From an uncultured Planctomycetota bacterium (GTDB taxonomy: Bacteria > Planctomycetota > PLA2 > JAEUHO01): DNA of 64,000 nt. Positions 1-64,000 of this stretch are shown piece after piece (the first letter of the stretch is position 1; each line of letters opens with the position of its first letter). Both the position numbers and the translations under genes were made by a program. The notes beneath the pieces are model-generated. The model was not told the origin of the DNA. It worked only from the letters and a program-made list of their open reading frames with translations, and ran no database searches. The DNA lies in NCBI GenBank assembly GCA_963752285.1, contig CAVVXN010000001.1:544001-608000 (forward strand). The letters run 5' to 3'.

Positions 1-162
1 CAGGACGTGATGACCTTCGTCCACGAGGGGAAGGACCCCCTCGGGAAGGTGCTCGGCCAGCACCGGCTCGCGAGCCAGGTCCCCACGTTCTGGCCGGAGG
101 TCGCCGCCCGGGGGTTCGCCGCCTCCCTCGTCCATCTGAAGGACGCGTACGCGGCCGCGTAA
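1..162 (+). CDS. 3' end of a hypothetical protein (partial, runs off window start)
   Basis: Frame 1 is open from base 1 (QDVMTFVHEGKDPLGKVLGQ...DAYAAA) to TAA at 160-162, with high-GC3 codon usage, and is followed by a hairpin. Confidence 0.6.
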   Translation, partial: QDVMTFVHEGKDPLGKVLGQHRLASQVPTFWPEVAARGFAASLVHLKDAYAAA

Positions 163-169
163 GTCGTGG

Positions 170-196
170 CCCGCCCGTTTCCAACGGGCGGGGTTT
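170..196 (+). terminator. Putative intrinsic terminator
   Basis: Perfect 10-bp stem CCCGCCCGTT-tcc-AACGGGCGGG followed by GTTT, 8 nt after the upstream stop. The U-tract is short. Confidence 0.5.
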
Positions 197-244
197 GGGT
201 CGAAGGTCCCGAGACGGGTGGGGTGGCCATCGGCTCGGGGTTCG

Positions 245-273
245 TTGATTCTGACTCGCGGGATCCGTACGAT
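245..273 (+). promoter_or_regulatory. Putative sigma70-type promoter for the Tad locus
   Basis: TTGATT (245-250), 17-nt spacer, TACGAT (268-273), lying between the terminator and the first pilin gene. Confidence 0.4.
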
Positions 274-378
274 CCCGCCCCCCCGCGGTCCCTCGGGGTG
301 GGGCGCCGCGGGTCTTGGATGGTGGTCTCTCGCGGCCGGCTGGCACGAGCTCGGCGGCCGGGATGGGAGGAGTTCGGG

Positions 379-594
379 ATGGCGAAGCGGAGGTCGGTGG
401 CCGGGGTCGTGGGGCGGCTCGGACGGGCCCTCCACGGGCTCCACGCCGACGAGCGGGCGACCTCGGACGTGGAGTACATCCTCCTCACGGCCATGGTGGT
501 CCTCCCGCTCTTCGCCGTCCCTCCGCTCATCATGTCCGCGAACGTGGATTTCTTCGACCGGGTCGAGCCTTGGGTCGACCTCCCCTTCCCCTGA
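379..594 (+). CDS. Flp-like pilin 1 (71 aa)
   Basis: GGAGG RBS then ATG. Basic leader ...LHADERA|TSDVEYILL followed by a hydrophobic helix; E+5/Y+6 Flp motif; first gene of the Tad locus. Confidence 0.75.
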   Translation: MAKRRSVAGVVGRLGRALHGLHADERATSDVEYILLTAMVVLPLFAVPPLIMSANVDFFDRVEPWVDLPFP

Positions 595-629
595 TCCGTC
601 CGGGTGGGGGCGACACTCTAGGAGAACGC

Positions 630-863
630 ATGCTGACGAGGCAGAAGGTGGTGGACGCGCTGGAGCGCCTCCACCGAGACGAGCAGGGCGACGAGGGCGT
701 CAACAAGATCCTGATCATCGCGATGATCGTGATCCCCCTCGTGATCGTCCTGATCGCGTTCGGCGGGACGATCAAGGAATTCTTCGTCAAGGCCTGGGAA
801 GACCTGACCGGACACAGCGTGGGCGAGGCGACGTTCGGCTCCGGCGGCGGCACGGGTCCCTAA
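630..863 (+). CDS. Flp-like pilin 2 (77 aa, non-canonical)
   Basis: AGGAG RBS. ...LHRDEQG|DEGVNKILIIAMIVIPLVIVLIAFGGTIKEFF has typical Flp size and layout but lacks E+5. Confidence 0.7.
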   Translation: MLTRQKVVDALERLHRDEQGDEGVNKILIIAMIVIPLVIVLIAFGGTIKEFFVKAWEDLTGHSVGEATFGSGGGTGP

Positions 864-941
864 CGGCCGCTCGCGGGGCGGGCCGGGGGACCGGGAACGG
901 CTCCCCGGTCTCCCGACGCCATCGACTTCGGGAAGGCCTCC

Positions 942-1481
942 ATGGACGCCGGACTGCTGACCTTCGACCTCCCGCTCCTCGCGGTGGCGACCGCCGCCGC
1001 CGTGACGGACGTCCGGGAGGGAAAGGTCTACAACCGGCTCACCTACCCGGCGGTCCTGCTGGCCTTCGGCCTCCACGCCCTGGTCCGGCCGCCGGGTCTC
1101 GGACTCGGCGGGGCCGCGGAAGGCTTCCTCGTGGGTTTCGTCCCCATGTTCGTCGCCTACGCCGCGGGCGGCCTCGGCGGGGGCGACGTGAAGCTGATGA
1201 CCGCCGTGGGCACGTTCCTCGGGCCGTTGCTCGCGGTGTACGCGCTGCTCTACACCTTCCTGTCCGGAGCGGTCCTCTGCCTCATGCTGATCGTCTACCA
1301 GGAAGGCCCCGCCGGCCTCGGGCGACGCCTGCGCCACCTCGGCGCGGGTGAGGACGGGACCGGGCGCCTCGCGCTCCGGTTCCCCTTCGCCGCGGCGGTG
1401 TGGCTCGGGGTGGTCTGGGTCCTGGTCGAGCGGTACGTGGGGGCGAGCCTCGCCGACGTGCTCCTGAGGTCGGTGTCGTGA
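942..1481 (+). CDS. cpaA: Prepilin peptidase, A24 family (TadV/CpaA-like)
   Basis: TDVREGKVYN and GGGDVKL carry the two catalytic Asp motifs; polytopic membrane protein next to pilins. Confidence 0.9.
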   Translation: MDAGLLTFDLPLLAVATAAAVTDVREGKVYNRLTYPAVLLAFGLHALVRPPGLGLGGAAEGFLVGFVPMFVAYAAGGLGGGDVKLMTAVGTFLGPLLAVYALLYTFLSGAVLCLMLIVYQEGPAGLGRRLRHLGAGEDGTGRLALRFPFAAAVWLGVVWVLVERYVGASLADVLLRSVS

Positions 1482-2320
1482 CGCTCGCCGCCTCCCCGGT
1501 CGCCGGCCTCGGACCCGTGCTCGCGTCCGGGCTCGCCCGGCCGCTGCCCAGCGGGTTCTGGTGGTGCGTCGCGGGCCTGGTCGCCTGCGGGGGGGCCGGG
1601 CTCCTCGCCTTCTCGATCCTGCTCCGCCGCGTGCGCCTCGCGCGCGTGAGACGCCTCGCCGCCAGCGAGGACGGGACGACGATCGTCGAGTTCCCGTTCG
1701 CGATGCTCACGCTCGTCCTGATGACCACCCTCACGTGGCAGCTCGGGTTCATGGCGAGCGCGTACCTCGTCGTGGACTACGCGGCCTACGCGGCCGTTCG
1801 GGCGGCCATCGTCCAGATCCCGCCCAAGCGGAGCAACGACGAGCCGGCGAACAAGATCAAGGACATCTCGTTCAAGGGCTCCGACAAGGGCAGCGACATC
1901 GAGGACGCGGCGATCTTCGTGTGCTACCCGATCTCCGGGACGTACACGAACGCGGCGGCGGGCTCCGCGCAGATCCCCATCCTCGACGAGGTGAAGAAGG
2001 TGCCCGGCTGGGACACGGTCGCGAAGGCCTTGGGCCCGCTCACGTTCGCCCTGCGGTACGTGTACGCGATGGAGAACACGAGCGCGCGGCTCGTGGTGGA
2101 CGGCCAGGACTCCGGCGCGAAGGAGTTCTCCGCCGGCGATCTCCTGACCGTGCAGGTCGTCCACCAGTTCAGTCTGCGCGTACCGATCGCGGAGCGGCTG
2201 TTCGGGAAGCTCAGCTTCCCCGCGGGCTACACGACCGCCCTCGAGGCCAAGGCCTCGATGCTCTTCGAGGGCGCGAACGAGCAGGTGCCCGCCGACGCGC
2301 CCTCGGGGGCCCAGCCGTGA
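1478..2320 (+). CDS. TadE-like pseudopilin
   Basis: GTGA overlap with cpaA stop. SEDG|TTIVEFPF class III signal, TM helix, then VVDYAAYAAVRAA, typical of TadE. Confidence 0.8.
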   Translation: MTLAASPVAGLGPVLASGLARPLPSGFWWCVAGLVACGGAGLLAFSILLRRVRLARVRRLAASEDGTTIVEFPFAMLTLVLMTTLTWQLGFMASAYLVVDYAAYAAVRAAIVQIPPKRSNDEPANKIKDISFKGSDKGSDIEDAAIFVCYPISGTYTNAAAGSAQIPILDEVKKVPGWDTVAKALGPLTFALRYVYAMENTSARLVVDGQDSGAKEFSAGDLLTVQVVHQFSLRVPIAERLFGKLSFPAGYTTALEAKASMLFEGANEQVPADAPSGAQP

Positions 2321-3963
2321 CGCCCGGCTTCGACCCCTTCGACCGCTTGGACGGACCGCGCGACGCGCGCCCGGACCCGGACGCGGCGCTGCCGGCGCAC
2401 GCCGCGGGGGAGCGGGGCGGGCTCGTCGGCCTCCACCGGGACCGGCGGGCGCAGATCCTGCCCCTCGTCTTCTTCATGGGGATCGCGTTCTTCACGAGCG
2501 TCGTCCTCGTGCTGAACACCGGTCGGACCACGGTCCGGCGCATCCGCGCGCAGAACGCCGTAGACGCGGCCGTGGTGTCGGGCGCGAACGCCGTCGCGCG
2601 CGGCATGAACTACGTGGCGTCCAACAACATCTCGATCTCGAAGCTGCTCGCGACGGTCGTGATCCTCCGTGCGTTCGGGCCCGCGATCGACGACGCGAAC
2701 GCCACGCTCGACGTCTGGCAGGCGATCGGCGAGGCGCTGGAGGACATGGCCGCCGTGCCCTACGTGGGGCCCGCGCTGGCGGCTGCGGGCGCCGCCATCC
2801 TGGTCAAGGTCGAGATCGAACGGGCCATCCTCGAGGTCCTCGAGCCGATCGTGGACGGGCTGAAGGACGTGTGGGACGGGGACAACGAGAGCGGGGTCGC
2901 CTGGATCCTCATCCGCGCCCTCCACTACCTGGGCGTCGGCACGGTGTACGCCACGCCCGTCCTCGCCCAGTGGACGACCGTCAGCGTCTACAACAAGAAC
3001 GTCTCGCCGGAGAGCGGCGCCGCGTGGATGCTGCCGCTGTACCCGAACCTGCCCGCCTGCGAGGGCAAGTTCGCCGACTTCTACGACTGGACGAAACACT
3101 GGGTCGAGGAGATGGCCGACCCGATCTACATCGCGGGCTGGGCCCTCCTCACCCTCTCGATGTTCCCGCTCTGGTACAAGGCCCACCTCACGTCCGAGCT
3201 GAACCAACTCTTCACCGGGACGGGAACGGACACGAACGTGGACGACCCCGACACGAAGAAGATGCAGGAGCTGAACAAGGAGCTCGACAAGAAGAACGCC
3301 GAGCTGACCCAGCTCGAGAACGAGCGCGTGAAGCTCCAGGGGGAGCTGGACGACCTGAAGAAGCGCAAGGCCGATGGCGAGAAGGGTCTCGACGACGACA
3401 TCCAGAAGAAGCAGCAGGAGGTGACCGCGAAGGAGGGCGAGATCGAGAAGAAGCGCGACGAGATCAAGGACATCCAGGACCAGATCCAGGAGATCAACGA
3501 CCGCCGGACCCAGCAGGGCGGAAAGCCCCCCGACGACTTCAACGGCGACCTGGGCGGCATGCAGGGGTCGGCGCAGGACCGGGACTGGCCCCACCCGTGG
3601 CTCCTCGACGGCTCGAAGTACCCCGACTCCTTCTCGTACGTCGGGATCGGCTGGCGCACGCTCGGCACCCCGCTCGTCCCCGTCAAGTTCCAGAACCTGA
3701 TCTCGCAGGGTTTCACGTACGCCGCCGCACGCGTCTACAACAGCACGCAGGCCGACCTGTGGACCGCGGACTGGCGCGCGCGACTCGTCAAGGTGGACGC
3801 CAACATGCTGTCGAACCCGATCGGCACGCTCCCCCACAAGTGCGGGGAGCAGGGCGGCAGCGGAGGATCCGAGATCTCCCAGAACGGGCCCGACGGCCAG
3901 CCCGACGCGAACGGGCTCGCCGACCAGCTGAACACCTTCCTCGGCTTCCTGAACAAGCACTGA
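2317..3963 (+). CDS. TadG-like Tad-domain minor pilin with internal coiled coil
   Basis: GTGA overlap. DRRA|QILPLVFF-TM-...RAQNAVDAAVVSGA Tad N-terminal motif; K/E/Q-rich heptads at about 3250-3515; C-terminal DLWTADWRARL. Confidence 0.75.
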   Translation: MTPGFDPFDRLDGPRDARPDPDAALPAHAAGERGGLVGLHRDRRAQILPLVFFMGIAFFTSVVLVLNTGRTTVRRIRAQNAVDAAVVSGANAVARGMNYVASNNISISKLLATVVILRAFGPAIDDANATLDVWQAIGEALEDMAAVPYVGPALAAAGAAILVKVEIERAILEVLEPIVDGLKDVWDGDNESGVAWILIRALHYLGVGTVYATPVLAQWTTVSVYNKNVSPESGAAWMLPLYPNLPACEGKFADFYDWTKHWVEEMADPIYIAGWALLTLSMFPLWYKAHLTSELNQLFTGTGTDTNVDDPDTKKMQELNKELDKKNAELTQLENERVKLQGELDDLKKRKADGEKGLDDDIQKKQQEVTAKEGEIEKKRDEIKDIQDQIQEINDRRTQQGGKPPDDFNGDLGGMQGSAQDRDWPHPWLLDGSKYPDSFSYVGIGWRTLGTPLVPVKFQNLISQGFTYAAARVYNSTQADLWTADWRARLVKVDANMLSNPIGTLPHKCGEQGGSGGSEISQNGPDGQPDANGLADQLNTFLGFLNKH

Positions 3964-4580
3964 TGCGGACGACCCGACCCACGCCCCCGACCCCCCGGCG
4001 CACGAGGCGCGGCCGCGACCGCGGCTCGGCCACGGTCGAGATCATGCTCTCCGTGCCCTTCCTCGTGGTCTTCTCGCTCTTCGCGTTCGACTTCGCCCGG
4101 GGCTACCTCTCGGCGCAGCGCGGCCTCCGCGCGGCGCGGCAGGTCGCGTGGATGTACTCGCGACACCTCGACGACTCGAGCAAGCCCGACGTGCCGAACG
4201 ACCAGACGCTCCTCGCCACGCACTTCGACGGCAAGGGCGGCGCCGTGACGCACGCCACGTCCACGGAGCAGGAGAAGCTGCCCGGCCCCCTGTCGTTCCT
4301 GTCCGACGTCGGAGACGCGCTCAGCGACATCATGAACGTCTTCGACAACGACAGCCGTCTCGGCTCGTACTTCTCGTTCATGACGGGCAACATCGAGATG
4401 GAGAAGGGGACCGTGACGCAGGGCGTGACGGGCCTCTGGCGCTTCGCGCAGGGCACGACGATGACCCAGAACCACTGGGTCGCGCTCCGCTCCTGGCGCG
4501 AGGAGGATCCCGGCCGCCACGTCGGCTGGTGGGACCCGTTCGTCGCGATCGTGGACGCCATCACCCCCAAGTCGGACTGA
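3963..4580 (+). CDS. TadE/TadF-like pseudopilin
   Basis: TGATG overlap. RDRG|SATVEIMLSVPFLVVF...AARQVAW. Confidence 0.75.
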   Translation: MRTTRPTPPTPRRTRRGRDRGSATVEIMLSVPFLVVFSLFAFDFARGYLSAQRGLRAARQVAWMYSRHLDDSSKPDVPNDQTLLATHFDGKGGAVTHATSTEQEKLPGPLSFLSDVGDALSDIMNVFDNDSRLGSYFSFMTGNIEMEKGTVTQGVTGLWRFAQGTTMTQNHWVALRSWREEDPGRHVGWWDPFVAIVDAITPKSD

Positions 4581-4596
4581 GAGGGAGCCGAGCCCG

Positions 4597-5511
4597 ATGA
4601 CCGTGCCGTGGATCCCGCCGCCGGGGACGAAGCCGCGACCGGGGAACGTCGTGCTCATGGCGCTGACGGGCGCGCTCTTCGCCGCGGGCGCCGTGATGAT
4701 GGCGGGCTGGCTCAGGGACCGCGGCACGGCCCTCGACGCCGCGCCCCCGCCGCCGCCGCCCCAGGCGCGGTCCGTCGTAACGCGCCTCGACCCGAGGGTC
4801 GAAGCCTTCCTCGGCGGCGGCGTCTCGTGGGGGCCGGAAAAGCGCGACTGGTTCGGGCCGAGCCCCGCCGTGCTCGTGAGCGGCCACGCGGAGGCGTCGC
4901 CCCGCGAGGTCTTCCGCGCGATGGTGGGAGAGCCCCTCGACGACGAGGCCGTCCAGGCCGCGATCCGGAAGGGCCCGTCCGCGGCCGTGGCCCTCCGGAG
5001 CCAGCTCACGATCGGCGTGATGCCCCAGGGGGCGTTCCTCCTGCGTCTCGCGCCCGATCTCGACGCGGCGCGTCACGGGCGCCTGGCCACGGAGCCCGGC
5101 GCCGTCACGCTCGCGTTCCCGGCCGCGAGCGGCTGGGACTACGTGACGTGGGTGTTCCCACGCGGCCTCTCGCTCGACGGCCTGCCGGACGCCTACCGGG
5201 CCCCGCCGCGCGCGCTCGACGACCTCGGCGCCGCGGCGGTCGCGCGACTCGAGCCGGTGTTCCAGGTGAACGCCGGCGTGGGCGGCGGGCCGCGTACGGT
5301 CCTGTGCCGCGCCCGCGGGCGCGCGGGGGACGCGGTCTCCGAGGTGGCCGGCGCCCTGATCGGGACCGGGTGGACCTCGCGGTACGGAGAGGAGCACCAC
5401 GAGGGCGGCCTCGTGCGCGTGCTCGAGGACGGCCGCCGCCAGGTGTGGCTCGCGGCGGCGGACGAGGACCAGGACGGGGGCCTCGTGAGCGTGGTCGTGG
5501 GATCTCTCTAG
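4597..5511 (+). CDS. Hypothetical membrane-anchored protein in the Tad locus
   Basis: GAGGGAG RBS; single N-terminal TM followed by a Pro-rich linker; tightly packed between the pseudopilin and cpaB. Confidence 0.65.
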   Translation: MTVPWIPPPGTKPRPGNVVLMALTGALFAAGAVMMAGWLRDRGTALDAAPPPPPPQARSVVTRLDPRVEAFLGGGVSWGPEKRDWFGPSPAVLVSGHAEASPREVFRAMVGEPLDDEAVQAAIRKGPSAAVALRSQLTIGVMPQGAFLLRLAPDLDAARHGRLATEPGAVTLAFPAASGWDYVTWVFPRGLSLDGLPDAYRAPPRALDDLGAAAVARLEPVFQVNAGVGGGPRTVLCRARGRAGDAVSEVAGALIGTGWTSRYGEEHHEGGLVRVLEDGRRQVWLAAADEDQDGGLVSVVVGSL

Positions 5512-5525
5512 GACGGAGCGCTTCG

Positions 5526-6224
5526 ATGAAATCGAACAAGACGATCGTGATCGCCATCGTGCTGGGCGTGATCGCGGTGTACCTCGTGAACTCGCACGTG
5601 AGCGAACTCGAGACGAAGGCCGCCGAGCCGAAGGTGACCTTCTTCCAGGCCGCCGCCGACATCGCGCCCGGGCGCCTCGTGAAGGAGGCGCTGAAGCAGA
5701 AGCTGCTCGTCCCCTTGCGGGAGATCCCCGTCTCGTTCGCGAAGCACTACCCGCAGGCGATCGACGGGGACGAGTACTCGCAGTGGGCGGACAGCCAGAT
5801 CGTCCGGGCGATCCCCGCCGGCGAGTTCCTGCGCCTGTACCACGTGCAGGGCTCGAACGCGATGGAGCTCGCACGCATGATCCCGGCGGGCCAGACGACC
5901 GTCACGATCGCCGCGTCCCAGGAGACGGCGGTGGGATTCCTCGCCGCCCCGGGCGACCTGGTGGACGTGTACTACACGGTCCTCAAGAAGGACCCCACGA
6001 AGCCCGGCGGACAGGACGCCGAGGTCGTGCCGGTGGCCGAGAACATGACGATCTTCGCCGTGGACGACTACTACGGCACGAAGGCGGAGCTCGTCCGGCC
6101 GCGCGGCCAGGCGTACTCGTCCATCACCCTCGTGGGTCCCCGACCGGAGATCGACAAGGTGAGGGGCGCCACCCGTCTCGGGAAGCTCACCCTGGCCCTT
6201 CCCTCCCAGGCCCCCGCGCAGTGA
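5526..6224 (+). CDS. cpaB: Flp pilus assembly protein CpaB/RcpC
   Basis: N-terminal TM, SAF-like AAADIAPG...RAIPAGE segment, and GFLAPGDLVDV-type RcpC motif (GFLAAPGDLVDV). Confidence 0.8.
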   Translation: MKSNKTIVIAIVLGVIAVYLVNSHVSELETKAAEPKVTFFQAAADIAPGRLVKEALKQKLLVPLREIPVSFAKHYPQAIDGDEYSQWADSQIVRAIPAGEFLRLYHVQGSNAMELARMIPAGQTTVTIAASQETAVGFLAAPGDLVDVYYTVLKKDPTKPGGQDAEVVPVAENMTIFAVDDYYGTKAELVRPRGQAYSSITLVGPRPEIDKVRGATRLGKLTLALPSQAPAQ

Positions 6225-6267
6225 GCGCGTAGGCGACCTGGGCCGTCCGAGGAAGGAGGCTTCGCAC

Positions 6268-8142
6268 ATGGGCTTCGCGCTCCGCGTGTTCGACGGCGAG
6301 CGACAGACCGTCCGGGTCCAGCAGATCGACGCGACGAGCGTCAAGATCGGCCGCACGGAGGCATGCGACATCGTCCTCGCGAGTCCGTACGTGTCGCGCG
6401 AGCAGGCGGTCATCCGCGCGCTCGACGGCCGGTACGTCTTCGAGTCCGTGGGGCGCAACCCGAGCTTCGTGAACGGCAAGGAGATCCACTCGGGGCAGAC
6501 CGTCGAGGTCGAGCCCGACGACGAGATCCGGATCGCGGAGTTCTCGATCTACATCGAGGGGGCGAAGCGGCGGAAGGAAGACGAGTTCGACGTCGCGGGC
6601 GCGCTCGCCGCGATCGAGCTCGGGCTGCACTCGCGCCTCCTCGAGAGCGTGGATCTGCGCGAGCTCGGTCGGAGCGGCGTCTCGGAGGACACGAACCCGA
6701 AGCTCCGTCTCGCGCTGGAGGACCTGGTCCGCGCCGCCGTGCCGGAACAGGGCGGCGGGATGGCGCCGGAGGTGCTGGCGCACGCGCTCCGGGAGTGCCT
6801 GTACAGCGAGATCGTGCAGGAGGTCCTGGCCCGCGCGGCGGGGCCGGGGGGGGCCGACCAGACCGGCGGCTTCGCGGGAAAGCTCGACGCGATGCTCTCG
6901 ACGGTCGTGAACTCCTTCTGCAAGCGCCTCGAGATCGAGGGCACGAAGAAGTCGGTCCGGCAGGACCTGCGCCGCGTGGACCAGGGGTTCTCCGCCGTCT
7001 TCGACGCGTTCGTGGGCGGCGCGGCCCCGGAGCTCAAGACGCTCATCGTCCGCCGCTTCCTCACGCGCGAGATCATGAACCTCGTGTGCGGGTTCGGTCC
7101 CCTCCAGGACCTGCTCGAGCTCCCCAACACGAGCGAGATCATGGTGGTCCACAAGGACCTCATCTACATCGAGCGCGAGGGCGTCCTCGAGCGGCTCCAC
7201 CGCACGTTCATCACCGACGAGATCCTCGTCAGCGTGATTCAGCGCATCGTCGAGCCCCTCGGGCGTCGGATCGACCGCTCCACGCCGCTCGTGGACGCGC
7301 GCCTCCCCGACGGCTCCCGCGTGAACGCGGTGATTCCGCCGCTCGCCGTGAAGGGCCCCTGCCTCACGATCCGGCGGTTCTCGAAGACCCCGCTCACCGC
7401 CGCCGACCTCGTCCGCTTCGGGTCGCTGACCGAGCCGGCCGTCGAGTTCCTGAAGGCCTGCGTGCACGGGCGCAAGAACATGATCATCTCCGGGGGCACC
7501 GGTTCCGGCAAGACGACGCTCCTCAACGTCCTCTCGGCCTTCATCCCCGAGGACGAGCGGATCGTGACCATCGAGGACTCCGCCGAGCTGCAGCTCCGGC
7601 AGGCCCACGTCGTGACGCTCGAGACGCGGCCGCCGAACGTGGAGGGCAAGGGCGCGTACACGATCCGCGACCTGGTCCGCAACGCGCTGCGCATGCGGCC
7701 CGACCGCGTGATCGTCGGTGAGTGCCGCGGCGGCGAGTCGCTCGACATGCTCCAGGCCATGAACACGGGGCACGACGGTTCGCTCACGACCCTCCACGCG
7801 AACTCCCCCGAGGACGCCATGCTGCGCCTCGAGACGATGGTGCTGGAGGCCGTGGACCTCCCCGTCCGGGCGATCCGCAGCCAGATCGAGGCCGCCGTGC
7901 ACGTGATCGTGCAGGCGTCGCGGCTGGCGTCCGGGAAGCGCATGGTCACCCACATCTCCGAGGTGGTCGGCATGGACCCGGAGGACGGTCGCATCCTCAC
8001 GAACGACATCTTCGAGGAGCGGGACGGCCAGCTCCTGCAGAGCGGCTACCTGCCCACGTTCGTCGGGGACCTCGTGGACAAGGGGTACATCGATCCGGGC
8101 GTGCTCTTCGCCGCGTCCGTGGAAGAGGAGGCCTCCGCATGA
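6268..8142 (+). CDS. cpaF: FHA-domain-fused TadA/CpaF secretion ATPase
   Basis: N-terminal FHA (IGR...VSREQA...RNPSFVNG). Walker A GGTGSGKT, TIEDSAEL, LRMRPDRVIVGECRG, AMNTGHDGSLTTLHANS. Confidence 0.93.
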   Translation: MGFALRVFDGERQTVRVQQIDATSVKIGRTEACDIVLASPYVSREQAVIRALDGRYVFESVGRNPSFVNGKEIHSGQTVEVEPDDEIRIAEFSIYIEGAKRRKEDEFDVAGALAAIELGLHSRLLESVDLRELGRSGVSEDTNPKLRLALEDLVRAAVPEQGGGMAPEVLAHALRECLYSEIVQEVLARAAGPGGADQTGGFAGKLDAMLSTVVNSFCKRLEIEGTKKSVRQDLRRVDQGFSAVFDAFVGGAAPELKTLIVRRFLTREIMNLVCGFGPLQDLLELPNTSEIMVVHKDLIYIEREGVLERLHRTFITDEILVSVIQRIVEPLGRRIDRSTPLVDARLPDGSRVNAVIPPLAVKGPCLTIRRFSKTPLTAADLVRFGSLTEPAVEFLKACVHGRKNMIISGGTGSGKTTLLNVLSAFIPEDERIVTIEDSAELQLRQAHVVTLETRPPNVEGKGAYTIRDLVRNALRMRPDRVIVGECRGGESLDMLQAMNTGHDGSLTTLHANSPEDAMLRLETMVLEAVDLPVRAIRSQIEAAVHVIVQASRLASGKRMVTHISEVVGMDPEDGRILTNDIFEERDGQLLQSGYLPTFVGDLVDKGYIDPGVLFAASVEEEASA

Positions 8143-8993
8143 GCCTACTGGCGGTCGCCCAGGACATGCTCCCGACCGATGTCGTCGTGTTCCTCGCGGC
8201 GGCGGCGATCGTGTTCGCCGTGAGCGGTCGCATCGGGACCTGGATGGAGCGACGCAGGGCGCGCGCGCTCTCTCTCCAGCTCCAGCTGCGGCAGGAGGGC
8301 GGGGTCGGCTTCCAGGTGTACGGCCCTCCGGTCATCGCGCTCTTCATCTTCGCCGTCACGGTCGCCATGGGGCTCTCGATCCTCGGGCTGATCGTGGCGT
8401 TCGCGGTGTTCAAGGCGCTCGACGCGCTGCCCAAGATGCTCGCGAAGCGGAGACACCGCCGGTTCGACGAGCAGCTCCCGGACGCGCTCACGGCCCTCGC
8501 GAACAGCCTGAAGGCCGGGCTCTCGCTGCCGCAGGCGGTGGCGCTCGTGGCGCGCGACATGCCGTCCCCGACCCGCGAGGAGTTCGCGGAGATCCAGCGG
8601 TCCTACGAGATGGGGAAGCCCATCGAGCAGGCCGTGGACGACGCCCGCGACCGGGTGCGCAGCCGCAACTTCGAGCTCGCCGTGACCGCCTTCCGCGTCG
8701 GGAAGGAGCGGGGCGGCAACCTCGCGGACGTGTTCGAGAAGATCTCCGACTCCATCCGCGAGATCTGGCGACTCGAGGAGCACATCCGTACCGTCTCGAC
8801 GCAGGGCCGTTCGAGCGCGCGCTTCATGACGTTCATGCCGGGCGTGTTCCTGGTCCTGCTCTACTTCATGGACTCCGAGTCCACGCTCCTGATGTTCAAG
8901 GACCCCGTCGGGCTGGTGATCCTGAGCATCGTGCTGGTTTTCAACCTGATCGGCCACCTCTGGATCCGGAAGATCCTGAGCGTGGACATCTGA
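8139..8993 (+). CDS. tadB: TadB (T2SS F family) inner-membrane platform protein
   Basis: ATGA overlap. FDEQLPDAL...SLKAGLSL...GGNLADVF...QGRSSARF. Confidence 0.88.
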   Translation: MSLLAVAQDMLPTDVVVFLAAAAIVFAVSGRIGTWMERRRARALSLQLQLRQEGGVGFQVYGPPVIALFIFAVTVAMGLSILGLIVAFAVFKALDALPKMLAKRRHRRFDEQLPDALTALANSLKAGLSLPQAVALVARDMPSPTREEFAEIQRSYEMGKPIEQAVDDARDRVRSRNFELAVTAFRVGKERGGNLADVFEKISDSIREIWRLEEHIRTVSTQGRSSARFMTFMPGVFLVLLYFMDSESTLLMFKDPVGLVILSIVLVFNLIGHLWIRKILSVDI

Positions 8994-9009
8994 GGGGAGG
9001 AGGAAGGCC

Positions 9010-9903
9010 ATGCTGCTCGCAGCCGACGTGGTGATCTTCCTGGCCGTGTTCCTCGTGGTCATGTCGGTGGGCAGGATCGCGGAGTTCCGCTACGACTACA
9101 CCCTCGTGGCCGACATCCTGGCGGAGCGCCGCCGGAAGGCCCTCGACGAGGCGCCGCTCCGCCGCCTCCTCGACCCGCTCGTCGTCGGGCTGTCCATCGT
9201 CGTGCGGCGCCTCGGGCTCGCGGGGCTCCGCGCCCGCGTGCAGCACGAGCTCATGCAGGCGGGGAACCCCTGGGGCTACCGGCCCGAGGAGTACATCGCG
9301 TGGTCGATGTCCCTCGCGCTCGTGGTCGGCGGGGGCGTCGCGGGAGCCCTTCTGGTCACGGGCCGCTTCAACGTGTTCTTTCCCCTGCTCGCCACGGCGA
9401 TCGTGTACCTGGCCACGATGCAGGGGCTCAAGTCGCGCGGCGACCGCCGCCGCGTCGAGCTCGAGCGCCAGCTTCCCTACTTCCTCGACCTGACGTCGCT
9501 CTCGATGGGCGCGGGCGCCACGTTCCTGCAGGCGTGCGAGTCGGCGATCCAGCGGCCCACGAAGGGCCCCCTCGAGGAAGAGGTCGAGCTCATGCTCCGC
9601 GAGATCCAGGCCGGCACGCCCATGGGGCAGGCGCTCCAGAACATGACGAAGCGCATCGAGAGCGCCGAGCTCGCCCAGATGATCCAGGCGGTGCACCAGG
9701 GCGAGGAGCTCGGCACGCCCCTCGTCCGGGTCTTCGAACAGCAGGCGGACCTGAACCGCTACCGGCGCAGCAAGCGGGGCGAGCAGATCGCCGCGAAGCT
9801 CCCGAACCGCCTCGCCGTGCCCACTGTGTTCCTCATGCTCGCCGTGTTCCTGCTGCTGTTCGGCCCGATCATCATCAAGGCGACGCGTGGAGGGCTGGCC
9901 TGA
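9010..9903 (+). CDS. tadC: TadC (T2SS F family) inner-membrane platform protein
   Basis: ERQLPYFLDL...ELGTPL...RRSKRGEQIAAK...FLLLFGP; strong RBS. Confidence 0.88.
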   Translation: MLLAADVVIFLAVFLVVMSVGRIAEFRYDYTLVADILAERRRKALDEAPLRRLLDPLVVGLSIVVRRLGLAGLRARVQHELMQAGNPWGYRPEEYIAWSMSLALVVGGGVAGALLVTGRFNVFFPLLATAIVYLATMQGLKSRGDRRRVELERQLPYFLDLTSLSMGAGATFLQACESAIQRPTKGPLEEEVELMLREIQAGTPMGQALQNMTKRIESAELAQMIQAVHQGEELGTPLVRVFEQQADLNRYRRSKRGEQIAAKLPNRLAVPTVFLMLAVFLLLFGPIIIKATRGGLA

Positions 9904-10889
9904 TGTCGAAGGTCAAGGACGCACAGGAGAACGCGCTCCACACGATGCTCCGCATCGAGGCGCCCCAGGGGCGCGTCTCGCTCGTGGACCTCATGGGGGA
10001 CTCGTATCTCGTCGGTCGAGGGGACCCCACCGGGGTCAGCCGCGTCGACTTCCAGATCCCCGAGGACGAGTTTCTGTCGCGCGTCCACGCCAAGATCGAG
10101 CGGGACGGGGAGGGTGGGTACCTCGTCGAGAACCTGAGCCCGAACGGCACCCTGGTGGACGGCGCGCTGATCAAGCGGCCGACGCTGCTCAAGGGCAAGA
10201 CGAAGATCGAGATCGGTCAGGGGACGACGCTCACCTTCCTCGTCGTGACGGCCGACGAGCGGAAGCGGCTGTTCGAGGAACAGTCGGGCGTCAAGGAGCG
10301 CCAGGCCGAGACCGGCGGCGGTCTCGAGGCGCCCGAGAAGAAGTCGTTCCTGCAGCGACCCGTCTTCCTCGGGCTCGTCGTGTTCTACGGGCTCCTCGCG
10401 GTCGTGGTGCTGTCGATGCTGGGCCAGAAGAAGGCCACGGTGCTCGACCCGGGCAAGGGCCCGTACTTCGGCGACTTGATGCACGGTCCCGTCTCGACGC
10501 AGCGTCCGGAGATCGACGCCGACGCGATCGCGGACACGATGTGGAAGGAAGCGCTGGCGAAGCACGGCGAGCCGGTCGTGGACGAGGGCGGTCACGCGTA
10601 CATGCTGGTGCTGGCCGCGCAACGCGTCGCGGGCGTGCTGGGCTATCCGACGCTCCAGGCCGCCCTCGACAAGCGCGAGGGGTTCGCGCAGAAAGCGAAG
10701 CTCGTGCTCGACGACCTCGAGAAGCGGGTCCAGGCCGACCACGAGCTCGGCCAGAAATTCATCGACGGGCGCCACTGGGCGCTCGCCTACGACGTGTACA
10801 AGCGGATGGCCGCCGCGGTCCCCGACAACCGCTCCAAGGTCCGGGAGTTCGCCCTGGACCGCGTGGAGAGGCTGGGGCCGATGCGCTGA
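9903..10889 (+). CDS. FHA-domain single-pass membrane protein
   Basis: TGATG overlap. LVGRG...LSRVHAKI...LSPNGTLVDG is a canonical FHA; one TM; helical, possibly TPR-like, C-terminus. Confidence 0.85.
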   Translation: MSKVKDAQENALHTMLRIEAPQGRVSLVDLMGDSYLVGRGDPTGVSRVDFQIPEDEFLSRVHAKIERDGEGGYLVENLSPNGTLVDGALIKRPTLLKGKTKIEIGQGTTLTFLVVTADERKRLFEEQSGVKERQAETGGGLEAPEKKSFLQRPVFLGLVVFYGLLAVVVLSMLGQKKATVLDPGKGPYFGDLMHGPVSTQRPEIDADAIADTMWKEALAKHGEPVVDEGGHAYMLVLAAQRVAGVLGYPTLQAALDKREGFAQKAKLVLDDLEKRVQADHELGQKFIDGRHWALAYDVYKRMAAAVPDNRSKVREFALDRVERLGPMR

Positions 10890-11030
10890 CCGTCGGGCGC
10901 TTGACAGGGACCGGCGGTTCGTGGTCAACGGAGGTTTCGCGCCGTCCTCGGGCCTCGGGGCCCGCGAGCGGGACGACGCGGGGGGCGCCCCGCCCGAGGG
11001 GGCGACCCAGGTCGATGGGAGAACGAAATC

Positions 11031-13904
11031 GTGGGGCAGACGTTCGACGCCGATCGCGATCTGACGGGCGAGGAGGTGGGGGGGCGGTACGTGCTCCTCG
11101 CGCGCATCTCCTCGAGCCCTCGCTCGTCGGTGTACCAGGCCCAGGACACCAAGCTCATGCGCCGCGTCGCCGTGCGCTTCCCGGGGCGCGAGGCGCTCGC
11201 GGCGGCGGGGTTCGCCGAGCGGTTCCAGCGGGTCGTCCGCTCGGTCTCGGACCTCCAGCACGACGGGCTCGTCGGCGTCGTGGACTTCGGCGAGCACGGC
11301 GAGCTCCCGTACGCCGTCGTCCACCACGTGGGGGGCGAGAGCCTGGCCCAGCGCCTCGGGGCGAGGCAGGCCCCCCAGAGCCCGGCCGAGGTCGTCGCGT
11401 GGATCCACCCGGTCGCCGCCGCGCTCGACTACGTGCACGAGAAGGGCGAGGCGCACGGTGCCGTGGGGCCGAGGACGGTCCTCCTCGACAAGCCGCCCTC
11501 CACGCGGGCCTACCTGGCCGATTTCACCGTCCGCCGGGCGCTCAGCGACCAGCGACCCGACCCGAAGGACGATCAGCGCGGGCTCGCCGCCGCGGCCCTG
11601 GCCGCCCTCACGGGGAAGGCGCCGCTGGCCCCGGGCCAGACCGCGCCGTCGCTCTCCGGCGTCGTCCCCGACGCCGCCGCCAAGGCCCTGGCCCGGGCCC
11701 TCGACCCGGACCGCGCGAAGCGGTTCGAGAGCGCGGGCGCCTTCGCGGCGGCGTTCAGCTCGGGTCTCGCCGCCACATCCGCCACGCCGAAGGGCGGCGC
11801 GCCGAAGGGCGGCGCCAAGGCCGCGGCCAAGGGGGCGCCGATGGCGACGGTGTCGGACTCCGACACCCTCGGCTTCGGCCGGCCGCGGCCGGCCGCGGCG
11901 GAGGCCCCCGCGCCCGCCCCCGCGGGCGACGGGGACCCGCACGCGACGCGCGGCATCGTCATGCGCGGGCGCAAGAAGAGCAGCATGCCGATGGTGCTCC
12001 TCCTCGTGGTGCTGGTCGTGGGGGCGATCGCGTTCGTCGCCGTCCAGAACGGGGGCAGCGGGAACCAGCAGAAGAAGGTGGACGACAACGTCGCCCCGAC
12101 GCTCAAGGTCGTCCAGCCGGTGGACGGCTTCCGCACGAACGCGCCCGACGCCACGGTCGCGGGCACCTGCGACGATCCGAAGGCCATCCTCACCGTGGAC
12201 GACGCGACGGTTCCCATTCAGCCGGACGGGACGTTCCGCACGGTCACTCGCATCCCCAAGGAGGGCGAGCAGACGATCCGCGTGAAGGCGACCGACCAGG
12301 CCGGGAACGCCACCCTCCAGACGGTGAGCGTCGTGCGCGACTCCAAGCCGCCGACGCTGACCATGCTCGGGCCCGACGCGAAGACCCTCATGACGCCCAC
12401 GACGGCGCCCACGATCACGGTCGAGGGCCAGGTCGGCGAGCCGGACGCCGAGGTCGAGGTCGCCGGCCAGAAGGTGACCGTGGACCCCGACGGCAAGTTC
12501 AAGGCCGAGGTCGAGATCCCCGACGACGGCGCGAACACGATCACGATCGTGGCGCGCGACGACCTGGGCAACGAGTCGAAACAGCAGGTGGTGGCCCATC
12601 GGCGGCTGGTCATCTGCTGCGACACGCTCGCCATCACCTCGCCGCTCGACGGGACGGCGACCCGGGAGTCGTCCATCGAGGTGACGGGGCTCATGGAGGA
12701 CCCGCGCGCGAGCGTGAAGGTGAACGGCCAGGCCGTGACCGTCGGACGCGACGGCGTGTTCCGGGGCACGGTGCCGCTCGAGGGGGAGGGCGAGCACGAG
12801 ATCGTCGTGGAGGCCTCCGACCCGAAGGGCCACCACGGGACCGCGCGCGTGCGCATCACCCGAGACCTGACCCCTCCCGTACTCCAGATCACCGAGCCGA
12901 AGTTCTGGGTCCGCAACGCGGATCGCGTCCTCGGGACGTCGTCGGGTCCGCTCAACCTGAGCGGGACGGTGGCGGACGGGACACGGTGCAGCCTGTACGT
13001 GAACGGGCTGCTCGGGAGCGTGACGGGGAAGACGTGGAACGCCACGATCAACCTCTCCGTCGGGGAGCAGCTCGTGAACATCTGGGCCGTGGACGCGGCG
13101 GGGAACCGCTCGGACCCCCTCGTGTTCAAGGTCACGATCCCGCGCGCCACCATCTCGGGTCTCACCTACAAGGGCGAGAACGAGAAGGGGTATCAGGAGT
13201 TCACGCTCGACAAGGACCCGACCGTCGTGCTCGTCCTCGTCCCCGAGGGCGGGTACGTGCGTGGCGGCATGATCGGCGACCCCGACGTGCAGCCCGACGA
13301 GATGCCCCAGCAGCGCATCATCATCGGGGCGTTCCTCGTCGCGAAGGGCGAGACGACGTGGTCCCAGTACCTCCGGTTCTGCAAGGACAGTGGCCACGCG
13401 CTCCCTCCGGGCGTGGAGGAGAAGGGTCTGCTCCTCGACCACCCCGTGAACCAAGTCACGTTCGACGACGCCATGGCCTACTGCAAGTGGGCCGGACTGC
13501 GACTCCCCACCGAGAGCGAATGGGAGCGGGCCGTCCGCTTCCGTTCCGAGGACACGATCTGGCCGTGGGGGTCCAAGTGGGACCCGAAGGCGGCGAACAT
13601 GGCCGGCATCCGCGGCAACACCACTTCCGTGTCCGCGTACCCCGCGACCGGCGACCTGCTCCTCCTCGACGCGGCGGGCAACGTGTCCGAGTGGTGCGCG
13701 GACTGGTACGCCGCGGACGCCTACAGCGAGATGCCCGTGAAGGATCCGCAGGGCCCGAAGAGCGGGACGAAGCGCGTCGTCCGCGGCGGGAGCTGGCGTG
13801 ACAAGTCGGAGCGCGGCCGCTGCTCGGACCGGGAGGGCGAAGATCCCTCGGCCCGTTCGAACTGGATCGGCTTCCGCGTGGCGGCGAGCGTGGGCGCGAA
13901 GTGA
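11031..13904 (+). CDS. Degenerate kinase-like domain + TM + Ig-like repeats + FGE-sulfatase (SUMF1) domain protein
   Basis: N-terminus follows PknB layout (GGRY...VYQAQDTKLMRRVAVR) with lost catalytic motifs. After the TM come about four beta-rich repeats (e.g. ATDQAGN, ARDDLGN, AVDAAGN). C-terminus has HPVNQV, RLPTESEWE, GNVSEW, RGGSW, GFRV. Confidence 0.85.
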   Translation: MGQTFDADRDLTGEEVGGRYVLLARISSSPRSSVYQAQDTKLMRRVAVRFPGREALAAAGFAERFQRVVRSVSDLQHDGLVGVVDFGEHGELPYAVVHHVGGESLAQRLGARQAPQSPAEVVAWIHPVAAALDYVHEKGEAHGAVGPRTVLLDKPPSTRAYLADFTVRRALSDQRPDPKDDQRGLAAAALAALTGKAPLAPGQTAPSLSGVVPDAAAKALARALDPDRAKRFESAGAFAAAFSSGLAATSATPKGGAPKGGAKAAAKGAPMATVSDSDTLGFGRPRPAAAEAPAPAPAGDGDPHATRGIVMRGRKKSSMPMVLLLVVLVVGAIAFVAVQNGGSGNQQKKVDDNVAPTLKVVQPVDGFRTNAPDATVAGTCDDPKAILTVDDATVPIQPDGTFRTVTRIPKEGEQTIRVKATDQAGNATLQTVSVVRDSKPPTLTMLGPDAKTLMTPTTAPTITVEGQVGEPDAEVEVAGQKVTVDPDGKFKAEVEIPDDGANTITIVARDDLGNESKQQVVAHRRLVICCDTLAITSPLDGTATRESSIEVTGLMEDPRASVKVNGQAVTVGRDGVFRGTVPLEGEGEHEIVVEASDPKGHHGTARVRITRDLTPPVLQITEPKFWVRNADRVLGTSSGPLNLSGTVADGTRCSLYVNGLLGSVTGKTWNATINLSVGEQLVNIWAVDAAGNRSDPLVFKVTIPRATISGLTYKGENEKGYQEFTLDKDPTVVLVLVPEGGYVRGGMIGDPDVQPDEMPQQRIIIGAFLVAKGETTWSQYLRFCKDSGHALPPGVEEKGLLLDHPVNQVTFDDAMAYCKWAGLRLPTESEWERAVRFRSEDTIWPWGSKWDPKAANMAGIRGNTTSVSAYPATGDLLLLDAAGNVSEWCADWYAADAYSEMPVKDPQGPKSGTKRVVRGGSWRDKSERGRCSDREGEDPSARSNWIGFRVAASVGAK

Positions 13905-13922
13905 GCGACCGGCGAGCGCCCT

Positions 13923-14561
13923 CTACTGCAGGAACTGCGACTCGAGCCCGCCCAGGTCGTCCACGTACCACGCGCTCGTCTGGTGGTAGTTCCGCACGTC
14001 GCTCGCGGGGATCCGCTGCTCGCTCCGCGCGCCGTTCGGGTCCTGGCGATACCAGACCACGTACGAGCCGTCGGACTGCCGGTCGGCCCCGAAGAGCGGG
14101 TCGCTCGTGAAGCCCCAGTAGGGCTCCGCCTGGCCGTTCACCGAGAGCTCCCACTTCGTCAGGCGCACCATCTGCAAGTTCGCGGACCGCGCGAGCGGGC
14201 CCCCGGAGGTGACGACCGTGGCCATCACGCGGTCGGGCCCCGTCGGCTGGGTCTGGCGCACGATCGCGGTCTGGAGGAGGTTCTCCGCCGCACGCACCCG
14301 CGGGTCGTTCCGGTAGGCCTGGCGGGCCGCGGTGTAGTCGGCGAGGTCGATCGTGCGGCCGGCCTGCTGGCCCAGGCGTCGCTTGAGGTCGGGGCTCAGG
14401 ATGTCCCACTCGCCCGCGGGGTCGCCCCGCCGCGCGAACTGCTTGAACATCTCCACCGTGCCGGCCGGAGTCTCGCGGCTGGGCGGGGCGGCCTGCCGCG
14501 GCGAGAAGCAACCCCCGAGCGCCAGAGCGCCGAGGAGCCCGAAGACGACGTGGACTCGCAC
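13923..14561 (-). CDS. Hypothetical lipoprotein
   Basis: GGAGG RBS then GTG; hydrophobic signal ending LALGGC (lipobox); convergent with the Tad region. Confidence 0.7.
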   Translation of the reverse strand: MRVHVVFGLLGALALGGCFSPRQAAPPSRETPAGTVEMFKQFARRGDPAGEWDILSPDLKRRLGQQAGRTIDLADYTAARQAYRNDPRVRAAENLLQTAIVRQTQPTGPDRVMATVVTSGGPLARSANLQMVRLTKWELSVNGQAEPYWGFTSDPLFGADRQSDGSYVVWYRQDPNGARSEQRIPASDVRNYHQTSAWYVDDLGGLESQFLQ

Positions 14562-14661
14562 GAGAAGCCTCCCGTCCCGCCCCGCAGGGGGGCTCACCAC
14601 AGCCTACCCACAGATCGCCACGGCCGACAGCGTGCCGGCGGGGGGGCCGAAGTGCCCGCCG

Positions 14662-15147
14662 TCAGTCGCCCTCGGCATCCTCCGGGGCGGCGCCTTGGCC
14701 CTCGCGCTCCGGGTGCGCTCCGCGGGGGAACGAGGCCTCGAGCCCCTGCGAGAGGGCCGCGCGGTCCGCGTCCGAGAGGCGGGCGTCGGGGTGGAGGAGC
14801 AGGTAGTTGGAGGGGGGCATGTCTCCCGACCTCACCTCCTCGGCGGCGTCGTCGGCGTGCCGCTGGGGCTGGTCGAATCGCGAGAAGTTGAGGTGGCGGC
14901 GCCCCTCCTCGACGTCGTCCGTCACCAGCCAGGAGACCGGTGCGACCCAGGCGTACCACGGCCATCTCGTCTCGTTGCTGTGGCAGTCGAAGCAGGCCTT
15001 CCGGGCGAGGGCCTCCGTCGCCGGCGCGTTCCACGGGGGCCCCTTGACCACGGGGGGGTTCTTCGAGGGGCGGCCGAGGGGCAGCGCCTGGATCAAGACG
15101 GCCACGACGGCCAGCCCGATGAAGGTCCATTTCGCAAGGCGGCGCAT
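14662..15147 (-). CDS. Haem-binding domain (Haem_bd-like) monohaem cytochrome c
   Basis: ACFDCHSNETRWPWY...HLNFS...MPP..Y...HP.ARLS signature; N-terminal TM; strong RBS. Confidence 0.85.
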   Translation of the reverse strand: MRRLAKWTFIGLAVVAVLIQALPLGRPSKNPPVVKGPPWNAPATEALARKACFDCHSNETRWPWYAWVAPVSWLVTDDVEEGRRHLNFSRFDQPQRHADDAAEEVRSGDMPPSNYLLLHPDARLSDADRAALSQGLEASFPRGAHPEREGQGAAPEDAEGD

Positions 15148-15218
15148 GTCGGTCTCCTCCCGTGACGGCGGCGAACGCGCCCGCCCGTAGAATCCGCGGC
15201 GGGAGGGTTTGGACCCCC

Positions 15219-18200
15219 GTGCCCCTCGACGCGTTCCTCGACCCGAGCTGCGGCTGCCTCGTCCTGGCGAACGACTCGGACGTCTACGATACGGTGCTCC
15301 GGCGCGCCGTCGAGACGGCGAGCCTCTCGGACGGCCGGTCGCTCGTCCCGGTCCGGGGCGATCCCGCCGACCCCGACTCCGTGTTCGCCGACGAGACCCT
15401 CCGCGCGCTCGAGTGGGGGGTGGCGATGATCGTGGACCTCGTCGGTACGGTTCCCGACGTCTTCCGACTCGTCCGGTGGCACGCCCGCGCCCGCACCCGG
15501 AGCGTCCTGCTGCTCCGACGGGGCCGGACCGCGCTCCCCTTCGAGGTCCACGAGCTCCCGGTCCGGCCGTACGAGCCCAGCGACCTCGAGGGACGGCCCG
15601 CCACCCGCACCCGCGTCGCGACGTGGGCGAGCGCCGCGGCCGCAGCCCGCGCCGACGAGGGCCCTGCGAACGTCCGGCTCACGCGGCTCCGCGACGCGCT
15701 CGCGGTCCGGCGCCGTCGCGAGCAGAACGGCGTGTACGACGCTCTCGTCCTCGCCGACCGCGACGTGCTCGAGGGGAACGCGCCCGGCGCGCTCCGTGCG
15801 ATGGACCACGCGCTGGCCGCCGAGCCGACGGCGCCCGACCTGCTGCTGAGGACCGCGCTGCTCCTGCGCGAAGGCGCGCGCTACCCCGAGGCGGCGGAGC
15901 TCCTGGAGCGCGCCGTCCGCTCGGCGCCGGCGCGCGCCGCGTGCTGGCGGGAGCTCGGGATCGCGCGCGACCGCGCCGGCCTCCCCGGTGCCGAGGACGC
16001 GCTGCGCCGCGCGGTCGCGATCACGGAGGACTACGAGGCGCTCGTGTCCCTCGCGCTGCTTTGCGCGCGGAATGAGACGTCGGACGACGAGCCCGCGCGC
16101 CTCCTCGAGCGCGCCATCGACGTCGCCGAGGGCCAGCTGAACCTCGTTCTGCCCGCGCTCGTGCACCGCGCGGGCCGCGAGGGGCGCATCCGGCTGACGA
16201 ACCCCGAGCGAGAGCGCGTGCTCCGGGTGCTCGAGATCCGCGCCGGACAGGCGCTCGGGGACCCCGCCGAGGACGCACCCTGGAGCCACTTCGACGCGGC
16301 CCGCGCGCACCTCCTCCTGGGCGATGGCGCGGCCGCGCTCGCGGTCGTGAGCGCGGCGCGACCCCACCTGCACGCCGCCTGGAACGCCGACACCTTCGCC
16401 CGCAGCCTGGACGCGCTCGAGCGCGCGGGCGCCGGGGTCGGGCCGCTCCGTGAGGTCCTGGGCCTCCGCGCGCGCACCGTCCGGACCGTCGGGCCGGTCG
16501 TGCCCGTCCCGCCCCGCTTCACCGTGGCGGCGCGTCCGCCGGCGTGGTTCGCCGAGAACGTCCCGTGCATGGCGGCGTGCCCGGTCGGGACCGACGCCGG
16601 GGCGTACGTGCACCACCTCGCGGAGGGGCGCTACGCGGAGGCGTTCCACGCCGCGCGCGCGCCCAACCCCTTCGCCTCCGTGTGCGCGCGCGTGTGCGCC
16701 GCGCCGTGCGAGGACGCGTGCCGGCGCGGGCGCGTGGACGAGCCGGTGGCGATCCGGCCGCTCAAGCGGTTCCTGACCGAACGCTTCGGGGCCGAGAGCC
16801 CCGACAACCGCGTCGGACAGGTGCTGGCCGCGGACCGGGCGCCGTGCATCGAGGGCGAGGCGTACGGCAGTCACCTGAGGAAGATGGGGGGCCCCGCGCC
16901 GGGGACCGGACCGAAGGTCGTGATCGTCGGCGGCGGGCCCGCCGGGCTCGCGTGCGCGCACGACCTCGCGCTGCTCGGCTACCGGCCGACGGTGTTCGAG
17001 GCCTCGAACGCGCTCGGCGGGATGATCCGCCACGGGATCCCGGTGTACCGCTTGCCGCGCGAGCTCATCGACCGCGAGATCGACGAGATCCTCCGCCTGG
17101 GCGTCGAGGTCCGTCTCGAGTGCGCCCTCGGCCGCGACCGCACGCTCGAGAGCCTCCTCGCGTCCGAGTACGAGGCCGCGTTCCTCGCCTCCGGCGCGGG
17201 TCGGGGGCGATTCCTCGACGTGGAGGGCGCGGACCTCGACGGCGTCGTTCGCGCGATCGAGTACCTGATCAACGTGAACCGCGGCTACAAGGTCGAGCTC
17301 GGCCAGCGGGTCGTGGTGGTCGGCGGCGGGAACGTCGCGCTGGACGTCGCGCGCACGGCGCGCCGCGGACGCCCGCCGGCGGACGCCGGCGCCGGGCGCT
17401 CGCTCACGGATCTCGGCGGCGCGCTGCCCACGCGCTTCCTCCGGTCCGCCTTCCGCGGCGACGAACGCGAGGTCCACGTCGTCGCACGCCAGCCCATGGG
17501 CGGGTGGCCCGCGGAGCGGAGCGTGCACGGCGCCGAGGAGCTCATGGAGGCGCGTCGCGAGGGCGTCGTCTTCCATCCCCTGCGCGGTGTGCGCCGCATC
17601 CGGGGCGAAGACGGGCGCGTGGCGGGCGTCGAGCTCGCCGAGGTCGTGCAGATCCGCGACGCGTCCGGGCGGTACGCGCCGTCCTACGGCGCCCACGCCG
17701 CCGAGTCGATCGCCTGCGACACGGTGGTCCTCGCGGTCGGGCAGGAGCCGGAGCTCGACTACCTCGAGGGAACGCGCTCGCTCGCGCGCACGAAGGACGG
17801 GCTCGTCGAGGTGGACCGCGCGACGCTCGCGACGAGCCTGCCCGGCGTGTTCGCGGGCGGGGACGCCGCGTTCGGGCCGCGAACCCTGATCGAGGCCGTG
17901 GCCGACGGCAAGCGTGCGGCGCGCGGGATCCACGCCTTCCTCCGCTCGGCCGCCAGCGCCGGGCCGCCGGCGCGGCACGTCCGCTTCACGGAGGTCCCGC
18001 CGCGGGCGGTCCCCACCGAGGCGGGGTACGACGCGATCGAGCGCGTCGCGCCCCCGTCCTCGGGCCTCGACCGCCGGACGGGCATCGCGGAGGTGGAGTC
18101 GGGGTACGACGAGGCGGAGGCGAGGCGGCAGGCGGCCCGGTGCCTCGTCTGCCACGTACAGACCGTGTACGACGGCTCGCGGTGCATCGCCTGCGGCCGG

Positions 18201-18425
18201 TGCACCGACGTCTGCCCCTACGCGTGCCTCTCCTTCGTCCGGCCGGACGAGACGGACCTCCAGGGGATCGACCCCCGGGCCGTCGGGGGCGCCCCGGCCG
18301 AGGCCGTGTATCTCGTGAAGGACGAGGACCGCTGCATCCGCTGCGGCCTCTGCGCGGAGCGGTGCCCGACCGGCGCGATGACGATGGAGCGGCTCGAGAT
18401 GTCCGTGGCGGGTGTGGGCGGATGA
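15219..18425 (+). CDS. Fusion: nucleoside-deoxyribosyltransferase-like/TPR N-terminus + GltD/NfnB-like FAD/NAD(P) oxidoreductase with C-terminal 2x[4Fe-4S]
   Basis: CMAACP, CARVCAAPCEDAC, GGGPAG, GGGNVALD, FAGGD, then CIACGRCTDVCP and CIRCGLCAERCP. About 440 extra N-terminal aa include TPR-like helices. The start is uncertain (15162 or 15219). Confidence 0.85.
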   Translation: MPLDAFLDPSCGCLVLANDSDVYDTVLRRAVETASLSDGRSLVPVRGDPADPDSVFADETLRALEWGVAMIVDLVGTVPDVFRLVRWHARARTRSVLLLRRGRTALPFEVHELPVRPYEPSDLEGRPATRTRVATWASAAAAARADEGPANVRLTRLRDALAVRRRREQNGVYDALVLADRDVLEGNAPGALRAMDHALAAEPTAPDLLLRTALLLREGARYPEAAELLERAVRSAPARAACWRELGIARDRAGLPGAEDALRRAVAITEDYEALVSLALLCARNETSDDEPARLLERAIDVAEGQLNLVLPALVHRAGREGRIRLTNPERERVLRVLEIRAGQALGDPAEDAPWSHFDAARAHLLLGDGAAALAVVSAARPHLHAAWNADTFARSLDALERAGAGVGPLREVLGLRARTVRTVGPVVPVPPRFTVAARPPAWFAENVPCMAACPVGTDAGAYVHHLAEGRYAEAFHAARAPNPFASVCARVCAAPCEDACRRGRVDEPVAIRPLKRFLTERFGAESPDNRVGQVLAADRAPCIEGEAYGSHLRKMGGPAPGTGPKVVIVGGGPAGLACAHDLALLGYRPTVFEASNALGGMIRHGIPVYRLPRELIDREIDEILRLGVEVRLECALGRDRTLESLLASEYEAAFLASGAGRGRFLDVEGADLDGVVRAIEYLINVNRGYKVELGQRVVVVGGGNVALDVARTARRGRPPADAGAGRSLTDLGGALPTRFLRSAFRGDEREVHVVARQPMGGWPAERSVHGAEELMEARREGVVFHPLRGVRRIRGEDGRVAGVELAEVVQIRDASGRYAPSYGAHAAESIACDTVVLAVGQEPELDYLEGTRSLARTKDGLVEVDRATLATSLPGVFAGGDAAFGPRTLIEAVADGKRAARGIHAFLRSAASAGPPARHVRFTEVPPRAVPTEAGYDAIERVAPPSSGLDRRTGIAEVESGYDEAEARRQAARCLVCHVQTVYDGSRCIACGRCTDVCPYACLSFVRPDETDLQGIDPRAVGGAPAEAVYLVKDEDRCIRCGLCAERCPTGAMTMERLEMSVAGVGG

Positions 18426-18937
18426 GCGCGCCGCGGGACGAGTCCACGAGGCGCGCGCTGCTCTCGCGGGTGGCCGTGTGGGGCGCCGGCCTCGGCGTCG
18501 CCGGGCACGTGGTCGCCTGGACCAGCGCGCTGGCCCCGAAGGTCACGTACGAGCCCTCGCCGCGCCGGCGGATCGGCCGCCCCGACCGGTTTCCCGAGGG
18601 ACACACGTTCCTGCCCGACGAGCGCGTGTTCGTCCTCCGGCACGGCGCGTCCTTCCGCGTGCTGTCGGCCGTGTGCACCCACCTCGGGTGCACGGTGGGG
18701 GTGGAGGGAGAGGGCTATCACTGTCCCTGCCACGGGAGCCGCTTCGACGCGGAGGGGAAGAACACGGGCGGGCCCGCGCCGAGTCCCCTCGCCTGGCGTC
18801 CGGTCGTCCGGGGGCCGGGCGGCGTGCTCGTGGTGGACCTCTCGCGCGAGGTCGGTCCCCAAGTGACGCTCGAGGTGCCGCCGAGCGCACCGGCCGACGC
18901 GCCGCCGTCCGCCGCGCCGGAGGGCTCCGGAGGGTGA
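18422..18937 (+). CDS. Rieske [2Fe-2S] protein of a Rieske/cyt b complex
   Basis: Tat-like TRRALL, CTHLGC and CPCHGS boxes, GGPAP; ATGA overlap. Confidence 0.92.
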   Translation: MSAPRDESTRRALLSRVAVWGAGLGVAGHVVAWTSALAPKVTYEPSPRRRIGRPDRFPEGHTFLPDERVFVLRHGASFRVLSAVCTHLGCTVGVEGEGYHCPCHGSRFDAEGKNTGGPAPSPLAWRPVVRGPGGVLVVDLSREVGPQVTLEVPPSAPADAPPSAAPEGSGG

Positions 18938-20259
18938 GCGGGGACGGGCGCTCCCCGGGGCCGCGGCCCTTCTGGACCCTGTTCCCGCGGACGCCGCGCG
19001 AGTCGTCGGACGCGGTCGTCCGAAACCTCGCCCTCCACGCGTTTCCCGCCCGCGTCACGAAGGCCTCGCTCTCGTGGATCGCGAGCGGGTGGCTCGGCGC
19101 GATCTCGCTCCACCTCTTCCTCGTGCTCTCGGCGACCGGGGTCCTCCTCCTCTTCGTCTACGTCCCGAGCGTCGAGCGCGCGTACGCCTCCGTCAAGGAC
19201 ATCGAGTTCACCGTGCGATTCGGCGCGTGGATCCGGGGGACGCACCGCGTCGCCGCGCACCTGATGGTGGTCGCCGTCGTGCTCCACATGGTGCGCGTGT
19301 TCCTCACCGGCGCGTACAAGCGCGAGGGGCCGCCGGGGTCGTTCCGTCCGCTCAACTGGTGGCTCGGGCTCGCGCTCCTCCTCGTCACGCTCGGTCTGTC
19401 GTTCACGGGGTATCTCCTGCCCTGGGACCAGCTCGCGTACTGGGCCGTCACCGTGGGCACGCGGATCGCGGCCGCCGTCCCCGTCGTCGGCGAAGGGGCC
19501 CGCCGGCTGCTCCTCGGCGGCGACGAGGTCGGCCAGGCGGCCCTCCTGCGCTTCTACGTGCTGCACGCGTTCGTGCTGCCGATGGTCGCGACGCTCCTCG
19601 CCGCGTGGCACTTCTGGCGGATCCGGAAGGACGGCGGCCTCGCCGCGGGCGCGCGCGTCGCGACCGAGGCGCGGCGCGCGACGGTCGCGAGCCCGCCGAC
19701 GGCGGGGAAGACGTACACCCTCCTCGGCGCCACCCAGGGCGGAACGGTCGAGTCGTTCGCGCCCGCGGCCCTGCTCGACCGAGAGAGCGTGCACGGCGTG
19801 CCCGCGCTGCCCCGCCGCGGCCTCGCCACGTTCCTCGCGGTGCTCGCGTTCACGAGCCTCGTCGGACTGCTCCTGCACGCGCCCCTCGAGGAGGCGGCCA
19901 ACGCCGCGGTCACGCCGAACCCGGCGAAGGCACCGTGGTACTTCCTCTGGCTCCAGGAGCTCGTGTCGATCCTGACGTTCCGCGTGGGCTCGTTCGTCGT
20001 GAACGGGACGCTCCTGGGAGGCATCGTCCTCCCCGGCGTGCTGCTCGCGCTCCTCGCGGCCTGGCCCCTCCTCGACAAGAGCCCCGCGGAGGCGGCGGGC
20101 GTGTGGTTCCACCCCTCGCGCCGCCGGCAGGTCCGCGTATTCCTGCTCGGCCTCGCGATCGTCGTCGTGCTGATGCTGATCGGCACGTTCTTCCGCGGAC
20201 CGCACTGGTCCTGGGTCTGGCCCTGGCGCGGCGCGCCCGCGCCGCCGTCTTGGGTCTGA
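18934..20259 (+). CDS. Cytochrome b (b6-like N-terminal part fused to subunit IV-like part)
   Basis: Haem ligands in RGTHRVAAHLM...LHM and LHAFVLP...WHF; FTGYLLPWDQ; TPNPAKAPWYFL; GTGA overlap. Confidence 0.92.
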   Translation: MSGDGRSPGPRPFWTLFPRTPRESSDAVVRNLALHAFPARVTKASLSWIASGWLGAISLHLFLVLSATGVLLLFVYVPSVERAYASVKDIEFTVRFGAWIRGTHRVAAHLMVVAVVLHMVRVFLTGAYKREGPPGSFRPLNWWLGLALLLVTLGLSFTGYLLPWDQLAYWAVTVGTRIAAAVPVVGEGARRLLLGGDEVGQAALLRFYVLHAFVLPMVATLLAAWHFWRIRKDGGLAAGARVATEARRATVASPPTAGKTYTLLGATQGGTVESFAPAALLDRESVHGVPALPRRGLATFLAVLAFTSLVGLLLHAPLEEAANAAVTPNPAKAPWYFLWLQELVSILTFRVGSFVVNGTLLGGIVLPGVLLALLAAWPLLDKSPAEAAGVWFHPSRRRQVRVFLLGLAIVVVLMLIGTFFRGPHWSWVWPWRGAPAPPSWV

Positions 20260-20270
20260 GGGCACCGGCC

Positions 20271-21161
20271 GTGACGCTTCCCCCGATCTCGCCCTTGGAC
20301 CGCCGCCGCGCGCGGGCCGACCGCTGGATGATCGCCGTGTCGGGCCTCGTGCTGGTCCTCGCCGTGGCCGTCGCGGTGATCGACGAGGCGACGCCCGGGT
20401 GGGCGCGGTACCAGGCCGAGGCGCGCGGCCTCGCTGCGCCCCACGGCATCGAGGTCGCGGAGGGCATCCAGCAGATCTGGATCCCCGAGATCTCCCGCGT
20501 GGACCGCTGCGTGACCTGCCACGTCACGATCGAGGCCGGGCCGGAGCTCGCCGACGCGCCGAACCCCGTCCGCTCGCACCCGCGCCCCGAGCTGCTAGTC
20601 GCGCACCCGGTCGAACGCTTCGGCTGCACCCTGTGTCACGGGGGACAGGGCGCGGCGACGAGCCTCGCCGACGCGCACGGCGACGTCCCGTTCTGGGACG
20701 AGCCCCTCCTCGACGGGCGCCGTGCGCGCACGTACGGCCTCACCGCCTCCGACCTCCTGGAGATGCGGTGCAACGTCTGCCACCGCCGGGACACGAAGGT
20801 CGAGGGCATGCCGCTCCTCGACGCCGCCAAGGCCGAGGTCGCGAAGCGACGCTGCGTCCGGTGTCACGTGCTCGACGGCGAAGGCGGGACCCGCGGGCCC
20901 GACCTGACGTACGAGGGCGACAAGCACCCGACCCGGTACGACCTTCCCGAGAGTCTCGTCGGCACGCGTTCCGCGCTCCGGTGGCACGTGGAGCACTTCC
21001 TCGACCCCAAGCGCATGTCGCCGGGCACCGAGATGCCGAAGTTCACGCTGACCGACCGTCAGGCCGCGGGCCTCGCGCTGCTCGTCCTGTCGTGGCGGCG
21101 CCCGCGCCTTCCCGCGTCGTGGCTCCCGTCGCCGACCTGCACGCCGGCCGGGGGACCGTAG
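20271..21161 (+). CDS. Membrane-anchored tetrahaem cytochrome c
   Basis: N-terminal TM; CVTCH, CTLCH, CNVCH, CVRCH; C-terminal GPDL...MPKF class I c domain. Confidence 0.88.
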   Translation: MTLPPISPLDRRRARADRWMIAVSGLVLVLAVAVAVIDEATPGWARYQAEARGLAAPHGIEVAEGIQQIWIPEISRVDRCVTCHVTIEAGPELADAPNPVRSHPRPELLVAHPVERFGCTLCHGGQGAATSLADAHGDVPFWDEPLLDGRRARTYGLTASDLLEMRCNVCHRRDTKVEGMPLLDAAKAEVAKRRCVRCHVLDGEGGTRGPDLTYEGDKHPTRYDLPESLVGTRSALRWHVEHFLDPKRMSPGTEMPKFTLTDRQAAGLALLVLSWRRPRLPASWLPSPTCTPAGGP

Positions 21162-21192
21162 GCGCCAGCGTTGCGGCGGCGCGTCCCCGGCC

Positions 21193-23256
21193 TCACCCGA
21201 CGTTCAGCTTGGAGAGGAAGTCGTCGAGCGCCTTCTTCGCGTCGGCTTCGCTCTGCTGGAGGGCTTCGATGCGGTTCCTGAGGCCCTCGATCTGCGACTC
21301 CTGCTCGCCGAGCTTCTTCAGGTACCTCGCGTAGAGGTCCGACGCCCGGTCGATGGCCTGCATGTTCTGGCGGATCCGGTTCTGCTCGCTCTCGATCGTC
21401 CGGACCTGGTTCTCCAACGCCTCCCGCTGCCGGACGATCTCCTGGAGGTCCGCGTTCATCTGCGCGGCCTGCTGGAGCGCCTTCTTCACGTCGTCGCTCA
21501 CCGAGGGCGCGCGCAGGTAGATCGCGATCAGGTCCTGGCGCAGGTTCGTCATCGCGATCTGCTGCGCCCAGACGCGCTCCTGCACCACCGAGAGGGCCTG
21601 TCCGCCCTTCGCCGGCAGGATCACGCGGAACCGGTACTGCCCGCGGGTCTTCTCCGCCGGCTCGTCGGGCGAGATGAGCTTCCAGTCGGGGTCGATGGGC
21701 TGGGCGACGAGCAGCGTGCGCTCCTTGTCGTCGTCGTTCTTCGCGGTGTACGTGCGCTCCACGCGCTGCTTGTACGTCGTGCGGAGGACTCCCTTTTGGA
21801 TGCGCACGAAGAGCAGGTCCTCGGGCCGGCTCTTCGACTCGACGGCCACCTCGACCTCGAGGTCCATGGCGTACGTGAGCAGTCGCTTCCCGCCGGCGGG
21901 CAGGTCGCCGAGGAGGGCGTCGCCGGCGTACGTCCCGCCGTCGAACACGGTGACCGGGCCCTGCATGAGGTGCAGCGCGGTGTCGTTGTCGAGCTGGACG
22001 CCGTTCAGCGGGTGCGTCGCGTCCACGGCGGGGTCGTAGATCGAGACCTTCTCGGCCTTCACGTCCGACCCCACGATCGGGATCATCGCCGAGCGCTGGC
22101 GACCGAGGTGGACCGGGTTCTCGATGACGTACTGGAACAGCTCGCCGACCTCCGCGCCCGCGGCCTGCGCCTCGCCGCCCTGGAGGAACGCCGCGCCCTC
22201 CGCCGGCTCCATGGCGGGCGTGGCCGCCGGGGCGGGCGCCGCGCCCGGGCGGGCCCCCGCGCCGCCTCGGCGCAGCGCGTTCTGGCGGTCCGACGACTTC
22301 TCCTTGGCCGCGTCCATGAGCTCGGCCAGGTCGCGCTCGTAGCGCTGCGGGGCCACCCCGGGGCGCAGCTCGGGCTGGACCACCGGGCGCTTGGCGTAGA
22401 GCGGCTCGTAGAGGTTCATGACGAACGAGACGGGCGCCCCGCTCACGAGCGTCAGGTTCACGCCGTCCCAGTCGCGGTTCGTCGTGTTCTCGACGATCGC
22501 CCAGCCCTGGAGGTACGCGGTCCCCTTCGATCCGAGCACGAGGCGGTAGCTCGTCTTCCAGACTGGCGTCGCCTGGACGTAGCCGACGCGGACCGGACGC
22601 GCGCCGGCACCGGTGAACTCGAACGTGACCGTCTTCTTCTGGTTGTCGCGACCCGCCGAGAGGATCGCCAGCGCCTGGCGCATCTCCTGGTCGAGGCGCA
22701 GGTCGAGCAGGCGCACCGTGCGGATCGCGTCGAACGGGATGCTCCGGATCCCTTTGTCGGTCAGGATGTTCAGGTGCTCGGCCGGGACGGGCTTGTCGTC
22801 GATCGCCACCACGCGCGTCTGGACGCTCAGGATGGTCCCCTGCACGGGCTCGGGCGTCTCGACGTAGACCGCCTCCCCGCGGAGCTGCTTGAAGAGGTCG
22901 GCGAGGGTCAGGTTCTCGGTGAGGTCGATCGCGAACGACTGCAGCGCCTTCGAGACGGGATCGCGGGAGCCGTACGTGATCGCCGAGATGCGGCCGCCCG
23001 CCTCGTCGCGTACGACCATGCTCTTCAGCAGGTCGTTCACGTCGTCCACGTCGAAGGTCAGGGTCACCTTCTGGTCGCCCTGGATCGTGGCGCGGTGCTC
23101 GAAGTACCCGACGCCCGACGTGAAGAGCGTGACCTTCTGGAGCGGAAGCTGGCTCTCCTCCTCGGCCTTCGCGTCGCCTTCCGCGTGGGCCGCGGGGAGG
23201 AAGAGGCCGAGACCGAGGATGCTCGCGAGAACGACGGCGGACGGACGAACGCGCAT
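21193..23256 (-). CDS. DUF4139/DUF4140-like secreted protein
   Basis: Signal peptide (AAHA). VTLFTSGVGYF, NDLLKS, PVWKTSYRL, LQGWAIVEN, GELFQY; coiled-coil C-terminus. Confidence 0.8.
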   Translation of the reverse strand: MRVRPSAVVLASILGLGLFLPAAHAEGDAKAEEESQLPLQKVTLFTSGVGYFEHRATIQGDQKVTLTFDVDDVNDLLKSMVVRDEAGGRISAITYGSRDPVSKALQSFAIDLTENLTLADLFKQLRGEAVYVETPEPVQGTILSVQTRVVAIDDKPVPAEHLNILTDKGIRSIPFDAIRTVRLLDLRLDQEMRQALAILSAGRDNQKKTVTFEFTGAGARPVRVGYVQATPVWKTSYRLVLGSKGTAYLQGWAIVENTTNRDWDGVNLTLVSGAPVSFVMNLYEPLYAKRPVVQPELRPGVAPQRYERDLAELMDAAKEKSSDRQNALRRGGAGARPGAAPAPAATPAMEPAEGAAFLQGGEAQAAGAEVGELFQYVIENPVHLGRQRSAMIPIVGSDVKAEKVSIYDPAVDATHPLNGVQLDNDTALHLMQGPVTVFDGGTYAGDALLGDLPAGGKRLLTYAMDLEVEVAVESKSRPEDLLFVRIQKGVLRTTYKQRVERTYTAKNDDDKERTLLVAQPIDPDWKLISPDEPAEKTRGQYRFRVILPAKGGQALSVVQERVWAQQIAMTNLRQDLIAIYLRAPSVSDDVKKALQQAAQMNADLQEIVRQREALENQVRTIESEQNRIRQNMQAIDRASDLYARYLKKLGEQESQIEGLRNRIEALQQSEADAKKALDDFLSKLNVG

Positions 23257-23345
23257 GGGACTCCCTCCGGGGACGCCGCGCCCTCGCGGCAGGGTCCCCA
23301 GGGTACTCCCGCGCGACGGCGTGCCCCCGCCGGCGCCGCGGCTCC

Positions 23346-24596
23346 TCAGCCGAGGAGCGCCTCGACGGCGTCCGCCGCGCGCGACGGGGCGTCCGCCCCG
23401 TCGGCCAGTCGCGGCGCCAGGCGCGCGGCGCGTTCGCGGTATCCGTCGTCGCCGAGCAGAGCCTCCAGCGCGTCGGCTGCGCGGCGCGCGTCGTACCGCG
23501 TGGGCAGGACCCAGCGCGCGACGCCGAGGGCCACGAGCCGGTCGGTGTTGTCGGCCTGGTCGAACGCGTACGGCGTCGTGATCTGCGGGACCCCCGCGGC
23601 CAACGCCTCCGCGGCCGTGCCGATGCCGCCGTGGTGCACGATCGCGGCGGCGCGAGGGAACAGCCGCGAGAACGGCGCGTACGCCACGACGTGCACGTGC
23701 GCTCTACGGCACGATTCGGGAATCTCTTCCTGGCCCGCCGTGACGAGGACCGCGCGCCGGCCGATGCGGCTCGTGGCCTCGACCGACGCGACGAAGAACC
23801 CCGCCGCGTGTCGGTTCGCCGTCCCCGCGGTGAACACGATCGGCGCGTCCCCGGCGTCGAGGAACGCGCTCGTCGCCGGCGCGAGGTCGTCGGCGCTCGG
23901 TTCGCGCAGGAACCCGACGGCGCGCGTCTGTGCGGGCCAGTCGGGCTGCGGCGCCCCGAACCACGGCGGGAACGCCGCGAGCACGAGCTCGGGCGCGTGC
24001 ATCCATCGATGAAGGACGCGGTGGACCGGCCCCAGCCCGTGGGCCGCGCGGAACCGGTCGAGCGCGGGCGTGAGCGCCGGATCGAGGAGGAACCGGTCGA
24101 TCGCCCACCGCGAGAGACGTCGCGTCCAGAGCGGCGCCCACCGCTTCGGGCGACCGGGTCGGAACGCCGGGGGCTCCCGGAGCGGCCGGAAGGCGCTCGG
24201 GCTCAGGTGGACGGAGACGCCGGGGACGTGGTTCGCCTCCATGTAGACGCGCGCCGCGAAGGCGAGCGTCGTCCCGACGACCACCGTCCGACCGGGTCGG
24301 TGGAGCTCGTCGATCGCCTCCCACGTGGGCTCGAGCGAGGCGCCGATCGCGCGGGCCACGACGGAGAGGCTCCGGCGCGGGTGCCAGAGGTCGGGGTCGG
24401 CCACGGCCTCGTCGTATGCGGCGCGGGAGCCCACCACGTGGGACGCGAGGCCCGCCGCCTGGGCGAGCCCCTCGTGAACCTCCGCGAGGGCGACCACCAC
24501 GTCGTGCCCCCGGCGACGGAGCGCGCGGCCGAGCACGAGGAGGGGCATGACGTCTCCCCCGGATCCCAGAGGGCACAAGACGAACCGCCAGTGCAC
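23346..24596 (-). CDS. GT1 family glycosyltransferase (RhlB/sterol glucosyltransferase-like)
   Basis: GSGGDV.P at the N-terminus; HHGGIGT...AGVPQ...PYAFDQ.DN sugar-nucleotide signature. Confidence 0.88.
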   Translation of the reverse strand: MHWRFVLCPLGSGGDVMPLLVLGRALRRRGHDVVVALAEVHEGLAQAAGLASHVVGSRAAYDEAVADPDLWHPRRSLSVVARAIGASLEPTWEAIDELHRPGRTVVVGTTLAFAARVYMEANHVPGVSVHLSPSAFRPLREPPAFRPGRPKRWAPLWTRRLSRWAIDRFLLDPALTPALDRFRAAHGLGPVHRVLHRWMHAPELVLAAFPPWFGAPQPDWPAQTRAVGFLREPSADDLAPATSAFLDAGDAPIVFTAGTANRHAAGFFVASVEATSRIGRRAVLVTAGQEEIPESCRRAHVHVVAYAPFSRLFPRAAAIVHHGGIGTAAEALAAGVPQITTPYAFDQADNTDRLVALGVARWVLPTRYDARRAADALEALLGDDGYRERAARLAPRLADGADAPSRAADAVEALLG

Positions 24597-24690
24597 GCCG
24601 TGCCTCCGACCGGTAGGGGACCGCGCGGGATCGGGCCGACGGGACGACACCACCAGAACCAGCACCCCGCAAGCCGGGCGGCGGCGCGAC

Positions 24691-24718
24691 TTGACCCATT
24701 CGCTCGCGCGAATACATT
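24691..24718 (+). promoter_or_regulatory. Putative promoter with overlapping inverted-repeat operator
   Basis: TTGACC (24691), 16-nt spacer, TACATT (24713). ATTCGC-N4-GCGAAT palindrome at 24698-24713. Confidence 0.5.
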
Positions 24719-24789
24719 GGGCCCTTGGGCCCGAGGCAGGCGCGCGCGAGGGCCCGGTTCACCGGGGTGCGGGCGCGTGGGAGGTCTCG

Positions 24790-25554
24790 ATGCGCGCTCG
24801 ATCGCTCCGTGGGCCCGCCCGTTGGCTCCTTGCCGGCCTCGCCGGCCTCGCCGGTCTCGCCAGTCTCGGGGTGGGACTTCCCGCCGCGTGGGCGGCCGCC
24901 GCCCCGGGGGCGGACCTCGCCGCGGCCGCTCGGGACGGCCATGCCGCGTTCGTGGTCGTGACGCAGGGGGCCGCCGCGGGCACCGACCGCGCCGTCGAGA
25001 TCGCGCGGCGCGCGCAAGACCTCGCCCCGGGCGCCGTCGTCGTCGTGGTCGATCGCGCGGACCCGGCGAACGCCGACCTCGTGGAGCGGCTCCGCGTCCT
25101 CGGCGCGCCCGTTCCGTTGCTGCTCGTGGTCGCGCCGAACGGCGTCGTCGCGGGAGGCGCGCTCCTCTCGAACGCCACGCCCGAGGTGCTCGTGCGCCTG
25201 ATCCCGACCCCGAAGAAGGCCGACCTCCTCCTCGCGCTCTCCCACGGCGCTCCGGTGTTCGTCGCGTTCGCGAGCGACGACCAGCCGGAGCGAAGCGCCG
25301 TCTTCGAGGTCTTGAACCAGGCGTTCGACCGTCTCGACAGGAAGTCGGCGACCGTCGTGGTGAACCTGAAGGACGACGCGGAGAAGGCGTTCCTCGCCGA
25401 GATGAAGGTCGATCCGAAGGCCGAGGCGCCGGTCGTCGTGGTCTTCAACGCGAAGGCCCAGAAGACCGAGGTCTTCCGGACGGTCCCGACCGTGGACGCC
25501 CTCGTGAAGGCCGCCACGAAGCAGGCCTCGTGCTGTCCAGGCGGTTCGTGCTGA
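24790..25554 (+). CDS. Exported protein with two thioredoxin-like folds and C-terminal CCPGGSC
   Basis: GGAGGT RBS; signal peptide; VVDRADP...P.LLVVAPNG and VNLKDD...PVVVVFN Trx-like patterns without CxxC; Cys-rich tail. Confidence 0.65.
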   Translation: MRARSLRGPARWLLAGLAGLAGLASLGVGLPAAWAAAAPGADLAAAARDGHAAFVVVTQGAAAGTDRAVEIARRAQDLAPGAVVVVVDRADPANADLVERLRVLGAPVPLLLVVAPNGVVAGGALLSNATPEVLVRLIPTPKKADLLLALSHGAPVFVAFASDDQPERSAVFEVLNQAFDRLDRKSATVVVNLKDDAEKAFLAEMKVDPKAEAPVVVVFNAKAQKTEVFRTVPTVDALVKAATKQASCCPGGSC

Positions 25555-25576
25555 GCGGCGAGCACCGGGAGCCGCC

Positions 25577-26830
25577 ATGAACCTCCGCTCTCTCGTCCTG
25601 ATCGAGCTGGTCCACCGCAAGTCGCAGCTCGTCTCGGGGTTGCTCGCCATCACGCTGGGCATCGGCGTGGTCGTGGGGATCCAGTCCGTCACGCGCGTGT
25701 CGGAGGTCGCCGTCGCGCTGCGGCTCGACAACCTGGGCGCGAACGTCCTGGTCCTGCCGCAGGCGGCCACCGTGGACGACTACTACACCGCCGACATCGA
25801 CGCGCCGACGATGCCCGAGGACTTCGTGGAGCGCATCGTGACGTCCGCGCTGCCCGGCGTGGACAACCTCTCCCCGAAGCTCACCCGGAGAGCCGTGGTC
25901 GCCGGGCGCTCGGTGGTGCTCACTGGCATCCTGCCCGCGAACGAGATCGCGTCGAAGCCGGTCTGGCAGGAGATCGGGCTCGTCGGCGCCGACCTCCAGC
26001 GCACGTGCGATCCTTCGAGCGGCGCGAACCGGTCGCACGGCTACGAGGACGAGCGCCTGAAGCACAAGGCCGTCGAGTCGCTCGGCGAGGACGAGTGCCT
26101 GGTGGGATCGGCCGCGTCGGAGCGCCTCGGCCTGACGGGGGGGGCGACGGTGGAGGTCCCCCGGACGCCGGGCCCCGACGCGACGCCCCGACCGCCGCGC
26201 CTCTTTTCCGTCGCGCGCCTCCTGCCCGAGACCGGGACCGTGGACGACGACCGGATCTTCGTCCACCTGCGTGCCGCCCAGGACGTCTTCGGCATTCCGG
26301 AGCGCGTGAGCGCGATCGAGATCATGGGGTGCTGCAACGCGATCTCGGAGGGTCTGCTCTCGCGGCTGCGGAACATCCTCCCCGACACGCGCATCACCAC
26401 CGTCCAGCAGATCGTCTCCACGCAGATCGACACGAACCGGCTCATGCGGAAGGTCTCGCTCGCGTTCCTCCTGATCGTGCTGATCGTGGGGGCGATCTCC
26501 ATCGGCAACTTCATGTGGGCCAACGTGAACGAGCGACGCCGCGAGATCGGCGTGCTGAGGCTCATCGGGGCGCGACGTAGCACGATCTGGGGGCTCCTCC
26601 TCGGGAAGGCCCTCGTGCTCGGCGTGCTCGGTGGACTGCTCGGATGGGCGATCGGCACGACGGCCGGCGTCGTGCTCGGGCCCGAGCTCACCGGGCTCGC
26701 CGTTCATCCCGCGCCGGCGCTCCTCCCGGGCGCGGTCGGTCTGTCCCTCGCCGCGGCGTTGCTCGGCTGCGCGGTGCCCGCGTTCCTCGCGGGTCGCATC
26801 GAGCCCTTCGCCCACATGCAGGAGGTGTGA
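25577..26830 (+). CDS. ABC transporter permease, FtsX/MacB/LolE family
   Basis: TM1, large periplasmic domain, 3 TMs; [23 protein letters not shown]. Confidence 0.88.
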
Positions 26831-27534
26831 TGATCCTCCGCACGGTCGGACTCGAGAAGTGCTACGTGCGCCGCGGCCGCGCGATCCACGCGCTGGCGGG
26901 CGTGGACCTCGCGGTCGCGAAGGGGAGCTTCGTCACCATCACCGGGCGCTCCGGCGCCGGGAAGTCCACCCTCCTCCTGCTCCTGGGCGGGCTCATCCGT
27001 CCCACGGCCGGCGACATCCGCTACGGGGACCTCTCCCTGACGGCGCTCTCCGACTCCGCGCTCGCGACCTTCCGGCGAGAGCACGTCGGCTTCGTGATGC
27101 AGAGCATGAGCCTCGTTCCCTATCTCACGGCGCTCCAGAACGTCGAGATCGCGCTCTCGCTGCGAGGCTGCGCGGCGACGCACCAGGCGAGCCGCGCCCA
27201 TTCCCTCCTCGAAGAGGTGGGCCTCGCGGACCGCGCGGACCACCTGCCGCGCGAGCTGTCCGTCGGACAGCAGCAGCGCGTCGCGATCGCGCGGGCGTTC
27301 GCGAACGAGCCCGACCTCGTGTTCGCGGACGAGCCGACGGGCAACCTCGACCCCGCCCTCGCGGACGACATCCTCGACCTGCTGACGCGGTGGAACCGCG
27401 AGCAGGGGACGACCGTCGTCATGGTGACGCACAGCCCCGGCGCGGCGGCCCGGGGCTCGGTGCGCGTCCATCTCGAAGCCGGGCGGACCGTCTCGGAGGC
27501 GCCCGTCGGTCCGGCCCCCGTCGGGGCCCGCTGA
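26830..27534 (+). CDS. ABC transporter ATP-binding protein (LolD/MacB-type)
   Basis: [40 protein letters not shown] overlap. Confidence 0.92.
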
Positions 27535-27551
27535 CCGGACCCCCAAGACCG

Positions 27552-27587
27552 CCCGGATCCCCCGGATCCCCCGGATCCCCCGGAGCC
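27552..27587. repeat. Intergenic 9-bp tandem repeat (CCCGGATCC)x3 + CCCGGAGCC
   Basis: Read directly from the sequence; ends 3 nt before the acr3 ATG. Confidence 0.8.
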
Positions 27588-27590
27588 CGC

Positions 27591-28691
27591 ATGCCCGTGA
27601 CCCCCACCTGTCGCCCCCGCCGTCTCTCCGTGGTGGATCGCTTCCTCACGGCCTGGATCTTCCTCGCCATGGCGGCCGGTGTGCTCCTGGGCGTCCTCGT
27701 GCCCGGCGTGAAGGACCTGCTCGCCTCCGTCTCGGTGGGGACCACGAACGTACCGATCGCCGTCGGCCTGGTGCTGATGATGTACCCGCCGCTCGCGAAG
27801 GTGCGGTACGAGGCCCTCGGCCGCGTGCTCCGGGACGTCCGCGTGCTCGGGCTCTCGCTCTTCCTCAACTGGGCGGTCGGCCCGGTCCTGATGTTCGGCC
27901 TGGCCGTGCTCCTCCTGCCGGACCACCCCGGCTACATGACCGGCCTGATCCTGATCGGGCTCGCGCGCTGCATCGCGATGGTCATCGTGTGGAACGACCT
28001 CGCGAACGGCGACCGGGAGTACGCCGCGGGCCTCGTCGCGCTGAACAGCATCTTCCAGGTGCTCTTCTACGGCGCGTTCGCCTGGTTCTTCGTGACGGTC
28101 CTGCCCCCCTGGCTCGGCCTCGCGGGGAGCACCGTGCCGGTGACCATGGGGCAGATCGCCGAGAGCGTGGGGATCTACCTCGGCATCCCGTTCGCGCTCG
28201 GCGTCCTCTCCCGGGTCGTCGGCATCCGCGTCTTCGGACGCGTGCGCTTCGAGGGGACCTACCTCCCGCGGATCGGTCGGATCACCCTCTGGGCGCTCCT
28301 GTTCACCATCGTGGTCATGTTCTCGCTCAAGGGCGACTCGATCGTGGCGCTCCCGGGCGACGTCCTTCGTGTGGCGGCTCCCCTGCTCGTCTACTTCGTG
28401 GTCATGTTCCTCGCGAGCTACCTCCTCGCGTGGCGCGCGCGGGCGAGCGCCTCCCAGGCGACCACGCTCGCGTTCACCGCGGCGAGCAACAACTTCGAGC
28501 TCGCGATCGCGGTGGCGGTGGCCGTGTTCGGCCTCGGCTCGGCGGAAGCCTTCGCGTGCGTGATCGGCCCCCTGGTGGAGGTGCCCGTGATGATCGCGCT
28601 CGTCGGCGTGGCGAAGGCCCTCGGCCGTCGCCTCTACGGCGAGGACGTGTCCCGGGCGCTCGCCTCCGCGTGCGAGGGCGAGACGGCCTGA
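27591..28691 (+). CDS. acr3: ACR3 family arsenite efflux transporter
   Basis: [48 protein letters not shown]. Confidence 0.95.
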
Positions 28692-29056
28692 GCGTGCGGG
28701 CGCGGCGCCGCGGAGCAGCAGCCCCCCTCCCGGCGCACACGCTCGGCGCGATCCCGGTCCTCCTCCAGCGCGGGCACGGTCTCAAAACAGCTCGAGAGGC
28801 ACGCGAGCAGGCGCTCGTGGAGCTCCCCCGCGGCCGGGGAGAGCCGGTAGTAGCGCCAGCGACCCGACGTACGCCCTTCCACCAGCCCGGCGCGCCGCAG
28901 ACGGAGGAGATGCCGCGACACCGTCGGCTGGGGCAGGTCGAGGATCGTCACGAGGTCGCCCACACAGGTCTCCCCGCCGACGAGGAGATGCAGGATCCTC
29001 AGGCGCGTCTCGTCGGCGAAGGCGCGGAACATGCGATCGGCGCGGGGCGTGTCCAC
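28634..29056 (-). CDS. arsR: ArsR/SmtB family transcriptional repressor
   Basis: [44 protein letters not shown]-terminal CC; adjacent to acr3. Confidence 0.88.
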
Positions 29057-29132
29057 CCGCACATCGTACGGCAGACCCGTCCCGCGCGCCGCTGCGGGAC
29101 CGTCCTTCACGCGAGACCGGTCACCGCGCCGG

Positions 29133-30512
29133 TCACCGCGCCGGCGGCCGAACGGGCTTTCCGGCCACGAGGCGCCACACCACCGTGAAGGCCTGGGCGC
29201 TCGTGATGGGTGGGCGCGTGTGCGCGGGTTCGGACACGCGCGGGATCGTCGCGAGCGCGATCGTGCGGAGGAGGACCCCGAGGATCATCGGGAAGCGCAC
29301 GTCGTCGGCGGGCAGCCCGAGGAACGTGAACGCGTGGTTCGCCCCGATGACGTCCGACGCGACGCCGCCCACGACCGCGCCGAGGAAGCCGGCGATCCCC
29401 GCCAGCGCCGACAGACCCGCGAAGAGCGCCGCGCGGCCCTCGCTCGGCGCGTACGCGATCACGAGGTTCGTCTGCGCGACGCCCACGGCGGGCCAGAAGG
29501 ACCCGGCGAAGAGGGCGTCCACGAGGATGGTCCACGGCATGAGCCCGAGGAGGTGGGGAAGGCGGTCGGGCGTCATCACCGACAACAGCGGCTGCCAGAA
29601 CACGCCCACCCAGGCGACGAGGAGGAGGTTCCGGTGTCCGAAGCGGTCGCCGACGCGGCCGAGCAGCGGCGTGACGGCGGTGGACACCGCGAGGGCCACC
29701 CACCCGTACACGACGACGCCCGTCATCGACATGTGCAGGCGGTCCAGGAAGAACGCCATGAACGCGCCGGTCGTGACGCCGGCCGAGCCCGCGAGGGCCA
29801 TCCACGCGATGGCGATGCGGCGGCCCTCGCGACTCGTGAGCGTTCGTCCGATCACGCGCCACCCCGCCGCGGAGAGACGCCGCATCTTGCGCACGGGCTG
29901 GAGGAGGAGCCCGAGCCACGAGAGCCCGCCGAACAGCACGGCCCCGGCCACGAGGACCAGCAGGACCGTGAGGTACGGGCGACCCGGTCCCTCGGCGGCC
30001 CGGACCTGGTCGGCGAGGTGCCCCGCGAGCGAGAGCCCGACCAGGCCGACGACGCCCACGATCGCCGTGCGCACGCCGAAGTACACGCCGCGGATCGGCT
30101 CGGGGACCAGGTCGCTGATCCACGACAGCCACGCGACCGCGCCCGCGAAGTGGACGACGTGGCTCGCCGCGGCGACGCCGAGGAGGAACCACACCCGGCC
30201 CGGTCCCTCCGCGACGCCGGGAACGAGGAGGAGCAGCAGGAGGAGCCACACGCCGCGACTCGCCGCCTCGGCCGCGAGCGCGAGGGGCTTTCGCGCGTCG
30301 CGGGCTTGGAGGTAGCGAGCCGCGAGGAGCCCGCCGACCTGCCCGAGCAGCGGGAGCGCGTTCAGGATCGCCAGGTGGAACGGCCGCGCGCCGAGGGCCA
30401 ACGCGAGGCCGTTCACCACGACGCCGGCCACGACGTTCCAGTACACCGCCCACATCGATCCTTCGAAGATCGAGAGGCGGAGCGCGCGCGCCACGGGCGG
30501 AGCGAGTCGCAT
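29133..30512 (-). CDS. MFS transporter
   Basis: About 12 hydrophobic segments; W.SWISDLVP..RGVYFG.R; GRVGDRFGHR loop motif. Confidence 0.85.
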   Translation of the reverse strand: MRLAPPVARALRLSIFEGSMWAVYWNVVAGVVVNGLALALGARPFHLAILNALPLLGQVGGLLAARYLQARDARKPLALAAEAASRGVWLLLLLLLVPGVAEGPGRVWFLLGVAAASHVVHFAGAVAWLSWISDLVPEPIRGVYFGVRTAIVGVVGLVGLSLAGHLADQVRAAEGPGRPYLTVLLVLVAGAVLFGGLSWLGLLLQPVRKMRRLSAAGWRVIGRTLTSREGRRIAIAWMALAGSAGVTTGAFMAFFLDRLHMSMTGVVVYGWVALAVSTAVTPLLGRVGDRFGHRNLLLVAWVGVFWQPLLSVMTPDRLPHLLGLMPWTILVDALFAGSFWPAVGVAQTNLVIAYAPSEGRAALFAGLSALAGIAGFLGAVVGGVASDVIGANHAFTFLGLPADDVRFPMILGVLLRTIALATIPRVSEPAHTRPPITSAQAFTVVWRLVAGKPVRPPAR

Positions 30513-30686
30513 GGTTGGCGCGGGATCATAGCCGTCGTGGACCGCGCGGGGCCCCATCGGAAGCGCCGCCGGCGGCCACGACGCCGCCCCGCGCGCCCCC
30601 CGCGCCCGAGGCCGCCCGCCGTGGGGCGGCCTCGACGCGCCCCCGGTCGGCCGTCGCCGGCCGGGCGCGTATCGTGACGGGCACCC

Positions 30687-32270
30687 ATGCGGATCGCCCG
30701 CCTCCTCCTCGTCCTCCTCCCCCCCCTGCTCGTCGGCGGCTGCGGGGACGACGCCGCGAAGCCCTTCCCGGGCTACGACGCCAACGGCCGGCCCCTCGCT
30801 CCCGTCGCGCGCCCTGCCGACCCGCCGAACCTCGTCGTGATGGTGATCGACTCGCTACGCCACGACGCGTTCGAGCCCCGCGGCACGGACGGGGGCTCGT
30901 CGCCCGACGGCATTCCCATGCGGCAGGTCGCCTCCTGGGTCGAGGGGAGCGTCGACTTCACCGAGGCGACCGCCGACGCGACGTGGACCCTGCCGTCGGC
31001 GACTTCCATCCTGACGGGGCTCATGCCCAGCGAGCACGGGCTCGTCACCCAGATCGAGGGCCAGCGCCTCCTCAGCCAGATCACGACGTTCGCGGAGGTG
31101 CTGAGCGCCGGGTTCGACTACGACACCGCGGCCTTCGTGGACGGGCCCTGGTACGAGGGAGAGGGGCAGACGCTGCTCCAGGGCTTCCGGTCGATCAGCG
31201 AGAGCTTCTCGCTGCGGGGGATGGCCGGCGACGTGGACCGCTGGGCGCGGTTCCGGGACCCCACGAAGCCGTTCTTCCTCTTCTTCCACACGTACGAGGT
31301 GCACGCGCCGTACGGCTCCGGGAACCACCCGTGGCCGACCCAGAAGCTCTCGGGCGGGGTCCTCACCGAGGAACGGGTCCGCGCGCTCTCGCCGCGCGAC
31401 CAGTACCGGATCATGGACCTTCGCCGCGAGGCCATCCAGGACGTGGACGCGGTGCTCGGCGGCGACGAGGCGATGGCCCGCTACCGGCGCTACGCCTACG
31501 AGGGCTTCGCCGAGCATCCCGATCCGGCGCTCGCACAGGAGCTCTCCGACGCCTACTGGGAGGGCGTGCGCTGGGCGGACGCGATCGTGCGCGACGCGAT
31601 CGACAGCCTCCAGGCGCGGGGCCTCCTCCAGAACACCTTGCTCGTGCTCACGAGCGACCACGGCGAGTCGTTCGGCGAGCACGGAAGGCTCGGGCACGGC
31701 CTCCAGCTCCACGACGAGATCGCCCGCGTCCCCCTCGCGATGCGCGGGCCGCCCCCGTTCGACGAGCCCCGCCGCGTCACGAGCGCGGTCGCGCTCGTGG
31801 ACGTGCTCCCGACGTTCCTGGACCTCGCGAAGATCCCCGCGCTCCCCGGCATCGAGGGGCGCTCGGTGATCCCGGTGGTCGAGGGCCGGGCGACGCGGCC
31901 TCCCGTCCTCCTGGAAGAGCGGCTCGGACCCGACAACACCGGCACGCAGGTCCAGGCCCTGCTCCTCGGCGCCCGCACCGCGAGCTGGAAGTACGAGCTC
32001 CGCTTCGACCGTTCGACGGCGACCGTGAAGGAGTCCGCCTGGGACCTGGTCCAGGACCCCGGCGAGACCCGCGATCTCGCCGACGCCGAGGGGCGGGTGT
32101 CGAACGTTCCCTTCGACGAGGCCATGTGCCGCGCGGTGCAGCAGATCCGCGGACGGATCTGGCGCGACGACGCCGCGAGCGGCCCCGGCACGTACGCGGC
32201 GCCCTACGCCGCACGCCCCGGCCGGCCCTCGTCCGCCCCTCCCCCGCCGTGCCGTGGAGGCCACCCATGA
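30687..32270 (+). CDS. Sulfatase-like (alkaline phosphatase superfamily) lipoprotein
   Basis: Lipobox LVGGC; VIDSLRHD, WTLPSATSILTG, HTYEVHAPY, TSDHGE, GHG. Confidence 0.85.
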   Translation: MRIARLLLVLLPPLLVGGCGDDAAKPFPGYDANGRPLAPVARPADPPNLVVMVIDSLRHDAFEPRGTDGGSSPDGIPMRQVASWVEGSVDFTEATADATWTLPSATSILTGLMPSEHGLVTQIEGQRLLSQITTFAEVLSAGFDYDTAAFVDGPWYEGEGQTLLQGFRSISESFSLRGMAGDVDRWARFRDPTKPFFLFFHTYEVHAPYGSGNHPWPTQKLSGGVLTEERVRALSPRDQYRIMDLRREAIQDVDAVLGGDEAMARYRRYAYEGFAEHPDPALAQELSDAYWEGVRWADAIVRDAIDSLQARGLLQNTLLVLTSDHGESFGEHGRLGHGLQLHDEIARVPLAMRGPPPFDEPRRVTSAVALVDVLPTFLDLAKIPALPGIEGRSVIPVVEGRATRPPVLLEERLGPDNTGTQVQALLLGARTASWKYELRFDRSTATVKESAWDLVQDPGETRDLADAEGRVSNVPFDEAMCRAVQQIRGRIWRDDAASGPGTYAAPYAARPGRPSSAPPPPCRGGHP

Positions 32271-33640
32271 GAACCTTCCGACGCTCCCGCCGTCTCGTCC
32301 TCGCGAGGGCCCTCCTCGCGACCGCGCTCCTCCTGACGGCGTTCCTTCCCGCGCGTGTCCGCGCGGACGACGACCCCGCCGAGCCCGCGAAGCCCGCTCC
32401 CGGCGGCCGTTCCGCCACGAGGTCGTACACGCGCGTCACGGACGACGGCGACGACCTGAGCCTCGAGATCGCCGCCCGCGAGCTGATCCCGCCCGGTGGC
32501 GGCGGACCCCACGTCTGGCTCGTGGGCGCGGTCCACGTCGCGGACCCGTCGTTCTACGAAGACGTGCAGCGGTTCCTCGACGGCCTCGACGTCGTGCTCT
32601 ACGAGAGCGTGATGCCCGCCGGAGCGGGTCGTCTGCGCACCGAGAACGACGACGTCCGGGTCGAGGACACCCGGGCGCGGCTCCGATTCCTGGGCCGCGT
32701 GACGGCCATCCTCGAGAAGCGCGGCGTCGAGGTCCCCGACTCCTTCGCGCGCCTGGTCTCCGCCGCGGAGTCGATCGACGCGCGGTTGTCCGCCTTCCTC
32801 GCCGGCGCGCGGAAGGACGCCTGGGGGCACGACCTCTCCTTCGTCCTGCGCGCTCGCGGGGACGGCAAGACGGGATTCGCGTTCCAGAGCCTGGGTGCGG
32901 ACGGCGCCCCCGGCGGAGAGGGCGCCGCGGCGGACATCGAGGTGACCGACCAGGACGACCTCGGCCCGCTCGACACCGCGGCGGCCCGGTCCTTCAATCT
33001 CCAGAAGGAGCTCGCGGAGGCCCTGCACCTCGTGTGGCAGGGGGACGGCATCGACTACGCGAGGAAGCGCTTCGAGCCCGACGACATGGCGCTCGACGAG
33101 CTCCAGCGGGCGATCCGCAAGCGGGGCGGCAACGTGGACTTCATCGACCAGGCGCTCGCGGGCGCCGGGTGGCGCGGACTGCTCTCCCGCTTCGCCATCT
33201 GGATCCTCAAGGTGGCCGACAAGCTGACGGGCGGAGAGAGCGCCGCCGCGATGAAGGCGATGCTCGTGACCACCCTGTCCGACGACCAGGTGATCAAGGA
33301 CGCCGCGGCCGCGGGCATCGACGCGGGCACCATGGAGGCCATCCTCCTCGACCGCAACACCGTGGCCCTCGACGGCCTCACGCGCGCGCTCGGCCGCCAC
33401 GCCGACGCCGCAACGATCGGCGTCTTCTACGGCGCGGCGCACATGTCCGACATGGAGGAGCGGCTCGAGAAGGAGGGCTACCGGCGGGGAGAGACGCTGT
33501 GGATCCCCGCCATCCACGTGGACATCTCCCAGACGGGCCTCTCCCGCGACGAGTTCGACTCCATGCGGGCCCTGGTCGAGCGCATGCTGAAGAAGAAGGC
33601 GAAGGACGCGGCGAAGGACGCGGCGAAGGACAAGGACTGA
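32267..33640 (+). CDS. Secreted TraB/GumN-like protein with GspG-like insertion
   Basis: Signal peptide; LVGAVHVAD..FY...VLYE, DRN, FYGAAHM; internal DAWG...SLGADGAPGGEG..ADI. Confidence 0.65.
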   Translation: MRTFRRSRRLVLARALLATALLLTAFLPARVRADDDPAEPAKPAPGGRSATRSYTRVTDDGDDLSLEIAARELIPPGGGGPHVWLVGAVHVADPSFYEDVQRFLDGLDVVLYESVMPAGAGRLRTENDDVRVEDTRARLRFLGRVTAILEKRGVEVPDSFARLVSAAESIDARLSAFLAGARKDAWGHDLSFVLRARGDGKTGFAFQSLGADGAPGGEGAAADIEVTDQDDLGPLDTAAARSFNLQKELAEALHLVWQGDGIDYARKRFEPDDMALDELQRAIRKRGGNVDFIDQALAGAGWRGLLSRFAIWILKVADKLTGGESAAAMKAMLVTTLSDDQVIKDAAAAGIDAGTMEAILLDRNTVALDGLTRALGRHADAATIGVFYGAAHMSDMEERLEKEGYRRGETLWIPAIHVDISQTGLSRDEFDSMRALVERMLKKKAKDAAKDAAKDKD

Positions 33641-33662
33641 CGAACGCCCCCCGCCCGCCGCG

Positions 33663-34868
33663 TCACGGCGGCGCGCGCGGCCGCCCGGCCTGCCCGGCCT
33701 GCCCGGCCCGCTGCGCCCGTCCTGCGGCGGGCTCTCGGCGCTCCCGCCCTGCGGCGGGCTTACCACGCTCCCGCCCTCCGGCGGGCTCGCGCCGCCGCCG
33801 CCGCGGCGTCTTCCCGACCGCGCGGAGCAGCCACGCCGGCCGCTCGGGCGGCTCGCGATCCTCGGGGAGGGGCTTGGGCGCGAGGAACGCGCCCGTCGCC
33901 GCGATCACGAACAGCGGTCGCCCGTCCGTGGACCAGCACCGAAGCGCGATCATCCCCAGGTCGTAGTTCTTGTGGTGGACCACGCAGCCGTCGAAGAGGT
34001 CCTTCGCCTCCCGACCGCTCCCGTCCGCGTGCGGCCTCACGTGGCACAGCTCCGCCGCTACGCGCGTGCAGAGCCCGACCTCGCACAGGCCTCCCGAACG
34101 CCGACGGATCGCCCGGACCACCTCCGCCGGGACCTCCCGGTCCCCGGGGCGCTCTTCGGTCGGCGGAAGACGCCGCGGCCTGGGCTCCTTCCGCGTCGGG
34201 TCCCACCGTGCCCGGTACGCGTACGCGAGCACCGCCAGGAGCTGGCCGTTGTCGATCGCGCACTCGGCCTTCTTCTTCGCGATCCTGCGGCACGCCCGCA
34301 GGTCGTCCGCGGCGTCGGGTCCCACGTGCGCGACGAAGGTCGTGACGTCGGACTCCGGCGCGACGTGACGTCGCGCGGCCAGGCGGCGTCCCACGCGACG
34401 GCGGAGCGCGCCGACGCGCAAGGACCTGGCGAGGTCGAGCCAGTCGTCGCCCGCCTCGAGGTAGCGCTCCGGGTCTACGAAGACGTCGCCGAGCAGGATG
34501 GCCGCCGCGAAGGAGATCCCGCCCGCGCGGACCTCCTCCTCCAGGCCGGGCAGGCGCTCCAGGGCGTAGCCGAGCATCAGGAGCTGACGCCCCCGCGCGC
34601 CGTCGAACCCGTAGCGCTCGGAGAGCTCCCAGGTCGAGGCGGCGCTCTCCCACACGCAGGAGCCCTGCTCGTGGAGGCGGACCATCAGCTTCGCGTAGGC
34701 GATCTCGGCGTCGCCGAGCGCGCGGCTCCGGGCCCGCAGGAGCGCGATCCCCTCGGGGTCCTTCTCTCCGCGGAGGGTGCGCCGGTCGATGCGCCGCTCG
34801 GAGATCCCGCCCTCGGAGGGGCGGCGCTCGGGGTCGCTTCGTTCGTGGAGTTCGCGTTCCGACAGCAC
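33663..34868 (-). CDS. HNH endonuclease-like protein (DUF222-type architecture)
   Basis: C-terminal RRSGGLCEVGLC...LCHVRPHADG...GCVVHH Zn-finger/HNH pattern preceded by a helical domain. Start uncertain. Confidence 0.65.
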   Translation of the reverse strand: MLSERELHERSDPERRPSEGGISERRIDRRTLRGEKDPEGIALLRARSRALGDAEIAYAKLMVRLHEQGSCVWESAASTWELSERYGFDGARGRQLLMLGYALERLPGLEEEVRAGGISFAAAILLGDVFVDPERYLEAGDDWLDLARSLRVGALRRRVGRRLAARRHVAPESDVTTFVAHVGPDAADDLRACRRIAKKKAECAIDNGQLLAVLAYAYRARWDPTRKEPRPRRLPPTEERPGDREVPAEVVRAIRRRSGGLCEVGLCTRVAAELCHVRPHADGSGREAKDLFDGCVVHHKNYDLGMIALRCWSTDGRPLFVIAATGAFLAPKPLPEDREPPERPAWLLRAVGKTPRRRRREPAGGRERGKPAAGRERREPAAGRAQRAGQAGQAGRPRAPP

Positions 34869-35040
34869 GAACGAAACGATAACGAATGGGGGGGACAGTC
34901 CCGGAGAGCCCGGAAATCAGGGGTTCGAGGCGAGCGTCCGCCCCACTCCGGCGCCCCGGGGCCGTCGGTTCCTCGGGGCGCCCGGGCCCGCTCGCGACGA
35001 TCGTCCCGCGCGGCCCGCGCGAAAATCGGCGTCCGTACGA

Positions 35041-35070
35041 CGACCGCGACCGCGACCGGGACCGCGACCG
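35041..35070. repeat. Intergenic 6-bp tandem repeat (CGACCG)x5, one variant
   Basis: cgaccg cgaccg cgaccg ggaccg cgaccg. Confidence 0.7.
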
Positions 35071-35077
35071 CGCGGCC

Positions 35078-36550
35078 TCACGCGCCCGTGTCCGGCGCGG
35101 GCGACCGGAGGTGGGACCCGGCGATCAGTGCCGTCGTCACCAGGGCGACGAGCGTGAGGTACGCCCACGTCGCCGCGTGGGACCCGAGATCCCACGCGTG
35201 GGGCACTCCGCGCTCCGGTCGCAGCATCGCGGCGAGGCGGCGCGCGAGTGTCGGGACCGTGTCGAGGAGGATGGCCGCCGCCGCGACGCGCCCCGCCACG
35301 GACATCCACGTTGATCGACCGGCTCTCCACCGCGTCGTCGCGAGGAGCCACAAGGCGGCCAGGGCCAACGTGCCCGCAGCCGCGAATCCTGCCCCGCGGG
35401 TCGCGGGGTCCGGGCCCTCGGCGAGCGCCGCGAAGAGCTGCTTGGCGGCCGCGACCAGGAACCACACGCCCAACCCGAAACGGAGCGCGGACTCGAGATC
35501 GCGCGTGCGCACGCGCGGGCCGTCGCGCCACGCGCGGCCGGCGCCGTGCCGCCCGCGGAGCCACGACAGGATGCGCCGCGGCCCGAAGAGCGCGATCAGG
35601 GCCAGGGCCAGGAAGAGGCCGCACTCGAGGAGGAAGCGCGACAGGTCGTCCGGCGCGGGGAGCTGCTCGACCGCGGTCCGGAGCACCGTCAGCAGCGCCA
35701 GGACCCCGACGACCGAGAGCCCGAAGCGCTCCACCCCCGCCGCGTCGAGGCCGGAGCCCGGCACGCGGATCTCGGATCGCGGACGCTCACCGAGTCGCGC
35801 GACCCAGCGCGCCTGTCGCCAGAGGAAGACGCCCGACGTCAGGTAGACGAGGAGGCGGGCCGCGCCGACCAGGTCGAGCGAGCCCCACCCAGCGGTCCGA
35901 GCGTCTCCCGACCCGAGATATCCGAGTGTCCGCGCGACACCCGAAGCGAACTCCACGACGATGACCATCCCCGCCGCACGCAGGGCCGGGGCGAGCCAGC
36001 GGCGCGCCCGCCCCGGGCGGGCCTCGACGTGCACGAGGACCCCTGCCCGCGACGCGCGCGCCCAGAGAACGGGGCCGACGATGGCGAGCAGCGGCGGCAC
36101 GAGGTGCGCGAGGTTCCTCAGGCGGTCGTCGCGGTAGACAGCGGCCATCGGGCCGGGCAGGACCGGCATGGGGTAGACCCAGCTCGCGACCGCGATCGCC
36201 AGCCCCGAGACGAGCCACGCCACGCCGACGCAGACGGAGGCGGCTCCGAACCAGGGCGCGAGGCCCCTCGACCGACCGGGCCCCGCGGCGGGCACGAGCC
36301 CGTCGACGATGCGCCGTGCCGACAGGAGGACCCCGAGCGCGGCGAGGACTCCGACCACCTCGCTCACGAGGTAGCGATCCCGGAAGAGCGCCTCCATCCG
36401 ATCGTACGGCCCGAGCGCCAGGGACTCGGACGCGCGGTGGAGCGAGTGGAGCGGCAGGGTGACGACGCCGCGAACGAGCGCGTAGACGGCCCAGCCCATC
36501 AGCAGGGCGGACGCGAGTCGTCGATGCGGCACGAGCCGCATTCTAGCCAT
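35078..36550 (-). CDS. Hypothetical polytopic membrane protein
   Basis: About 10-12 hydrophobic segments; no recognisable family. Confidence 0.6.
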   Translation of the reverse strand: MARMRLVPHRRLASALLMGWAVYALVRGVVTLPLHSLHRASESLALGPYDRMEALFRDRYLVSEVVGVLAALGVLLSARRIVDGLVPAAGPGRSRGLAPWFGAASVCVGVAWLVSGLAIAVASWVYPMPVLPGPMAAVYRDDRLRNLAHLVPPLLAIVGPVLWARASRAGVLVHVEARPGRARRWLAPALRAAGMVIVVEFASGVARTLGYLGSGDARTAGWGSLDLVGAARLLVYLTSGVFLWRQARWVARLGERPRSEIRVPGSGLDAAGVERFGLSVVGVLALLTVLRTAVEQLPAPDDLSRFLLECGLFLALALIALFGPRRILSWLRGRHGAGRAWRDGPRVRTRDLESALRFGLGVWFLVAAAKQLFAALAEGPDPATRGAGFAAAGTLALAALWLLATTRWRAGRSTWMSVAGRVAAAAILLDTVPTLARRLAAMLRPERGVPHAWDLGSHAATWAYLTLVALVTTALIAGSHLRSPAPDTGA

Positions 36551-36631
36551 GGGGGCGAACCAGACCGTGTCTCCGGCGGGCGGCCCGGCGGCTTCGACGG
36601 CCGGCCCGGGCCCCGCCCCGGCGCCCGGCGG

Positions 36632-37045
36632 CTACTTCGGCCTGACCTTCTTCCCTCGCGCGGTCTTCCCCCGGGCCTTCCCCGTTCGTGCCGGCCGCCT
36701 CGCCGCGACGAGGCGATGGCTGTCCGCGACGAGGCCGCGGACCGCGCTCCAGTCCAGGCGCGGCGTGTCGAGGTAGACCCCGATCCAGCCCTGGTGGCCC
36801 ACGTACGGCGGGACGAAGTAGCGCTCGGGGTCGGATTCGACGAGGATCCCCTGCACGCCCTCCGCGGCCTTCATCCAGACCGACGGCCGCGCGTCCTTGG
36901 TGTTGCCCTTCTGCATCGCGAAGATCCTGTCGCCGACGCGCCACGTGGGATCGCCCCACGTCTCCTTCTCGACGGCCTCGGGCAGGGCGAGGCAGAGGGT
37001 CCGCAGGCGCTCGATACGGTCGGGTCGGATCGGGTTCCCTGTCAC
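36632..37045 (-). CDS. MmcQ/YjbR family protein
   Basis: LCLALPEA.E..TWG.PTWRV..IFA, YFVPPYVG..GWIG, DSHRLVA. Confidence 0.85.
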   Translation of the reverse strand: MTGNPIRPDRIERLRTLCLALPEAVEKETWGDPTWRVGDRIFAMQKGNTKDARPSVWMKAAEGVQGILVESDPERYFVPPYVGHQGWIGVYLDTPRLDWSAVRGLVADSHRLVAARRPARTGKARGKTARGKKVRPK

Positions 37046-37114
37046 GGGGAGGAGCGTACCCGGATGCGCCTCGGCGCGGCGAACCCGAACCTCGCCGGCG
37101 CCGTTCCCTCCCTC

Positions 37115-38647
37115 ATGCGAGGGTGGTCTGGGCTCTTCCTCCGCGTCTTCCTCGCACTCGGCAGCCTCGCGGGGGTCGGCTGCGGGACGGGCTCGGGCCC
37201 TCCGACCGAGGCCCCGGCTCCGCTGGGCGAGACGTGGCAGGCGGCGGCCGCCCGCCTCCTCCACGGCAGCGCCGGCACGCTCGAGGTCTCCCTGCCCCGC
37301 CGCGGGGGCACGACGGCCTCCCTCGAGGTGGGCCCCTTCCACGATCCGCCGCGTCGCGCGCCCCTGACGCTCCGATTCGAGCCGCGGGTGGAGGACGGGG
37401 CGTGGCGCCTCGACGTCCGCGCGATGGGGAGCGCATGGCGGGCGGTCGTGGGCTGCGAGGGCGAAGACCACTGGTCGTGGCCGTGGGAGGGGGAGGAGCC
37501 TCCTGTCGAGGCGAGCGACGTCCTTTACCGCGCGGCGCAGGCGGTCGGCGGCGATCCCACGAAGATGGCGGTCGTGGTGGCGGCCGAGACCGTTCCCGCC
37601 GAACGCGTGCTGCGACTGCTCCAAACGCTCGCCGACGGGGGCGTCGTGGCGGTCCTGCGGGACGGAGTCGGACGGGGACGCCCGTTCGCGGTCGAGCCCG
37701 CGCTGGCCTACCTCGCGGAGCACCAACGCGCCGACGGCGCGTGGGACGCGGCGTCCGGCGACGCGCCCTGTGCTTCGACGCTCGTCCCGGGCGGGATCCC
37801 CTCACCGGGCGAGGGCCGCGCGCTCACCGCAACGACGAGCGTCGCCCTCCTCGCCTTCCTCGGCGCCGGGTACACGAATCGCGGCCGTCACCCCTTTGCG
37901 AGCGTGGTCGCCAAGGGCCTCCGATTCCTGAAGGGCCGCCAGGCGCCCGACGGCACGTTCGACCCGCGGGGCACCGCGCGCCGGCTCCGGGGGCACGCGC
38001 TCGCGACGTGGACGTGGAGCGAGGTCTACGGCAGGACCGAGAGTCCGCTCTGGAAGGGCCCGGCCCGCTCCGCGCTCACCGCGCTCGAGGCGCTCTGGCA
38101 CGACGAGCCGGGGGAGCGGGACGACGCCTGCCTCGTCGCGTTGGCCCTCGCGTCCGCGCGTTCGATCGAGCAGGACTACGTCGCGCGGGGCCGGACGCCC
38201 GCTTGGCGCGTGGCCGAAGACGTCGTGGACGAGGTCGAACGCGCGCTCGAGCGGCCATCGGGGAGCGAGGATTCGCGGGACCGGGTCGCGGCGCTCGCGG
38301 GGCTCCTGGCGCTCGACGACGACACGACGGACCCTCGGGCCTTGCGGATCGTGGCCAAGACGCGCTGGCCCGACCTTCAGCGTGAGAACCCCGATCCCTT
38401 CCAGGCAATGCTCTGGACGCTCTGTGCCTCGCGTGCGGGCCACGCGATCGAGACGGCCTGGTACGACCAGCTCTCGAGCTCGCTCCGGCCCCGACAGCGG
38501 GGGGGCGAGCCGTGTTGCACGGGGGGATCGTGGGACCCCGATCCGGCGTGGCGCCTCGACGGCGGCCGCGTCGAGGCGACGGCGTGGCTCGCGATGACCC
38601 TCCAGCTCCGCTACGGCTACGGCGCGTGCCGCGTGGGCCATCCGTGA
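37115..38647 (+). CDS. Lipoprotein with prenyltransferase/squalene-oxidase repeat (alpha-alpha barrel) domain
   Basis: Lipobox GVGC; ALAYLAEHQRADGAW, ALLAFLGAG, KGLRFL..Q..DG, GSWDP...GGRV..TA. Alternative start at 37064. Confidence 0.75.
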   Translation: MRGWSGLFLRVFLALGSLAGVGCGTGSGPPTEAPAPLGETWQAAAARLLHGSAGTLEVSLPRRGGTTASLEVGPFHDPPRRAPLTLRFEPRVEDGAWRLDVRAMGSAWRAVVGCEGEDHWSWPWEGEEPPVEASDVLYRAAQAVGGDPTKMAVVVAAETVPAERVLRLLQTLADGGVVAVLRDGVGRGRPFAVEPALAYLAEHQRADGAWDAASGDAPCASTLVPGGIPSPGEGRALTATTSVALLAFLGAGYTNRGRHPFASVVAKGLRFLKGRQAPDGTFDPRGTARRLRGHALATWTWSEVYGRTESPLWKGPARSALTALEALWHDEPGERDDACLVALALASARSIEQDYVARGRTPAWRVAEDVVDEVERALERPSGSEDSRDRVAALAGLLALDDDTTDPRALRIVAKTRWPDLQRENPDPFQAMLWTLCASRAGHAIETAWYDQLSSSLRPRQRGGEPCCTGGSWDPDPAWRLDGGRVEATAWLAMTLQLRYGYGACRVGHP

Positions 38648-38651
38648 CCTC

Positions 38652-40937
38652 TCAGGGCCGCGGTGTCAGGTGCGCGGTCCACGTCCGCGCCTCGCCGTCC
38701 TGGAGCGTGAACCCGAGGCGGCGCGGGACGTGGCCCTCGGCTTCCACGACGACCTCGTGGGGACCGGCCGCGAGGCGGCGCAGCGTGAGCTCGCCCTCGC
38801 GCGCGTCGTAGCTCCGGCCGTCGAGATGGACCTGGAACGCGCCGACCGCGCCGCTCGGGTCCGCGCACGAGACGCGTAGGCTTCCCGCGGGCGCGACGAC
38901 CCTCCACGGGCCCGGACCCCGGAGCACGTCCCGGTAGGGGAGCACGACGGTCCCTTCCCCGCCGACACCGCTCACGTGCACCGTCGCGCCCTCGACGACG
39001 AGCCCCGGCGCGCTCCAGTCATCCCGGTAGACGCCGGGCGGGTCGCCCGCGCGCGGCGTCATCGTCTCGCACCGGCTGCCCGCGATCACCTCGACCTCCG
39101 CTTCGACTTCGAGCGGATGCCCCGCCTCGTCGAGCAGGGTCAGCGCGGGGCCTCGCCGCGGGACGGGCACGTCGCCGAGGTCGAGCGCGTCGAGACCCGA
39201 CGCGATCGCGCGGTCGAGGAGGAGGAGCGGCTGGAGACGCGCGTCCGCGGGCCAGGCCACGAGCAGGACGCGCGCGCCGGGAAGGACGTGCCCCCGCGCC
39301 GGCGTCTCGGCGGGAACGGGCGGCGGTTCGAGGTCGTCTCCGTATTCGAGGATCCAGCCCGGCGTCGGCGGCCCCGACGGGTCGAGCAGGCGAGCGGTCA
39401 CCGCGACCGGGGTCTCGCTCGGCAGCCGGAGCGGCCGCGCCGTGCGGCCCGGGACGAGGCTCGCGGGGTCGATCGGGAGGAAGCGGGTACGGCCCTCCCA
39501 CTCGATCCGCAGCGAGTACGCACGGCCCGGAAGGAGGAGGACGCGGTCCGGTACCGGGTGGCCCTCGTCGCCGAGGGGCGCCTCGTCGATCCCGTCGCTC
39601 ACGAGCGTGACGGCCGTGATCTCGTCGGCCGTCTTGTCGGGCGGCGTCTCGATCCGCACCGCCGCCGGATCGGGCAACGCGAGGTCCACGGTCGCCTCCG
39701 AGGCGGACGAGAGGTCGGCGCGCGCGCCCGCCCGGGAGACGACGTGCCCCGCGTGGAGGGCGATCGCCTGGATGTCGTAGAGGCCGGCCGGGAGATCGAA
39801 CCGTGCGACGCCGTCCGCGTCCGGATCCGTCTCCGCCACGACGCCGTCCGCGACGGACGAGGCGAGGACCACGCGGGAGACCTCCTGGTCGTCCGTCCAC
39901 TTCGGGCCCTCGACCACGACCTCGAGGTGGCGGTCTCCGGTGAGCACGTCCTCGCCCTCGTGCCCTTGGGCGGGAAGGCGGACGGTCGCCTCGCGGCCCG
40001 CGAACGGCACGCCGAAGAGCGCGCGCGGCGCGGGCGTGTTCGGCCCGACGGGATACCACCGGTCCGCGACGATCAGGGTGTAGCCGGGCGTCGGCGGGAA
40101 GCCCGCGACCTCGAACCGGCCGTCCGCGTCCGTGTGCGTCCACGGGCCGCGCTGCCACTCCGCGCTCCCGACGGTGAGCCCCGCCGCCGGCGTGCCGTCG
40201 GGTGCGAGGACCCTCCCTCGGATCGCGGGCGAGCCCCACCCGAGACGGGCCACCTTCTCGCGCGCCCACGGCCGCCACGCCTCGGCGTCGAGGTACCGCG
40301 AGGCGAAGCCCTCCTTCACGACCCACGCGCGTCCCTCGCTCTGCGCGGGCAGCCCGACGAGCCGCGCCCGCCCGTGAACGTCGGTCACGACGTCGAGGAC
40401 GTCGGGCGTGTGACCGCAGCCGAGGAACCAGCCGACTCGGGCGCCCACGACGGGCCGGTCGAGCGGGTCGTGGAGCGTCAGGCGAAGCTCGGAGGCGGGG
40501 TAGATCTCCCAGTCGGCGTCGGGGAAGAACTCGTTCATCTCCGCGTCGGGGCCGTATCCCTCCGCCCCGACGTAGGCCCACGTGGGGTCGCCGAGCCGCG
40601 CCGTCACGTCCGGGTCGAGGTCCCCGCGGTCGATCCGGACCCACCCGGCCGCGTCGGCGTGGCCCACGGCGGCGGGATGCGGGGGTCCGGGCTCCGGATG
40701 CGGGTCCTCCGGGAGCAGAGCGACGGTCGCACCGGGGACGGGCGCGCCCGTCCGCCGGTCCACGATCCGGCGGAGGAACACGGTGTCGTCGTCCCGGTGC
40801 CACGGGAGCGGCGCGAGGACGTCCTCGCCCCCGCCCTCGTCCGCCGTGCTGCGAACGGGCGGCGCGAGGGCCACCAGCGCCGCGAGCGTGGTGGCGACGA
40901 CCCACGGCGGGACCGGATGGGGGCGGGGTGCGCGCAT
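38652..40937 (-). CDS. Secreted carboxypeptidase-regulatory-like (beta-sandwich) repeat protein
   Basis: Signal peptide; repeated G.V....G.PV.GA.V and TDADGRF motifs. Confidence 0.7.
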   Translation of the reverse strand: MRAPRPHPVPPWVVATTLAALVALAPPVRSTADEGGGEDVLAPLPWHRDDDTVFLRRIVDRRTGAPVPGATVALLPEDPHPEPGPPHPAAVGHADAAGWVRIDRGDLDPDVTARLGDPTWAYVGAEGYGPDAEMNEFFPDADWEIYPASELRLTLHDPLDRPVVGARVGWFLGCGHTPDVLDVVTDVHGRARLVGLPAQSEGRAWVVKEGFASRYLDAEAWRPWAREKVARLGWGSPAIRGRVLAPDGTPAAGLTVGSAEWQRGPWTHTDADGRFEVAGFPPTPGYTLIVADRWYPVGPNTPAPRALFGVPFAGREATVRLPAQGHEGEDVLTGDRHLEVVVEGPKWTDDQEVSRVVLASSVADGVVAETDPDADGVARFDLPAGLYDIQAIALHAGHVVSRAGARADLSSASEATVDLALPDPAAVRIETPPDKTADEITAVTLVSDGIDEAPLGDEGHPVPDRVLLLPGRAYSLRIEWEGRTRFLPIDPASLVPGRTARPLRLPSETPVAVTARLLDPSGPPTPGWILEYGDDLEPPPVPAETPARGHVLPGARVLLVAWPADARLQPLLLLDRAIASGLDALDLGDVPVPRRGPALTLLDEAGHPLEVEAEVEVIAGSRCETMTPRAGDPPGVYRDDWSAPGLVVEGATVHVSGVGGEGTVVLPYRDVLRGPGPWRVVAPAGSLRVSCADPSGAVGAFQVHLDGRSYDAREGELTLRRLAAGPHEVVVEAEGHVPRRLGFTLQDGEARTWTAHLTPRP

Positions 40938-41078
40938 GGGGCTTGGAACGTCCCGCGTCCTCGCGTGGAACGCCGGCGCGCCCACTGCGTCTCTTGTCTC
41001 GAGCCGCGCGCGGCCGACGTGCGGCGACAGCGTGCCGCAGAGGGCGGCGCAAATCGAGCGAGGGCGCGAGGAGGGACG

Positions 41079-43064
41079 ATGGGAAGGTCGAGAGCGGGGG
41101 CGGGGTTCGCGGCGGTGGTGTTGGCGGTGCTCGTGTCCCTCGGCGGGTCCCCGCCGAGGACCGCGCGGGCCGACGAGCCCGTGTCGCTCGTGGACTGGCT
41201 CAAGGGCCACGGCCGCGACGCGAGCTTCGAGGCGCGGCGCGCGATCTTCCGGCGCCTCTTCCCGGGCGAGCCGTACACGGGCTCGGCCGAGGAGAACGTG
41301 AAGCTCCTGGAGGCGCTCCGGCGCGAGGAGGGGGGCATGGCCGACGGCAGCGCGGACACCGGCTCCCCGCCGATGATCGTTCGCCGGAGGTCCGGGAACG
41401 TCGAGTACGAGGTGGACCTCGCGCGCCAGGTCCTGGAGCTCGAGCTCCGGGAGGACCGGCGCACGGAGTGGCGGGACTGGGGGGCGCCGCCCCAGCCCGA
41501 CCGCGTCGAGGAGCCGCCGGTAGAGCCGAGGCTCGACGTCGCGAGCGCAACACGCTTCGTCTCCGCGTCGGTGCTGGCCCAGAAGGCGAAGGTCTTCGAC
41601 GACGGCCTCTACGCGGCGGTGGAGATGCTGGCGGAGGACGCGCTCGGGACACACCCGGGGAAGCGCGCGCTCCTCCTGCGGCTCCGGACGCTCCTCGACC
41701 AGGCCGGCGCGACGGGCGCGGGCGCCGCGGTCTCCGTGGCGGCGGCGGACCTGGGCGGCGTGGACGGGCCGACGCCGGCAGGCCTCCGGGCGGAGGTGGA
41801 GAATCGGAGGCGGGAATTCGACGCCGACCCGCTCCTCTCCAAGCCGCTCGGCTTCTACACCTGGAGCGACGCGCTCCGCCGCGTGTTCCGCCAGGACCGG
41901 ATGCTCCAGACGGAGCTTTGCGCGCCGGACGTGGAGGAGGTCGTCCAGGCCCTCGCGAGGGACCCGGAAGCCGCGGCCTCCTACACCGCGATGCTCGAGC
42001 TGTACGAGCGACTCACGAACCCGTACGCCTCGGTGGACCTGCGGTCGCTCCTCGGAGGGGAGGCGACTCCTCGCGGGGAGGCGGTCCGGATCCTTCCGGC
42101 GTCGCGTGCGTACGAGACGGACCTCGTGAAGCGGTTCTGGGGGGACCGTCCCGTGCCCGAGGGCGCCTCGGCCATCGACCTCCTGGTCCGCGAGGTGACC
42201 TCGGGCCGTCTCTCGCTGCGACCGAACGAAGGGTCGGGCTGGTACGACCGCCAGACCTGGGCGCTCGAGCCCCTGATCCGTCCCGACGAGACCCCGGAGG
42301 CGAAGAAGCTCCGTCTCGGCCCCCGCTATCGCGCGTACCTCGTCGAGCTCTTTAAGGGGCTCCTCGCGCTCACGCGCGAAACGCACGTGAAGCAGCTCGA
42401 GATCCCGCCGGCCGGCGCCGCCGCGCCGCCCCGAGAGCCGCTCTTCGTGCGTCCCGAGCTCTCCGTCGAGCCGCTCGCCACCCACTACCGGCGCCGCGCG
42501 GCGTCCTACGCCTACGTGCGCGGCGTGCTCGTCGGCGCGTTCGGCGAGGCGCGCCTCACGGGCGCCCATCGCCTCACGGCCGAGGGGCCGGTGGCGGAGC
42601 CGCTCCTCGCGGAGCTCGACCGGATGCAGAAGCTGTTCCGGGGCGCGGCACAGACGGCGTTCCAGGAGGTCGGCTCGAGCGAGGCGTCCCCCACGCCGGA
42701 GGCCGCCGCGGACCGCCAGGCCTTCTCGACGTGGGCCCAGGCCCTCGCCTCCGATCCCGATCTCGGACGCGACGCCCGGATGATGGTCCCGGTCTTCTAC
42801 GACGTTCCGAGGCACGAGACGAAGGTGTGGGTGTTCCTCGGGTGGACGGAGCAGGCGCTCGAGGTCCAGTTCGTCGCGCGTCCCGTCGTCACGATCCCGG
42901 GCGCGTCGGGCGACCGGCCGATCGAGTTCTACGGCACCACGTACTCCGTCTGCTCGCCGGTCGTCGCCGAGGTCTACGTGACCGAGCTCCTCGACCGAAC
43001 CCAGATGCGGGCCCTCTGCGACCAGTACAAGACCCGCTCGGCGATCCTCGCACACCTGCGGTAG
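41079..43064 (+). CDS. Secreted protein with N-terminal DUF3597-like domain and DUF3160-like body
   Basis: GAGGAGG RBS; signal peptide; SLVDWLK..G.DASF..R....YTGSAEENVKLL; GFYTWS, RETHVKQ, VEP. Confidence 0.6.
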   Translation: MGRSRAGAGFAAVVLAVLVSLGGSPPRTARADEPVSLVDWLKGHGRDASFEARRAIFRRLFPGEPYTGSAEENVKLLEALRREEGGMADGSADTGSPPMIVRRRSGNVEYEVDLARQVLELELREDRRTEWRDWGAPPQPDRVEEPPVEPRLDVASATRFVSASVLAQKAKVFDDGLYAAVEMLAEDALGTHPGKRALLLRLRTLLDQAGATGAGAAVSVAAADLGGVDGPTPAGLRAEVENRRREFDADPLLSKPLGFYTWSDALRRVFRQDRMLQTELCAPDVEEVVQALARDPEAAASYTAMLELYERLTNPYASVDLRSLLGGEATPRGEAVRILPASRAYETDLVKRFWGDRPVPEGASAIDLLVREVTSGRLSLRPNEGSGWYDRQTWALEPLIRPDETPEAKKLRLGPRYRAYLVELFKGLLALTRETHVKQLEIPPAGAAAPPREPLFVRPELSVEPLATHYRRRAASYAYVRGVLVGAFGEARLTGAHRLTAEGPVAEPLLAELDRMQKLFRGAAQTAFQEVGSSEASPTPEAAADRQAFSTWAQALASDPDLGRDARMMVPVFYDVPRHETKVWVFLGWTEQALEVQFVARPVVTIPGASGDRPIEFYGTTYSVCSPVVAEVYVTELLDRTQMRALCDQYKTRSAILAHLR

Positions 43065-43096
43065 GGGGGCGGCTCGTCGCCCCGCACGCGGCAGCG

Positions 43097-43960
43097 CTAC
43101 GACGAGGCGAGTCGGTAGAAGAGCTGTCGCTTCGTCTCCCGGCAGCCGTTACGGGAGAACACGCGGCGCATCGGCTCGTTTCGGACGTCGGTCGACCCCA
43201 CGTACGACCTCGCGCGCCCCGAGAGGCAGGCGAGGCCGAACGCGTGGAGCGTGGCGCCGTAGCCCCGGCCCCGGTGCGCCGGCAGCACGCCAATGTAGAA
43301 GATCGTCCCGCGGGGATCGTCGGGGTAGGGCTGCGGCAGGACGACGCCGACCGGCGCCCCGCCGTCGAGCGCCGTGTACCACCCGCCGGCGCTCCACGCC
43401 GTGCCTGCGTCCCGGACGAGCTCGGCGTACTGCTCCTCGCGAGGGCTCGCGTCACGGTCCTCGAACGGGTCTCCCGCCGTGCACGCGTAGAGGAGGTCGA
43501 TGAACCCCTTCTCTCCGTAGGCCTCGAGCGGAACGAACGAGAGCGAGGTCTTTGGCCGTTGCACGTCGTCCAGGGCCCGCTCGACGAACACCTTCTCGCG
43601 GTGGAGCACGAACCCGGCGGCCTCGATCGCGCTCCGGAGGCGCGCGCCGCTCCCCTCGCTCCACAGGAGGAGGTCGCCCCCGACGGTCTCGGCGAGGCGC
43701 GCGGCGAGCGGGTGCCGGGCGCGGTCGTCCCGCTCGACGTAGCTCCGCAGCACGTCGAGACGCTCGTCCCGCCCGACGCGGAGCGCGGCCAGCGGGACGG
43801 AGCCCGCCACGACGACGAGGTAGCTCGAACCGTGGGGTGCGCGCTCGTCCTGGTCCCGCATCCGCGTCCACGCGCCCGGGCCGGCCAGCGCGTCCCAGAG
43901 GGAGGCTCCCTCGGGCGTGACCTCCACGACCCGAGGCGCGTCGTCGCCGGCCGTCGTCAC
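43097..43960 (-). CDS. GNAT family N-acetyltransferase
   Basis: YIGVLPAHRGRGYG acetyl-CoA motif; N.PM..VF..NG. Confidence 0.85.
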   Translation of the reverse strand: MTTAGDDAPRVVEVTPEGASLWDALAGPGAWTRMRDQDERAPHGSSYLVVVAGSVPLAALRVGRDERLDVLRSYVERDDRARHPLAARLAETVGGDLLLWSEGSGARLRSAIEAAGFVLHREKVFVERALDDVQRPKTSLSFVPLEAYGEKGFIDLLYACTAGDPFEDRDASPREEQYAELVRDAGTAWSAGGWYTALDGGAPVGVVLPQPYPDDPRGTIFYIGVLPAHRGRGYGATLHAFGLACLSGRARSYVGSTDVRNEPMRRVFSRNGCRETKRQLFYRLASS

Positions 43961-45066
43961 GCGAGGTACTTGTGGAATCGGAGCGCCACCACGCCGCTCA
44001 GGACCACGCCGATCCCCACGAGCGGGAGGACGTGTGCCATCAGGTCGGTTCCGGACGCGCCGCGGAGCACGATGCCGCGGAGGATCTCGATGAAGTACGT
44101 CGCGGGGATCAGGTACGTGATCGCGCGGATGGGCGTCGGCATCGACTGGCGCGGGAACATGAAGCCCGAGAGCAGCACCGAGGGCAGGAGCACGGCGAGC
44201 GTCATCAACATCGCCTGGAGCTGGTTCCGGGCGATCGTGGAGATGACGAGCCCCAGCGCGAGGCTCGTGAACAGGAACAGGCCCGTGAACGCCGCGAGCT
44301 CGCCCACGCTCCCGGCGATCGGCACGTCGAACACGTACACCATCGCGAGGAGCACGAGAACGGTCTCGCCCGCGCCGATCAGGACGGCGGGAAGGATCTT
44401 CCCGAGCGTCAGGCCGAGACTCGAGACCGGCGTCACGAGGAGCTGCTCGAGCGTGCCCCGCTCGCGCTCCCGGACGATGGCGAAGGCCGTGAGCACCATC
44501 GTGACGAGCTGGAGGATGATGCCCGCGAGACCGGGCACGAAGAAGTGCTCGCTCCGCCCCGCGGGGTTGTAGAGCAGGCGGGGCCTCACGTCGTACGCCA
44601 TCGAGACGCCATGCGCCGCCGCGCCTTGCTCCGCGCGGTCGATCCCGAGGCCGATCACCGCGGCGCGCGCCTGGTTCGCGAGATTCGAGTCGGAGCCGTC
44701 GATCAGCACCTGCACCGGCATCGGTTGGCCCTGGAGCCGTCGTTCCTCGAGGTCGGCGGGATAGAGGACCGTGACGCGCGCGCGGCCCGCCCGCATCTCG
44801 GTGAGCGCCGCATCGCGGTCGGGCGCCTCCCCGATCACGAGGAAGGTGCCCGTCGCGCCGAGGCCCTCGGTGAACGCGCGGCTCGTGCGCGTGTGCGCGC
44901 GATCCACGACCAGCGTGGGGATGTCCCGGATCTCGGTGTCGATCGCGTACCCGAAGATCGTGAGCTGCACGACCGGGATCATGAGCGCCAACACGAGGGT
45001 CGCGGGATCGCGCCGGACGTGGCGGATCTCCTTGTACAGGACGGCGGTCAGCCCCCTACCGAGCAC
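43957..45066 (-). CDS. ABC-2 type permease (YbhS/R-like)
   Basis: KE..HVRRD, IDGSD, YNP, VRERERGTLEQLLVTP, LSGFMFP..SMP. Confidence 0.92.
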   Translation of the reverse strand: MLGRGLTAVLYKEIRHVRRDPATLVLALMIPVVQLTIFGYAIDTEIRDIPTLVVDRAHTRTSRAFTEGLGATGTFLVIGEAPDRDAALTEMRAGRARVTVLYPADLEERRLQGQPMPVQVLIDGSDSNLANQARAAVIGLGIDRAEQGAAAHGVSMAYDVRPRLLYNPAGRSEHFFVPGLAGIILQLVTMVLTAFAIVRERERGTLEQLLVTPVSSLGLTLGKILPAVLIGAGETVLVLLAMVYVFDVPIAGSVGELAAFTGLFLFTSLALGLVISTIARNQLQAMLMTLAVLLPSVLLSGFMFPRQSMPTPIRAITYLIPATYFIEILRGIVLRGASGTDLMAHVLPLVGIGVVLSGVVALRFHKYLA

Positions 45067-46003
45067 GCTGCGCCCTCCGCGTCATCGTGACGAACACGTC
45101 CTCGAGCGAGGGCGATATCTCGCGGGGCTCGATCGAGCGTCCGAGATCGTCGGGGAGCGCGTCGACGACCTGCTCGACCGGGACGCCGGGCTCCAGAAGC
45201 ACGTGGACCGACTCGCCGAAGACCGTCGCCTCGGCCACGCCCGCCACGTCCTTCACCGCGCGGAACACCTCCGTCACCTTCGGCGTGCAGAGCTCGACGC
45301 GCTTCGATCCCTCGGGCGTCACCTCCGGACGGCCCTTCAATTCGGTGGGGCTCCCGTTCACGAGGAGGTGGCTCTGGTAGATGTACGCGAGGTGGTCGCA
45401 GCGCTCGGCCTCGTCCATGTAGTGCGTCGTCACGAAGAGCGTCTTGCCGCGCGCGGCGAGCTCGAAGAGCAGGTTCCAGAGTGCGCGGCGCGCGACGGGG
45501 TCGATGCCCGCCGTCGGCTCGTCGAGGAAGAGGACGTCGGGCTCGTGGAGCAGCGCGCCCGCCAGCGCGAGGCGTTGCTTCCAGCCTCCCGAGAGCGTGC
45601 CCGCGCGGCGCCGCTCGTACTCGCCCAGTCCCGTCAGCTCGACCACCGCCGCGCGCCGCTCGGCGAGCCTCGCGCCCGACAACCCGTACGCCCGGCCGAA
45701 GAACGTGAGGTTCTCGTACGCGGTGAGGTCCTCGTAGAGGCTGAAGCGCTGCGACATGTAGCCGATGCGACGGCGAACCTGGAGCGGGTATTTCGCCACC
45801 TCCAGCCCCAGCACCGACGCGCGACCCTCGCTCGGGCGGAGCAGGCCGCAGAGCATGCGGATGATCGTGGTCTTGCCCGAGCCGTTGGGGCCGAGCAGGC
45901 CGAAGATCGCGCCGCGCCGCACGTCGAGGTCCACGTGGTCCACCGCGGTGAGCTTTCCGAAGCGCCGCGTGAGGCCCTCGGTGTGGATGGCCGGGTCGTT
46001 CAC
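45056..46003 (-). CDS. ABC transporter ATP-binding protein (YbhF-like)
   Basis: GPNGSGKT, LSGGWKQRL, LDEPTAGID, TTHYMDEAE. Confidence 0.93.
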   Translation of the reverse strand: MNDPAIHTEGLTRRFGKLTAVDHVDLDVRRGAIFGLLGPNGSGKTTIIRMLCGLLRPSEGRASVLGLEVAKYPLQVRRRIGYMSQRFSLYEDLTAYENLTFFGRAYGLSGARLAERRAAVVELTGLGEYERRRAGTLSGGWKQRLALAGALLHEPDVLFLDEPTAGIDPVARRALWNLLFELAARGKTLFVTTHYMDEAERCDHLAYIYQSHLLVNGSPTELKGRPEVTPEGSKRVELCTPKVTEVFRAVKDVAGVAEATVFGESVHVLLEPGVPVEQVVDALPDDLGRSIEPREISPSLEDVFVTMTRRAQRAR

Positions 46004-47118
46004 TCGACGTGGACGTCCGCCCACATCCCGTCCTTCAGGCGGGAGGCGTCGCCTTCGATCACGATCTTCACGGCGAACACCTGCGTGACGCGGTCTTCGC
46101 GCGTCTGGACGTTCCGGGGCGTGTACTCGGCGCGCCGGGAGACCCACACGACGTGGCCCGGCAGTGGCGGGTGTCCGTCCGGACGGATGGTCGCCCGCTG
46201 CCCGACCGTGACCTTGGCGAGGTCGGCCTCCGGCACGTAGACCACGATCCACGGCTTCTCGCGGAGCAGGAGCACCCCCACGGGCGCGCCGGCCTGGAGG
46301 AGGTCGCCCGGCCGCACGTCGAGGGTCTGCACGAACGCGTCCCTCGGCGCCTTGACCTCGAGCTCGGAGACCTTGACCTCCGCCGCGGCGATCCGGGCCT
46401 TCGCCGCGTCGAGCTGCGACCTCTTGGCGGCGATCTCCTCGGGTCTCGACCCCGCCTCGAGAGCCTTTACGCGTTCCACCTCTGCGAGCCACGCCTGGCG
46501 GGCGGCCTCCACCTCTTCGGGGCGCAGGCCCTTCTCGAGGAGCTGGACGCGCTGTTCGGCCGCGGCCTTCTTGGCGAGCGCGACGTCCCGGGCCGACACC
46601 GCGCGGTCCAGGCTCGCCTGCGGCTCGACGCGCTTCTCGACGAGCGGCTCGAGGCGATGGACCTCCTTCTCCTTCTCCTCCAGGTCGGCCTCGGCCGCGT
46701 GGACCTCCTCGCGCGCGGCCTGGACCTCCTCGGGCCGCGACCCCTGGGCGGTCACCTGCCAGAGGAGCTCCATGCGTTTCGCCTCGGCCTCAGCGCGGGC
46801 GATGTCCTCCTTCCGCGGGCCGGCCACGAGGAGCGCGAGCTCGCGCGACGTCGCCTCGGCGAGCGCCCGCGCCTCCTCGAGGGCGCTCTGCCACTCGGCG
46901 GGATCGAGCTCGAGGAGGGTCTCCCCGGCGGTCGCCGCGTCGCCCTCGTCCTTCAGGACCCTCGCGACGCGGCCGCCGACGAGCGAGCCCACCTCGACGT
47001 CGGGGAACTCGACGGTGCCCGACCAGGTGAGCGGCTCGGTCTCGCCGCCGCACCCCGCGGCGAAGAGGAAGACCGCCAGGAAGCCGAACCCCCGCCACCG
47101 ATGCCGCCCACGTCGCAT
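46000..47118 (-). CDS. HlyD family membrane fusion protein (YbhG-like lipoprotein)
   Basis: Lipobox AAGC; lipoyl halves flanking a long coiled coil; AEYTPRNVQT. Confidence 0.9.
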   Translation of the reverse strand: MRRGRHRWRGFGFLAVFLFAAGCGGETEPLTWSGTVEFPDVEVGSLVGGRVARVLKDEGDAATAGETLLELDPAEWQSALEEARALAEATSRELALLVAGPRKEDIARAEAEAKRMELLWQVTAQGSRPEEVQAAREEVHAAEADLEEKEKEVHRLEPLVEKRVEPQASLDRAVSARDVALAKKAAAEQRVQLLEKGLRPEEVEAARQAWLAEVERVKALEAGSRPEEIAAKRSQLDAAKARIAAAEVKVSELEVKAPRDAFVQTLDVRPGDLLQAGAPVGVLLLREKPWIVVYVPEADLAKVTVGQRATIRPDGHPPLPGHVVWVSRRAEYTPRNVQTREDRVTQVFAVKIVIEGDASRLKDGMWADVHVE

Positions 47119-47184
47119 GGCCGCCCAGGATAGCGGTCCGCCCGCCCCCGACCGCGCGTCCTTGGGCACGGCGCGGAGGGCGGG

Positions 47185-48234
47185 TCAGAGCGGGGGGCGC
47201 GCGACGATCGGCCCGACCCGTGCGCCGGCCGGCGGGTCCTCGGAGTCCACGGCGGGGCGGACGACGTTCCCGCCGACCTCCTTCGCGCGTCGGAGCTCCT
47301 CGTTCGCGGCCTGGATCATGTCCTCGATCGTGCGCGGCATGTCCCTCGCGTTCGCGGCGACGCCCACGCTGATCGTGAGCGGCTCGGGGAGGTCCTCGGT
47401 GGTGCTGCGCGCGATCTGGTCGCGGATGCGGTCCATCGCGGCCACCGCCGACTCGATGCCCTGCGCGGCGAGGATCAACACGAACTCGTCGCCGCCGAAG
47501 CGGTACGCCGGCTCGCCCGACTTTCCGTCGGGACGGTACACGAGGTCGCCGCGCCGGCACGCGTCCCTGAGCATCGTGGCCACGAACCGAAGCGCCGCGT
47601 CGCCGACGCGGAGCCCGTAGTCCTTGTTGAAGCGGCCGAACCGGTCCACGTCCACGAGCGCGATGGCGAAGGGCGCTTCGTAGCGCCGGTCGTTGGCGTC
47701 GAGGACGTCGAGGTCCTCGCGCAGGCGGAGACGGTTCGGGAGTCCCGTCAGGGCGTCGAGCCGGGCCTGGTCGAAGAGCTCGCCGTTCTGCTTCACGAGG
47801 GAGGCGTTCCGGCGGGAGAGCGCCTCGACCTTCGTCTCCAGCTCGCGGAGGCGGCGGTAGACCGTCCGCTGTTCGAGCGCCCGCTCGACCACGCCGAGCA
47901 GGTCGGTCAGGTGCCAGGGCTTCTCGAGGATCGAGAAGGCGCCGCGGCGGAGCTCGCCGAGGGCCTCGATCATGTACTCGACGCCCGAGGTGACGACGAC
48001 CGGCGTCCGCCACCGGAGCAGCTCGTAGACCTCGGCGAGGAACGCGGCGCCGGTCATCCGCGGCATGTGGAGGTCGCAGATGATCAGGTCGTAGTCGACC
48101 TCGGCGGCGTGGACCCGTTCGAAGCCCTGGCGGCCGTCCTGCGCACGGTCCACCGCGTGACCGGCCTCCTCCAGGACGCGCGCGAGGACGTCGGCGACCT
48201 CGGCCTCGTCCTCGAGGATCAGGATGTGCGCCAT
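47185..48234 (-). CDS. Response regulator diguanylate cyclase (REC-coiled coil-GGDEF)
   Basis: ILILEDE, CDLHMP, KP; DALTGLPNR, DVDRF..FN..YG, GGDEF, TISVG. Confidence 0.92.
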   Translation of the reverse strand: MAHILILEDEAEVADVLARVLEEAGHAVDRAQDGRQGFERVHAAEVDYDLIICDLHMPRMTGAAFLAEVYELLRWRTPVVVTSGVEYMIEALGELRRGAFSILEKPWHLTDLLGVVERALEQRTVYRRLRELETKVEALSRRNASLVKQNGELFDQARLDALTGLPNRLRLREDLDVLDANDRRYEAPFAIALVDVDRFGRFNKDYGLRVGDAALRFVATMLRDACRRGDLVYRPDGKSGEPAYRFGGDEFVLILAAQGIESAVAAMDRIRDQIARSTTEDLPEPLTISVGVAANARDMPRTIEDMIQAANEELRRAKEVGGNVVRPAVDSEDPPAGARVGPIVARPPL

Positions 48235-48491
48235 GCCGCCCCCCTGGCCGTTCCCCCCGGTCCAATGGATCGAACGCCGGCCTTCAAGGACCTTCCGGTG
48301 GTGAGGGTGTCCCAGGATCGGCCGGGTGGCCACCCCGGCTTGCCCCCGCCGGGGGCCCCACCCGGCACGGAGACGTAAGCATCGGAGGAACAGCGACTTA
48401 TAACATGGATCCCCGCCGACACGGGCGACCGTCCCTCGGCCACGGCCCCGTCCCGTGGCGGGCCGCGGGGCCGCGGCCGACAATCCGTCGC

Positions 48492-49523
48492 ATGTCCCGC
48501 GCCGCGCGCCGTGCTCCGCCCGCCCTCTTCCTGGCCCTCGCGCTCGGCGCCTCCCTCGGGGCGCGAGCGCCGGAGGGCCGCGCGGGAGACGAGGCGGCCC
48601 TCCTCCTCGTGGCGCGGATCCCGCTCGTCGGCGTCGGGGGCCGGATCGACCATCTCTCGCTCGACGCCGCGGGCCAACGACTCTTCGTGGCGGCGCTCGG
48701 GAACGACTCGGTCGAGGTGGTGGACCTCGCGAAGTCGGCGCGGTCGGGGCGAATCGAGGGGCTCCACGAGCCGCAGGGCGTGCTCTGGCTCGCCGACCCG
48801 GGCCGGCTCCTCGTGACGAACGGCGAGGGCGGCGACGCGCGGCTGTACGGGCCGGACCTGGCCGAGGCGGCGCGCGTGAGGACCCCGTCCGACCCCGACA
48901 ACGTACGTGCGGGTACCGGAACGGACGGGGCCGGGCGGGCCTGGCTCGGCGCGGGCGGCGAGTCGTCGGGCGCGCTCGTCCTCGTGGACGCGCGGCGGGG
49001 AGAGAAGCTCTCCGAGATCGCGCTCTCGGGCCACCCCGAGGCGTTCCAGCTCGAGGCGGACGGGCGCCGGGCCTTCGTGAACGTGCCCTCCGCGCGTGCC
49101 GTGGAGGTCCTGGACCGCGACGCGGCGAAGGTCGTCGCGCGGTGGGCGCTCCCGCACGGCTCGAACTTCCCGATGGCGCTCGACGAGGGGTCGGGCCGGC
49201 TCTTCGTCGCTTGTCGGCGCCCTGCGCGCCTCGTCGTCCTCGACACCAAGACCGGGGCCGTGGTCGCGGACGTCGAGGCCCCGGGCGACGCCGACGACGT
49301 GTTCGTGGACGCCGCCCGCCACCGGGTCTACGTCTCAGCGGGCGCCGGCGTGGTGCGCGTCTACGCGCGGGGCGAGGGCGAGGCGCTCGACGTCGTGGGC
49401 GACGTCCCGACCGCGCCGGGCGCGCGGACGTCCCTCTTCGACCCCGACGGCGACCGCCTCTACGTGGCCGCGCCGCGCCAGGGGAAGCACGAGGCCGAGA
49501 TCCTCGTCCTCCGGCCCCGGTGA
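48492..49523 (+). CDS. YncE/YVTN-type beta-propeller secreted protein
   Basis: Signal peptide; GRIDHL, RLFVAALGND, NFPMALD, DADD.F.D, GARTS. Confidence 0.8.
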   Translation: MSRAARRAPPALFLALALGASLGARAPEGRAGDEAALLLVARIPLVGVGGRIDHLSLDAAGQRLFVAALGNDSVEVVDLAKSARSGRIEGLHEPQGVLWLADPGRLLVTNGEGGDARLYGPDLAEAARVRTPSDPDNVRAGTGTDGAGRAWLGAGGESSGALVLVDARRGEKLSEIALSGHPEAFQLEADGRRAFVNVPSARAVEVLDRDAAKVVARWALPHGSNFPMALDEGSGRLFVACRRPARLVVLDTKTGAVVADVEAPGDADDVFVDAARHRVYVSAGAGVVRVYARGEGEALDVVGDVPTAPGARTSLFDPDGDRLYVAAPRQGKHEAEILVLRPR

Positions 49524-49557
49524 CCGTTCGCGGTGCGCGCCACGGCCGCGCGCCCCA

Positions 49558-51975
49558 TCAGCGCGGGTGCACCACCGGGGCGAGGAGGGTCTCGACCGGC
49601 GCGTCGTCGTCGGTCAGGAGCCGGTGGCCGGTGCGATCGAGGAGCTCGAGCACGTCGCTCTCCGGCGCGACCCACGCTGACGCCCCGAGGACGGTCTCGA
49701 TCGACGCCGGGAGGTCGTCGAGCCGGCGCTTCGAGGCGACGATCACGTAGGTGTCGCGCGCGGTCCGAGGGCGCCGGCGCGTCATCACGCGCACGTCCGG
49801 GAACACGCGCCGGAGCGTCTCGACCATCGCGCCGAGGAAGCGTCCGGGGTCCCACGCGTCCACCACGTTCACCAGGTAGAGGCCGTCGGGCGCCATCGCG
49901 CGGTCGAGGGCGCGGTCGAACTCGAGGGTGGTGAGCTGGAAGGGGACCGCGATGTGGTCGAACGCGTCGCCGATCACCAGCCCGTACGCGCCGGCGCCCG
50001 CCGGGGCGTCTTCCACCCAGGTGCGCGCGTCCTGGTGGACGATCTCGTGGCGGGGGTCGTCCGCGAGACCGAGGTACCGCCGCGCGGTCTCGGTGACCCA
50101 CGGGTCGATCTCGACGGTCGTCACACGCAGGTCGGGCCCGCCCTCGGCGAGCAGGTAGCGCTGGAAGGCGTACGCCCCGCCGCCCAGGAAGAGGCAGCGT
50201 CCATGGTCGCCCGGCGCGCCGAGTCGGTCGAGCACCGCGGCGTACGTGCGCTCGTACTCGTATCCGAGCCAGGCCGGGTCCTCGAGGTCCACGTACCCGT
50301 GCGTGAGCCGGTCGATCCACAGCGTCCGGTACGACTCGTTGGCGTCGCGGTGGAGCGCCTCGACCGACACCTTGCCGGCGGCCGACGTGACGATGTCGAG
50401 GAGTCGCTGGTGCTGGGCCTCGCTCATGGGGCCCCGCCAACGGAGCCGCCCGGCCTCCTCGTCGTAGAGCGCGTGCCAGTCGAGGACCGGGTCGGCCGCG
50501 ATCTTCACGATGTCGAGCTCGTCCGGCATGCGCACGGAGATCTCCGGCTCGGCGACGGCCACCCGGATGCGCGCGTGCCGGCTGTCCTCGAGCGCCACGA
50601 GCTGCTCCGGCTCCTCCACGAGCCCCATCGCGCGTCCGGCTTCGCGGAGCGACGCGAACGGACCCTGGATCAGCATGGCGAGGAGCACGAGCGCCAGGTG
50701 CAAGACGTACGGCTGACGGCCTCGGATCATCCCGCTGACCGACGCGAGGCCGAAGGCGAGGCAGAGGATCAGACGTTCCCGCCCCGCCCACGGGATCAGC
50801 ACGTATCCCACGAGGATCGCGCCGGCGACGGCGCCCAGCGTCCCGATCGCGTAGTACAGGCCGACGACGCGGCCGTCGTCGCGCGGGCGCCCGAGCTCGG
50901 CGCGAATGATCACCGGGGAGAGCGTCCCGAGCGCGATCGAGGGGAGGAGCAGCGCGAGGGTCGTCGCGGCGAGGACCGCGCCCGCCCACGGGACGGCGGG
51001 GTCCTTGCCCCACGTGTTCGCGAGCGAGAGGACCCACGGCGACCAGAGGAGCGACGCCGCGCCGATCGACGCGACGAGGAAGAGCCAGCGGAGAAGGCGT
51101 CGTGGCGGCAGGCGGTCGGCGAGCGCGCCGCCGAGCACGCCACCGATCGCGAGGCCGGCGAGGACGACGCCGATCACCGCGGTCCACGTGTAGATCGACG
51201 CGCCGAGTCGCTCCGACGCCGCGCGCCCGCCGAGCACCTCGAGCGCGAGCACGGCGGCGCCCGCGGCGAACGCGAGGCCGAGCCCCACGCGCCCCGGGAC
51301 CGCCTCCGGGGCCGCCTCGACGGGGGCCGCGTGGACCGCGCGCTGCCGATCCGACCGTGGCGCGACCAGCCCCGCGAGGAGCAGCGCCGTGGCCGTCGAG
51401 AGGAGCACCCCCGAGATCCCGAGGGCGGGCAGGAGGACGTACCCGGCGAGGAACGTCCCGGCGACGCTCCCGAGCGCGCCGGCGGCCGCGAGGGCGCCCA
51501 GCCGGAGCCCCGGCCTCGCTCCGCGCGCGAGCCAGTCGCGCGCCAGGGCCGGCGGCAGCGTGCCGAGGAGCGCGGTCACCGGGAGGAACACGATCGGCAC
51601 GGCGACCAGCGCGCGGAGATCGGGGGAGAGTCCGTGGAACGGCGCGAACGCGAGACCGGCCCAGGCCCGCGTGACGGCCGTGAGGACCGCGGACGCGAGG
51701 AAGAGCGCGGGGAGGAGCCAGGGCCCGCGGCGGTCCGCCGCGCGGCCTCCGAAGCGGTTTCCGAGCGCCAGTCCGAGGAGGAACGTCGCGATCGTCACGA
51801 CCCAGGCGGTCGCGCCGGACCCGACCCGCGGCGCGGCCATGCGCGGCGCGACGATCTCGAGCACCATGGCGGCGGCGCCCGCGAGGGCCGCGAGCGCGAG
51901 GAGGCGCGCGGCGCCGAGGGCCGCGCGCGCGCCGCCGCGCGTCCCGGACGAGGTCCCGATCTCGACGTGCGGCAA
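49558..51975 (-). CDS. Fused membrane (MFS-like) / spermidine synthase-like SAM-dependent protein
   Basis: GGAGG RBS then TTG; two tandem membrane modules (GAA.M.LE..., GS..GT); LGGGAY, VEIDP, DAR, DAF, TDDDAPVE. Confidence 0.85.
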   Translation of the reverse strand: MPHVEIGTSSGTRGGARAALGAARLLALAALAGAAAMVLEIVAPRMAAPRVGSGATAWVVTIATFLLGLALGNRFGGRAADRRGPWLLPALFLASAVLTAVTRAWAGLAFAPFHGLSPDLRALVAVPIVFLPVTALLGTLPPALARDWLARGARPGLRLGALAAAGALGSVAGTFLAGYVLLPALGISGVLLSTATALLLAGLVAPRSDRQRAVHAAPVEAAPEAVPGRVGLGLAFAAGAAVLALEVLGGRAASERLGASIYTWTAVIGVVLAGLAIGGVLGGALADRLPPRRLLRWLFLVASIGAASLLWSPWVLSLANTWGKDPAVPWAGAVLAATTLALLLPSIALGTLSPVIIRAELGRPRDDGRVVGLYYAIGTLGAVAGAILVGYVLIPWAGRERLILCLAFGLASVSGMIRGRQPYVLHLALVLLAMLIQGPFASLREAGRAMGLVEEPEQLVALEDSRHARIRVAVAEPEISVRMPDELDIVKIAADPVLDWHALYDEEAGRLRWRGPMSEAQHQRLLDIVTSAAGKVSVEALHRDANESYRTLWIDRLTHGYVDLEDPAWLGYEYERTYAAVLDRLGAPGDHGRCLFLGGGAYAFQRYLLAEGGPDLRVTTVEIDPWVTETARRYLGLADDPRHEIVHQDARTWVEDAPAGAGAYGLVIGDAFDHIAVPFQLTTLEFDRALDRAMAPDGLYLVNVVDAWDPGRFLGAMVETLRRVFPDVRVMTRRRPRTARDTYVIVASKRRLDDLPASIETVLGASAWVAPESDVLELLDRTGHRLLTDDDAPVETLLAPVVHPR

Positions 51976-52218
51976 CGGCGCCTCCGGGGCGGGAGGGTAT
52001 CCCCCGGACGACGCCAGGGCGAGCCGCGGCGGCGCGCTCCCGGTCCGGGGGCGCCGGCCGCGCGGCGGACGCGCCGTCCTCGCGTTTCGGCGGCGTAGCC
52101 GTCCGTGCCGGGGAGAGGACGAGCCGCGGCGTCCAAGGGGGGTCCGCGGCGTCTCGCCCCCTGGCCCCCGCCTTGCGTGGGGAGGCCGACGTCGTACCCC
52201 CGTCGAGCCGCCCGCGAG

Positions 52219-52890
52219 ATGAAGAAGGTCCATTCCTGGCTGGAACACGAGGCGCGGGTCGAGCGCCGGCGCCTCGACGCCGGCGAGCCCGGGATCCGCG
52301 TGGACCCGAAGACGGGCCGTCCCGACCTGCGGTCGGAAGAGGGACGTCTCGAGCTCACGCGACGCCTCACCCGCGCGCAGGTGATCCGGGAGGCCGTGTT
52401 CTGCGCGCGAACGCTCTCGCGCGAGGTCCCGAGCGCACTCGACCCGTTCGCGGTCTTCCTCGAGGACCCGCACGACGACCTCGTGATCGAGGTGCTCGAA
52501 GCGTTCGGACAGTGGAAGGCGGACGCGGTCCTCCCGGCTCTGCTCGCGCTGTACCTCGCGTATCCGGCGCCGGACCGCGTCGCGTCGCGTGCGCTTGCCC
52601 CTCCCGACGCGGCCGACGACGCGGAGCGCCGTGCGTGGACCGCGCGCTTCGGGCATCCCGACAAGCGGCGTCCGCGCCCGCGCGTGGTGGAGGCGCTCCG
52701 CGCGTGCCTTCTCGAGATCACCGGACGTTCGTTCGCGTCGCCGGAGGCGCTGGCCGCGTACGTGGGTCGGGAGGCGCCCCGGATCGACGCGTGTCGAGAT
52801 TTCGGACTTCCTGCCCGAAAGGGGCCGAGATCTTGCGACGCGCCACGTCGGGCGAGCATGCCCCGGACGGCGCGGGACGGCCGTTCCTGA
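52219..52890 (+). CDS. Hypothetical helical (HEAT-like) protein
   Basis: Plausible codon usage; helical L-rich segment ending ALRACLLEITG..F. The start may lie further upstream. Confidence 0.45.
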   Translation: MKKVHSWLEHEARVERRRLDAGEPGIRVDPKTGRPDLRSEEGRLELTRRLTRAQVIREAVFCARTLSREVPSALDPFAVFLEDPHDDLVIEVLEAFGQWKADAVLPALLALYLAYPAPDRVASRALAPPDAADDAERRAWTARFGHPDKRRPRPRVVEALRACLLEITGRSFASPEALAAYVGREAPRIDACRDFGLPARKGPRSCDAPRRASMPRTARDGRS

Positions 52891-52978
52891 GCCGATCGGC
52901 GCCACACTTCGTCCAACGCTGAGCGCCACGCGCGCTTCGCGGTACGCTCGCACCGACGAGCTCGACGAGGCCCACGCC

Positions 52979-54514
52979 ATGACCCTCACCAAGTCCACGG
53001 GAACCGCGCATCGCCAGAACCCCGCCGCGCGAGAGCAGCTCCTAAGTCTCCGCGCGCGCCGTGGATCCGTTCGAACGCGTGGGCTCTCGGACGAGGTCAT
53101 CGAGCGGTTCCTCGAGCAGGACCCTTCGCTCGCGCAGGCGATCGACCTCGCGTGGCAGGCCGCGCGCGAGTGGGGACGTCGTTACCCGGACCTCCTCGAC
53201 GCCGACGAGGCGGAGCAGATCCGCGCGGTCCAGGACGGGATCGTCAACTTCTACGGCCGGGATCTCGTGAATCCGTACGTGGCCCTCGGCGCCGCGGGCC
53301 CGTGGGTCGTGACGGCGAAGGGGGCCGTGATCCACGACTCCGGCGGCTACGGCATGCTCGGATTCGGGCACACGCCCCCGGCCGTGCTCGAGGCCCTCGC
53401 GCGGCCCCAGGTCATGGCGAACGTCATGACGCCGAGCTTCGCCCAGCTCCGGCTGGTGCGCGCGCTCCGCGAGGAGATCGGGCACCGCCGGGAAGGCGGC
53501 TGCCCGTTCACCGGGTTCCTGTTCATGAACAGCGGGTCCGAGGCCGTGACCGTCGCGGCGCGGATCACGGACGTGAACGCGAAGCTGATGACGGACGAGG
53601 GCGGGCGCTACGCGGGCCGACCGATTCGCCGTCTCGCGTTGCGCGGGGGGTTCCACGGCCGCACCGACCGTCCCGCGCAGTTCTCCGACTCCGCGATGAA
53701 GACGTACCGGGCGAACCTGGCGACGTTCCGCGACCGCGACGCCCTGATCACGGTCGAGCCGAACGACGTGGCGGGTCTCCGGGCCGCGTACGCCGAGGCG
53801 GATGGCCGCGGCGAGCTGATCGAGGCCCTCTTCCTCGAGCCCGTGATGGGCGAGGGCAACCCCGGGATGGCCGTCACGCGCGCGTTCTACGACGTCGCGC
53901 GCACGCTCACCGCCGCGCACGGCTCCCTCCTCCTCATGGACTCGATCCAGGCCGGCTTCCGCGCGCACGGCGTGTTGTCGATCCTGGACTACCCCGGCTT
54001 CGAGGACTGCGAACCGCCGGACTTCGAAACGTACTCGAAGGCGCTGAACGCCGGTCAGTATCCCATGTCGGTCCTCGCCATGACGCCGCGGGCGGCCGAT
54101 CTGTACCGCGTGGGCATCTACGGCAACACCATGACGGCCGCGCCGCGCGCGCTCGCGGTGGCCGCGGCCGTGCTCGAGTCGGTCACGCCCGCGCTCCGCG
54201 AGAACGTGGTCGAACGGGGACGGGAGCTCGTGTCGCTGCTCGAGGACCTCGCGGCGGAGACGGATCTCGCCGGCGCGATCACGAACGTCAAGGGCACGGG
54301 GCTCCTCGTGTCGTGCACGCTCGACGAGAAGCGCTACCGGTCCCACGGCGCGAACAGCACCGAGGAGTACCTGCGCACGCGCGGGATCGGCGTGATCCAC
54401 GGAGGGACGAACGCGCTGCGGTTCACCCCGCACTTCGCCGTCACATCGGGCGAGCTCCGCATGATCGTGGACGCGATCCGCGACGCCCTCGAGAACGGTC
54501 CCCGGCGGGGATAG
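52979..54514 (+). CDS. Class III PLP-dependent aminotransferase
   Basis: NSGSEA, FHGRT, EPVMGEG, MDSIQAG, YSKAL (PLP Lys), GNT. Confidence 0.9.
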   Translation: MTLTKSTGTAHRQNPAAREQLLSLRARRGSVRTRGLSDEVIERFLEQDPSLAQAIDLAWQAAREWGRRYPDLLDADEAEQIRAVQDGIVNFYGRDLVNPYVALGAAGPWVVTAKGAVIHDSGGYGMLGFGHTPPAVLEALARPQVMANVMTPSFAQLRLVRALREEIGHRREGGCPFTGFLFMNSGSEAVTVAARITDVNAKLMTDEGGRYAGRPIRRLALRGGFHGRTDRPAQFSDSAMKTYRANLATFRDRDALITVEPNDVAGLRAAYAEADGRGELIEALFLEPVMGEGNPGMAVTRAFYDVARTLTAAHGSLLLMDSIQAGFRAHGVLSILDYPGFEDCEPPDFETYSKALNAGQYPMSVLAMTPRAADLYRVGIYGNTMTAAPRALAVAAAVLESVTPALRENVVERGRELVSLLEDLAAETDLAGAITNVKGTGLLVSCTLDEKRYRSHGANSTEEYLRTRGIGVIHGGTNALRFTPHFAVTSGELRMIVDAIRDALENGPRRG

Positions 54515-54521
54515 GCGATCG

Positions 54522-54583
54522 CGTTGATTCTGCGAGTCGTTCTCTATTGAAACGACTTCGCATTCATTGTCTGAATCTATTGA
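54522..54583. promoter_or_regulatory. AT-rich intergenic element with inverted and direct repeats
   Basis: TGCGAGTCGTT / AACGACTTCGCA imperfect inverted repeat (54531-54562); TCTATTGA twice (54543, 54576); upstream of the multihaem gene. Confidence 0.45.
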
Positions 54584-54660
54584 CGCGCGTTGTCGGACGC
54601 CCAGGTCGTGCGTAGCCTGGGTGCTCCGGGGCGACCCGCCCCGAGGCGCGGAGTCTCACG

Positions 54661-56064
54661 ATGCGTCAACTCGTCCGCCTCGAACGGTTCCTTCCCCTGC
54701 TCGCCGGCGTCGTCCTCGCGCTCGCCCTCGCCGCGTGCGGTGGGGGCGGGGGTGGCGCGAACGGGGGGGACGGCGGCGGCGACGGCGGCGACGGCGGCGA
54801 CGGCGGCGGCAACCCGACGACCCCGCCCGCGACGAACGCGTCGTACATCGTCCTCGCATGGAACGACCTCGGAATGCACTGCGCGAACTCGAGGTTCGAC
54901 AAGGACGTCATCCTGCCACCCTACAACACCATGCACGCGCAGGTCGTGAAGCGCGGGAACCCGCCCGAGATCGTCACGCAGGGCGTCACCGTCGAGTACC
55001 GGATCGTGGGGAACACGACGTCGTACGACAAGGGGGCCTTCGGAGGTTTCTGGGACAACATGCAGGCGCTGTTCGGGGTGAGCCTGCCGCACGACCAGGG
55101 GCTGAACCTCGTCGATCCGAACGTCCACAACAGCCTCGCGGGAACGATGGTCCAGCTCGGCAACGGCTACGAGGTGGACGGGATCCCCTTGACGCCGATC
55201 GACGACCAGCTCGTCTGGAGCCCGTATCAGGTCGCCGAGGTCACGGTCCGCGACGTCGCGCACCAGGTCGTCGCGCGGACGACGGCCATGGCCCCCACCT
55301 CCGACGAGATCAACTGCGCGAAGTGCCACCAGTCGTCCACCTCGCCCAACGCGCCGCACGACCCCTACCTCAAGATCCACGACGACCGCGAGGGGACGAA
55401 CCTCCAGGCGCGGACCGAACCCTTCCTGTGCGCGAGCGCCGGCTGCCACGTGACGCCCGCGCTGGGACAGTCGGCCGTTCCCGGCGTGAAGTACCTGTCG
55501 GAGTCGATCCACTCGTTCCACGGAGCGCTGGACGGGAGCGAACGGCCGGCCTGCTACGACTGCCACCCGGGCGCGACGACCTCCTGCAACCGGAGCCTCA
55601 GGCACACCGCGGCGGACGGCAACTGCACGACCTGCCACGGGAGCCTGCTCCAGGTCGGGACCAGCATTACGGCGGGGCGCGTCCCGTGGGTGGACGAGCC
55701 GAAGTGCGCGACGTGCCACCTCGGGAGCTCGATCCCCGAGGTGGACACGGGGAGCGTGCTCTACCGGAACGCCATCGGGCACGGCGGGCTGTCCTGCCCG
55801 GCCTGCCACCAGAGTCCGCACGCCATGGTCCCGAGCAGCCACGCGACCGACAACGCGCAGGCGATCCAGTACCAGGGCAAGGCCGTCTCGATCGGCTCCT
55901 GCGCCGTCTGCCACGACTCGTCGAAGGGGCACGGGGTCGGGGAGTTCGGCGAGGAGCACGGCGGCACGAACCCGCGCCGCCAGACGGCGTGTCACGTCTG
56001 CCACACGGCCGTGGACGCGACGCCGACGCGGTGGCCGCACCAGTTCAAGTGGCAGGCGCGCTGA
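54661..56064 (+). CDS. Multihaem cytochrome c lipoprotein (7 CxxCH + 1 Cx4CH)
   Basis: Lipobox LAAC, G/D linker, WNDLGMHC; CAKCH, CASAGCH, CYDCH, CTTCH, CATCH, CPACH, CAVCH, CHVCH. Confidence 0.9.
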   Translation: MRQLVRLERFLPLLAGVVLALALAACGGGGGGANGGDGGGDGGDGGDGGGNPTTPPATNASYIVLAWNDLGMHCANSRFDKDVILPPYNTMHAQVVKRGNPPEIVTQGVTVEYRIVGNTTSYDKGAFGGFWDNMQALFGVSLPHDQGLNLVDPNVHNSLAGTMVQLGNGYEVDGIPLTPIDDQLVWSPYQVAEVTVRDVAHQVVARTTAMAPTSDEINCAKCHQSSTSPNAPHDPYLKIHDDREGTNLQARTEPFLCASAGCHVTPALGQSAVPGVKYLSESIHSFHGALDGSERPACYDCHPGATTSCNRSLRHTAADGNCTTCHGSLLQVGTSITAGRVPWVDEPKCATCHLGSSIPEVDTGSVLYRNAIGHGGLSCPACHQSPHAMVPSSHATDNAQAIQYQGKAVSIGSCAVCHDSSKGHGVGEFGEEHGGTNPRRQTACHVCHTAVDATPTRWPHQFKWQAR

Positions 56065-56343
56065 CGCCGCCAGAGGGGCCCGGAGCGAGGGATCGGCCTC
56101 CACCGCCGGCGCCACGCACCCGGGCCGCCGCGGGCGCCCCGGACGGGGACGTCCGAGCGCCCCGGCTCGGAGGGCCGTCCCGAGCATGGCCCCTGCGGCG
56201 ACGGGGCGCACGGCGCGGCCGGGGCGGCGGATCCTGACGCGGAGCCGGGTCTTCGGCCCGCGCTGTGCGCCACCCCGCGGCGGCGGCCTTGCGGCGGACA
56301 CGGGGCCCCTCCTACGCTCTCGGCACGGCGAACCGGCGAGAGG

Positions 56344-57162
56344 ATGGTGATGATGACGCGCGCGAAGGGCCATCGGGACGCGAGGCGGCGGCGTCGGGTG
56401 TGGGGGCCCTTCCTGGGCCTGGCGCTCCTCAGCCTGGTGTTCATCGGGAATCCCGGGTGCGGCTGCGGCGACGACCTGACCCCGGGCCTCCTCTCCACGC
56501 CCTGCTGCTGCACCTTCGTCTGGTATCCGCAGCCGGACCTCGCCAACGCGTCCGTTGAGATCGTGGTCGTCAACGGGGGCGCGACGCTCTCACCGGTCAT
56601 CACGCCGTCCGCACTCGTGGGCGTGAACACCGACCAGCCGCAGACCTTCACGGTGTGCGTCGCGCCCGACCACGCGCTCGGTGCGCAGGTCGGCATCGAG
56701 TTCCGCGACAGCGGCACGGCGACCGTCTACGGCAGCGCGCAGATCGTCTACAACGTCCAGTGCGTGCCGACCGTCATCGAGGGCGCGAGGACCCCGCTCT
56801 TCAGCCCCAACTGTGGCGGGGTCGGAACCTGCTGCTGCGACCTCGAGTGGACGAACACCTCCCCGGTCGGGGCCACGTTCAACGTCCGCGTGGAGCTTCA
56901 GAACGCCGACGCGTCGCTCGGCGCCACGGTGACGCCGTCGGTCGTCACGAGCGTCGGTCCCATGGGTACCGCCTTGTTCCAGATCTGCGTGAACGAAGAC
57001 CACGACCTCGGCGCGACGATGACCGTCAACATCGTGGACGACGACACGGACCAGGTCCTCGAGTCGGCGTTCCTGAGCTACGACCAGCGCTGCACGATCA
57101 CCCAGGTCCCGCCGCCGCTGGGGCTGGTCGCCTCGTTCAACTTCATCTGCCCGAGCGAGTGA
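56344..57162 (+). CDS. Cys-rich exported protein with two internal repeats
   Basis: Basic N-terminus, hydrophobic helix, then GCGC; two beta-rich repeats each beginning CCC. Confidence 0.7.
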   Translation: MVMMTRAKGHRDARRRRRVWGPFLGLALLSLVFIGNPGCGCGDDLTPGLLSTPCCCTFVWYPQPDLANASVEIVVVNGGATLSPVITPSALVGVNTDQPQTFTVCVAPDHALGAQVGIEFRDSGTATVYGSAQIVYNVQCVPTVIEGARTPLFSPNCGGVGTCCCDLEWTNTSPVGATFNVRVELQNADASLGATVTPSVVTSVGPMGTALFQICVNEDHDLGATMTVNIVDDDTDQVLESAFLSYDQRCTITQVPPPLGLVASFNFICPSE

Positions 57163-57266
57163 CCGGGCGGCGGCGGCGGGCCCGGGCGCCCGACCCGGGG
57201 GAGGCGACCGCCGGGAACCCCGAGCACCGCGCGGCGTAGGGTGGGGGGAAGGGAGCCCCCGCCCCG

Positions 57267-57797
57267 ATGGACCCGGACCCGCCCGACGTCTACGCGGTGC
57301 TCCACGGCGCTCCCGCCGCGTACGCCGCGCTGGTGACGCGCCACCAGGGCGCGGTCCGGGCGGTCCTCAGGGGGTATCTGGGGAACCGCACGGGCGTGGA
57401 CGACCTCGCGCAGGAGGTGTTCCTCCGGGCGTGGCGGGCGCTTCGCACGTGGCGGCCGCGCCGGGGCTCGTTCCGTACGTGGCTCCTCGCGATCGCCCGC
57501 AACCGGGCGCGCGACCACCTGCGGCGCGCGCGACGCCGGCCGCGGGAGCTCTCCCTCCCGGCCGACCCCGCGGCGCGTCCCGACCCGGCGCCCGATCCCG
57601 CCCCCCGGCTCGACGCGGCTCTCGCGTCCCTCCCGCCCGAGCGGCGCGTCGTGTTCCTCCTCGCCGACGTGCACGGCGTCCCCCTCGACGAGATCGCGCG
57701 CCTCGAGGACGTGCCCGTCGGCACCGTGAAGTCGCGTCTCGACCGTGCGCGGAAGGCGCTCCGCGCGGCGCTCGAGGCCGCAAGGGGACCGTCATGA
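57267..57797 (+). CDS. ECF-type RNA polymerase sigma factor
   Basis: DDLAQEVFLRAW, FRTWLLAIARN, EIA...VPVGTVKSRL.RAR. Confidence 0.92.
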   Translation: MDPDPPDVYAVLHGAPAAYAALVTRHQGAVRAVLRGYLGNRTGVDDLAQEVFLRAWRALRTWRPRRGSFRTWLLAIARNRARDHLRRARRRPRELSLPADPAARPDPAPDPAPRLDAALASLPPERRVVFLLADVHGVPLDEIARLEDVPVGTVKSRLDRARKALRAALEAARGPS

Positions 57798-57988
57798 CCG
57801 ACCTGTCCGTCTACGACGCGTGGCTCGACCGCCAGCGGCGCCTCGACGAGGAGGGCGATCTCGCCCCCCGCGTGCTCGAGAACCCGCCGGAGGGCGCGTC
57901 GCCCGCCGCCCACCTCTTCTTCGTCGCGGCGGCGGCGCTCCTCGCCGCCCGCGTGGCCGTTGCCCTCTCGTTCCTGATCACGACGTAG
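57794..57988 (+). CDS. Small single-TM protein (possible anti-sigma factor, 64 aa)
   Basis: ATGA overlap with the ECF stop; C-terminal hydrophobic helix; RBS-led peptidase gene follows 9 nt later. Confidence 0.6.
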   Translation: MTDLSVYDAWLDRQRRLDEEGDLAPRVLENPPEGASPAAHLFFVAAAALLAARVAVALSFLITT

Positions 57989-57997
57989 GAGTCGCCG

Positions 57998-58855
57998 ATG
58001 CCCTTCCCTCGTCGCCCGCTCGCCGTCCTGCTCTCGTGCCTCGGGCCCGGCCTCGGACAGGTCTACCTCGGCCGAACCGGCCGGGGCTTCGTCCTGTTGG
58101 TGCTGGGCCTCGCGGCCGTGCCGGTCGTCGCGGCCGCGGCCCTCGCCCCTCCCTCGGGGCTCGCGTTCGGTGCGGAGCTCCTGGCCGCCTTCGTCGCGGT
58201 CCTCTGCCTCGTCGTCGGCGCCGTGGACGCCGCGATCCCCCGGGCGGGCGACGGCCTGAGGCCGCCGCCGTCGTCCCGGCAGGTCGCGCTCGGGATCGCC
58301 GCGCTCGTCGTGCTGGAGCTCGCCGTCGGAGTCGGCGGCGCGCTCTTCACGCGCGCGCACCTGAGCGAGGCCTTCAAGATCGCGGGCGACAGCATGCAGC
58401 CGACCCTCGATCGCGGGGACCGCGTCCTCGTGACCAAGCAGACCACGTGGGACCGGCCCCTCCGACGCGGCGACGTCGTCGTCTACCACGCCGCCCCCGG
58501 CGGGCCCGCGTACGTGAAGCGTGTCGTCGCGCTCGGCGGCGACACCGTCGCGCTCCAGGGCGACGCCGTGATCGTGAACGGCCGGCCGATGGCGCCGCTC
58601 GGCGAGCCCGCGCCCGACGGCGCGCGCCGGGGCGTCGAGCGCTACCCGGACGGCGGGGAGGTCCCCGTCTCCGTCCCCCCGGCCGCGAAGGCGGGTCCCC
58701 CGGTCGAGGTGCCCTCGGGGTCCTGCTGGGTCCTCGGCGACCACCGCGAAGACGCAAAGGACAGTCGCCAGCACGGCCCCGTCCCGCTGGACCAGGTCGT
58801 CGGCGTCGTCCGCTACCGCTACTGGCCGCTCTCGCGCGTCGGGCTCGTGGACTGA
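57998..58855 (+). CDS. Signal peptidase I (S26 family) with N-terminal multi-TM region
   Basis: GDSMQPTL (Ser), YVKRVV (Lys), LGDHR..AKDSR..GPV; N-terminal PGLGQ.Y.G TM region. Confidence 0.9.
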   Translation: MPFPRRPLAVLLSCLGPGLGQVYLGRTGRGFVLLVLGLAAVPVVAAAALAPPSGLAFGAELLAAFVAVLCLVVGAVDAAIPRAGDGLRPPPSSRQVALGIAALVVLELAVGVGGALFTRAHLSEAFKIAGDSMQPTLDRGDRVLVTKQTTWDRPLRRGDVVVYHAAPGGPAYVKRVVALGGDTVALQGDAVIVNGRPMAPLGEPAPDGARRGVERYPDGGEVPVSVPPAAKAGPPVEVPSGSCWVLGDHREDAKDSRQHGPVPLDQVVGVVRYRYWPLSRVGLVD

Positions 58856-58863
58856 CCGGCCGC

Positions 58864-59589
58864 TCAGCGAGCGAGGGCGTCCAGCAGGTCACGGATCTCG
58901 TCGTCCACCTCCTCGGGCGAGGCGACGGTCTCCGCGATCGCGCCTCGCAGCAGCGCGCGGTAGCGCGCGCGCATTCGGTAGAGTGCGACCTTCACGGCGG
59001 CCTCGCTCGTCCCGAGCCGGCGCGCCGTCTCCGCGTGGGGCGGCGGGTCGGCGCCCGCCACGAGCCAGGGCCGCAGCGCCTCGAAGGTCGGTCGGCGCTC
59101 CCCGCCGTAGAGGTCGCGAAGCGCCGCGAGCACACGGTCGAGGAGCGCGAGGGCGAAACGGCGGTCGAACGCGCGCTCCGGCGTGCGCTCGTCCGCGGGC
59201 TCCGCGAGGTAGCGACGCTCGCCCTCGGCGAGGTCCAGCGAGAGGACGCGGGCGCGTCCGCCCCGCTTCTCCGCCCGGGCCCTCTCCCGTTCCTTGGACG
59301 CGTGGTGCGTGAACGCCGTCAGCAGGAACGTGCGGAACCGGCCGCGCGCGGGATCGACCGCGCCGATCGAGCCGCGCTCGAGAAGGTCCCGGAAGAAGCC
59401 CTGTACGAGGTCCTCCGCCTCCTCGGGCGCCGCGCCCCGGCGCCGGGCGAACGCGTAGAGGGGATACCAGCACGCGCGGCAGAGCCGCTCGAGCGCCGCG
59501 CGGTCCGCGGGCGTCCGGTCGCGGCCCGCGGCAAGGACGACGCTCCAGCGCGTCGTCACGAAGCGGGACGGGCCGGTCGGTCCGGTCAT
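58864..59589 (-). CDS. ECF sigma factor of the kinase-associated PVC type
   Basis: FVTTRWSVV, WYPLYAFARR, AEDLVQGFF, GRFRTFL, AVKVALYRMR.RY...LR..IAETV. Confidence 0.88.
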   Translation of the reverse strand: MTGPTGPSRFVTTRWSVVLAAGRDRTPADRAALERLCRACWYPLYAFARRRGAAPEEAEDLVQGFFRDLLERGSIGAVDPARGRFRTFLLTAFTHHASKERERARAEKRGGRARVLSLDLAEGERRYLAEPADERTPERAFDRRFALALLDRVLAALRDLYGGERRPTFEALRPWLVAGADPPPHAETARRLGTSEAAVKVALYRMRARYRALLRGAIAETVASPEEVDDEIRDLLDALAR

Positions 59590-59605
59590 CCAGGGACCCG
59601 TTCGC

Positions 59606-61564
59606 TCATCGGAAGAGCTCGCCGTCCTCGTCGCCGGGGCGGAGGGCCCCGCCGCGGTACTCGAGGTCGTCCGGGTGGAAGACCCATCGCTTCCCCTCTC
59701 GCTTCACGCGGACCGAGAGCACGCCTTCGGCGCTCGCGAGGACGACGCGTCCGGCGTCGCCCTCGTCCTCGAGCTGGACCGCTCGGACGGCGTAGTCGTC
59801 CGCGCTCTCCGCGATCGACTCCGGCTGCCCGAGCATCCTCACGCGCACCTTCACGGGCCCGGGCACGCGACCGGTGTCCATCCTGCGGGCGACCGCCAAG
59901 ATCTCCGGCCCCTGCTCCCGCCACGCGTCCTCGATCGCGTGGAGGATCGCGGCGCGGAACACGTAGCCGATCTCCTTCGGACCTCCGCGGACCCGCTCGC
60001 CCTCCACGCGGGCGGAGAACGCGCTCTGGGCCTCCTCGAGCCATCCGGAGCGGTCTTTGTCGCGGAGGCTCCGCGGGGCCACCTCGACGCGGCCGAGCGC
60101 CGGGTACCAGGCGTTCCCCTCGTGGAGCACCGGGAAGGACACCGTCCGGGTCGCGGACGTCATGACGACGCGGGCGCGGCCGGGCTCCTCCGACACGAAC
60201 ACCCACGCGAGCCGAAGCTCCCAGGGCGACCCTCCCAGACGGGCGAACGCGAGGCCGAGCTCGTTTCGTTCGAACTTCTCGTTCCGTTCCTCCGGGGTCA
60301 TCCGGGCGTAGTGCCGGCTCTCGGCCGGGGAAAGGAGCGAGGACCGCCGGTCCCAGCTCGGGTCGCGCGAGATCGCCGTCATCCAGAAGCCCCACCAACG
60401 CCGGATCTCGTTCGCCAGGCTCGCGCGCCGCCACGGCCCCAGATCCTCGACGGCGCCGGTGACCGGGGTCCCTTCCCGCTCCGCCACGCGCTCGAAGTGG
60501 ACGAGGAACGCGATCCCGGCGGCGAGGGCGAGCCCGCCCGCGACGAGGAGAACGCGGCGGAGGCGGCGGCCGAGGCGGCCCCGCTTCCTCGACGGAGCGG
60601 TCGCCACGGGCTCGACCCCCTCGGGCTCGGCGTCGGGCGCGGGCGTGTTCGTGATGGCGTCCACCTCGCTCTTGACCTCGGAGGCGTGTTGCCAGCGGCG
60701 GTCGCGTTCGCGCTCCAGCGCGCGCAAGACGACGCGGTCGAGCCGCGCGTCCACGCCCGGCTCCGCGGACGGCGGCGGGAAGGTTCCGAGCGGGAGCTCG
60801 CCGGTCAGCATCTCGTAGAAGACGACGCCGAGGCTGTAGACGTCGGCCCGGTGGTCCACCTCGGCCGGCGTCTTGAGCTGCTCCGGCGCCATGTAGTGGA
60901 GCGTGCCCATCACCTGGCCGGCGTGCGTCAGCGTGACGTCCACCGGCTGCCGCTCGAGGATCTTGGCCAGCCCGAAGTCGGCGATCTTCACGTGACCCGC
61001 GCGGTCGAGGAGGACGTTCTCCGGCTTGACGTCGCGGTGGACGACGCCCCGGTCGTGCGCGGTCTGGAGCGCGTCGCAGATCTGCGGCACGATCGCGAGC
61101 GCCTCCGCGGGCGCGAGGTGCCCTCCGCGGAGCGCCTGGCGCAGGTTCGGTCCGTCCACGTACTCCATGAGGAGGTAGTAGAGGCCGTCCCTCTCGCCGA
61201 AGTCGTACACCTGGACGACGTTCGGATGTTGGAGTCGCGCGAGCGTCCTCGCCTCCCGCTCGAAGCGCTCCGCGAACCCGGGCTCGAGCGCGACCTCCGG
61301 CGGGAGCACCTTCAAGGCGACGACCCGGTCGAGCTTCTTCTGCCGCGCCTTGTAGACGACCCCCATCCCGCCCTGCCCGAGCACCTCCAGGACGTCCAGA
61401 TCGGGGAAGGCCGGGGCGATCTCCTCGGGCGCCGGCGGCGCGCTGCGGTCGGGCGGGGTCCCGCTCGAGAGACCCGCGGCGAGGAGACAGCGCGGGCAGG
61501 CCTCCCACGGCGCGTCCTCGGGGAGGGACGTGCCGCATCGGGGGCAGGTGGCGGTCTCGTTCAT
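59606..61564 (-). CDS. Hanks-type Ser/Thr protein kinase, single TM
   Basis: N-terminal CxxC...CxxC; GQGGMGVV, VALK, HRDVKPEN, DFG, GT.HYMAPE, DVYSLG all intact. Confidence 0.95.
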   Translation of the reverse strand: MNETATCPRCGTSLPEDAPWEACPRCLLAAGLSSGTPPDRSAPPAPEEIAPAFPDLDVLEVLGQGGMGVVYKARQKKLDRVVALKVLPPEVALEPGFAERFEREARTLARLQHPNVVQVYDFGERDGLYYLLMEYVDGPNLRQALRGGHLAPAEALAIVPQICDALQTAHDRGVVHRDVKPENVLLDRAGHVKIADFGLAKILERQPVDVTLTHAGQVMGTLHYMAPEQLKTPAEVDHRADVYSLGVVFYEMLTGELPLGTFPPPSAEPGVDARLDRVVLRALERERDRRWQHASEVKSEVDAITNTPAPDAEPEGVEPVATAPSRKRGRLGRRLRRVLLVAGGLALAAGIAFLVHFERVAEREGTPVTGAVEDLGPWRRASLANEIRRWWGFWMTAISRDPSWDRRSSLLSPAESRHYARMTPEERNEKFERNELGLAFARLGGSPWELRLAWVFVSEEPGRARVVMTSATRTVSFPVLHEGNAWYPALGRVEVAPRSLRDKDRSGWLEEAQSAFSARVEGERVRGGPKEIGYVFRAAILHAIEDAWREQGPEILAVARRMDTGRVPGPVKVRVRMLGQPESIAESADDYAVRAVQLEDEGDAGRVVLASAEGVLSVRVKREGKRWVFHPDDLEYRGGALRPGDEDGELFR

Positions 61565-61631
61565 CGGGACGGACTCCGGGAGGCCTCCCTCCTGAGACGG
61601 AGAACGGCGCCGAGGTTACGGCCCGGATGGA

Positions 61632-63491
61632 TCACGTGGGTCGGATGTCTCCCGCGCGGTACAGCACCTGCCAGTCGTCCACCTCGTCGAGGAGGGCGCT
61701 CGCGACCTCGCGGGCCGTGCGCGCGAGGGTCTCGCTCTCGGGGACGCGCGGTCCGCGCGTCGCCTCCGGGAGGCGCCGGAGCTCCTCCAGGCGCACGGCC
61801 ATCGAGGCGGAACGCTTCGAGATGCGTTCGAGCTCGGCCTGCCCGTCGATGCCGTGCAGCGCGGCGGCGGCAGCGGGGAGGCCCGCCGCGAACCACGTGA
61901 GCCACGCGCCGACAGCGGGGTCGTGGTCGATCAGGTGGATCGCGCAGGCCACGAGCGCGCCGAGGGCGCAGAGGAACGCGAGGCGTTCAAAGCGGTGATG
62001 CACGTGCCCGAGGCGCCTCGCGTTGTCGCGGTGGTAGGCCGCCTGCCCCGCGACCCAGTGGGAGAGCAGGCCGCGGCACGCGTCGAGGTAGGGGGCGTCG
62101 AAGCGCGCGTCGAGGAGGCCTGCGGCGCGCCGCGCGGCGCGGGCCTCGGTCTGGATCCAGCTCGCGCCGAGGTCGCGTTCCTCCGTCGCGTAGGGCCGCG
62201 GCCTCAGCGCCGGAACGCTCGTTCCCAGCATCGCGAGGGAACCCGTCGCGCGGAGCGTCTCCGCGAGCGTGCGGTAGTCCACCGACTTCTCGTGCCACCG
62301 GCCGCGGCGCCCGAGGCGCCAGACCGCGAGGATCGTCCCGATCGTCAGGAGCTCGAGGACGGTGAAGAGCGCGCCCAGGCCCGCGCCCTCCGCGGGCGCG
62401 CCCTCGATGAGGCGTCGCACCTGGACGAGCCCGGTCGAGAGCGCGAGGAAGACCGCGAGGGCGCCCAGCACGTAGTTCGCGACGAACGACGAACGATAGA
62501 GCGCGGCGTAGTGACGGGCGAGGCGTGCGGCGGACGCCTGCCGTCCTCCGTAGTGCGTGCGAAGCGCCGAGGGCCGCCCGCGGCTCGTGCTGCCCTCCCG
62601 GTCGGGGGGCGAAGGGGGCGCCTTGGTCTCGGCGGTGGCCGGGCGGCGGGCCGAGACGCGGAGCGCGAGGGGCCAGAGCGACGCCCACGCGCGCCCGACC
62701 CGCCCGCGCCAGCCCGCGACCCGGGACGGCTCGGCCCGCCACGCCGCGCGGCGCGCCGCGGCGTCGCGAAAGGCCTCGTCCGGCGCGTCGGCCGAGGCCG
62801 GTCCGTCGGCCTCGACGAGCCGGAGGACGCGCGCCTCGAGGTTTTCGAGAACGGGCTCGCCGTCGCTCGCGTCGCGGCCCGTGAGCCAGCGCGCGGCCTC
62901 CGGGCGGTCCGGCGGGATCACGATCGTGGGGATCCCCAGGGAGAGGGCCTCCTCGACGACCTGACCGGTCCCGCCCCGCCCGCGCGGGTCCTCGCCGTCC
63001 CACACGGCCAAGACGACGTCCGCGTGGTCGAGCACGACGCGGCCGACGCGCTCGTACGCGCGACCCGCGCCGCCGCCCTCGCCCGGGGGCGACCGTCGCC
63101 CGTCGAGCTCGAGGACCGCGGTCGCGAGGCCGCGCAGACGGTCGAAGCGCGCGAGGGCGTCCGAGCCCGGCGCGAAGTCCAGGCGGTACGCATCGACGGC
63201 GAACGGGAACGGGCACTGGAGCTCGTATCCGTTGGCGAGCGCCGCCTCGGCCAGCACCTGGTCGGTGCCCTCGGCCAGTGGCGAGAGGAGGGTCAGCACC
63301 ACCTCGCGGGGGCCCGCCGCGCCGCGCACCGTCTCGGCGACGCGGCCGAGGATCCCGCCGGCGACCGCGCCGAGCGCCTCGGCCTCTCCCGGCTCGAACG
63401 CGCGGTGTCCGGTCACGCCGACCCTCAGCGCCACCGGAAGCGGCCCGCCGTTCACCACCAGCACCCTCCCGACCGATCGGGGTCGCGGCAT
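61632..63491 (-). CDS. SLOG (YspA-like) domain + SLATT-like 2TM modules
   Basis: VGVTGHR, SPLAEGTD, LAVWDG...GGTG; two TM pairs with W...SVDYRTLAETLR after the first. Confidence 0.72.
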   Translation of the reverse strand: MPRPRSVGRVLVVNGGPLPVALRVGVTGHRAFEPGEAEALGAVAGGILGRVAETVRGAAGPREVVLTLLSPLAEGTDQVLAEAALANGYELQCPFPFAVDAYRLDFAPGSDALARFDRLRGLATAVLELDGRRSPPGEGGGAGRAYERVGRVVLDHADVVLAVWDGEDPRGRGGTGQVVEEALSLGIPTIVIPPDRPEAARWLTGRDASDGEPVLENLEARVLRLVEADGPASADAPDEAFRDAAARRAAWRAEPSRVAGWRGRVGRAWASLWPLALRVSARRPATAETKAPPSPPDREGSTSRGRPSALRTHYGGRQASAARLARHYAALYRSSFVANYVLGALAVFLALSTGLVQVRRLIEGAPAEGAGLGALFTVLELLTIGTILAVWRLGRRGRWHEKSVDYRTLAETLRATGSLAMLGTSVPALRPRPYATEERDLGASWIQTEARAARRAAGLLDARFDAPYLDACRGLLSHWVAGQAAYHRDNARRLGHVHHRFERLAFLCALGALVACAIHLIDHDPAVGAWLTWFAAGLPAAAAALHGIDGQAELERISKRSASMAVRLEELRRLPEATRGPRVPESETLARTAREVASALLDEVDDWQVLYRAGDIRPT

Positions 63492-63564
63492 TCTCGACCG
63501 ACGTCCTCGCGAAGTCGAATGCCGACTGGGGACGCGCGCCGGCGGGCGTCCCGCCGACCGCGGC

Positions 63565-64000
63565 TCACCCGCGGAGCAGCTTGAACGCGTGGCCCCACTC
63601 GCCGCGGAGGAAGCCGGGTATGCACCACAGGATCGCGAGCGGCTCGATCGCACGCGCCGCGGTCGCGCCGCCCATGTCCACCCACTCCCAGCCGAATCGC
63701 TCGAGGACGCCCGCCACCCGTTCCTTCGCGGCCGTGTCGTCGCCGCAGACGAACATCGTCGGCTTCGTGCCCCCGAAGTCGGGATCGACCATGCGGTCCT
63801 GTCCCACGCAGGAGAATGACTTCACGAAGTGGGCGCCGGGCGCCAGCGCGGCGAGGCGCTCCATCAGGGACTCGTTCGGCCCCGTGAAGAACGACAAGAC
63901 CCCGTCTTCGGGAGGCGTCTCGGCGATCGGGTTCGTCACGTCGATGACGGTGCGTCCCGCGAGGGCGGCGGGCCCGATGCCGCGCACCGCGTCCTCCGCT
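63565..64000 (-). CDS. NADPH-dependent F420 reductase-like oxidoreductase (5' partial)
   Basis: IDVTNP, VKSF, FVCGDD..AK..V, DMG...AARAIEPL; runs off the window end. Confidence 0.85.
   Translation of the reverse strand, partial: AEDAVRGIGPAALAGRTVIDVTNPIAETPPEDGVLSFFTGPNESLMERLAALAPGAHFVKSFSCVGQDRMVDPDFGGTKPTMFVCGDDTAAKERVAGVLERFGWEWVDMGGATAARAIEPLAILWCIPGFLRGEWGHAFKLLRG

Follow-up and report, generated by a model that had tools for sequence, protein, structure and literature searches.

At its start, the window, a stretch of 64,000 nucleotides from an uncultured Planctomycetota bacterium (GCA_963752285.1 CAVVXN010000001.1:544001-608000), carries a Tad (Flp) pilus locus that is genuine and, by its gene content, complete, a conserved and previously undescribed variant of a known machine. 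It probably represents a distinct planctomycete subtype of the type IVc (Tad/Flp) pilus, with threonine phosphorylation as the most likely switch of its assembly; adhesion, surface sensing and capture are candidate roles. The preliminary description of this DNA knew of no such system in the lineage, and our literature search likewise found no description of a phospho-wired Tad system in Planctomycetota. The planctomycete origin that it had proposed for the locus is supported.

Gene content of the locus

Thirteen genes, all on the plus strand, lie between positions 379 and 13904, as delineated from a third-codon-position GC frame plot and inspection of start codons. Frame plot and Pfam together recovered every gene of the original list at its given position, and the overlaps quoted for them are present (GTGA at 1478 and 2317, TGATG at 3963 and 9903, and ATGA at 8139). 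The cluster does not begin at 379, however, as had been proposed, but reaches further upstream to the gene for TadA2, a 397-aa CpaF-type ATPase lacking an FHA domain; its 3' end occupies positions 1..162 (plus strand) of the window and the whole gene C1:542969-544162 of the genome. Directly after its stop codon there is a 10-bp GC-rich, terminator-like hairpin (170..192, plus strand). The segment 160-215 folds with -27.6 kcal/mol (z -2.5; 0/200 shuffles were as stable), and a consensus terminator scan did not flag the hairpin. Upstream of TadA2 is a divergent gene for a cNMP-binding Ser/Thr kinase; downstream of 13904 there are redox genes unrelated to the cluster.

The first two genes encode putative pilins, g1 (379..594, 71 aa, class f1) and g2 (630..863, 77 aa, class f2), neither of which has a Pfam match; we regard both as Flp-like by their size, position, hydrophobic core and a processing motif kept in orthologues. 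The predicted cleavage site of g1 is A/TSDVEY (slash, cleavage point) and its C-terminal LPFP motif is conserved: the orthologues in genomes G027 and G017 and loci L004, L051 and L019 have in common G/xxxxEY and a C-terminal LPFP or IPFP, and their processing sites, G/SSDVEY or G/SSEVEY, fit the Tad criterion G/XXXXEY. At the corresponding site of g2 (HRDEQG/DEGVNK), Asn replaces the usual Glu5. Orthologues of g2 occur in G027, G017, G036 and L004, the L004 copy being a sub-threshold Flp1_like match.

These are followed by g3 (942..1481), a 179-aa prepilin peptidase of the TadV/CpaA type (Peptidase_A24, 65.5 bits) without a methyltransferase domain which, from family membership, would mature g1 and g2 as well as three minor pilins. 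The latter are g4 (1478..2320; TadE-like, 24.6 bits), which is 39% identical to its G027 orthologue; g5 (2317..3963), a large TadG-like protein of 548 aa (Pfam Tad/TadG-like, 23.3 bits) with orthologues in G027 and G017 and, at residues ~310-400, a Lys/Glu-rich insert with weak matches to coiled-coil families; and g6 (3963..4580), a second TadE-like protein that scores below the cut-off (19.5 bits) and in whose position locus L008 has a gene matching TadE with 50 bits.

The lineage-specific g7 (4597..5511) has no Pfam family; its single membrane helix is accompanied by a C-terminal alpha/beta domain. Apart from the protein of the window itself, seven homologues were found, of which one is named as Planctomycetota; no homology was detected to the genes in the same position in L008 and L005. 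In its predicted model (pLDDT 69) the C-terminal domain is like PA1624 (Z 9.5) and also like DcrB/Mog1/PsbP-like folds (Z ~7). Together with g8 (5526..6224), the CpaB/RcpC component (RcpC, 57.2 bits), g7 would be placed on the periplasmic side, and g10 (8139..8993; TadB; T2SSF, 63 bits) and g11 (9010..9903; TadC; T2SSF, 52 bits) would form the inner-membrane platform, all as their families suggest.

Between g8 and g10 lies g9 (6268..8142), a 624-aa FHA-TadA protein that is a class III CpaF motor ATPase. Pfam places the FHA domain at residues 25-89 (50.9 bits) and T2SSE at 277-550 (215 bits), and residues 259-582 match the solved C. crescentus CpaF with E 7.8e-102 and intact catalytic motifs; judging by its family, a hexamer of g9 would polymerise the fibre. 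TadA2 is as readily recognised (T2SSE, 193.7 bits; E 1.9e-92 to the solved CpaF), with its Walker A, Asp-box, Walker B and His-box motifs all aligned to those of the solved protein. In the tree it belongs to its own fully supported 8-row clade, together with second ATPases from related loci. Lacking an FHA domain, TadA2 would stand outside phospho-control, and its role may lie in retraction or in basal assembly.

The Tad components that were tested for and found are thus a Flp-type pilin, an A24 peptidase, CpaF with TadB/TadC, TadE/TadG pilins and RcpC/CpaB, and the set that the locus has in common with the classical Cpa and Tad loci of Caulobacter crescentus and Aggregatibacter comprises Flp, A24 peptidase, TadE/F/G, CpaB/RcpC, CpaF/TadA and TadB/TadC. 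Classical loci also encode a CpaC/RcpA secretin, the positioning ATPase TadZ/CpaE and a pilotin. The window locus departs from them in lacking a secretin and TadZ and in having two motors as well as FHA/kinase wiring, whereas the classical system, in the available text of bioRxiv 10.1101/616128, extends and retracts its pilus with a single bifunctional motor.

A secretin was sought by Pfam among the locus proteins, with no Secretin match, and with a locally built secretin HMM, which gave no match in C1:530001-560000, matched 0/12 planctomycete loci and found one in 6/6 Myxococcota loci; the CpaC-type N-terminal domain (T2SS-T3SS_pil_N) occurs nowhere in the genome. If the locus built a periplasmic pseudopilus, a type II secretion-like piston or an uptake device that never crosses the outer membrane, the absence of a secretin would be explained, and both the pattern across these loci and the missing CpaC-type domain fit such a device, to whose push-pull action two motors would be suited. 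We nevertheless hold this to be highly improbable, as CpaB, the partner of the secretin in classical systems, is retained, two Flp and three tip-type minor pilins are the usual kit of an external fibre, and the locus contains no cargo gene. Moreover, the genome carries six secretin genes away from the locus, of which four have no ATPase beside them, and the pilus could share one. For an external pilus of the kind that we favor, crossing the outer membrane without a secretin in the locus is a point that counts against the reading.

FHA domains and kinases

Phosphothreonine control of the pilus is well supported by the FHA domains and kinases that the locus is predicted to encode. The second FHA protein, g12 (9903..10889), consists of an N-terminal FHA domain (45.3 bits), a membrane helix (residues 153-173) and an all-helical C-terminal domain. 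Both FHA domains retain the residues that bind phosphothreonine. In g9, Arg29 and Ser43 are invariant among 79/79 homologues (a count of Arg and Ser only, the Asn column being misaligned by one position). In g12, the GR, SRxH and NGT motifs are invariant or nearly so among 24 family members, with GR, SR and NGT unchanged in 24/24; the domain aligns with the FHA domain of Mycobacterium FhaA, and the FHA part of the g12 model (pLDDT 89.7) superposes on solved FHA-phosphopeptide complexes. The g12 family is small, with 16 representatives at E<=1e-30 among 1.84 billion. Some observations weigh against a phospho-switch: the structural His of the g9 domain (His46) is Gln here, as in 6/79 homologues, and the genome is rich in FHA domains (19 matches). 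In addition, no conserved Ser/Thr was found in the g9 linker (residues 95-262) among 19 close homologues.

The last gene, g13 (11031..13904), encodes a receptor with a kinase domain, a membrane helix, Ig-like repeats and an FGE-sulfatase-like domain; Pfam reports Pkinase below the cut-off (24.8 bits), four Glucodextran_B Ig-like repeats, Big_6 and FGE-sulfatase (149 bits). It had been called a pseudokinase from the outset, and it is a genuine one: when aligned with four orthologues and two active kinases its catalytic motifs are degenerate, with the glycine loop gone, the VAIK Lys replaced by Arg, HRD changed to HGA and DFG to DFT, and the activation segment deleted. In the G027, G017 and G010 orthologues the glycine loop, Lys, HRD, DFG and APE are all present, such that 3/5 orthologues are predicted to be catalytically intact and the window and G003 copies degenerate. 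The ancestral kinase is g13, with its kinase domain in the cytoplasm and an Ig-stalk and FGE/lectin-like sensor beyond it; judged by these motifs, its catalysis is lost in the window genome.

A soluble active kinase is adjacent where g13 is degenerate (2/2, the window and G003, an adjacency seen in two genomes only), and one lies near an intact g13 in 0/3 cases within the DNA examined around each. In the window genome this neighbor is the upstream cNMP_binding and Pkinase protein (181.5 bits), which has HRDLKPSN and DFG and is catalytically competent by its motifs; in the DNA examined from G027 and G017 it is not found beside the locus. The locus has no PP2C phosphatase, and three PP2C_2 matches are on other contigs or far off.

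The wiring is a conserved part of the neighborhood. The whole module (TadA2, two Flp, peptidase, TadE/G/E, g7, CpaB, FHA-TadA, TadB, TadC, g12 and g13) is collinear in the same-order genome G027 (14/14 genes), the gene order in G003 and G017 matches on the available contig pieces, and sizeable portions of it also occur in other Planctomycetota. Directly after TadC, 7/9 of the planctomycete loci that reach that far have a second FHA reading frame, the exceptions being L007 and L178, and homology to g12 extends over 267 columns in the L004 copy (hhalign 98.5%). A Hanks-type kinase accompanies the module in nearly every related locus, with a Pkinase gene within or adjoining those of L004, L006, L051, G027, G003 and G036. 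Among 40 relatives, full-length g13 orthologues are confined to G027, G017, G010 and G003, and FHA-TadA is present in G027, G017 and G003, with distant copies in G036 and G038. The distribution is patchy, 17/300 other sampled Planctomycetota genomes having the module. G027, G003, G017 and the planctomycete loci therefore bear out the expectation that the FHA and kinase genes are conserved neighbors, the lack of which had been named as a ground for abandoning the original reading.

In the mechanism that we propose, an adjacent soluble kinase (here the upstream cNMP-gated one) would phosphorylate a Thr on the juxtamembrane segment of g13 or on a platform component, and the FHA domains of g12 and TadA would dock at the phosphothreonine and recruit or activate the motor at the place where the sensor detects its cue. 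Such docking may substitute for the absent positioning protein TadZ/CpaE: the 15 locus proteins gave no ParA/MinD/CbiA-type match. The same absence would suit FHA domains that replace TadZ/CpaE as phosphorylation-free docking modules, tethering the motor to the platform while the kinases serve other pathways. This seems unlikely to us, even with the Gln at position 46 of the motor, a catalytically dead g13 and a locus without a phosphatase in its favor, together with weak, sub-threshold matches of the g9 and g12 FHA regions to the cytoplasmic-domain family of YscD, a ring protein of type III secretion (25.5 and 22.4 bits; cut-off 33.2), given that the FHA-like domain of YscD works without phospho-ligands. 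The invariance of the phosphate-contacting Arg and Ser in all of the motors and g12 relatives compared speaks against it, as do the co-inheritance of a Hanks kinase with the module across planctomycete families, with activity retained in most g13 orthologues, and the presence of another, adjacent active kinase in both genomes where g13 is dead.

Switching by threonine phosphorylation would resemble the Thr-phosphorylation switch of type VI secretion in Pseudomonas aeruginosa, where a membrane receptor Hanks kinase and an FHA protein gate the assembly of an envelope machine; the proteins concerned are the kinase PpkA, the reader Fha1 and the phosphatase PppA. The window locus differs in that the machine is another one, no phosphatase is encoded in the locus and the receptor kinase is dead. 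The type VI analogy has been drawn for the Kil system by Seef et al. (PMC8460266, in its available text).

Relationship to Kil and to other FHA-Tad systems

The FHA domains had been taken as the mark of a machine like Kil, the prey-killing system of Myxococcus xanthus. This is not supported, since 24/87 CpaF-type reading frames, from 80 loci and many phyla, are FHA-fused. The architecture is widespread and already published, both as Myxococcus KilF and as class III CpaF (FHA-IDR-3HB-NTD-CAD), which is described mostly from betaproteobacteria (Yen et al., 2025, PMC12019362, in the text available). The class III representative of Achromobacter xylosoxidans has the same domain architecture as g9, but the motors of planctomycetes stand in a clade of their own with full support, and a partner FHA protein, a kinase or a second motor is not reported in the portion of the paper available to us (PMC12019362).

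A TadA phylogeny had been suggested as one check. In the best tree g9 is placed among Planctomycetota, in a clade separate from KilF whose sister group is a Polyangia clade of two-ATPase loci; the clade nearest to its own is thus one from Myxococcota (SH-aLRT 88). The KilF orthologues L050 and L032 cluster instead with beta- and gammaproteobacterial FHA-CpaFs, near Bdellovibrionota, the orthology of L050 being inferred from seven-gene synteny with the published Kil cluster. A single clade of planctomycete motors and KilF orthologues was, however, not rejected by the AU test (p 0.359).

Kil comprises the motor KilF, the peptidase KilA, the secretin KilC and FHA proteins (Seef et al., 2021, PMC8460266; Herrou et al., 2025, PMC12075869; both in their available text). 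That the window encodes a functional homologue of it, a contact-dependent prey-attack machine, is very unlikely in our view. The two do have in common an FHA domain at the N-terminus of a CpaF-type motor, a further FHA protein, the absence of TadZ and TadE/F/G-type minor pilins; an upstream signalling cascade has been proposed for Kil, and prey recognition is ascribed to tip pilins of the TadE/G type, among them a large TadG whose insert is variable (available text of PMC8460266 and PMC12075869). The Myxococcota affinity of the g9 clade and the AU result also point in this direction. Against it stand, besides the breadth of FHA-CpaF and the separate grouping of the KilF orthologues, several differences in composition. 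A single CpaF-type ATPase serves Kil, which is encoded in two clusters and acts together with a needleless type III system; it has a short secretin adjacent to the motor and a double-FHA protein, and the Kil-type cluster of L050 likewise shows a secretin at the motor and, after KilF, a double-FHA protein of 702 aa. In the window, two CpaF paralogues occur in one cluster with neither the secretin nor the double-FHA protein, and g12 is a single-FHA membrane protein of other architecture, accompanied by the receptor (pseudo)kinase g13. Killing by Kil requires a type III secretion system (PMC12075869, as far as its available text goes), and the core export-gate family FHIPEP (SctV/FlhA, of type III secretion and flagella) had no match in the genome, which is 89% complete. 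The patchy distribution of the module and the lack of any known predatory trait in these lineages argue the same way. Of the phosphothreonine-gated, possibly predatory Tad apparatus originally proposed, the wiring of a Tad pilus to Ser/Thr phospho-signalling has stood; the Kil-like predation reading is not supported, and nothing specific links the locus to prey killing.

Close counterparts are uncharacterised two-ATPase FHA-Tad loci from Myxococcota/Polyangia MAGs (L008, L019, L031, L060 and L061), whose motors form the sister clade and whose genes follow the order of the window: peptidase, TadE, TadG, TadE, an unassigned gene, CpaB, FHA-TadA, TadB and TadC. A second, FHA-less CpaF in the deep clade of TadA2 is present in L008, L019, L031 and L061 (seen by Pfam in L008 and L019), and in L019 a kinase is nearby, as at the window locus. 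They differ in having a short secretin (by Pfam in L008 and L019, by the secretin HMM in all five) and in the placement of TadA2, which is downstream, unlike in the window. In L019 the gene that follows TadC shows no homology to g12, and in L008 the FHA partner is a double-FHA and TPR protein.

Gene content and extent of the Tad cluster

Because the G+C content of the window is ~72%, raw ORF lists were useless, and we called genes from a third-codon-position GC frame plot together with inspection of start codons. This yielded 13 co-directional genes (g1-g13, + strand) at positions 379-13904. The gene list of the preliminary description is borne out by Pfam for g3 to g13: g3 is an A24 prepilin peptidase, g4 a TadE protein, g5 a TadG-like 'Tad' protein, g6 a TadE protein with a sub-threshold match, g7 an unknown gene and g8 RcpC/CpaB, followed by a fusion of FHA and T2SSE domains (g9, the FHA-TadA motor), two T2SSF proteins (g10 and g11, TadB and TadC), an FHA protein with a membrane helix (g12), and a 957-aa protein with a weak kinase match, Ig-like repeats and an FGE-sulfatase domain (g13). 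The 4-base and 1-base overlaps quoted for these genes are also real.

Unrelated redox genes lie downstream of 13904. The interval 379-13904 proposed earlier holds for the genes inside it and falls short as the full extent, as a genome-wide T2SSE search and gene calls upstream of the window (C1:544001-608000 in the genome) added two more genes. One, TadA2, is a second CpaF-type ATPase of 397 aa without an FHA domain (T2SSE, 193.7 bits), whose 3' end occupies window positions 1-162 and which aligns with solved CpaF at E 1.9e-92, every catalytic motif included. Divergently upstream of it is a protein combining cNMP_binding and Pkinase domains (cNMP-kinase), with HRDLKPSN and DFG intact, and beyond this the genes are unrelated (NrfD, ferredoxin). 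A stable 10-bp GC-rich hairpin (170-192; fold z -2.5) directly follows the TadA2 stop codon, and TadA2 may be transcribed apart from the Flp-to-g13 genes, although the order TadA2 to Flp is conserved. A scan for consensus promoters and terminators returned no promoter-like sites and, on the + strand, no terminator-like sites. Matching words were present in eight public DNA sequencing runs (shares ≤0.17), and no RNA run with the locus was found among those listed.

Neither g1 nor g2 has a Pfam match; aligned with their counterparts from related loci, they form two conserved Flp classes, f1 and f2. Class f1 carries G/xxxxEY and a conserved C-terminal LPFP, seen as LPFP or IPFP in most related loci; the predicted cleavage site of g1 (379-594) has Ala at -1, and the orthologues in related genomes G027 and G017 and in locus L004 have Gly. 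In g2 (630-863; class f2, EQG/DEGVNK), Asn-Lys replaces the usual Flp Glu5-Tyr6, a change shared by G027 and G017, and the canonical EY is kept in the Myxococcota locus L008. Inside g5, which has full orthologues in G027 and G017, residues ~313-400 (window 3253-3516) form a Lys/Glu-rich coiled-coil insert of ~90 residues, visible as a sharp dip in second-position GC, which may be a variable tip module of this TadG-like minor pilin. The Atlas look-alike search with g7 returned only unnamed clusters, mostly planctomycete, and hhalign found nothing between g7 and the same-position genes of L008 and L005. On the predicted fold of g7 the best match was PA1624 (Z 9.5), the others being generic alpha/beta periplasmic folds at ~Z 7, and no function for g7 follows from this fold search.

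Conservation of the FHA and kinase neighbourhood

Among 40 relatives, full-length matches to the FHA motor were found in G017 (69% identity), G027 (67%), G003 (81%, the match being cut by a contig end), G036 and G038, and full-length g13 orthologues in G027, G017, G010 and G003 only. By tblastn of fetched DNA, all 14 genes from TadA2 to g13 are collinear with the window in G027; G003 has FHA-TadA, TadB, TadC, g12 and g13 followed by a soluble kinase, and the contig pieces of G017 are consistent with the same order. The pattern is kept in distant planctomycete loci, which are very GC-rich and in which genes were called by third-position GC and annotated with Pfam. L004 reads TadA2, two Flp, peptidase, TadE, Pkinase-TPR, TadG, two unassigned genes, CpaB-like, FHA-TadA, TadB, TadC and an FHA protein; L006 and L051 share CpaB, FHA-TadA, TadB, TadC and an FHA protein, then a Pkinase with a CarboxypepD_reg domain; and in L005 an FGE-domain protein precedes TadA2, two Flp and the rest. 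A second FHA frame directly follows TadC in seven of the nine loci that reach that far, being absent from L007 and L178. By hhalign (98.5%) the L004 frame is a homologue of g12 throughout its length, and the gene at this position in the Polyangia locus L019 has no homology to g12. The FHA and kinase genes are thus conserved neighbours, as had been supposed, and the possibility that they are not does not hold.

Beyond the 40 relatives, 17 of 300 other sampled Planctomycetota genomes gave a full-length motor match containing an FHA domain. Carriers of the motor include several single-contig genomes, G185, G199 and G036 among them. The module was not found in G001, a genome of the same genus (80% complete), or in 22 of the 24 genomes from the same family, and a genome of the same order carries it with a motor of 67% identity; this patchy distribution suggests loss or transfer. 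One or two in-frame stop codons were flagged in the open frame around the FHA-TadA matches of G200, G148, G291 and G073.

FHA-fused motors and the question of Kil

The preliminary description had taken the FHA domains as the mark of a machine like Kil, the Tad-like prey-killing system of Myxococcus xanthus. Its motor KilF is indeed described as FHA-fused (PMC8460266), and 'class III' CpaFs are defined by FHA fusion and described as betaproteobacterial for the most part (PMC12019362). A database search returned dozens of FHA plus T2SSE proteins of ~620-630 aa, and a locally built FHA HMM, applied to the 87 CpaF-type reading frames of 80 genome loci, detected the domain in 24, their hosts being Planctomycetota, Myxococcota, beta- and gamma-proteobacteria, Lentisphaerota, Spirochaetota and others. 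FHA fusion to CpaF is not special in itself, and a fusion so widespread and already published as class III CpaF is no mark of predation.

The best named homologues of both g9 (77% identity) and g7 (55%) are from Planctomycetota. In a quick IQ-TREE analysis based on an ATPase-core alignment of 89 rows and 369 columns, g9 groups with Phycisphaerae, Pirellulaceae and Planctomycetaceae sequences in a Planctomycetota clade (SH-aLRT 100) whose seven rows all carry an FHA domain. The FHA-TadA of L007, from a record titled Anaerolineales, sits inside this fully supported clade beside a Phycisphaeraceae sequence, reflecting either a mis-binned contig or transfer. Kinship with Kil finds some support in that the sister of the planctomycete clade is myxobacterial (Myxococcota/Polyangia L008, L019, L031, L060 and L061; SH-aLRT 88). 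The FHA-CpaFs of Citreicoccus (L050) and Archangium (L032) fall in a different FHA group, which includes beta- and gamma-proteobacteria and neighbours Bdellovibrionota. We take these two as KilF orthologues because the L050 cluster (two unknowns, an FHA protein, a peptidase, a secretin, an FHA-ATPase and a double-FHA protein) matches the published seven-gene Kil cluster, in which KilF is mxan_3107 (PMC8460266, PMC12075869, available text). When the seven planctomycete motors were placed in one clade with L050 and L032, the AU test gave p 0.359, so the ATPase core on its own is compatible with specific kinship with KilF. Weighing against predation, besides the undiagnostic fusion, are the absence of Kil-specific parts from the locus and the failure to find a partner type III system: the 89%-complete genome gave no FHIPEP match and hence no sign of a type III or flagellar export gate. 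We therefore regard a Kil-like predation machine as improbable; FHA wiring alone is no sign of one.

TadA2 clusters with the second ATPases of L004, L005, L051, L008, L019, L031 and L061 in a long-branched clade of their own (support 100); it is an old paralogue rather than the product of a recent duplication.

Probable phosphothreonine wiring of the pilus machine

In our reading, the cluster encodes a Tad pilus machine with a motor that phosphothreonine would recruit or activate, the steps of pilus biogenesis being assigned at the level of protein families. Three observations support such a switch: the state of the FHA residues, the kinases inherited along with the module, and the absence of TadZ. 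In the TadA FHA domain, Arg29 and Ser43 are kept in 79 of 79 homologues, and His46 is Gln in six of the 79, the window's copy included; a phmmer search of this region against solved structures gave nothing at E≤0.01, though Pfam detects the domain. The linker of TadA (residues 95-262) contains no conserved Ser/Thr. The g12 family is small (16 representatives at E≤1e-30 among 1.84 billion), with GR, SR and NGT invariant in 24 of 24 members and an FHA domain alignable to that of FhaA. In the g12 model (pLDDT 89.7) a linker connects this FHA domain to a membrane helix (153-173), after which comes a C-terminal domain that is all helical; the FHA part superposes on solved FHA-phosphopeptide complexes, and FHA matches filled the Foldseek list for the whole model.

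The receptor kinase g13 exists in two states. Motif alignment shows the glycine loop, VAIK Lys, HRD, DFG and APE intact in the orthologues of G027, G017 and G010. In the window copy the glycine loop is lost and the activation segment deleted, Arg replaces the Lys, and HRD and DFG read HGA and DFT, and the G003 copy is also degenerate (Lys to Arg, HRG, ECC). Exactly the two genomes with a degenerate g13 also encode a soluble active kinase alongside: in the genome of the window it is the cNMP-kinase, and in G003 a Pkinase of 326 aa immediately downstream of g13. None was found near the three active orthologues within the fetched DNA. This small sample (2/2 versus 0/3) suggests that the receptor turned scaffold or sensor, with catalysis supplied by the soluble kinase, and a receptor kinase decayed to a pseudokinase beside a soluble kinase offers a testable division of labor. 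All 80 loci kept from a metagenome scan with g13 match the FGE domain only (query ~680-957), with no full-length relatives.

Tad pili are thought to use one bifunctional motor, positioning by TadZ, and exit from diderm cells through a secretin. The planctomycete module departs from all three rules and couples its motor to Ser/Thr signaling. Pfam identified no TadZ-like protein among the locus proteins. An HMM built from nine secretins matched none of 12 planctomycete loci and nothing in C1:530001-560000, and it found a secretin in six of six Myxococcota loci. Six secretin genes lie elsewhere in the genome, four without an adjoining T2SSE ATPase and none with a CpaC-type N-terminal domain. The locus also lacks a phosphatase, three PP2C genes being located elsewhere in the genome. 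TadA2 could serve as a retraction motor or as an ungated basal motor.

The individual parts are of known kinds. Their combination (two CpaF motors, an FHA motor with a small-family FHA membrane adaptor, an Ig-FGE receptor (pseudo)kinase, no TadZ and no secretin) is conserved across planctomycete families and was not found in the open-access literature searched, which yielded no description of planctomycete Tad/CpaF systems or of two CpaF paralogues in one tad locus. The module is a natural system for FHA control of a pilus motor and for the role of a second CpaF, and it opens up the question of whether a type IV filament gets across the outer membrane without a secretin and, if so, by what route. 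A bolder and rather unlikely proposal is that Planctomycetota, together with some Polyangia that have a secretin, possess a Tad machine of a distinct, fourth style driven by a pair of dedicated CpaF motors, one phosphothreonine-gated via its FHA domain and the FHA membrane adaptor, the other an ungated retraction or counter-motor; the secretin-free planctomycete version would then use a new outer-membrane route, or act as a retractile capture or uptake device in an enlarged periplasm, steered by the receptor (pseudo)kinase.

Paralogues of the kinase-like domain at the N terminus of g13 (~10-175) are numerous both in this genome and in all 40 relatives searched, one of them lying in the window at ~60935-61366, within 59606-61564 (- strand); they amount to a large expansion of (pseudo)kinase receptors. 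Elsewhere in the window, a redox cluster at 15219-21161 (+ strand) encodes a 1068-aa ferredoxin/pyridine-nucleotide-disulphide oxidoreductase fusion, a Rieske protein, cytochrome b and a multi-haem cytochrome c, preceded by a haem-binding-domain gene on the opposite strand, and the gene at 32126-33640 (+ strand), adjoining a sulfatase gene, has a 504-aa product that matches T2SSG (type II pseudopilin-like).

Follow-up and report, generated by a model that had tools for sequence, protein, structure and literature searches.

A fused flavoprotein gene heads a respiratory operon

Within the window, i.e. the whole 64,000-nucleotide stretch of Planctomycetota DNA that was analysed, positions 15219-18425 of the forward strand form a single gene with an unbroken frame, as seen from translation of the open frame 15162-18425. 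A GTG start at 15219 yields a product of 1068 amino acids that is identical to P0006 in the protein collection. Third-position GC stays at 0.90-1.00 throughout 15192-18340 in the one frame of the fused gene, and thus no hidden frameshift is indicated. The original prediction, made from the DNA letters, had described a deoxyribosyltransferase-like and TPR-containing module fused to a respiratory flavoprotein; all sequence strings quoted for it are present in the translated 15162-18425 frame, which also encodes the GltD-like part, where Pfam detects Fer4_20, Pyr_redox_2 and an Fer4 dicluster. In residue numbers that start at this GTG, DVYDTVLRRAVE occupies about 21-32, LVPVRGD 42-48, IVDLVGTVPDVF 71-82 and LLRRGRTALPFEVHELPVRPY 98-118. 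The fused gene is the first of an operon and is followed by genes for a Rieske protein, cytochrome b and a tetrahaem cytochrome c; the ATG of the Rieske gene overlaps the stop codon of the fused gene (ATGA), and the GTG start of the cytochrome b gene overlaps the Rieske stop (GTGA). The features of the locus are as follows.

15201..15207, + strand: GGGAGGG, Shine-Dalgarno-like, 11 nt upstream of the GTG start (direct sequence reading)
15219..18425, + strand: whole fused gene, 1068 aa, with NDT/TIR-like domain, TPR, linker, GltD/NfnB-like FeS flavoprotein and 2x[4Fe-4S] ferredoxin tail (single open frame, continuous GC3, identical P0006)
15219..15659, + strand: N-terminal alpha/beta domain, residues 1-147, degenerate NDT/DNPH1- and TIR-like (AF2, hhalign, motif census)
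15687..16460, + strand: TPR-like helical solenoid, residues ~157-414 (AF2 helices, Foldseek, homology to the TPR half of P0043)
16476..16532, + strand: disordered linker, residues 420-438 (AF2 pLDDT <50, variable alignment columns)
16557..16787, + strand: Fer4_20, two FeS clusters, GltD/DPD type (Pfam PF14691, E 2e-17)
16914..17909, + strand: Pyr_redox_2, FAD/NAD(P)-binding (Pfam PF07992, E 2.5e-31)
18165..18389, + strand: C-terminal 2x[4Fe-4S] ferredoxin domain (Pfam Fer4, Fer4_7, Fer4_10; motifs CIACGRCTDVCP and CIRCGLCAERCP in the translation)
18422..18937, + strand: Rieske iron-sulfur protein gene (translation with twin-arginine signal, CTHLGC and CPCHGS)
18934..20259, + strand: cytochrome b gene, about 441 aa (Pfam Cytochrome_B, E 1.4e-38; translation)
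20328..21161, + strand: gene for a membrane-anchored cytochrome c with four CxxCH motifs, start codon uncertain (translation; Pfam Cytochrom_C)

With its flavoprotein, Rieske, cytochrome b and multihaem c genes, the operon can be assigned by gene content to the flavoprotein-linked Rieske/cytochrome b type (anammox R/b type).

The flavoprotein half and its relation to anammox R/b complexes

Pfam and NCBIfam assign residues ~445-1068 to the FeS flavoproteins of the GltD/NfnB type, here extended by a 2x[4Fe-4S] ferredoxin tail. The Pfam residue numbers of Fer4_20 were shifted by 19 and are thereby counted from the start at 15219; the 2x[4Fe-4S] domain of the fused protein was matched with E 6.9e-11. 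The GxGxxG motifs for FAD and NAD(P) (GGGPAG and GGGNVA) and Cys clusters are visible in the translation. Among solved structures, the flavoprotein comes closest to the NfnABC chain 9bov/9bp5 (E 6e-78) and to NfnI 5jca, with E ranging from 6e-78 to 2e-58. From these domains, motifs and solved relatives, the enzyme half is an NAD(P)H FeS flavoprotein of the GltD/NfnB type carrying a ferredoxin tail. The module in front of it is real, as had been proposed; its end had to be corrected to about residue 415, and the flavoprotein begins at about residue 445 (about nucleotide 16550).

Operons of this kind are known from Kuenenia, where Kustd1480-1485 and Kuste4569-4574 are described as combining Rieske, cytochrome b and multihaem c proteins with an NfnABC-related FAD/FeS NAD(P) oxidoreductase on the cytoplasmic side (PMC12954380, in the part consulted). 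The window operon has its gene set in common with these anammox R/b complexes, and 9bp5 is the nearest solved structure for both (same part of PMC12954380). Compared by description, the window operon encodes a tetrahaem cytochrome c and one long cytochrome b, whereas the anammox complexes have hexa- or octahaem cytochromes, and an N-terminal TIR/NDT-TPR module is not mentioned for them in that part of PMC12954380. When one genome of the anammox family was searched, no GltD-like gene adjoining a cytochrome b gene was found: four GltD-like loci (E ≤1e-20) lay on contigs C33, C122, C51 and C77, and the cytochrome b genes on C115, C64, C139 and C140. Two of the four loci were inspected: one is a GltD-FlpD fusion, and the other lies next to genes for 2-oxoacid:ferredoxin oxidoreductase. 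The original prediction had spoken of the electron-input subunit of a bc-type complex. That the fused protein would be the flavoprotein of such a complex agrees with our analysis; the input role is not established, because in the anammox model it is the output of electrons that falls to a subunit of this homologous kind.

Fold of the N-terminal domain, TPR region and linker

The AF2 model of the N-terminal domain (pLDDT 93.7, pTM 0.89) consists of five parallel-type strands (residues 12-16, 43-47, 69-73, 96-101 and 115-118) flanked by helices, with a final helix at 123-147, and thus has a Rossmannoid three-layer alpha/beta fold; TPR helices follow, so that the predicted order of an alpha/beta domain and TPR-like helices was recovered. 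With Foldseek, the TPR region matched OGT TPR, consensus TPR and MamA (E 2e-5 to 1e-4), and a 474-aa model returned TPR proteins only. Pfam TPR_16 and TPR_19 match the fused protein weakly, under their cut-offs. TPR-S (PF20308) was absent from the matches of the window TPR region at E ≤10, and 13 of 30 distant relatives, to which the window TPR region is homologous, match it, several below the cut-off. The linker differs in length among homologues, with an insertion in P0014, and its flexibility argues against a rigid integration of the module into the enzyme.

Direct searches with the N-terminal domain gave little. Foldseek with this domain alone returned nothing at E ≤0.001, the best matches being flavodoxin-like, receiver and small-GTPase folds; nothing usable was obtained from Pfam, NCBIfam and PADLOC, and the profile of the fused N-terminal domains (A2) had 0 matches at E ≤10 among PDB sequences. 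DUF1330, the sole match (E 0.045), was taken as noise. Structure comparison (VIA-align) led to Z scores of 10.4 for a receiver, 8.7-9.7 for TIR domains and 8.8 for MilB of the NDT superfamily (rmsd 3.4, 119 residues aligned). The domain shares its fold class with the NDT/DNPH1/Rcl proteins (PF05014 superfamily), and receiver and TIR domains have this fold too; the modelled fold on its own cannot separate TIR/NDT from receiver domains (Z 8.8-10.4).

A stand-alone parent family from conflict systems

Over their full length, residues 1-~415 are homologous to a widespread, unnamed family of stand-alone proteins of ~430 aa. These carry the motifs CFVVMPFG ... NANVFYELG.RHR ... PFD in an NDT/DNPH1- and TIR-like domain, and TPR/TPR-S repeats follow. 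BLASTP of the fused protein against stand-alone P0043 gave E 3e-28 and 27% identity over residues 22-409, the stand-alone profile A3 matched the fused gene with E 4.3e-54 over positions 29-419 of 432, and hhalign of fused against stand-alone N-terminal domains reached 99.3% (E 1e-20). In its own genome, the fused gene is the only full-length match to A3, 28 others being TPR-only. Domain and repeat order are the same in both, as are the TPR landmarks WRELGI, DAPWS.FD and TF..L. By sequence, the resemblance of the N-terminal module to the stand-alone family is far beyond chance, and the parallel drawn in the original prediction is borne out, as the homology spans the whole module and the stand-alone proteins bear exactly the motif given there.

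The Glu of YELG/GYELG is the catalytic nucleophile in NDT/DNPH1 enzymes, and the YELG of the stand-alone family aligns on their GYELG. Against the PDB, the stand-alone N-terminal-domain profile found 12 DNPH1/Rcl entries (E 0.0017-0.054) and a single NDT (E 1.2); single stand-alone sequences matched PF05014 with E 0.18-0.2 only. The 'TIR' effector model of PADLOC, PDLC00733, matched five of six stand-alone relatives tested (E 6e-20 to 9e-6), and the match of the family to CAP12-PCTIR_TIR (PF10137) was weak (E 0.003-0.007). The window protein differs from TIR effectors in that it gives no direct match to PDLC00733 or the Pfam TIR models and is devoid of the acidic catalytic residue. As its domain has no direct match in Pfam, PADLOC or PDB sequences, the putative NDT/TIR kinship passes through a single intermediate family, itself tied to DNPH1 at a marginal E of 1.7e-3.

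The association with conflict systems, likewise part of the original prediction, was also recovered: stand-alone genes are found among TIR, TPR-S, CHAT, SLATT and toxin-antitoxin genes. In a neighbourhood census of 21 loci (kept of 31; in the other 10 the target was not found by a simple ORF caller), a TPR-S or TIR-type gene lies at most two genes away in 10 of 21, and Rieske/cytochrome b genes in none. The fused module, unlike these ~430-aa proteins, is joined to a flavoprotein of 620 aa and sits in a respiratory operon, without a conflict neighbourhood.

Motif loss in the fused form

The catalytic motif had been called eroded, and the motif census agrees. The Glu of YELG is present in 37 of 38 stand-alone proteins and in 0 of 36 fused ones, where it is Leu in 31 cases including the window protein, and all 36 carry a deletion of the MPFG loop. 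Also lost from the fused proteins are the two motif Asn (0/36), the Gly of YELG (0/36) and the His of RH (1/36). With Leu at the Glu position and no direct sequence match, the window domain does not count as a member of NDT/DNPH1 in the catalytic sense. PFD has become PFE in the window, and an acidic E (LPFE) takes the position of the PFD Asp in 27 of 36 fused proteins. All 36 fused proteins retain the Asp of strand 3 (D73), and R46, E65, R92 and R100 are nearly invariant.

Conservation and origin of the fusion

One may ask whether the fusion is an artefact, two genes having been united by misassembly or by loss of a stop codon, since contigs from public runs (small shares, 0.05-0.08 of words) were short pieces of relatives, none spans the junction at 16468-16581 and no RNA run was listed. 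However, 36 proteins from several sources, each 990 aa or longer, share the architecture, and independent genomes carry fused open frames of 1071-1143 aa; moreover, GC3 is unbroken across the junction. The fusion is thus conserved and no singleton, and the artefact reading, to which we give practically no weight, is in effect refuted by these conserved full-length homologues.

Operon synteny with the fusion was seen in all seven relatives examined: the Rieske gene lies downstream in 7/7, cytochrome b is present in 7/7 with 67-72% identity (tblastn), and the tetrahaem cytochrome c in 7/7, one copy being truncated by a contig end. The fusion was found in one family only (9 of 401 genomes of the phylum), and an unfused operon was seen in one genome of the sister family. 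In a midpoint-rooted tree, the 36 fused sequences form one clade (SH-aLRT 100) nested within the stand-alone proteins, which gives the fusion a single origin on this tree. Among homologues, identity is 42-55% for the N-terminal module compared to 59-67% for the enzyme half.

Role of the module

From the homology over the whole module, the motif loss, the conservation of the fusion and the operon context, we propose that the gene product would be the cytoplasmic NAD(P)-linked FeS flavoprotein subunit of a Rieske/cytochrome b/tetrahaem-c complex, to whose N-terminus a complete stand-alone conflict-system protein may have been fused once, in one family, via a flexible linker. The source protein would have combined an NDT/DNPH1- and TIR-like effector domain with a TPR/TPR-S repeat. 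The fused copy has lost the catalytic-type glutamate and both substrate loops, yet the fold persists and the copy has been retained since; we infer that it is no longer an enzyme. The module would then act at the cytoplasmic face as a regulatory platform for protein docking or dimerisation. It might keep the flavoprotein in place or in the right orientation on the dimeric cytochrome b core, or it might recruit a partner protein, as the head of ASK1 does. We put the probability of this reading, a non-catalytic docking or dimerising regulatory platform on a respiratory flavoprotein that derives from a conflict-system protein, at roughly 55%. Of the 'ligand-sensing or scaffold domain' proposed originally, the module, its homology and the conserved fusion stand, together with the motif loss, the single origin and the operon; a ligand-sensing or scaffolding role, a regulating action without catalysis and the direction of electron flow are what we infer.

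ASK1 (MAP3K5) offers a works-like analogy only: as in the fused protein, an alpha/beta domain lies directly before TPRs and N-terminal to a catalytic domain, and we take its N-terminal thioredoxin-binding domain to be DrHyd-like. The alpha/beta and TPR pair of ASK1 dimerises, each domain touching the TPR of the other protomer, associates with a redox protein and modulates the catalytic domain (PMC10972558, in the part consulted). MAP3K_TRAF_bd (PF13281) matches relatives of the parent family (P0098) and a neighbour at locus L057, and a Pfam search with this model gave no match to the window protein.

A continued enzymatic activity through other residues seems very unlikely to us. The fold is intact and under constraint, and the E of LPFE replacing the PFD Asp would speak for it, but a near-invariant Glu that is never Glu in the fused form, together with the loss of five more near-invariant positions, argues against it. 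No more credible is a pseudo-receiver (CheY-like) domain in phospho-signalling that would be no relative of TIR/NDT, an early candidate that was dropped on sequence grounds. Receivers are indeed the top structural matches (Z up to 10.4, rmsd 3.1-3.9, 116-129 residues aligned), and D73 ends strand 3, the place of the phospho-acceptor in receivers; the TIR matches, however, lie within 1 Z unit, Response_reg was not matched at E ≤10 by the window protein or seven relatives, and there is strong sequence homology to the YELG family. Receivers are defined by an Asp/Thr/Lys residue set, from which only the strand-3 Asp is seen here, as neither a Thr/Ser after strand 4 nor a Lys after strand 5 is found (LLLRRG, VRPY).

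It is also improbable that the fusion retains a defence role, in which the TPR would sense an invader and the flavoprotein would then turn harmful, for instance by draining NAD(P)H or blocking respiration, and act as an effector of abortive infection. Such a role would fit the effector-plus-sensor layout and the conflict-type neighbourhoods of the parent family, but the synteny is fixed in a core respiratory operon across the whole family, unlike that of mobile, patchy defence genes, and no mobile or defence genes were found flanking the fused gene in the 64-kb window. A small-molecule sensor is more likely than these, although we regard it as rather doubtful. In this reading, a nucleotide or an NAD-derived compound would be taken up by the degenerate NDT/TIR-like pocket or by the TPR, which would exert allosteric control over the electrons passing between NAD(P)(H) and the cytochrome b core. 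The substrate-site loops are lost, with MPFG deleted and N.N..YELG.RH replaced, which speaks against such binding, whereas the conserved D73, Arg46, Glu65 and Arg92 are still there, so that a small-ligand pocket may persist, and R100 is conserved as well. The enzyme half itself handles NAD(P), and the parent family belongs to a nucleotide-/NAD-centred TIR/DrHyd assemblage, according to the part consulted of a preprint (10.64898/2026.10.19.760177).

Significance

With the docking or dimerising platform as the preferred reading, a dead immune-type module on a flavoprotein would be an unreported architecture with a probably regulatory or scaffolding role; our literature search found no paper describing the fusion of an NDT/TIR-TPR module to a respiratory flavoprotein. 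As a large, separately folded and conserved add-on, the module gives a natural handle on the attachment or control of the flavoprotein, because it can be deleted, pulled down or imaged. It may also provide a clean, datable case of a conflict-system effector-sensor protein that loses its chemistry and enters core metabolism, since the fusion has one origin and both the unfused sister state and the parent family are known. For flavoprotein-linked Rieske/cytochrome b complexes, a coupling of quinol oxidation to NAD(P)+ reduction has been proposed and never shown. A more speculative and rather unlikely extension is that an immune-type sensor was domesticated for respiration, the dead effector and TPR binding a specific protein or an NAD-derived signal and thereby gating the NAD(P) branch of the Rieske/cytochrome b complex. 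If this were true, the family would have gained a means of switching between the reduction of NAD(P)+ by quinol and the oxidation of NAD(P)H, and the fused protein would be a bacterial counterpart of the ASK1 kinases, which read the redox state with a similar head.

A flavoprotein with an N-terminal module in a respiratory operon

The window has a G+C content of about 75% and many spurious open frames; judged by third-position G+C, a coding signature was present only in the plus-strand frame 15162-18425, with values of 0.90-1.00 in each 180-nt window from 15192 to 18340. The GTG at 15219, the likely start of the fused gene, yields a protein of 1068 aa, as long as its identical counterpart P0006 in the protein collection; all peptide strings quoted in the original prediction are contained in this translation.

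Genes and signals around the fused gene
14662-15147, minus strand: small membrane protein with Haem_bd (PF14376), divergent, starting at 15147
15201-15207, plus strand: GGGAGGG, 11 nt upstream of the GTG at 15219
15219-18425, plus strand: fused gene
18422-18937, plus strand: Rieske protein with twin-arginine signal, CTHLGC and CPCHGS; its ATG overlaps the stop of the fused gene
18934-20259, plus strand: cytochrome b, 441 aa; its GTG overlaps the Rieske stop
ending at 21161, plus strand: membrane-anchored cytochrome c with four CxxCH motifs

Predicted parts of the fused protein
strands 12-16, 43-47, 69-73, 96-101 and 115-118, helices between, long helix 123-147: alpha/beta domain (AlphaFold2)
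residues 157 to 414: helical repeat (AlphaFold2), its structural matches being TPR proteins
residues 420-438: disordered stretch (AlphaFold2)
within residues ~445-1068 (enzyme half): Fer4_20 (Pfam, E 2e-17)
within residues ~445-1068: Pyr_redox_2 (Pfam, E 2.5e-31)
C-terminus: 2x[4Fe-4S] domain (Pfam)

Among solved structures, the NfnABC chain 9bov/9bp5 came closest to the enzyme half (E 6e-78), together with NfnI (E 2e-58), and NCBIfam returned GltD-like 'NAD(P)-binding protein' models, every one under its curated cut-off. Relatives number in the thousands (at least 7065 of the 8000 candidates scored have E 1e-50 or below), and the matches listed at 47-53% identity were 624-685 aa long with the source labels Acidobacteria, Thermoanaerobaculia or Polyangia. 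The NAD(P)/FAD/FeS enzyme half is intact, and the fused subunit is genetically coupled to the Rieske/cytochrome b/cytochrome c set. As far as the available text of PMC12954380 describes it, this operon is of the same kind as the flavoprotein-linked Rieske/cytochrome b complex of Kuenenia, whose NAD(P) oxidoreductase subunit is proposed there to take one electron from quinol oxidation. NAD(P)H could be the donor, or NAD(P)+ the acceptor, the latter being proposed for anammox. Elsewhere in the genome lies another cytochrome b gene (open frame of 375 aa; G000:C5:1604298-1604834), so the flavoprotein-linked complex is not the genome's sole Rieske/cytochrome b-type complex.

A gene in an anammox-family genome (locus L103, 7145-9679, plus strand) encodes a GltD-like FeS flavoprotein with an FlpD (MvhD-like) domain fused to its C-terminus, and a gene for a 134-aa TPR protein comes directly after it. 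Upstream of the fused gene, the window holds a T2SSE-type secretion ATPase that bears a fused FHA domain (6268-8142, plus strand) and then a T2SSF-type platform protein (9010-9903, plus strand), together a pilus- or secretion-type cluster, and a 957-aa protein (11031-13904, plus strand) with N-terminal protein kinase, several Ig-like/glucodextranase-B and C-terminal FGE-sulfatase domains. The ATG of the Haem_bd gene and the GTG of the fused gene are separated by 71 nt, and tblastn gave no match for this neighbour in the fetched flanks of seven relatives.

The fusion is conserved within one family

Residues 1-450 as query retrieved 17 proteins including the window's own, the 16 others at 42-55% identity; most were 1054-1131 aa long with flavoprotein domains, and two were labelled Planctomycetota by the source. 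The original prediction had called for a search for the same fusion in other genomes; this search and one with the enzyme half together found it in 36 proteins, each 990 aa or longer, with identities among fused proteins of 42-55% for the N-terminal module (N-module, residues 1 to ~415) versus 59-67% for the enzyme half. The order N-module, flavoprotein, Rieske, cytochrome b, cytochrome c was kept in 7/7 relatives with flanks fetched, the N-terminal domain of one being seen only in the 40-genome and 401-genome searches. With a threshold of E 1e-60, 11 of 40 related genomes matched; eight of these have open frames of at least 1071 aa, and in three the frames are interrupted at contig ends. Of 401 genomes sampled evenly across the phylum, 9 showed the N-terminal domain, all of them within the window's own family (8/16 genomes plus the window's genome), and at E 1e-5 or below none of the 384 genomes outside it did; the sole same-genus genome sampled (80% complete) gave no match. 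A sister-family genome carries the same operon with an unfused flavoprotein of 635 aa, starting just before the conserved W..VPC..ACPV motif, and the N-module is absent from this 18-kb locus. Misassembly or a lost stop codon as origin of the fusion is therefore excluded. At L008 (G020:C10), a fused locus in another genome, a 1689-aa 'open frame' is a high-G+C artefact, the sequence upstream of the conserved start translating as low-complexity Arg/Pro/Gly.

The N-module is homologous to a stand-alone family

AlphaFold2 on a 16-sequence alignment of the N-terminal region gave a mean pLDDT of 85.8, and the alpha/beta domain modelled alone with 57 sequences reached pLDDT 93.7 and pTM 0.89. In an exhaustive structural comparison, receiver domains (Z 9-10.4), TIR domains (TIR-STING 9.7, RPS4/RRS1 9.3, TIRAP 9.0) and the NDT-superfamily enzyme MilB (8.8) all fell within about 1.5 Z units. 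The predicted fold is a generic flavodoxin-like Rossmannoid, so placing the domain on the TIR/NDT side rests on sequence, not fold.

The N-terminal domain of the window protein had no match of its own in Pfam, PADLOC or PDB. Its profile from eight genomes gave 133 matches among 1.84 billion representatives, ten of them (E 1e-30 or below) belonging to the same family and about 120 being distant, typically proteins of 420-450 aa in which the domain occupies about 30-165 and TPRs come next. Pfam listed TPR-S for 13 of 30 scanned matches, with single cases of TIR_2 with a ParA-like N-terminus and of MAP3K_TRAF_bd. The motif given in the original prediction was seen in these stand-alone sequences (CFVVMPFG, DFD.IY, LEYSR, vlaDi.GlNaNVfYELG.RHRAR, GT, PFD). 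BLASTP aligned window residues 1-450 with the 431-aa stand-alone protein P0043 across residues 22-409 (E 3e-28), a 24-sequence stand-alone profile matched the window gene at positions 29-419 of 432 (E 4.3e-54), its other matches in this genome being all TPR-only, and hhalign of the fused and stand-alone N-terminal domain alignments gave 99.3% (E 1e-20). Homology, as judged from these alignments, spans the whole N-module, domain and TPR.

A 16-sequence profile of the stand-alone N-terminal domain marginally matched 12 DNPH1/Rcl sequences among PDB chains (E 0.0017-0.054) and, also marginally, one nucleoside 2-deoxyribosyltransferase (E 1.2), the stand-alone YELG aligning with GYELG of these enzymes, the motif that matters. 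PADLOC PDLC00733 ('TIR' effector) matched 5/6 members tested (E 6e-20 to 9e-6), and Pfam CAP12-PCTIR_TIR and Nuc_deoxyrib_tr matched weakly (E 0.003 to 0.2). With one genome scanned per species, the family has 424 confirmed loci in many phyla. Neighbours within two genes were counted at 21 of 31 loci, the other ten being left out as the ORF caller had missed the target: a second TPR-S protein (alpha/beta-hydrolase-TPR-S or patatin-TPR-S) occurred at 7/21, a ThsB_TIR, TIR_2 or CAP12-type TIR gene at 6/21, either type at 10/21, and Rieske, cytochrome b or GltD-like genes at 0/21. Further loci had CHAT, SLATT, a HEPN/nucleotidyltransferase pair, MazE, integrase or transposase as neighbours. These neighbourhoods fit the published TIR/DrHyd/SLOG 'conflict system' picture, as far as its available text goes. 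The alpha/beta hydrolase-TPR-S (448-484 aa) or patatin-TPR-S genes, paralogues with another effector, often stand in tandem with the stand-alone gene, directly downstream at loci L021, L024, L028, L047 and L049 and directly upstream at L057 and L059. This pattern suggests arrays in which a common sensor scaffold is combined with exchangeable effectors.

Motif loss and possible role of the N-module

An alignment of 36 fused and 38 stand-alone proteins agreed with the earlier claim of an eroded catalytic motif, core residues being generally retained.

Motif residues in stand-alone and fused proteins
Glu of YELG: stand-alone 37/38; fused 0/36 (Leu in 31/36, window included)
Gly of YELG: stand-alone 36/38; fused 0/36
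four-residue MPFG loop: stand-alone 31-37/38 by position; fused, deleted in 36/36
two Asn of the motif: stand-alone 35/38 and 37/38; fused 0/36 each
His of RH: stand-alone 32/38; fused 1/36
Asp of PFD: stand-alone 34/38; fused, Glu in 27/36
Asp ending strand 3: stand-alone 38/38; fused 36/36

In a maximum-likelihood tree of 92 rows, made by a quick method and leaving out stand-alone matches outside 380-500 aa, the 36 fused modules formed one clade (SH-aLRT 100) on a long stem (1.76 changes per column), with stand-alone proteins on both sides of this stem under midpoint rooting. The single clade, its long stem and its nesting indicate that the N-module was captured once, changed fast and was then retained.

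The N-module is tethered, conserved, devoid of the catalytic motifs and predicted to be well folded; it would no longer be an enzyme. Since both substrate loops are lost while the TPR solenoid is kept, we favour a protein-binding role (probability about 0.55), in which it would dock or dimerise the flavoprotein on the dimeric cytochrome b core or, alternatively, recruit a partner. That it was retained as a small-molecule sensor seems unlikely given the same loss, and we consider its retention as a defence switch, the parent family's setting notwithstanding, very improbable; every other reading has a small probability. For the protein-binding role, ASK1 may serve as a worked example by analogy: according to PMC10972558, its alpha/beta domain and TPR form dimers, bind a redox protein and tune the catalytic domain to which they are fused.

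Each parent is of a known kind: on one side flavoprotein-linked operons of the Rieske/cytochrome b type, on the other conflict proteins of the TIR/DrHyd-TPR-S type. Searches of open-access papers and preprints turned up no report of their fusion, of the loss of the catalytic motifs or of its fixation in one bacterial family.
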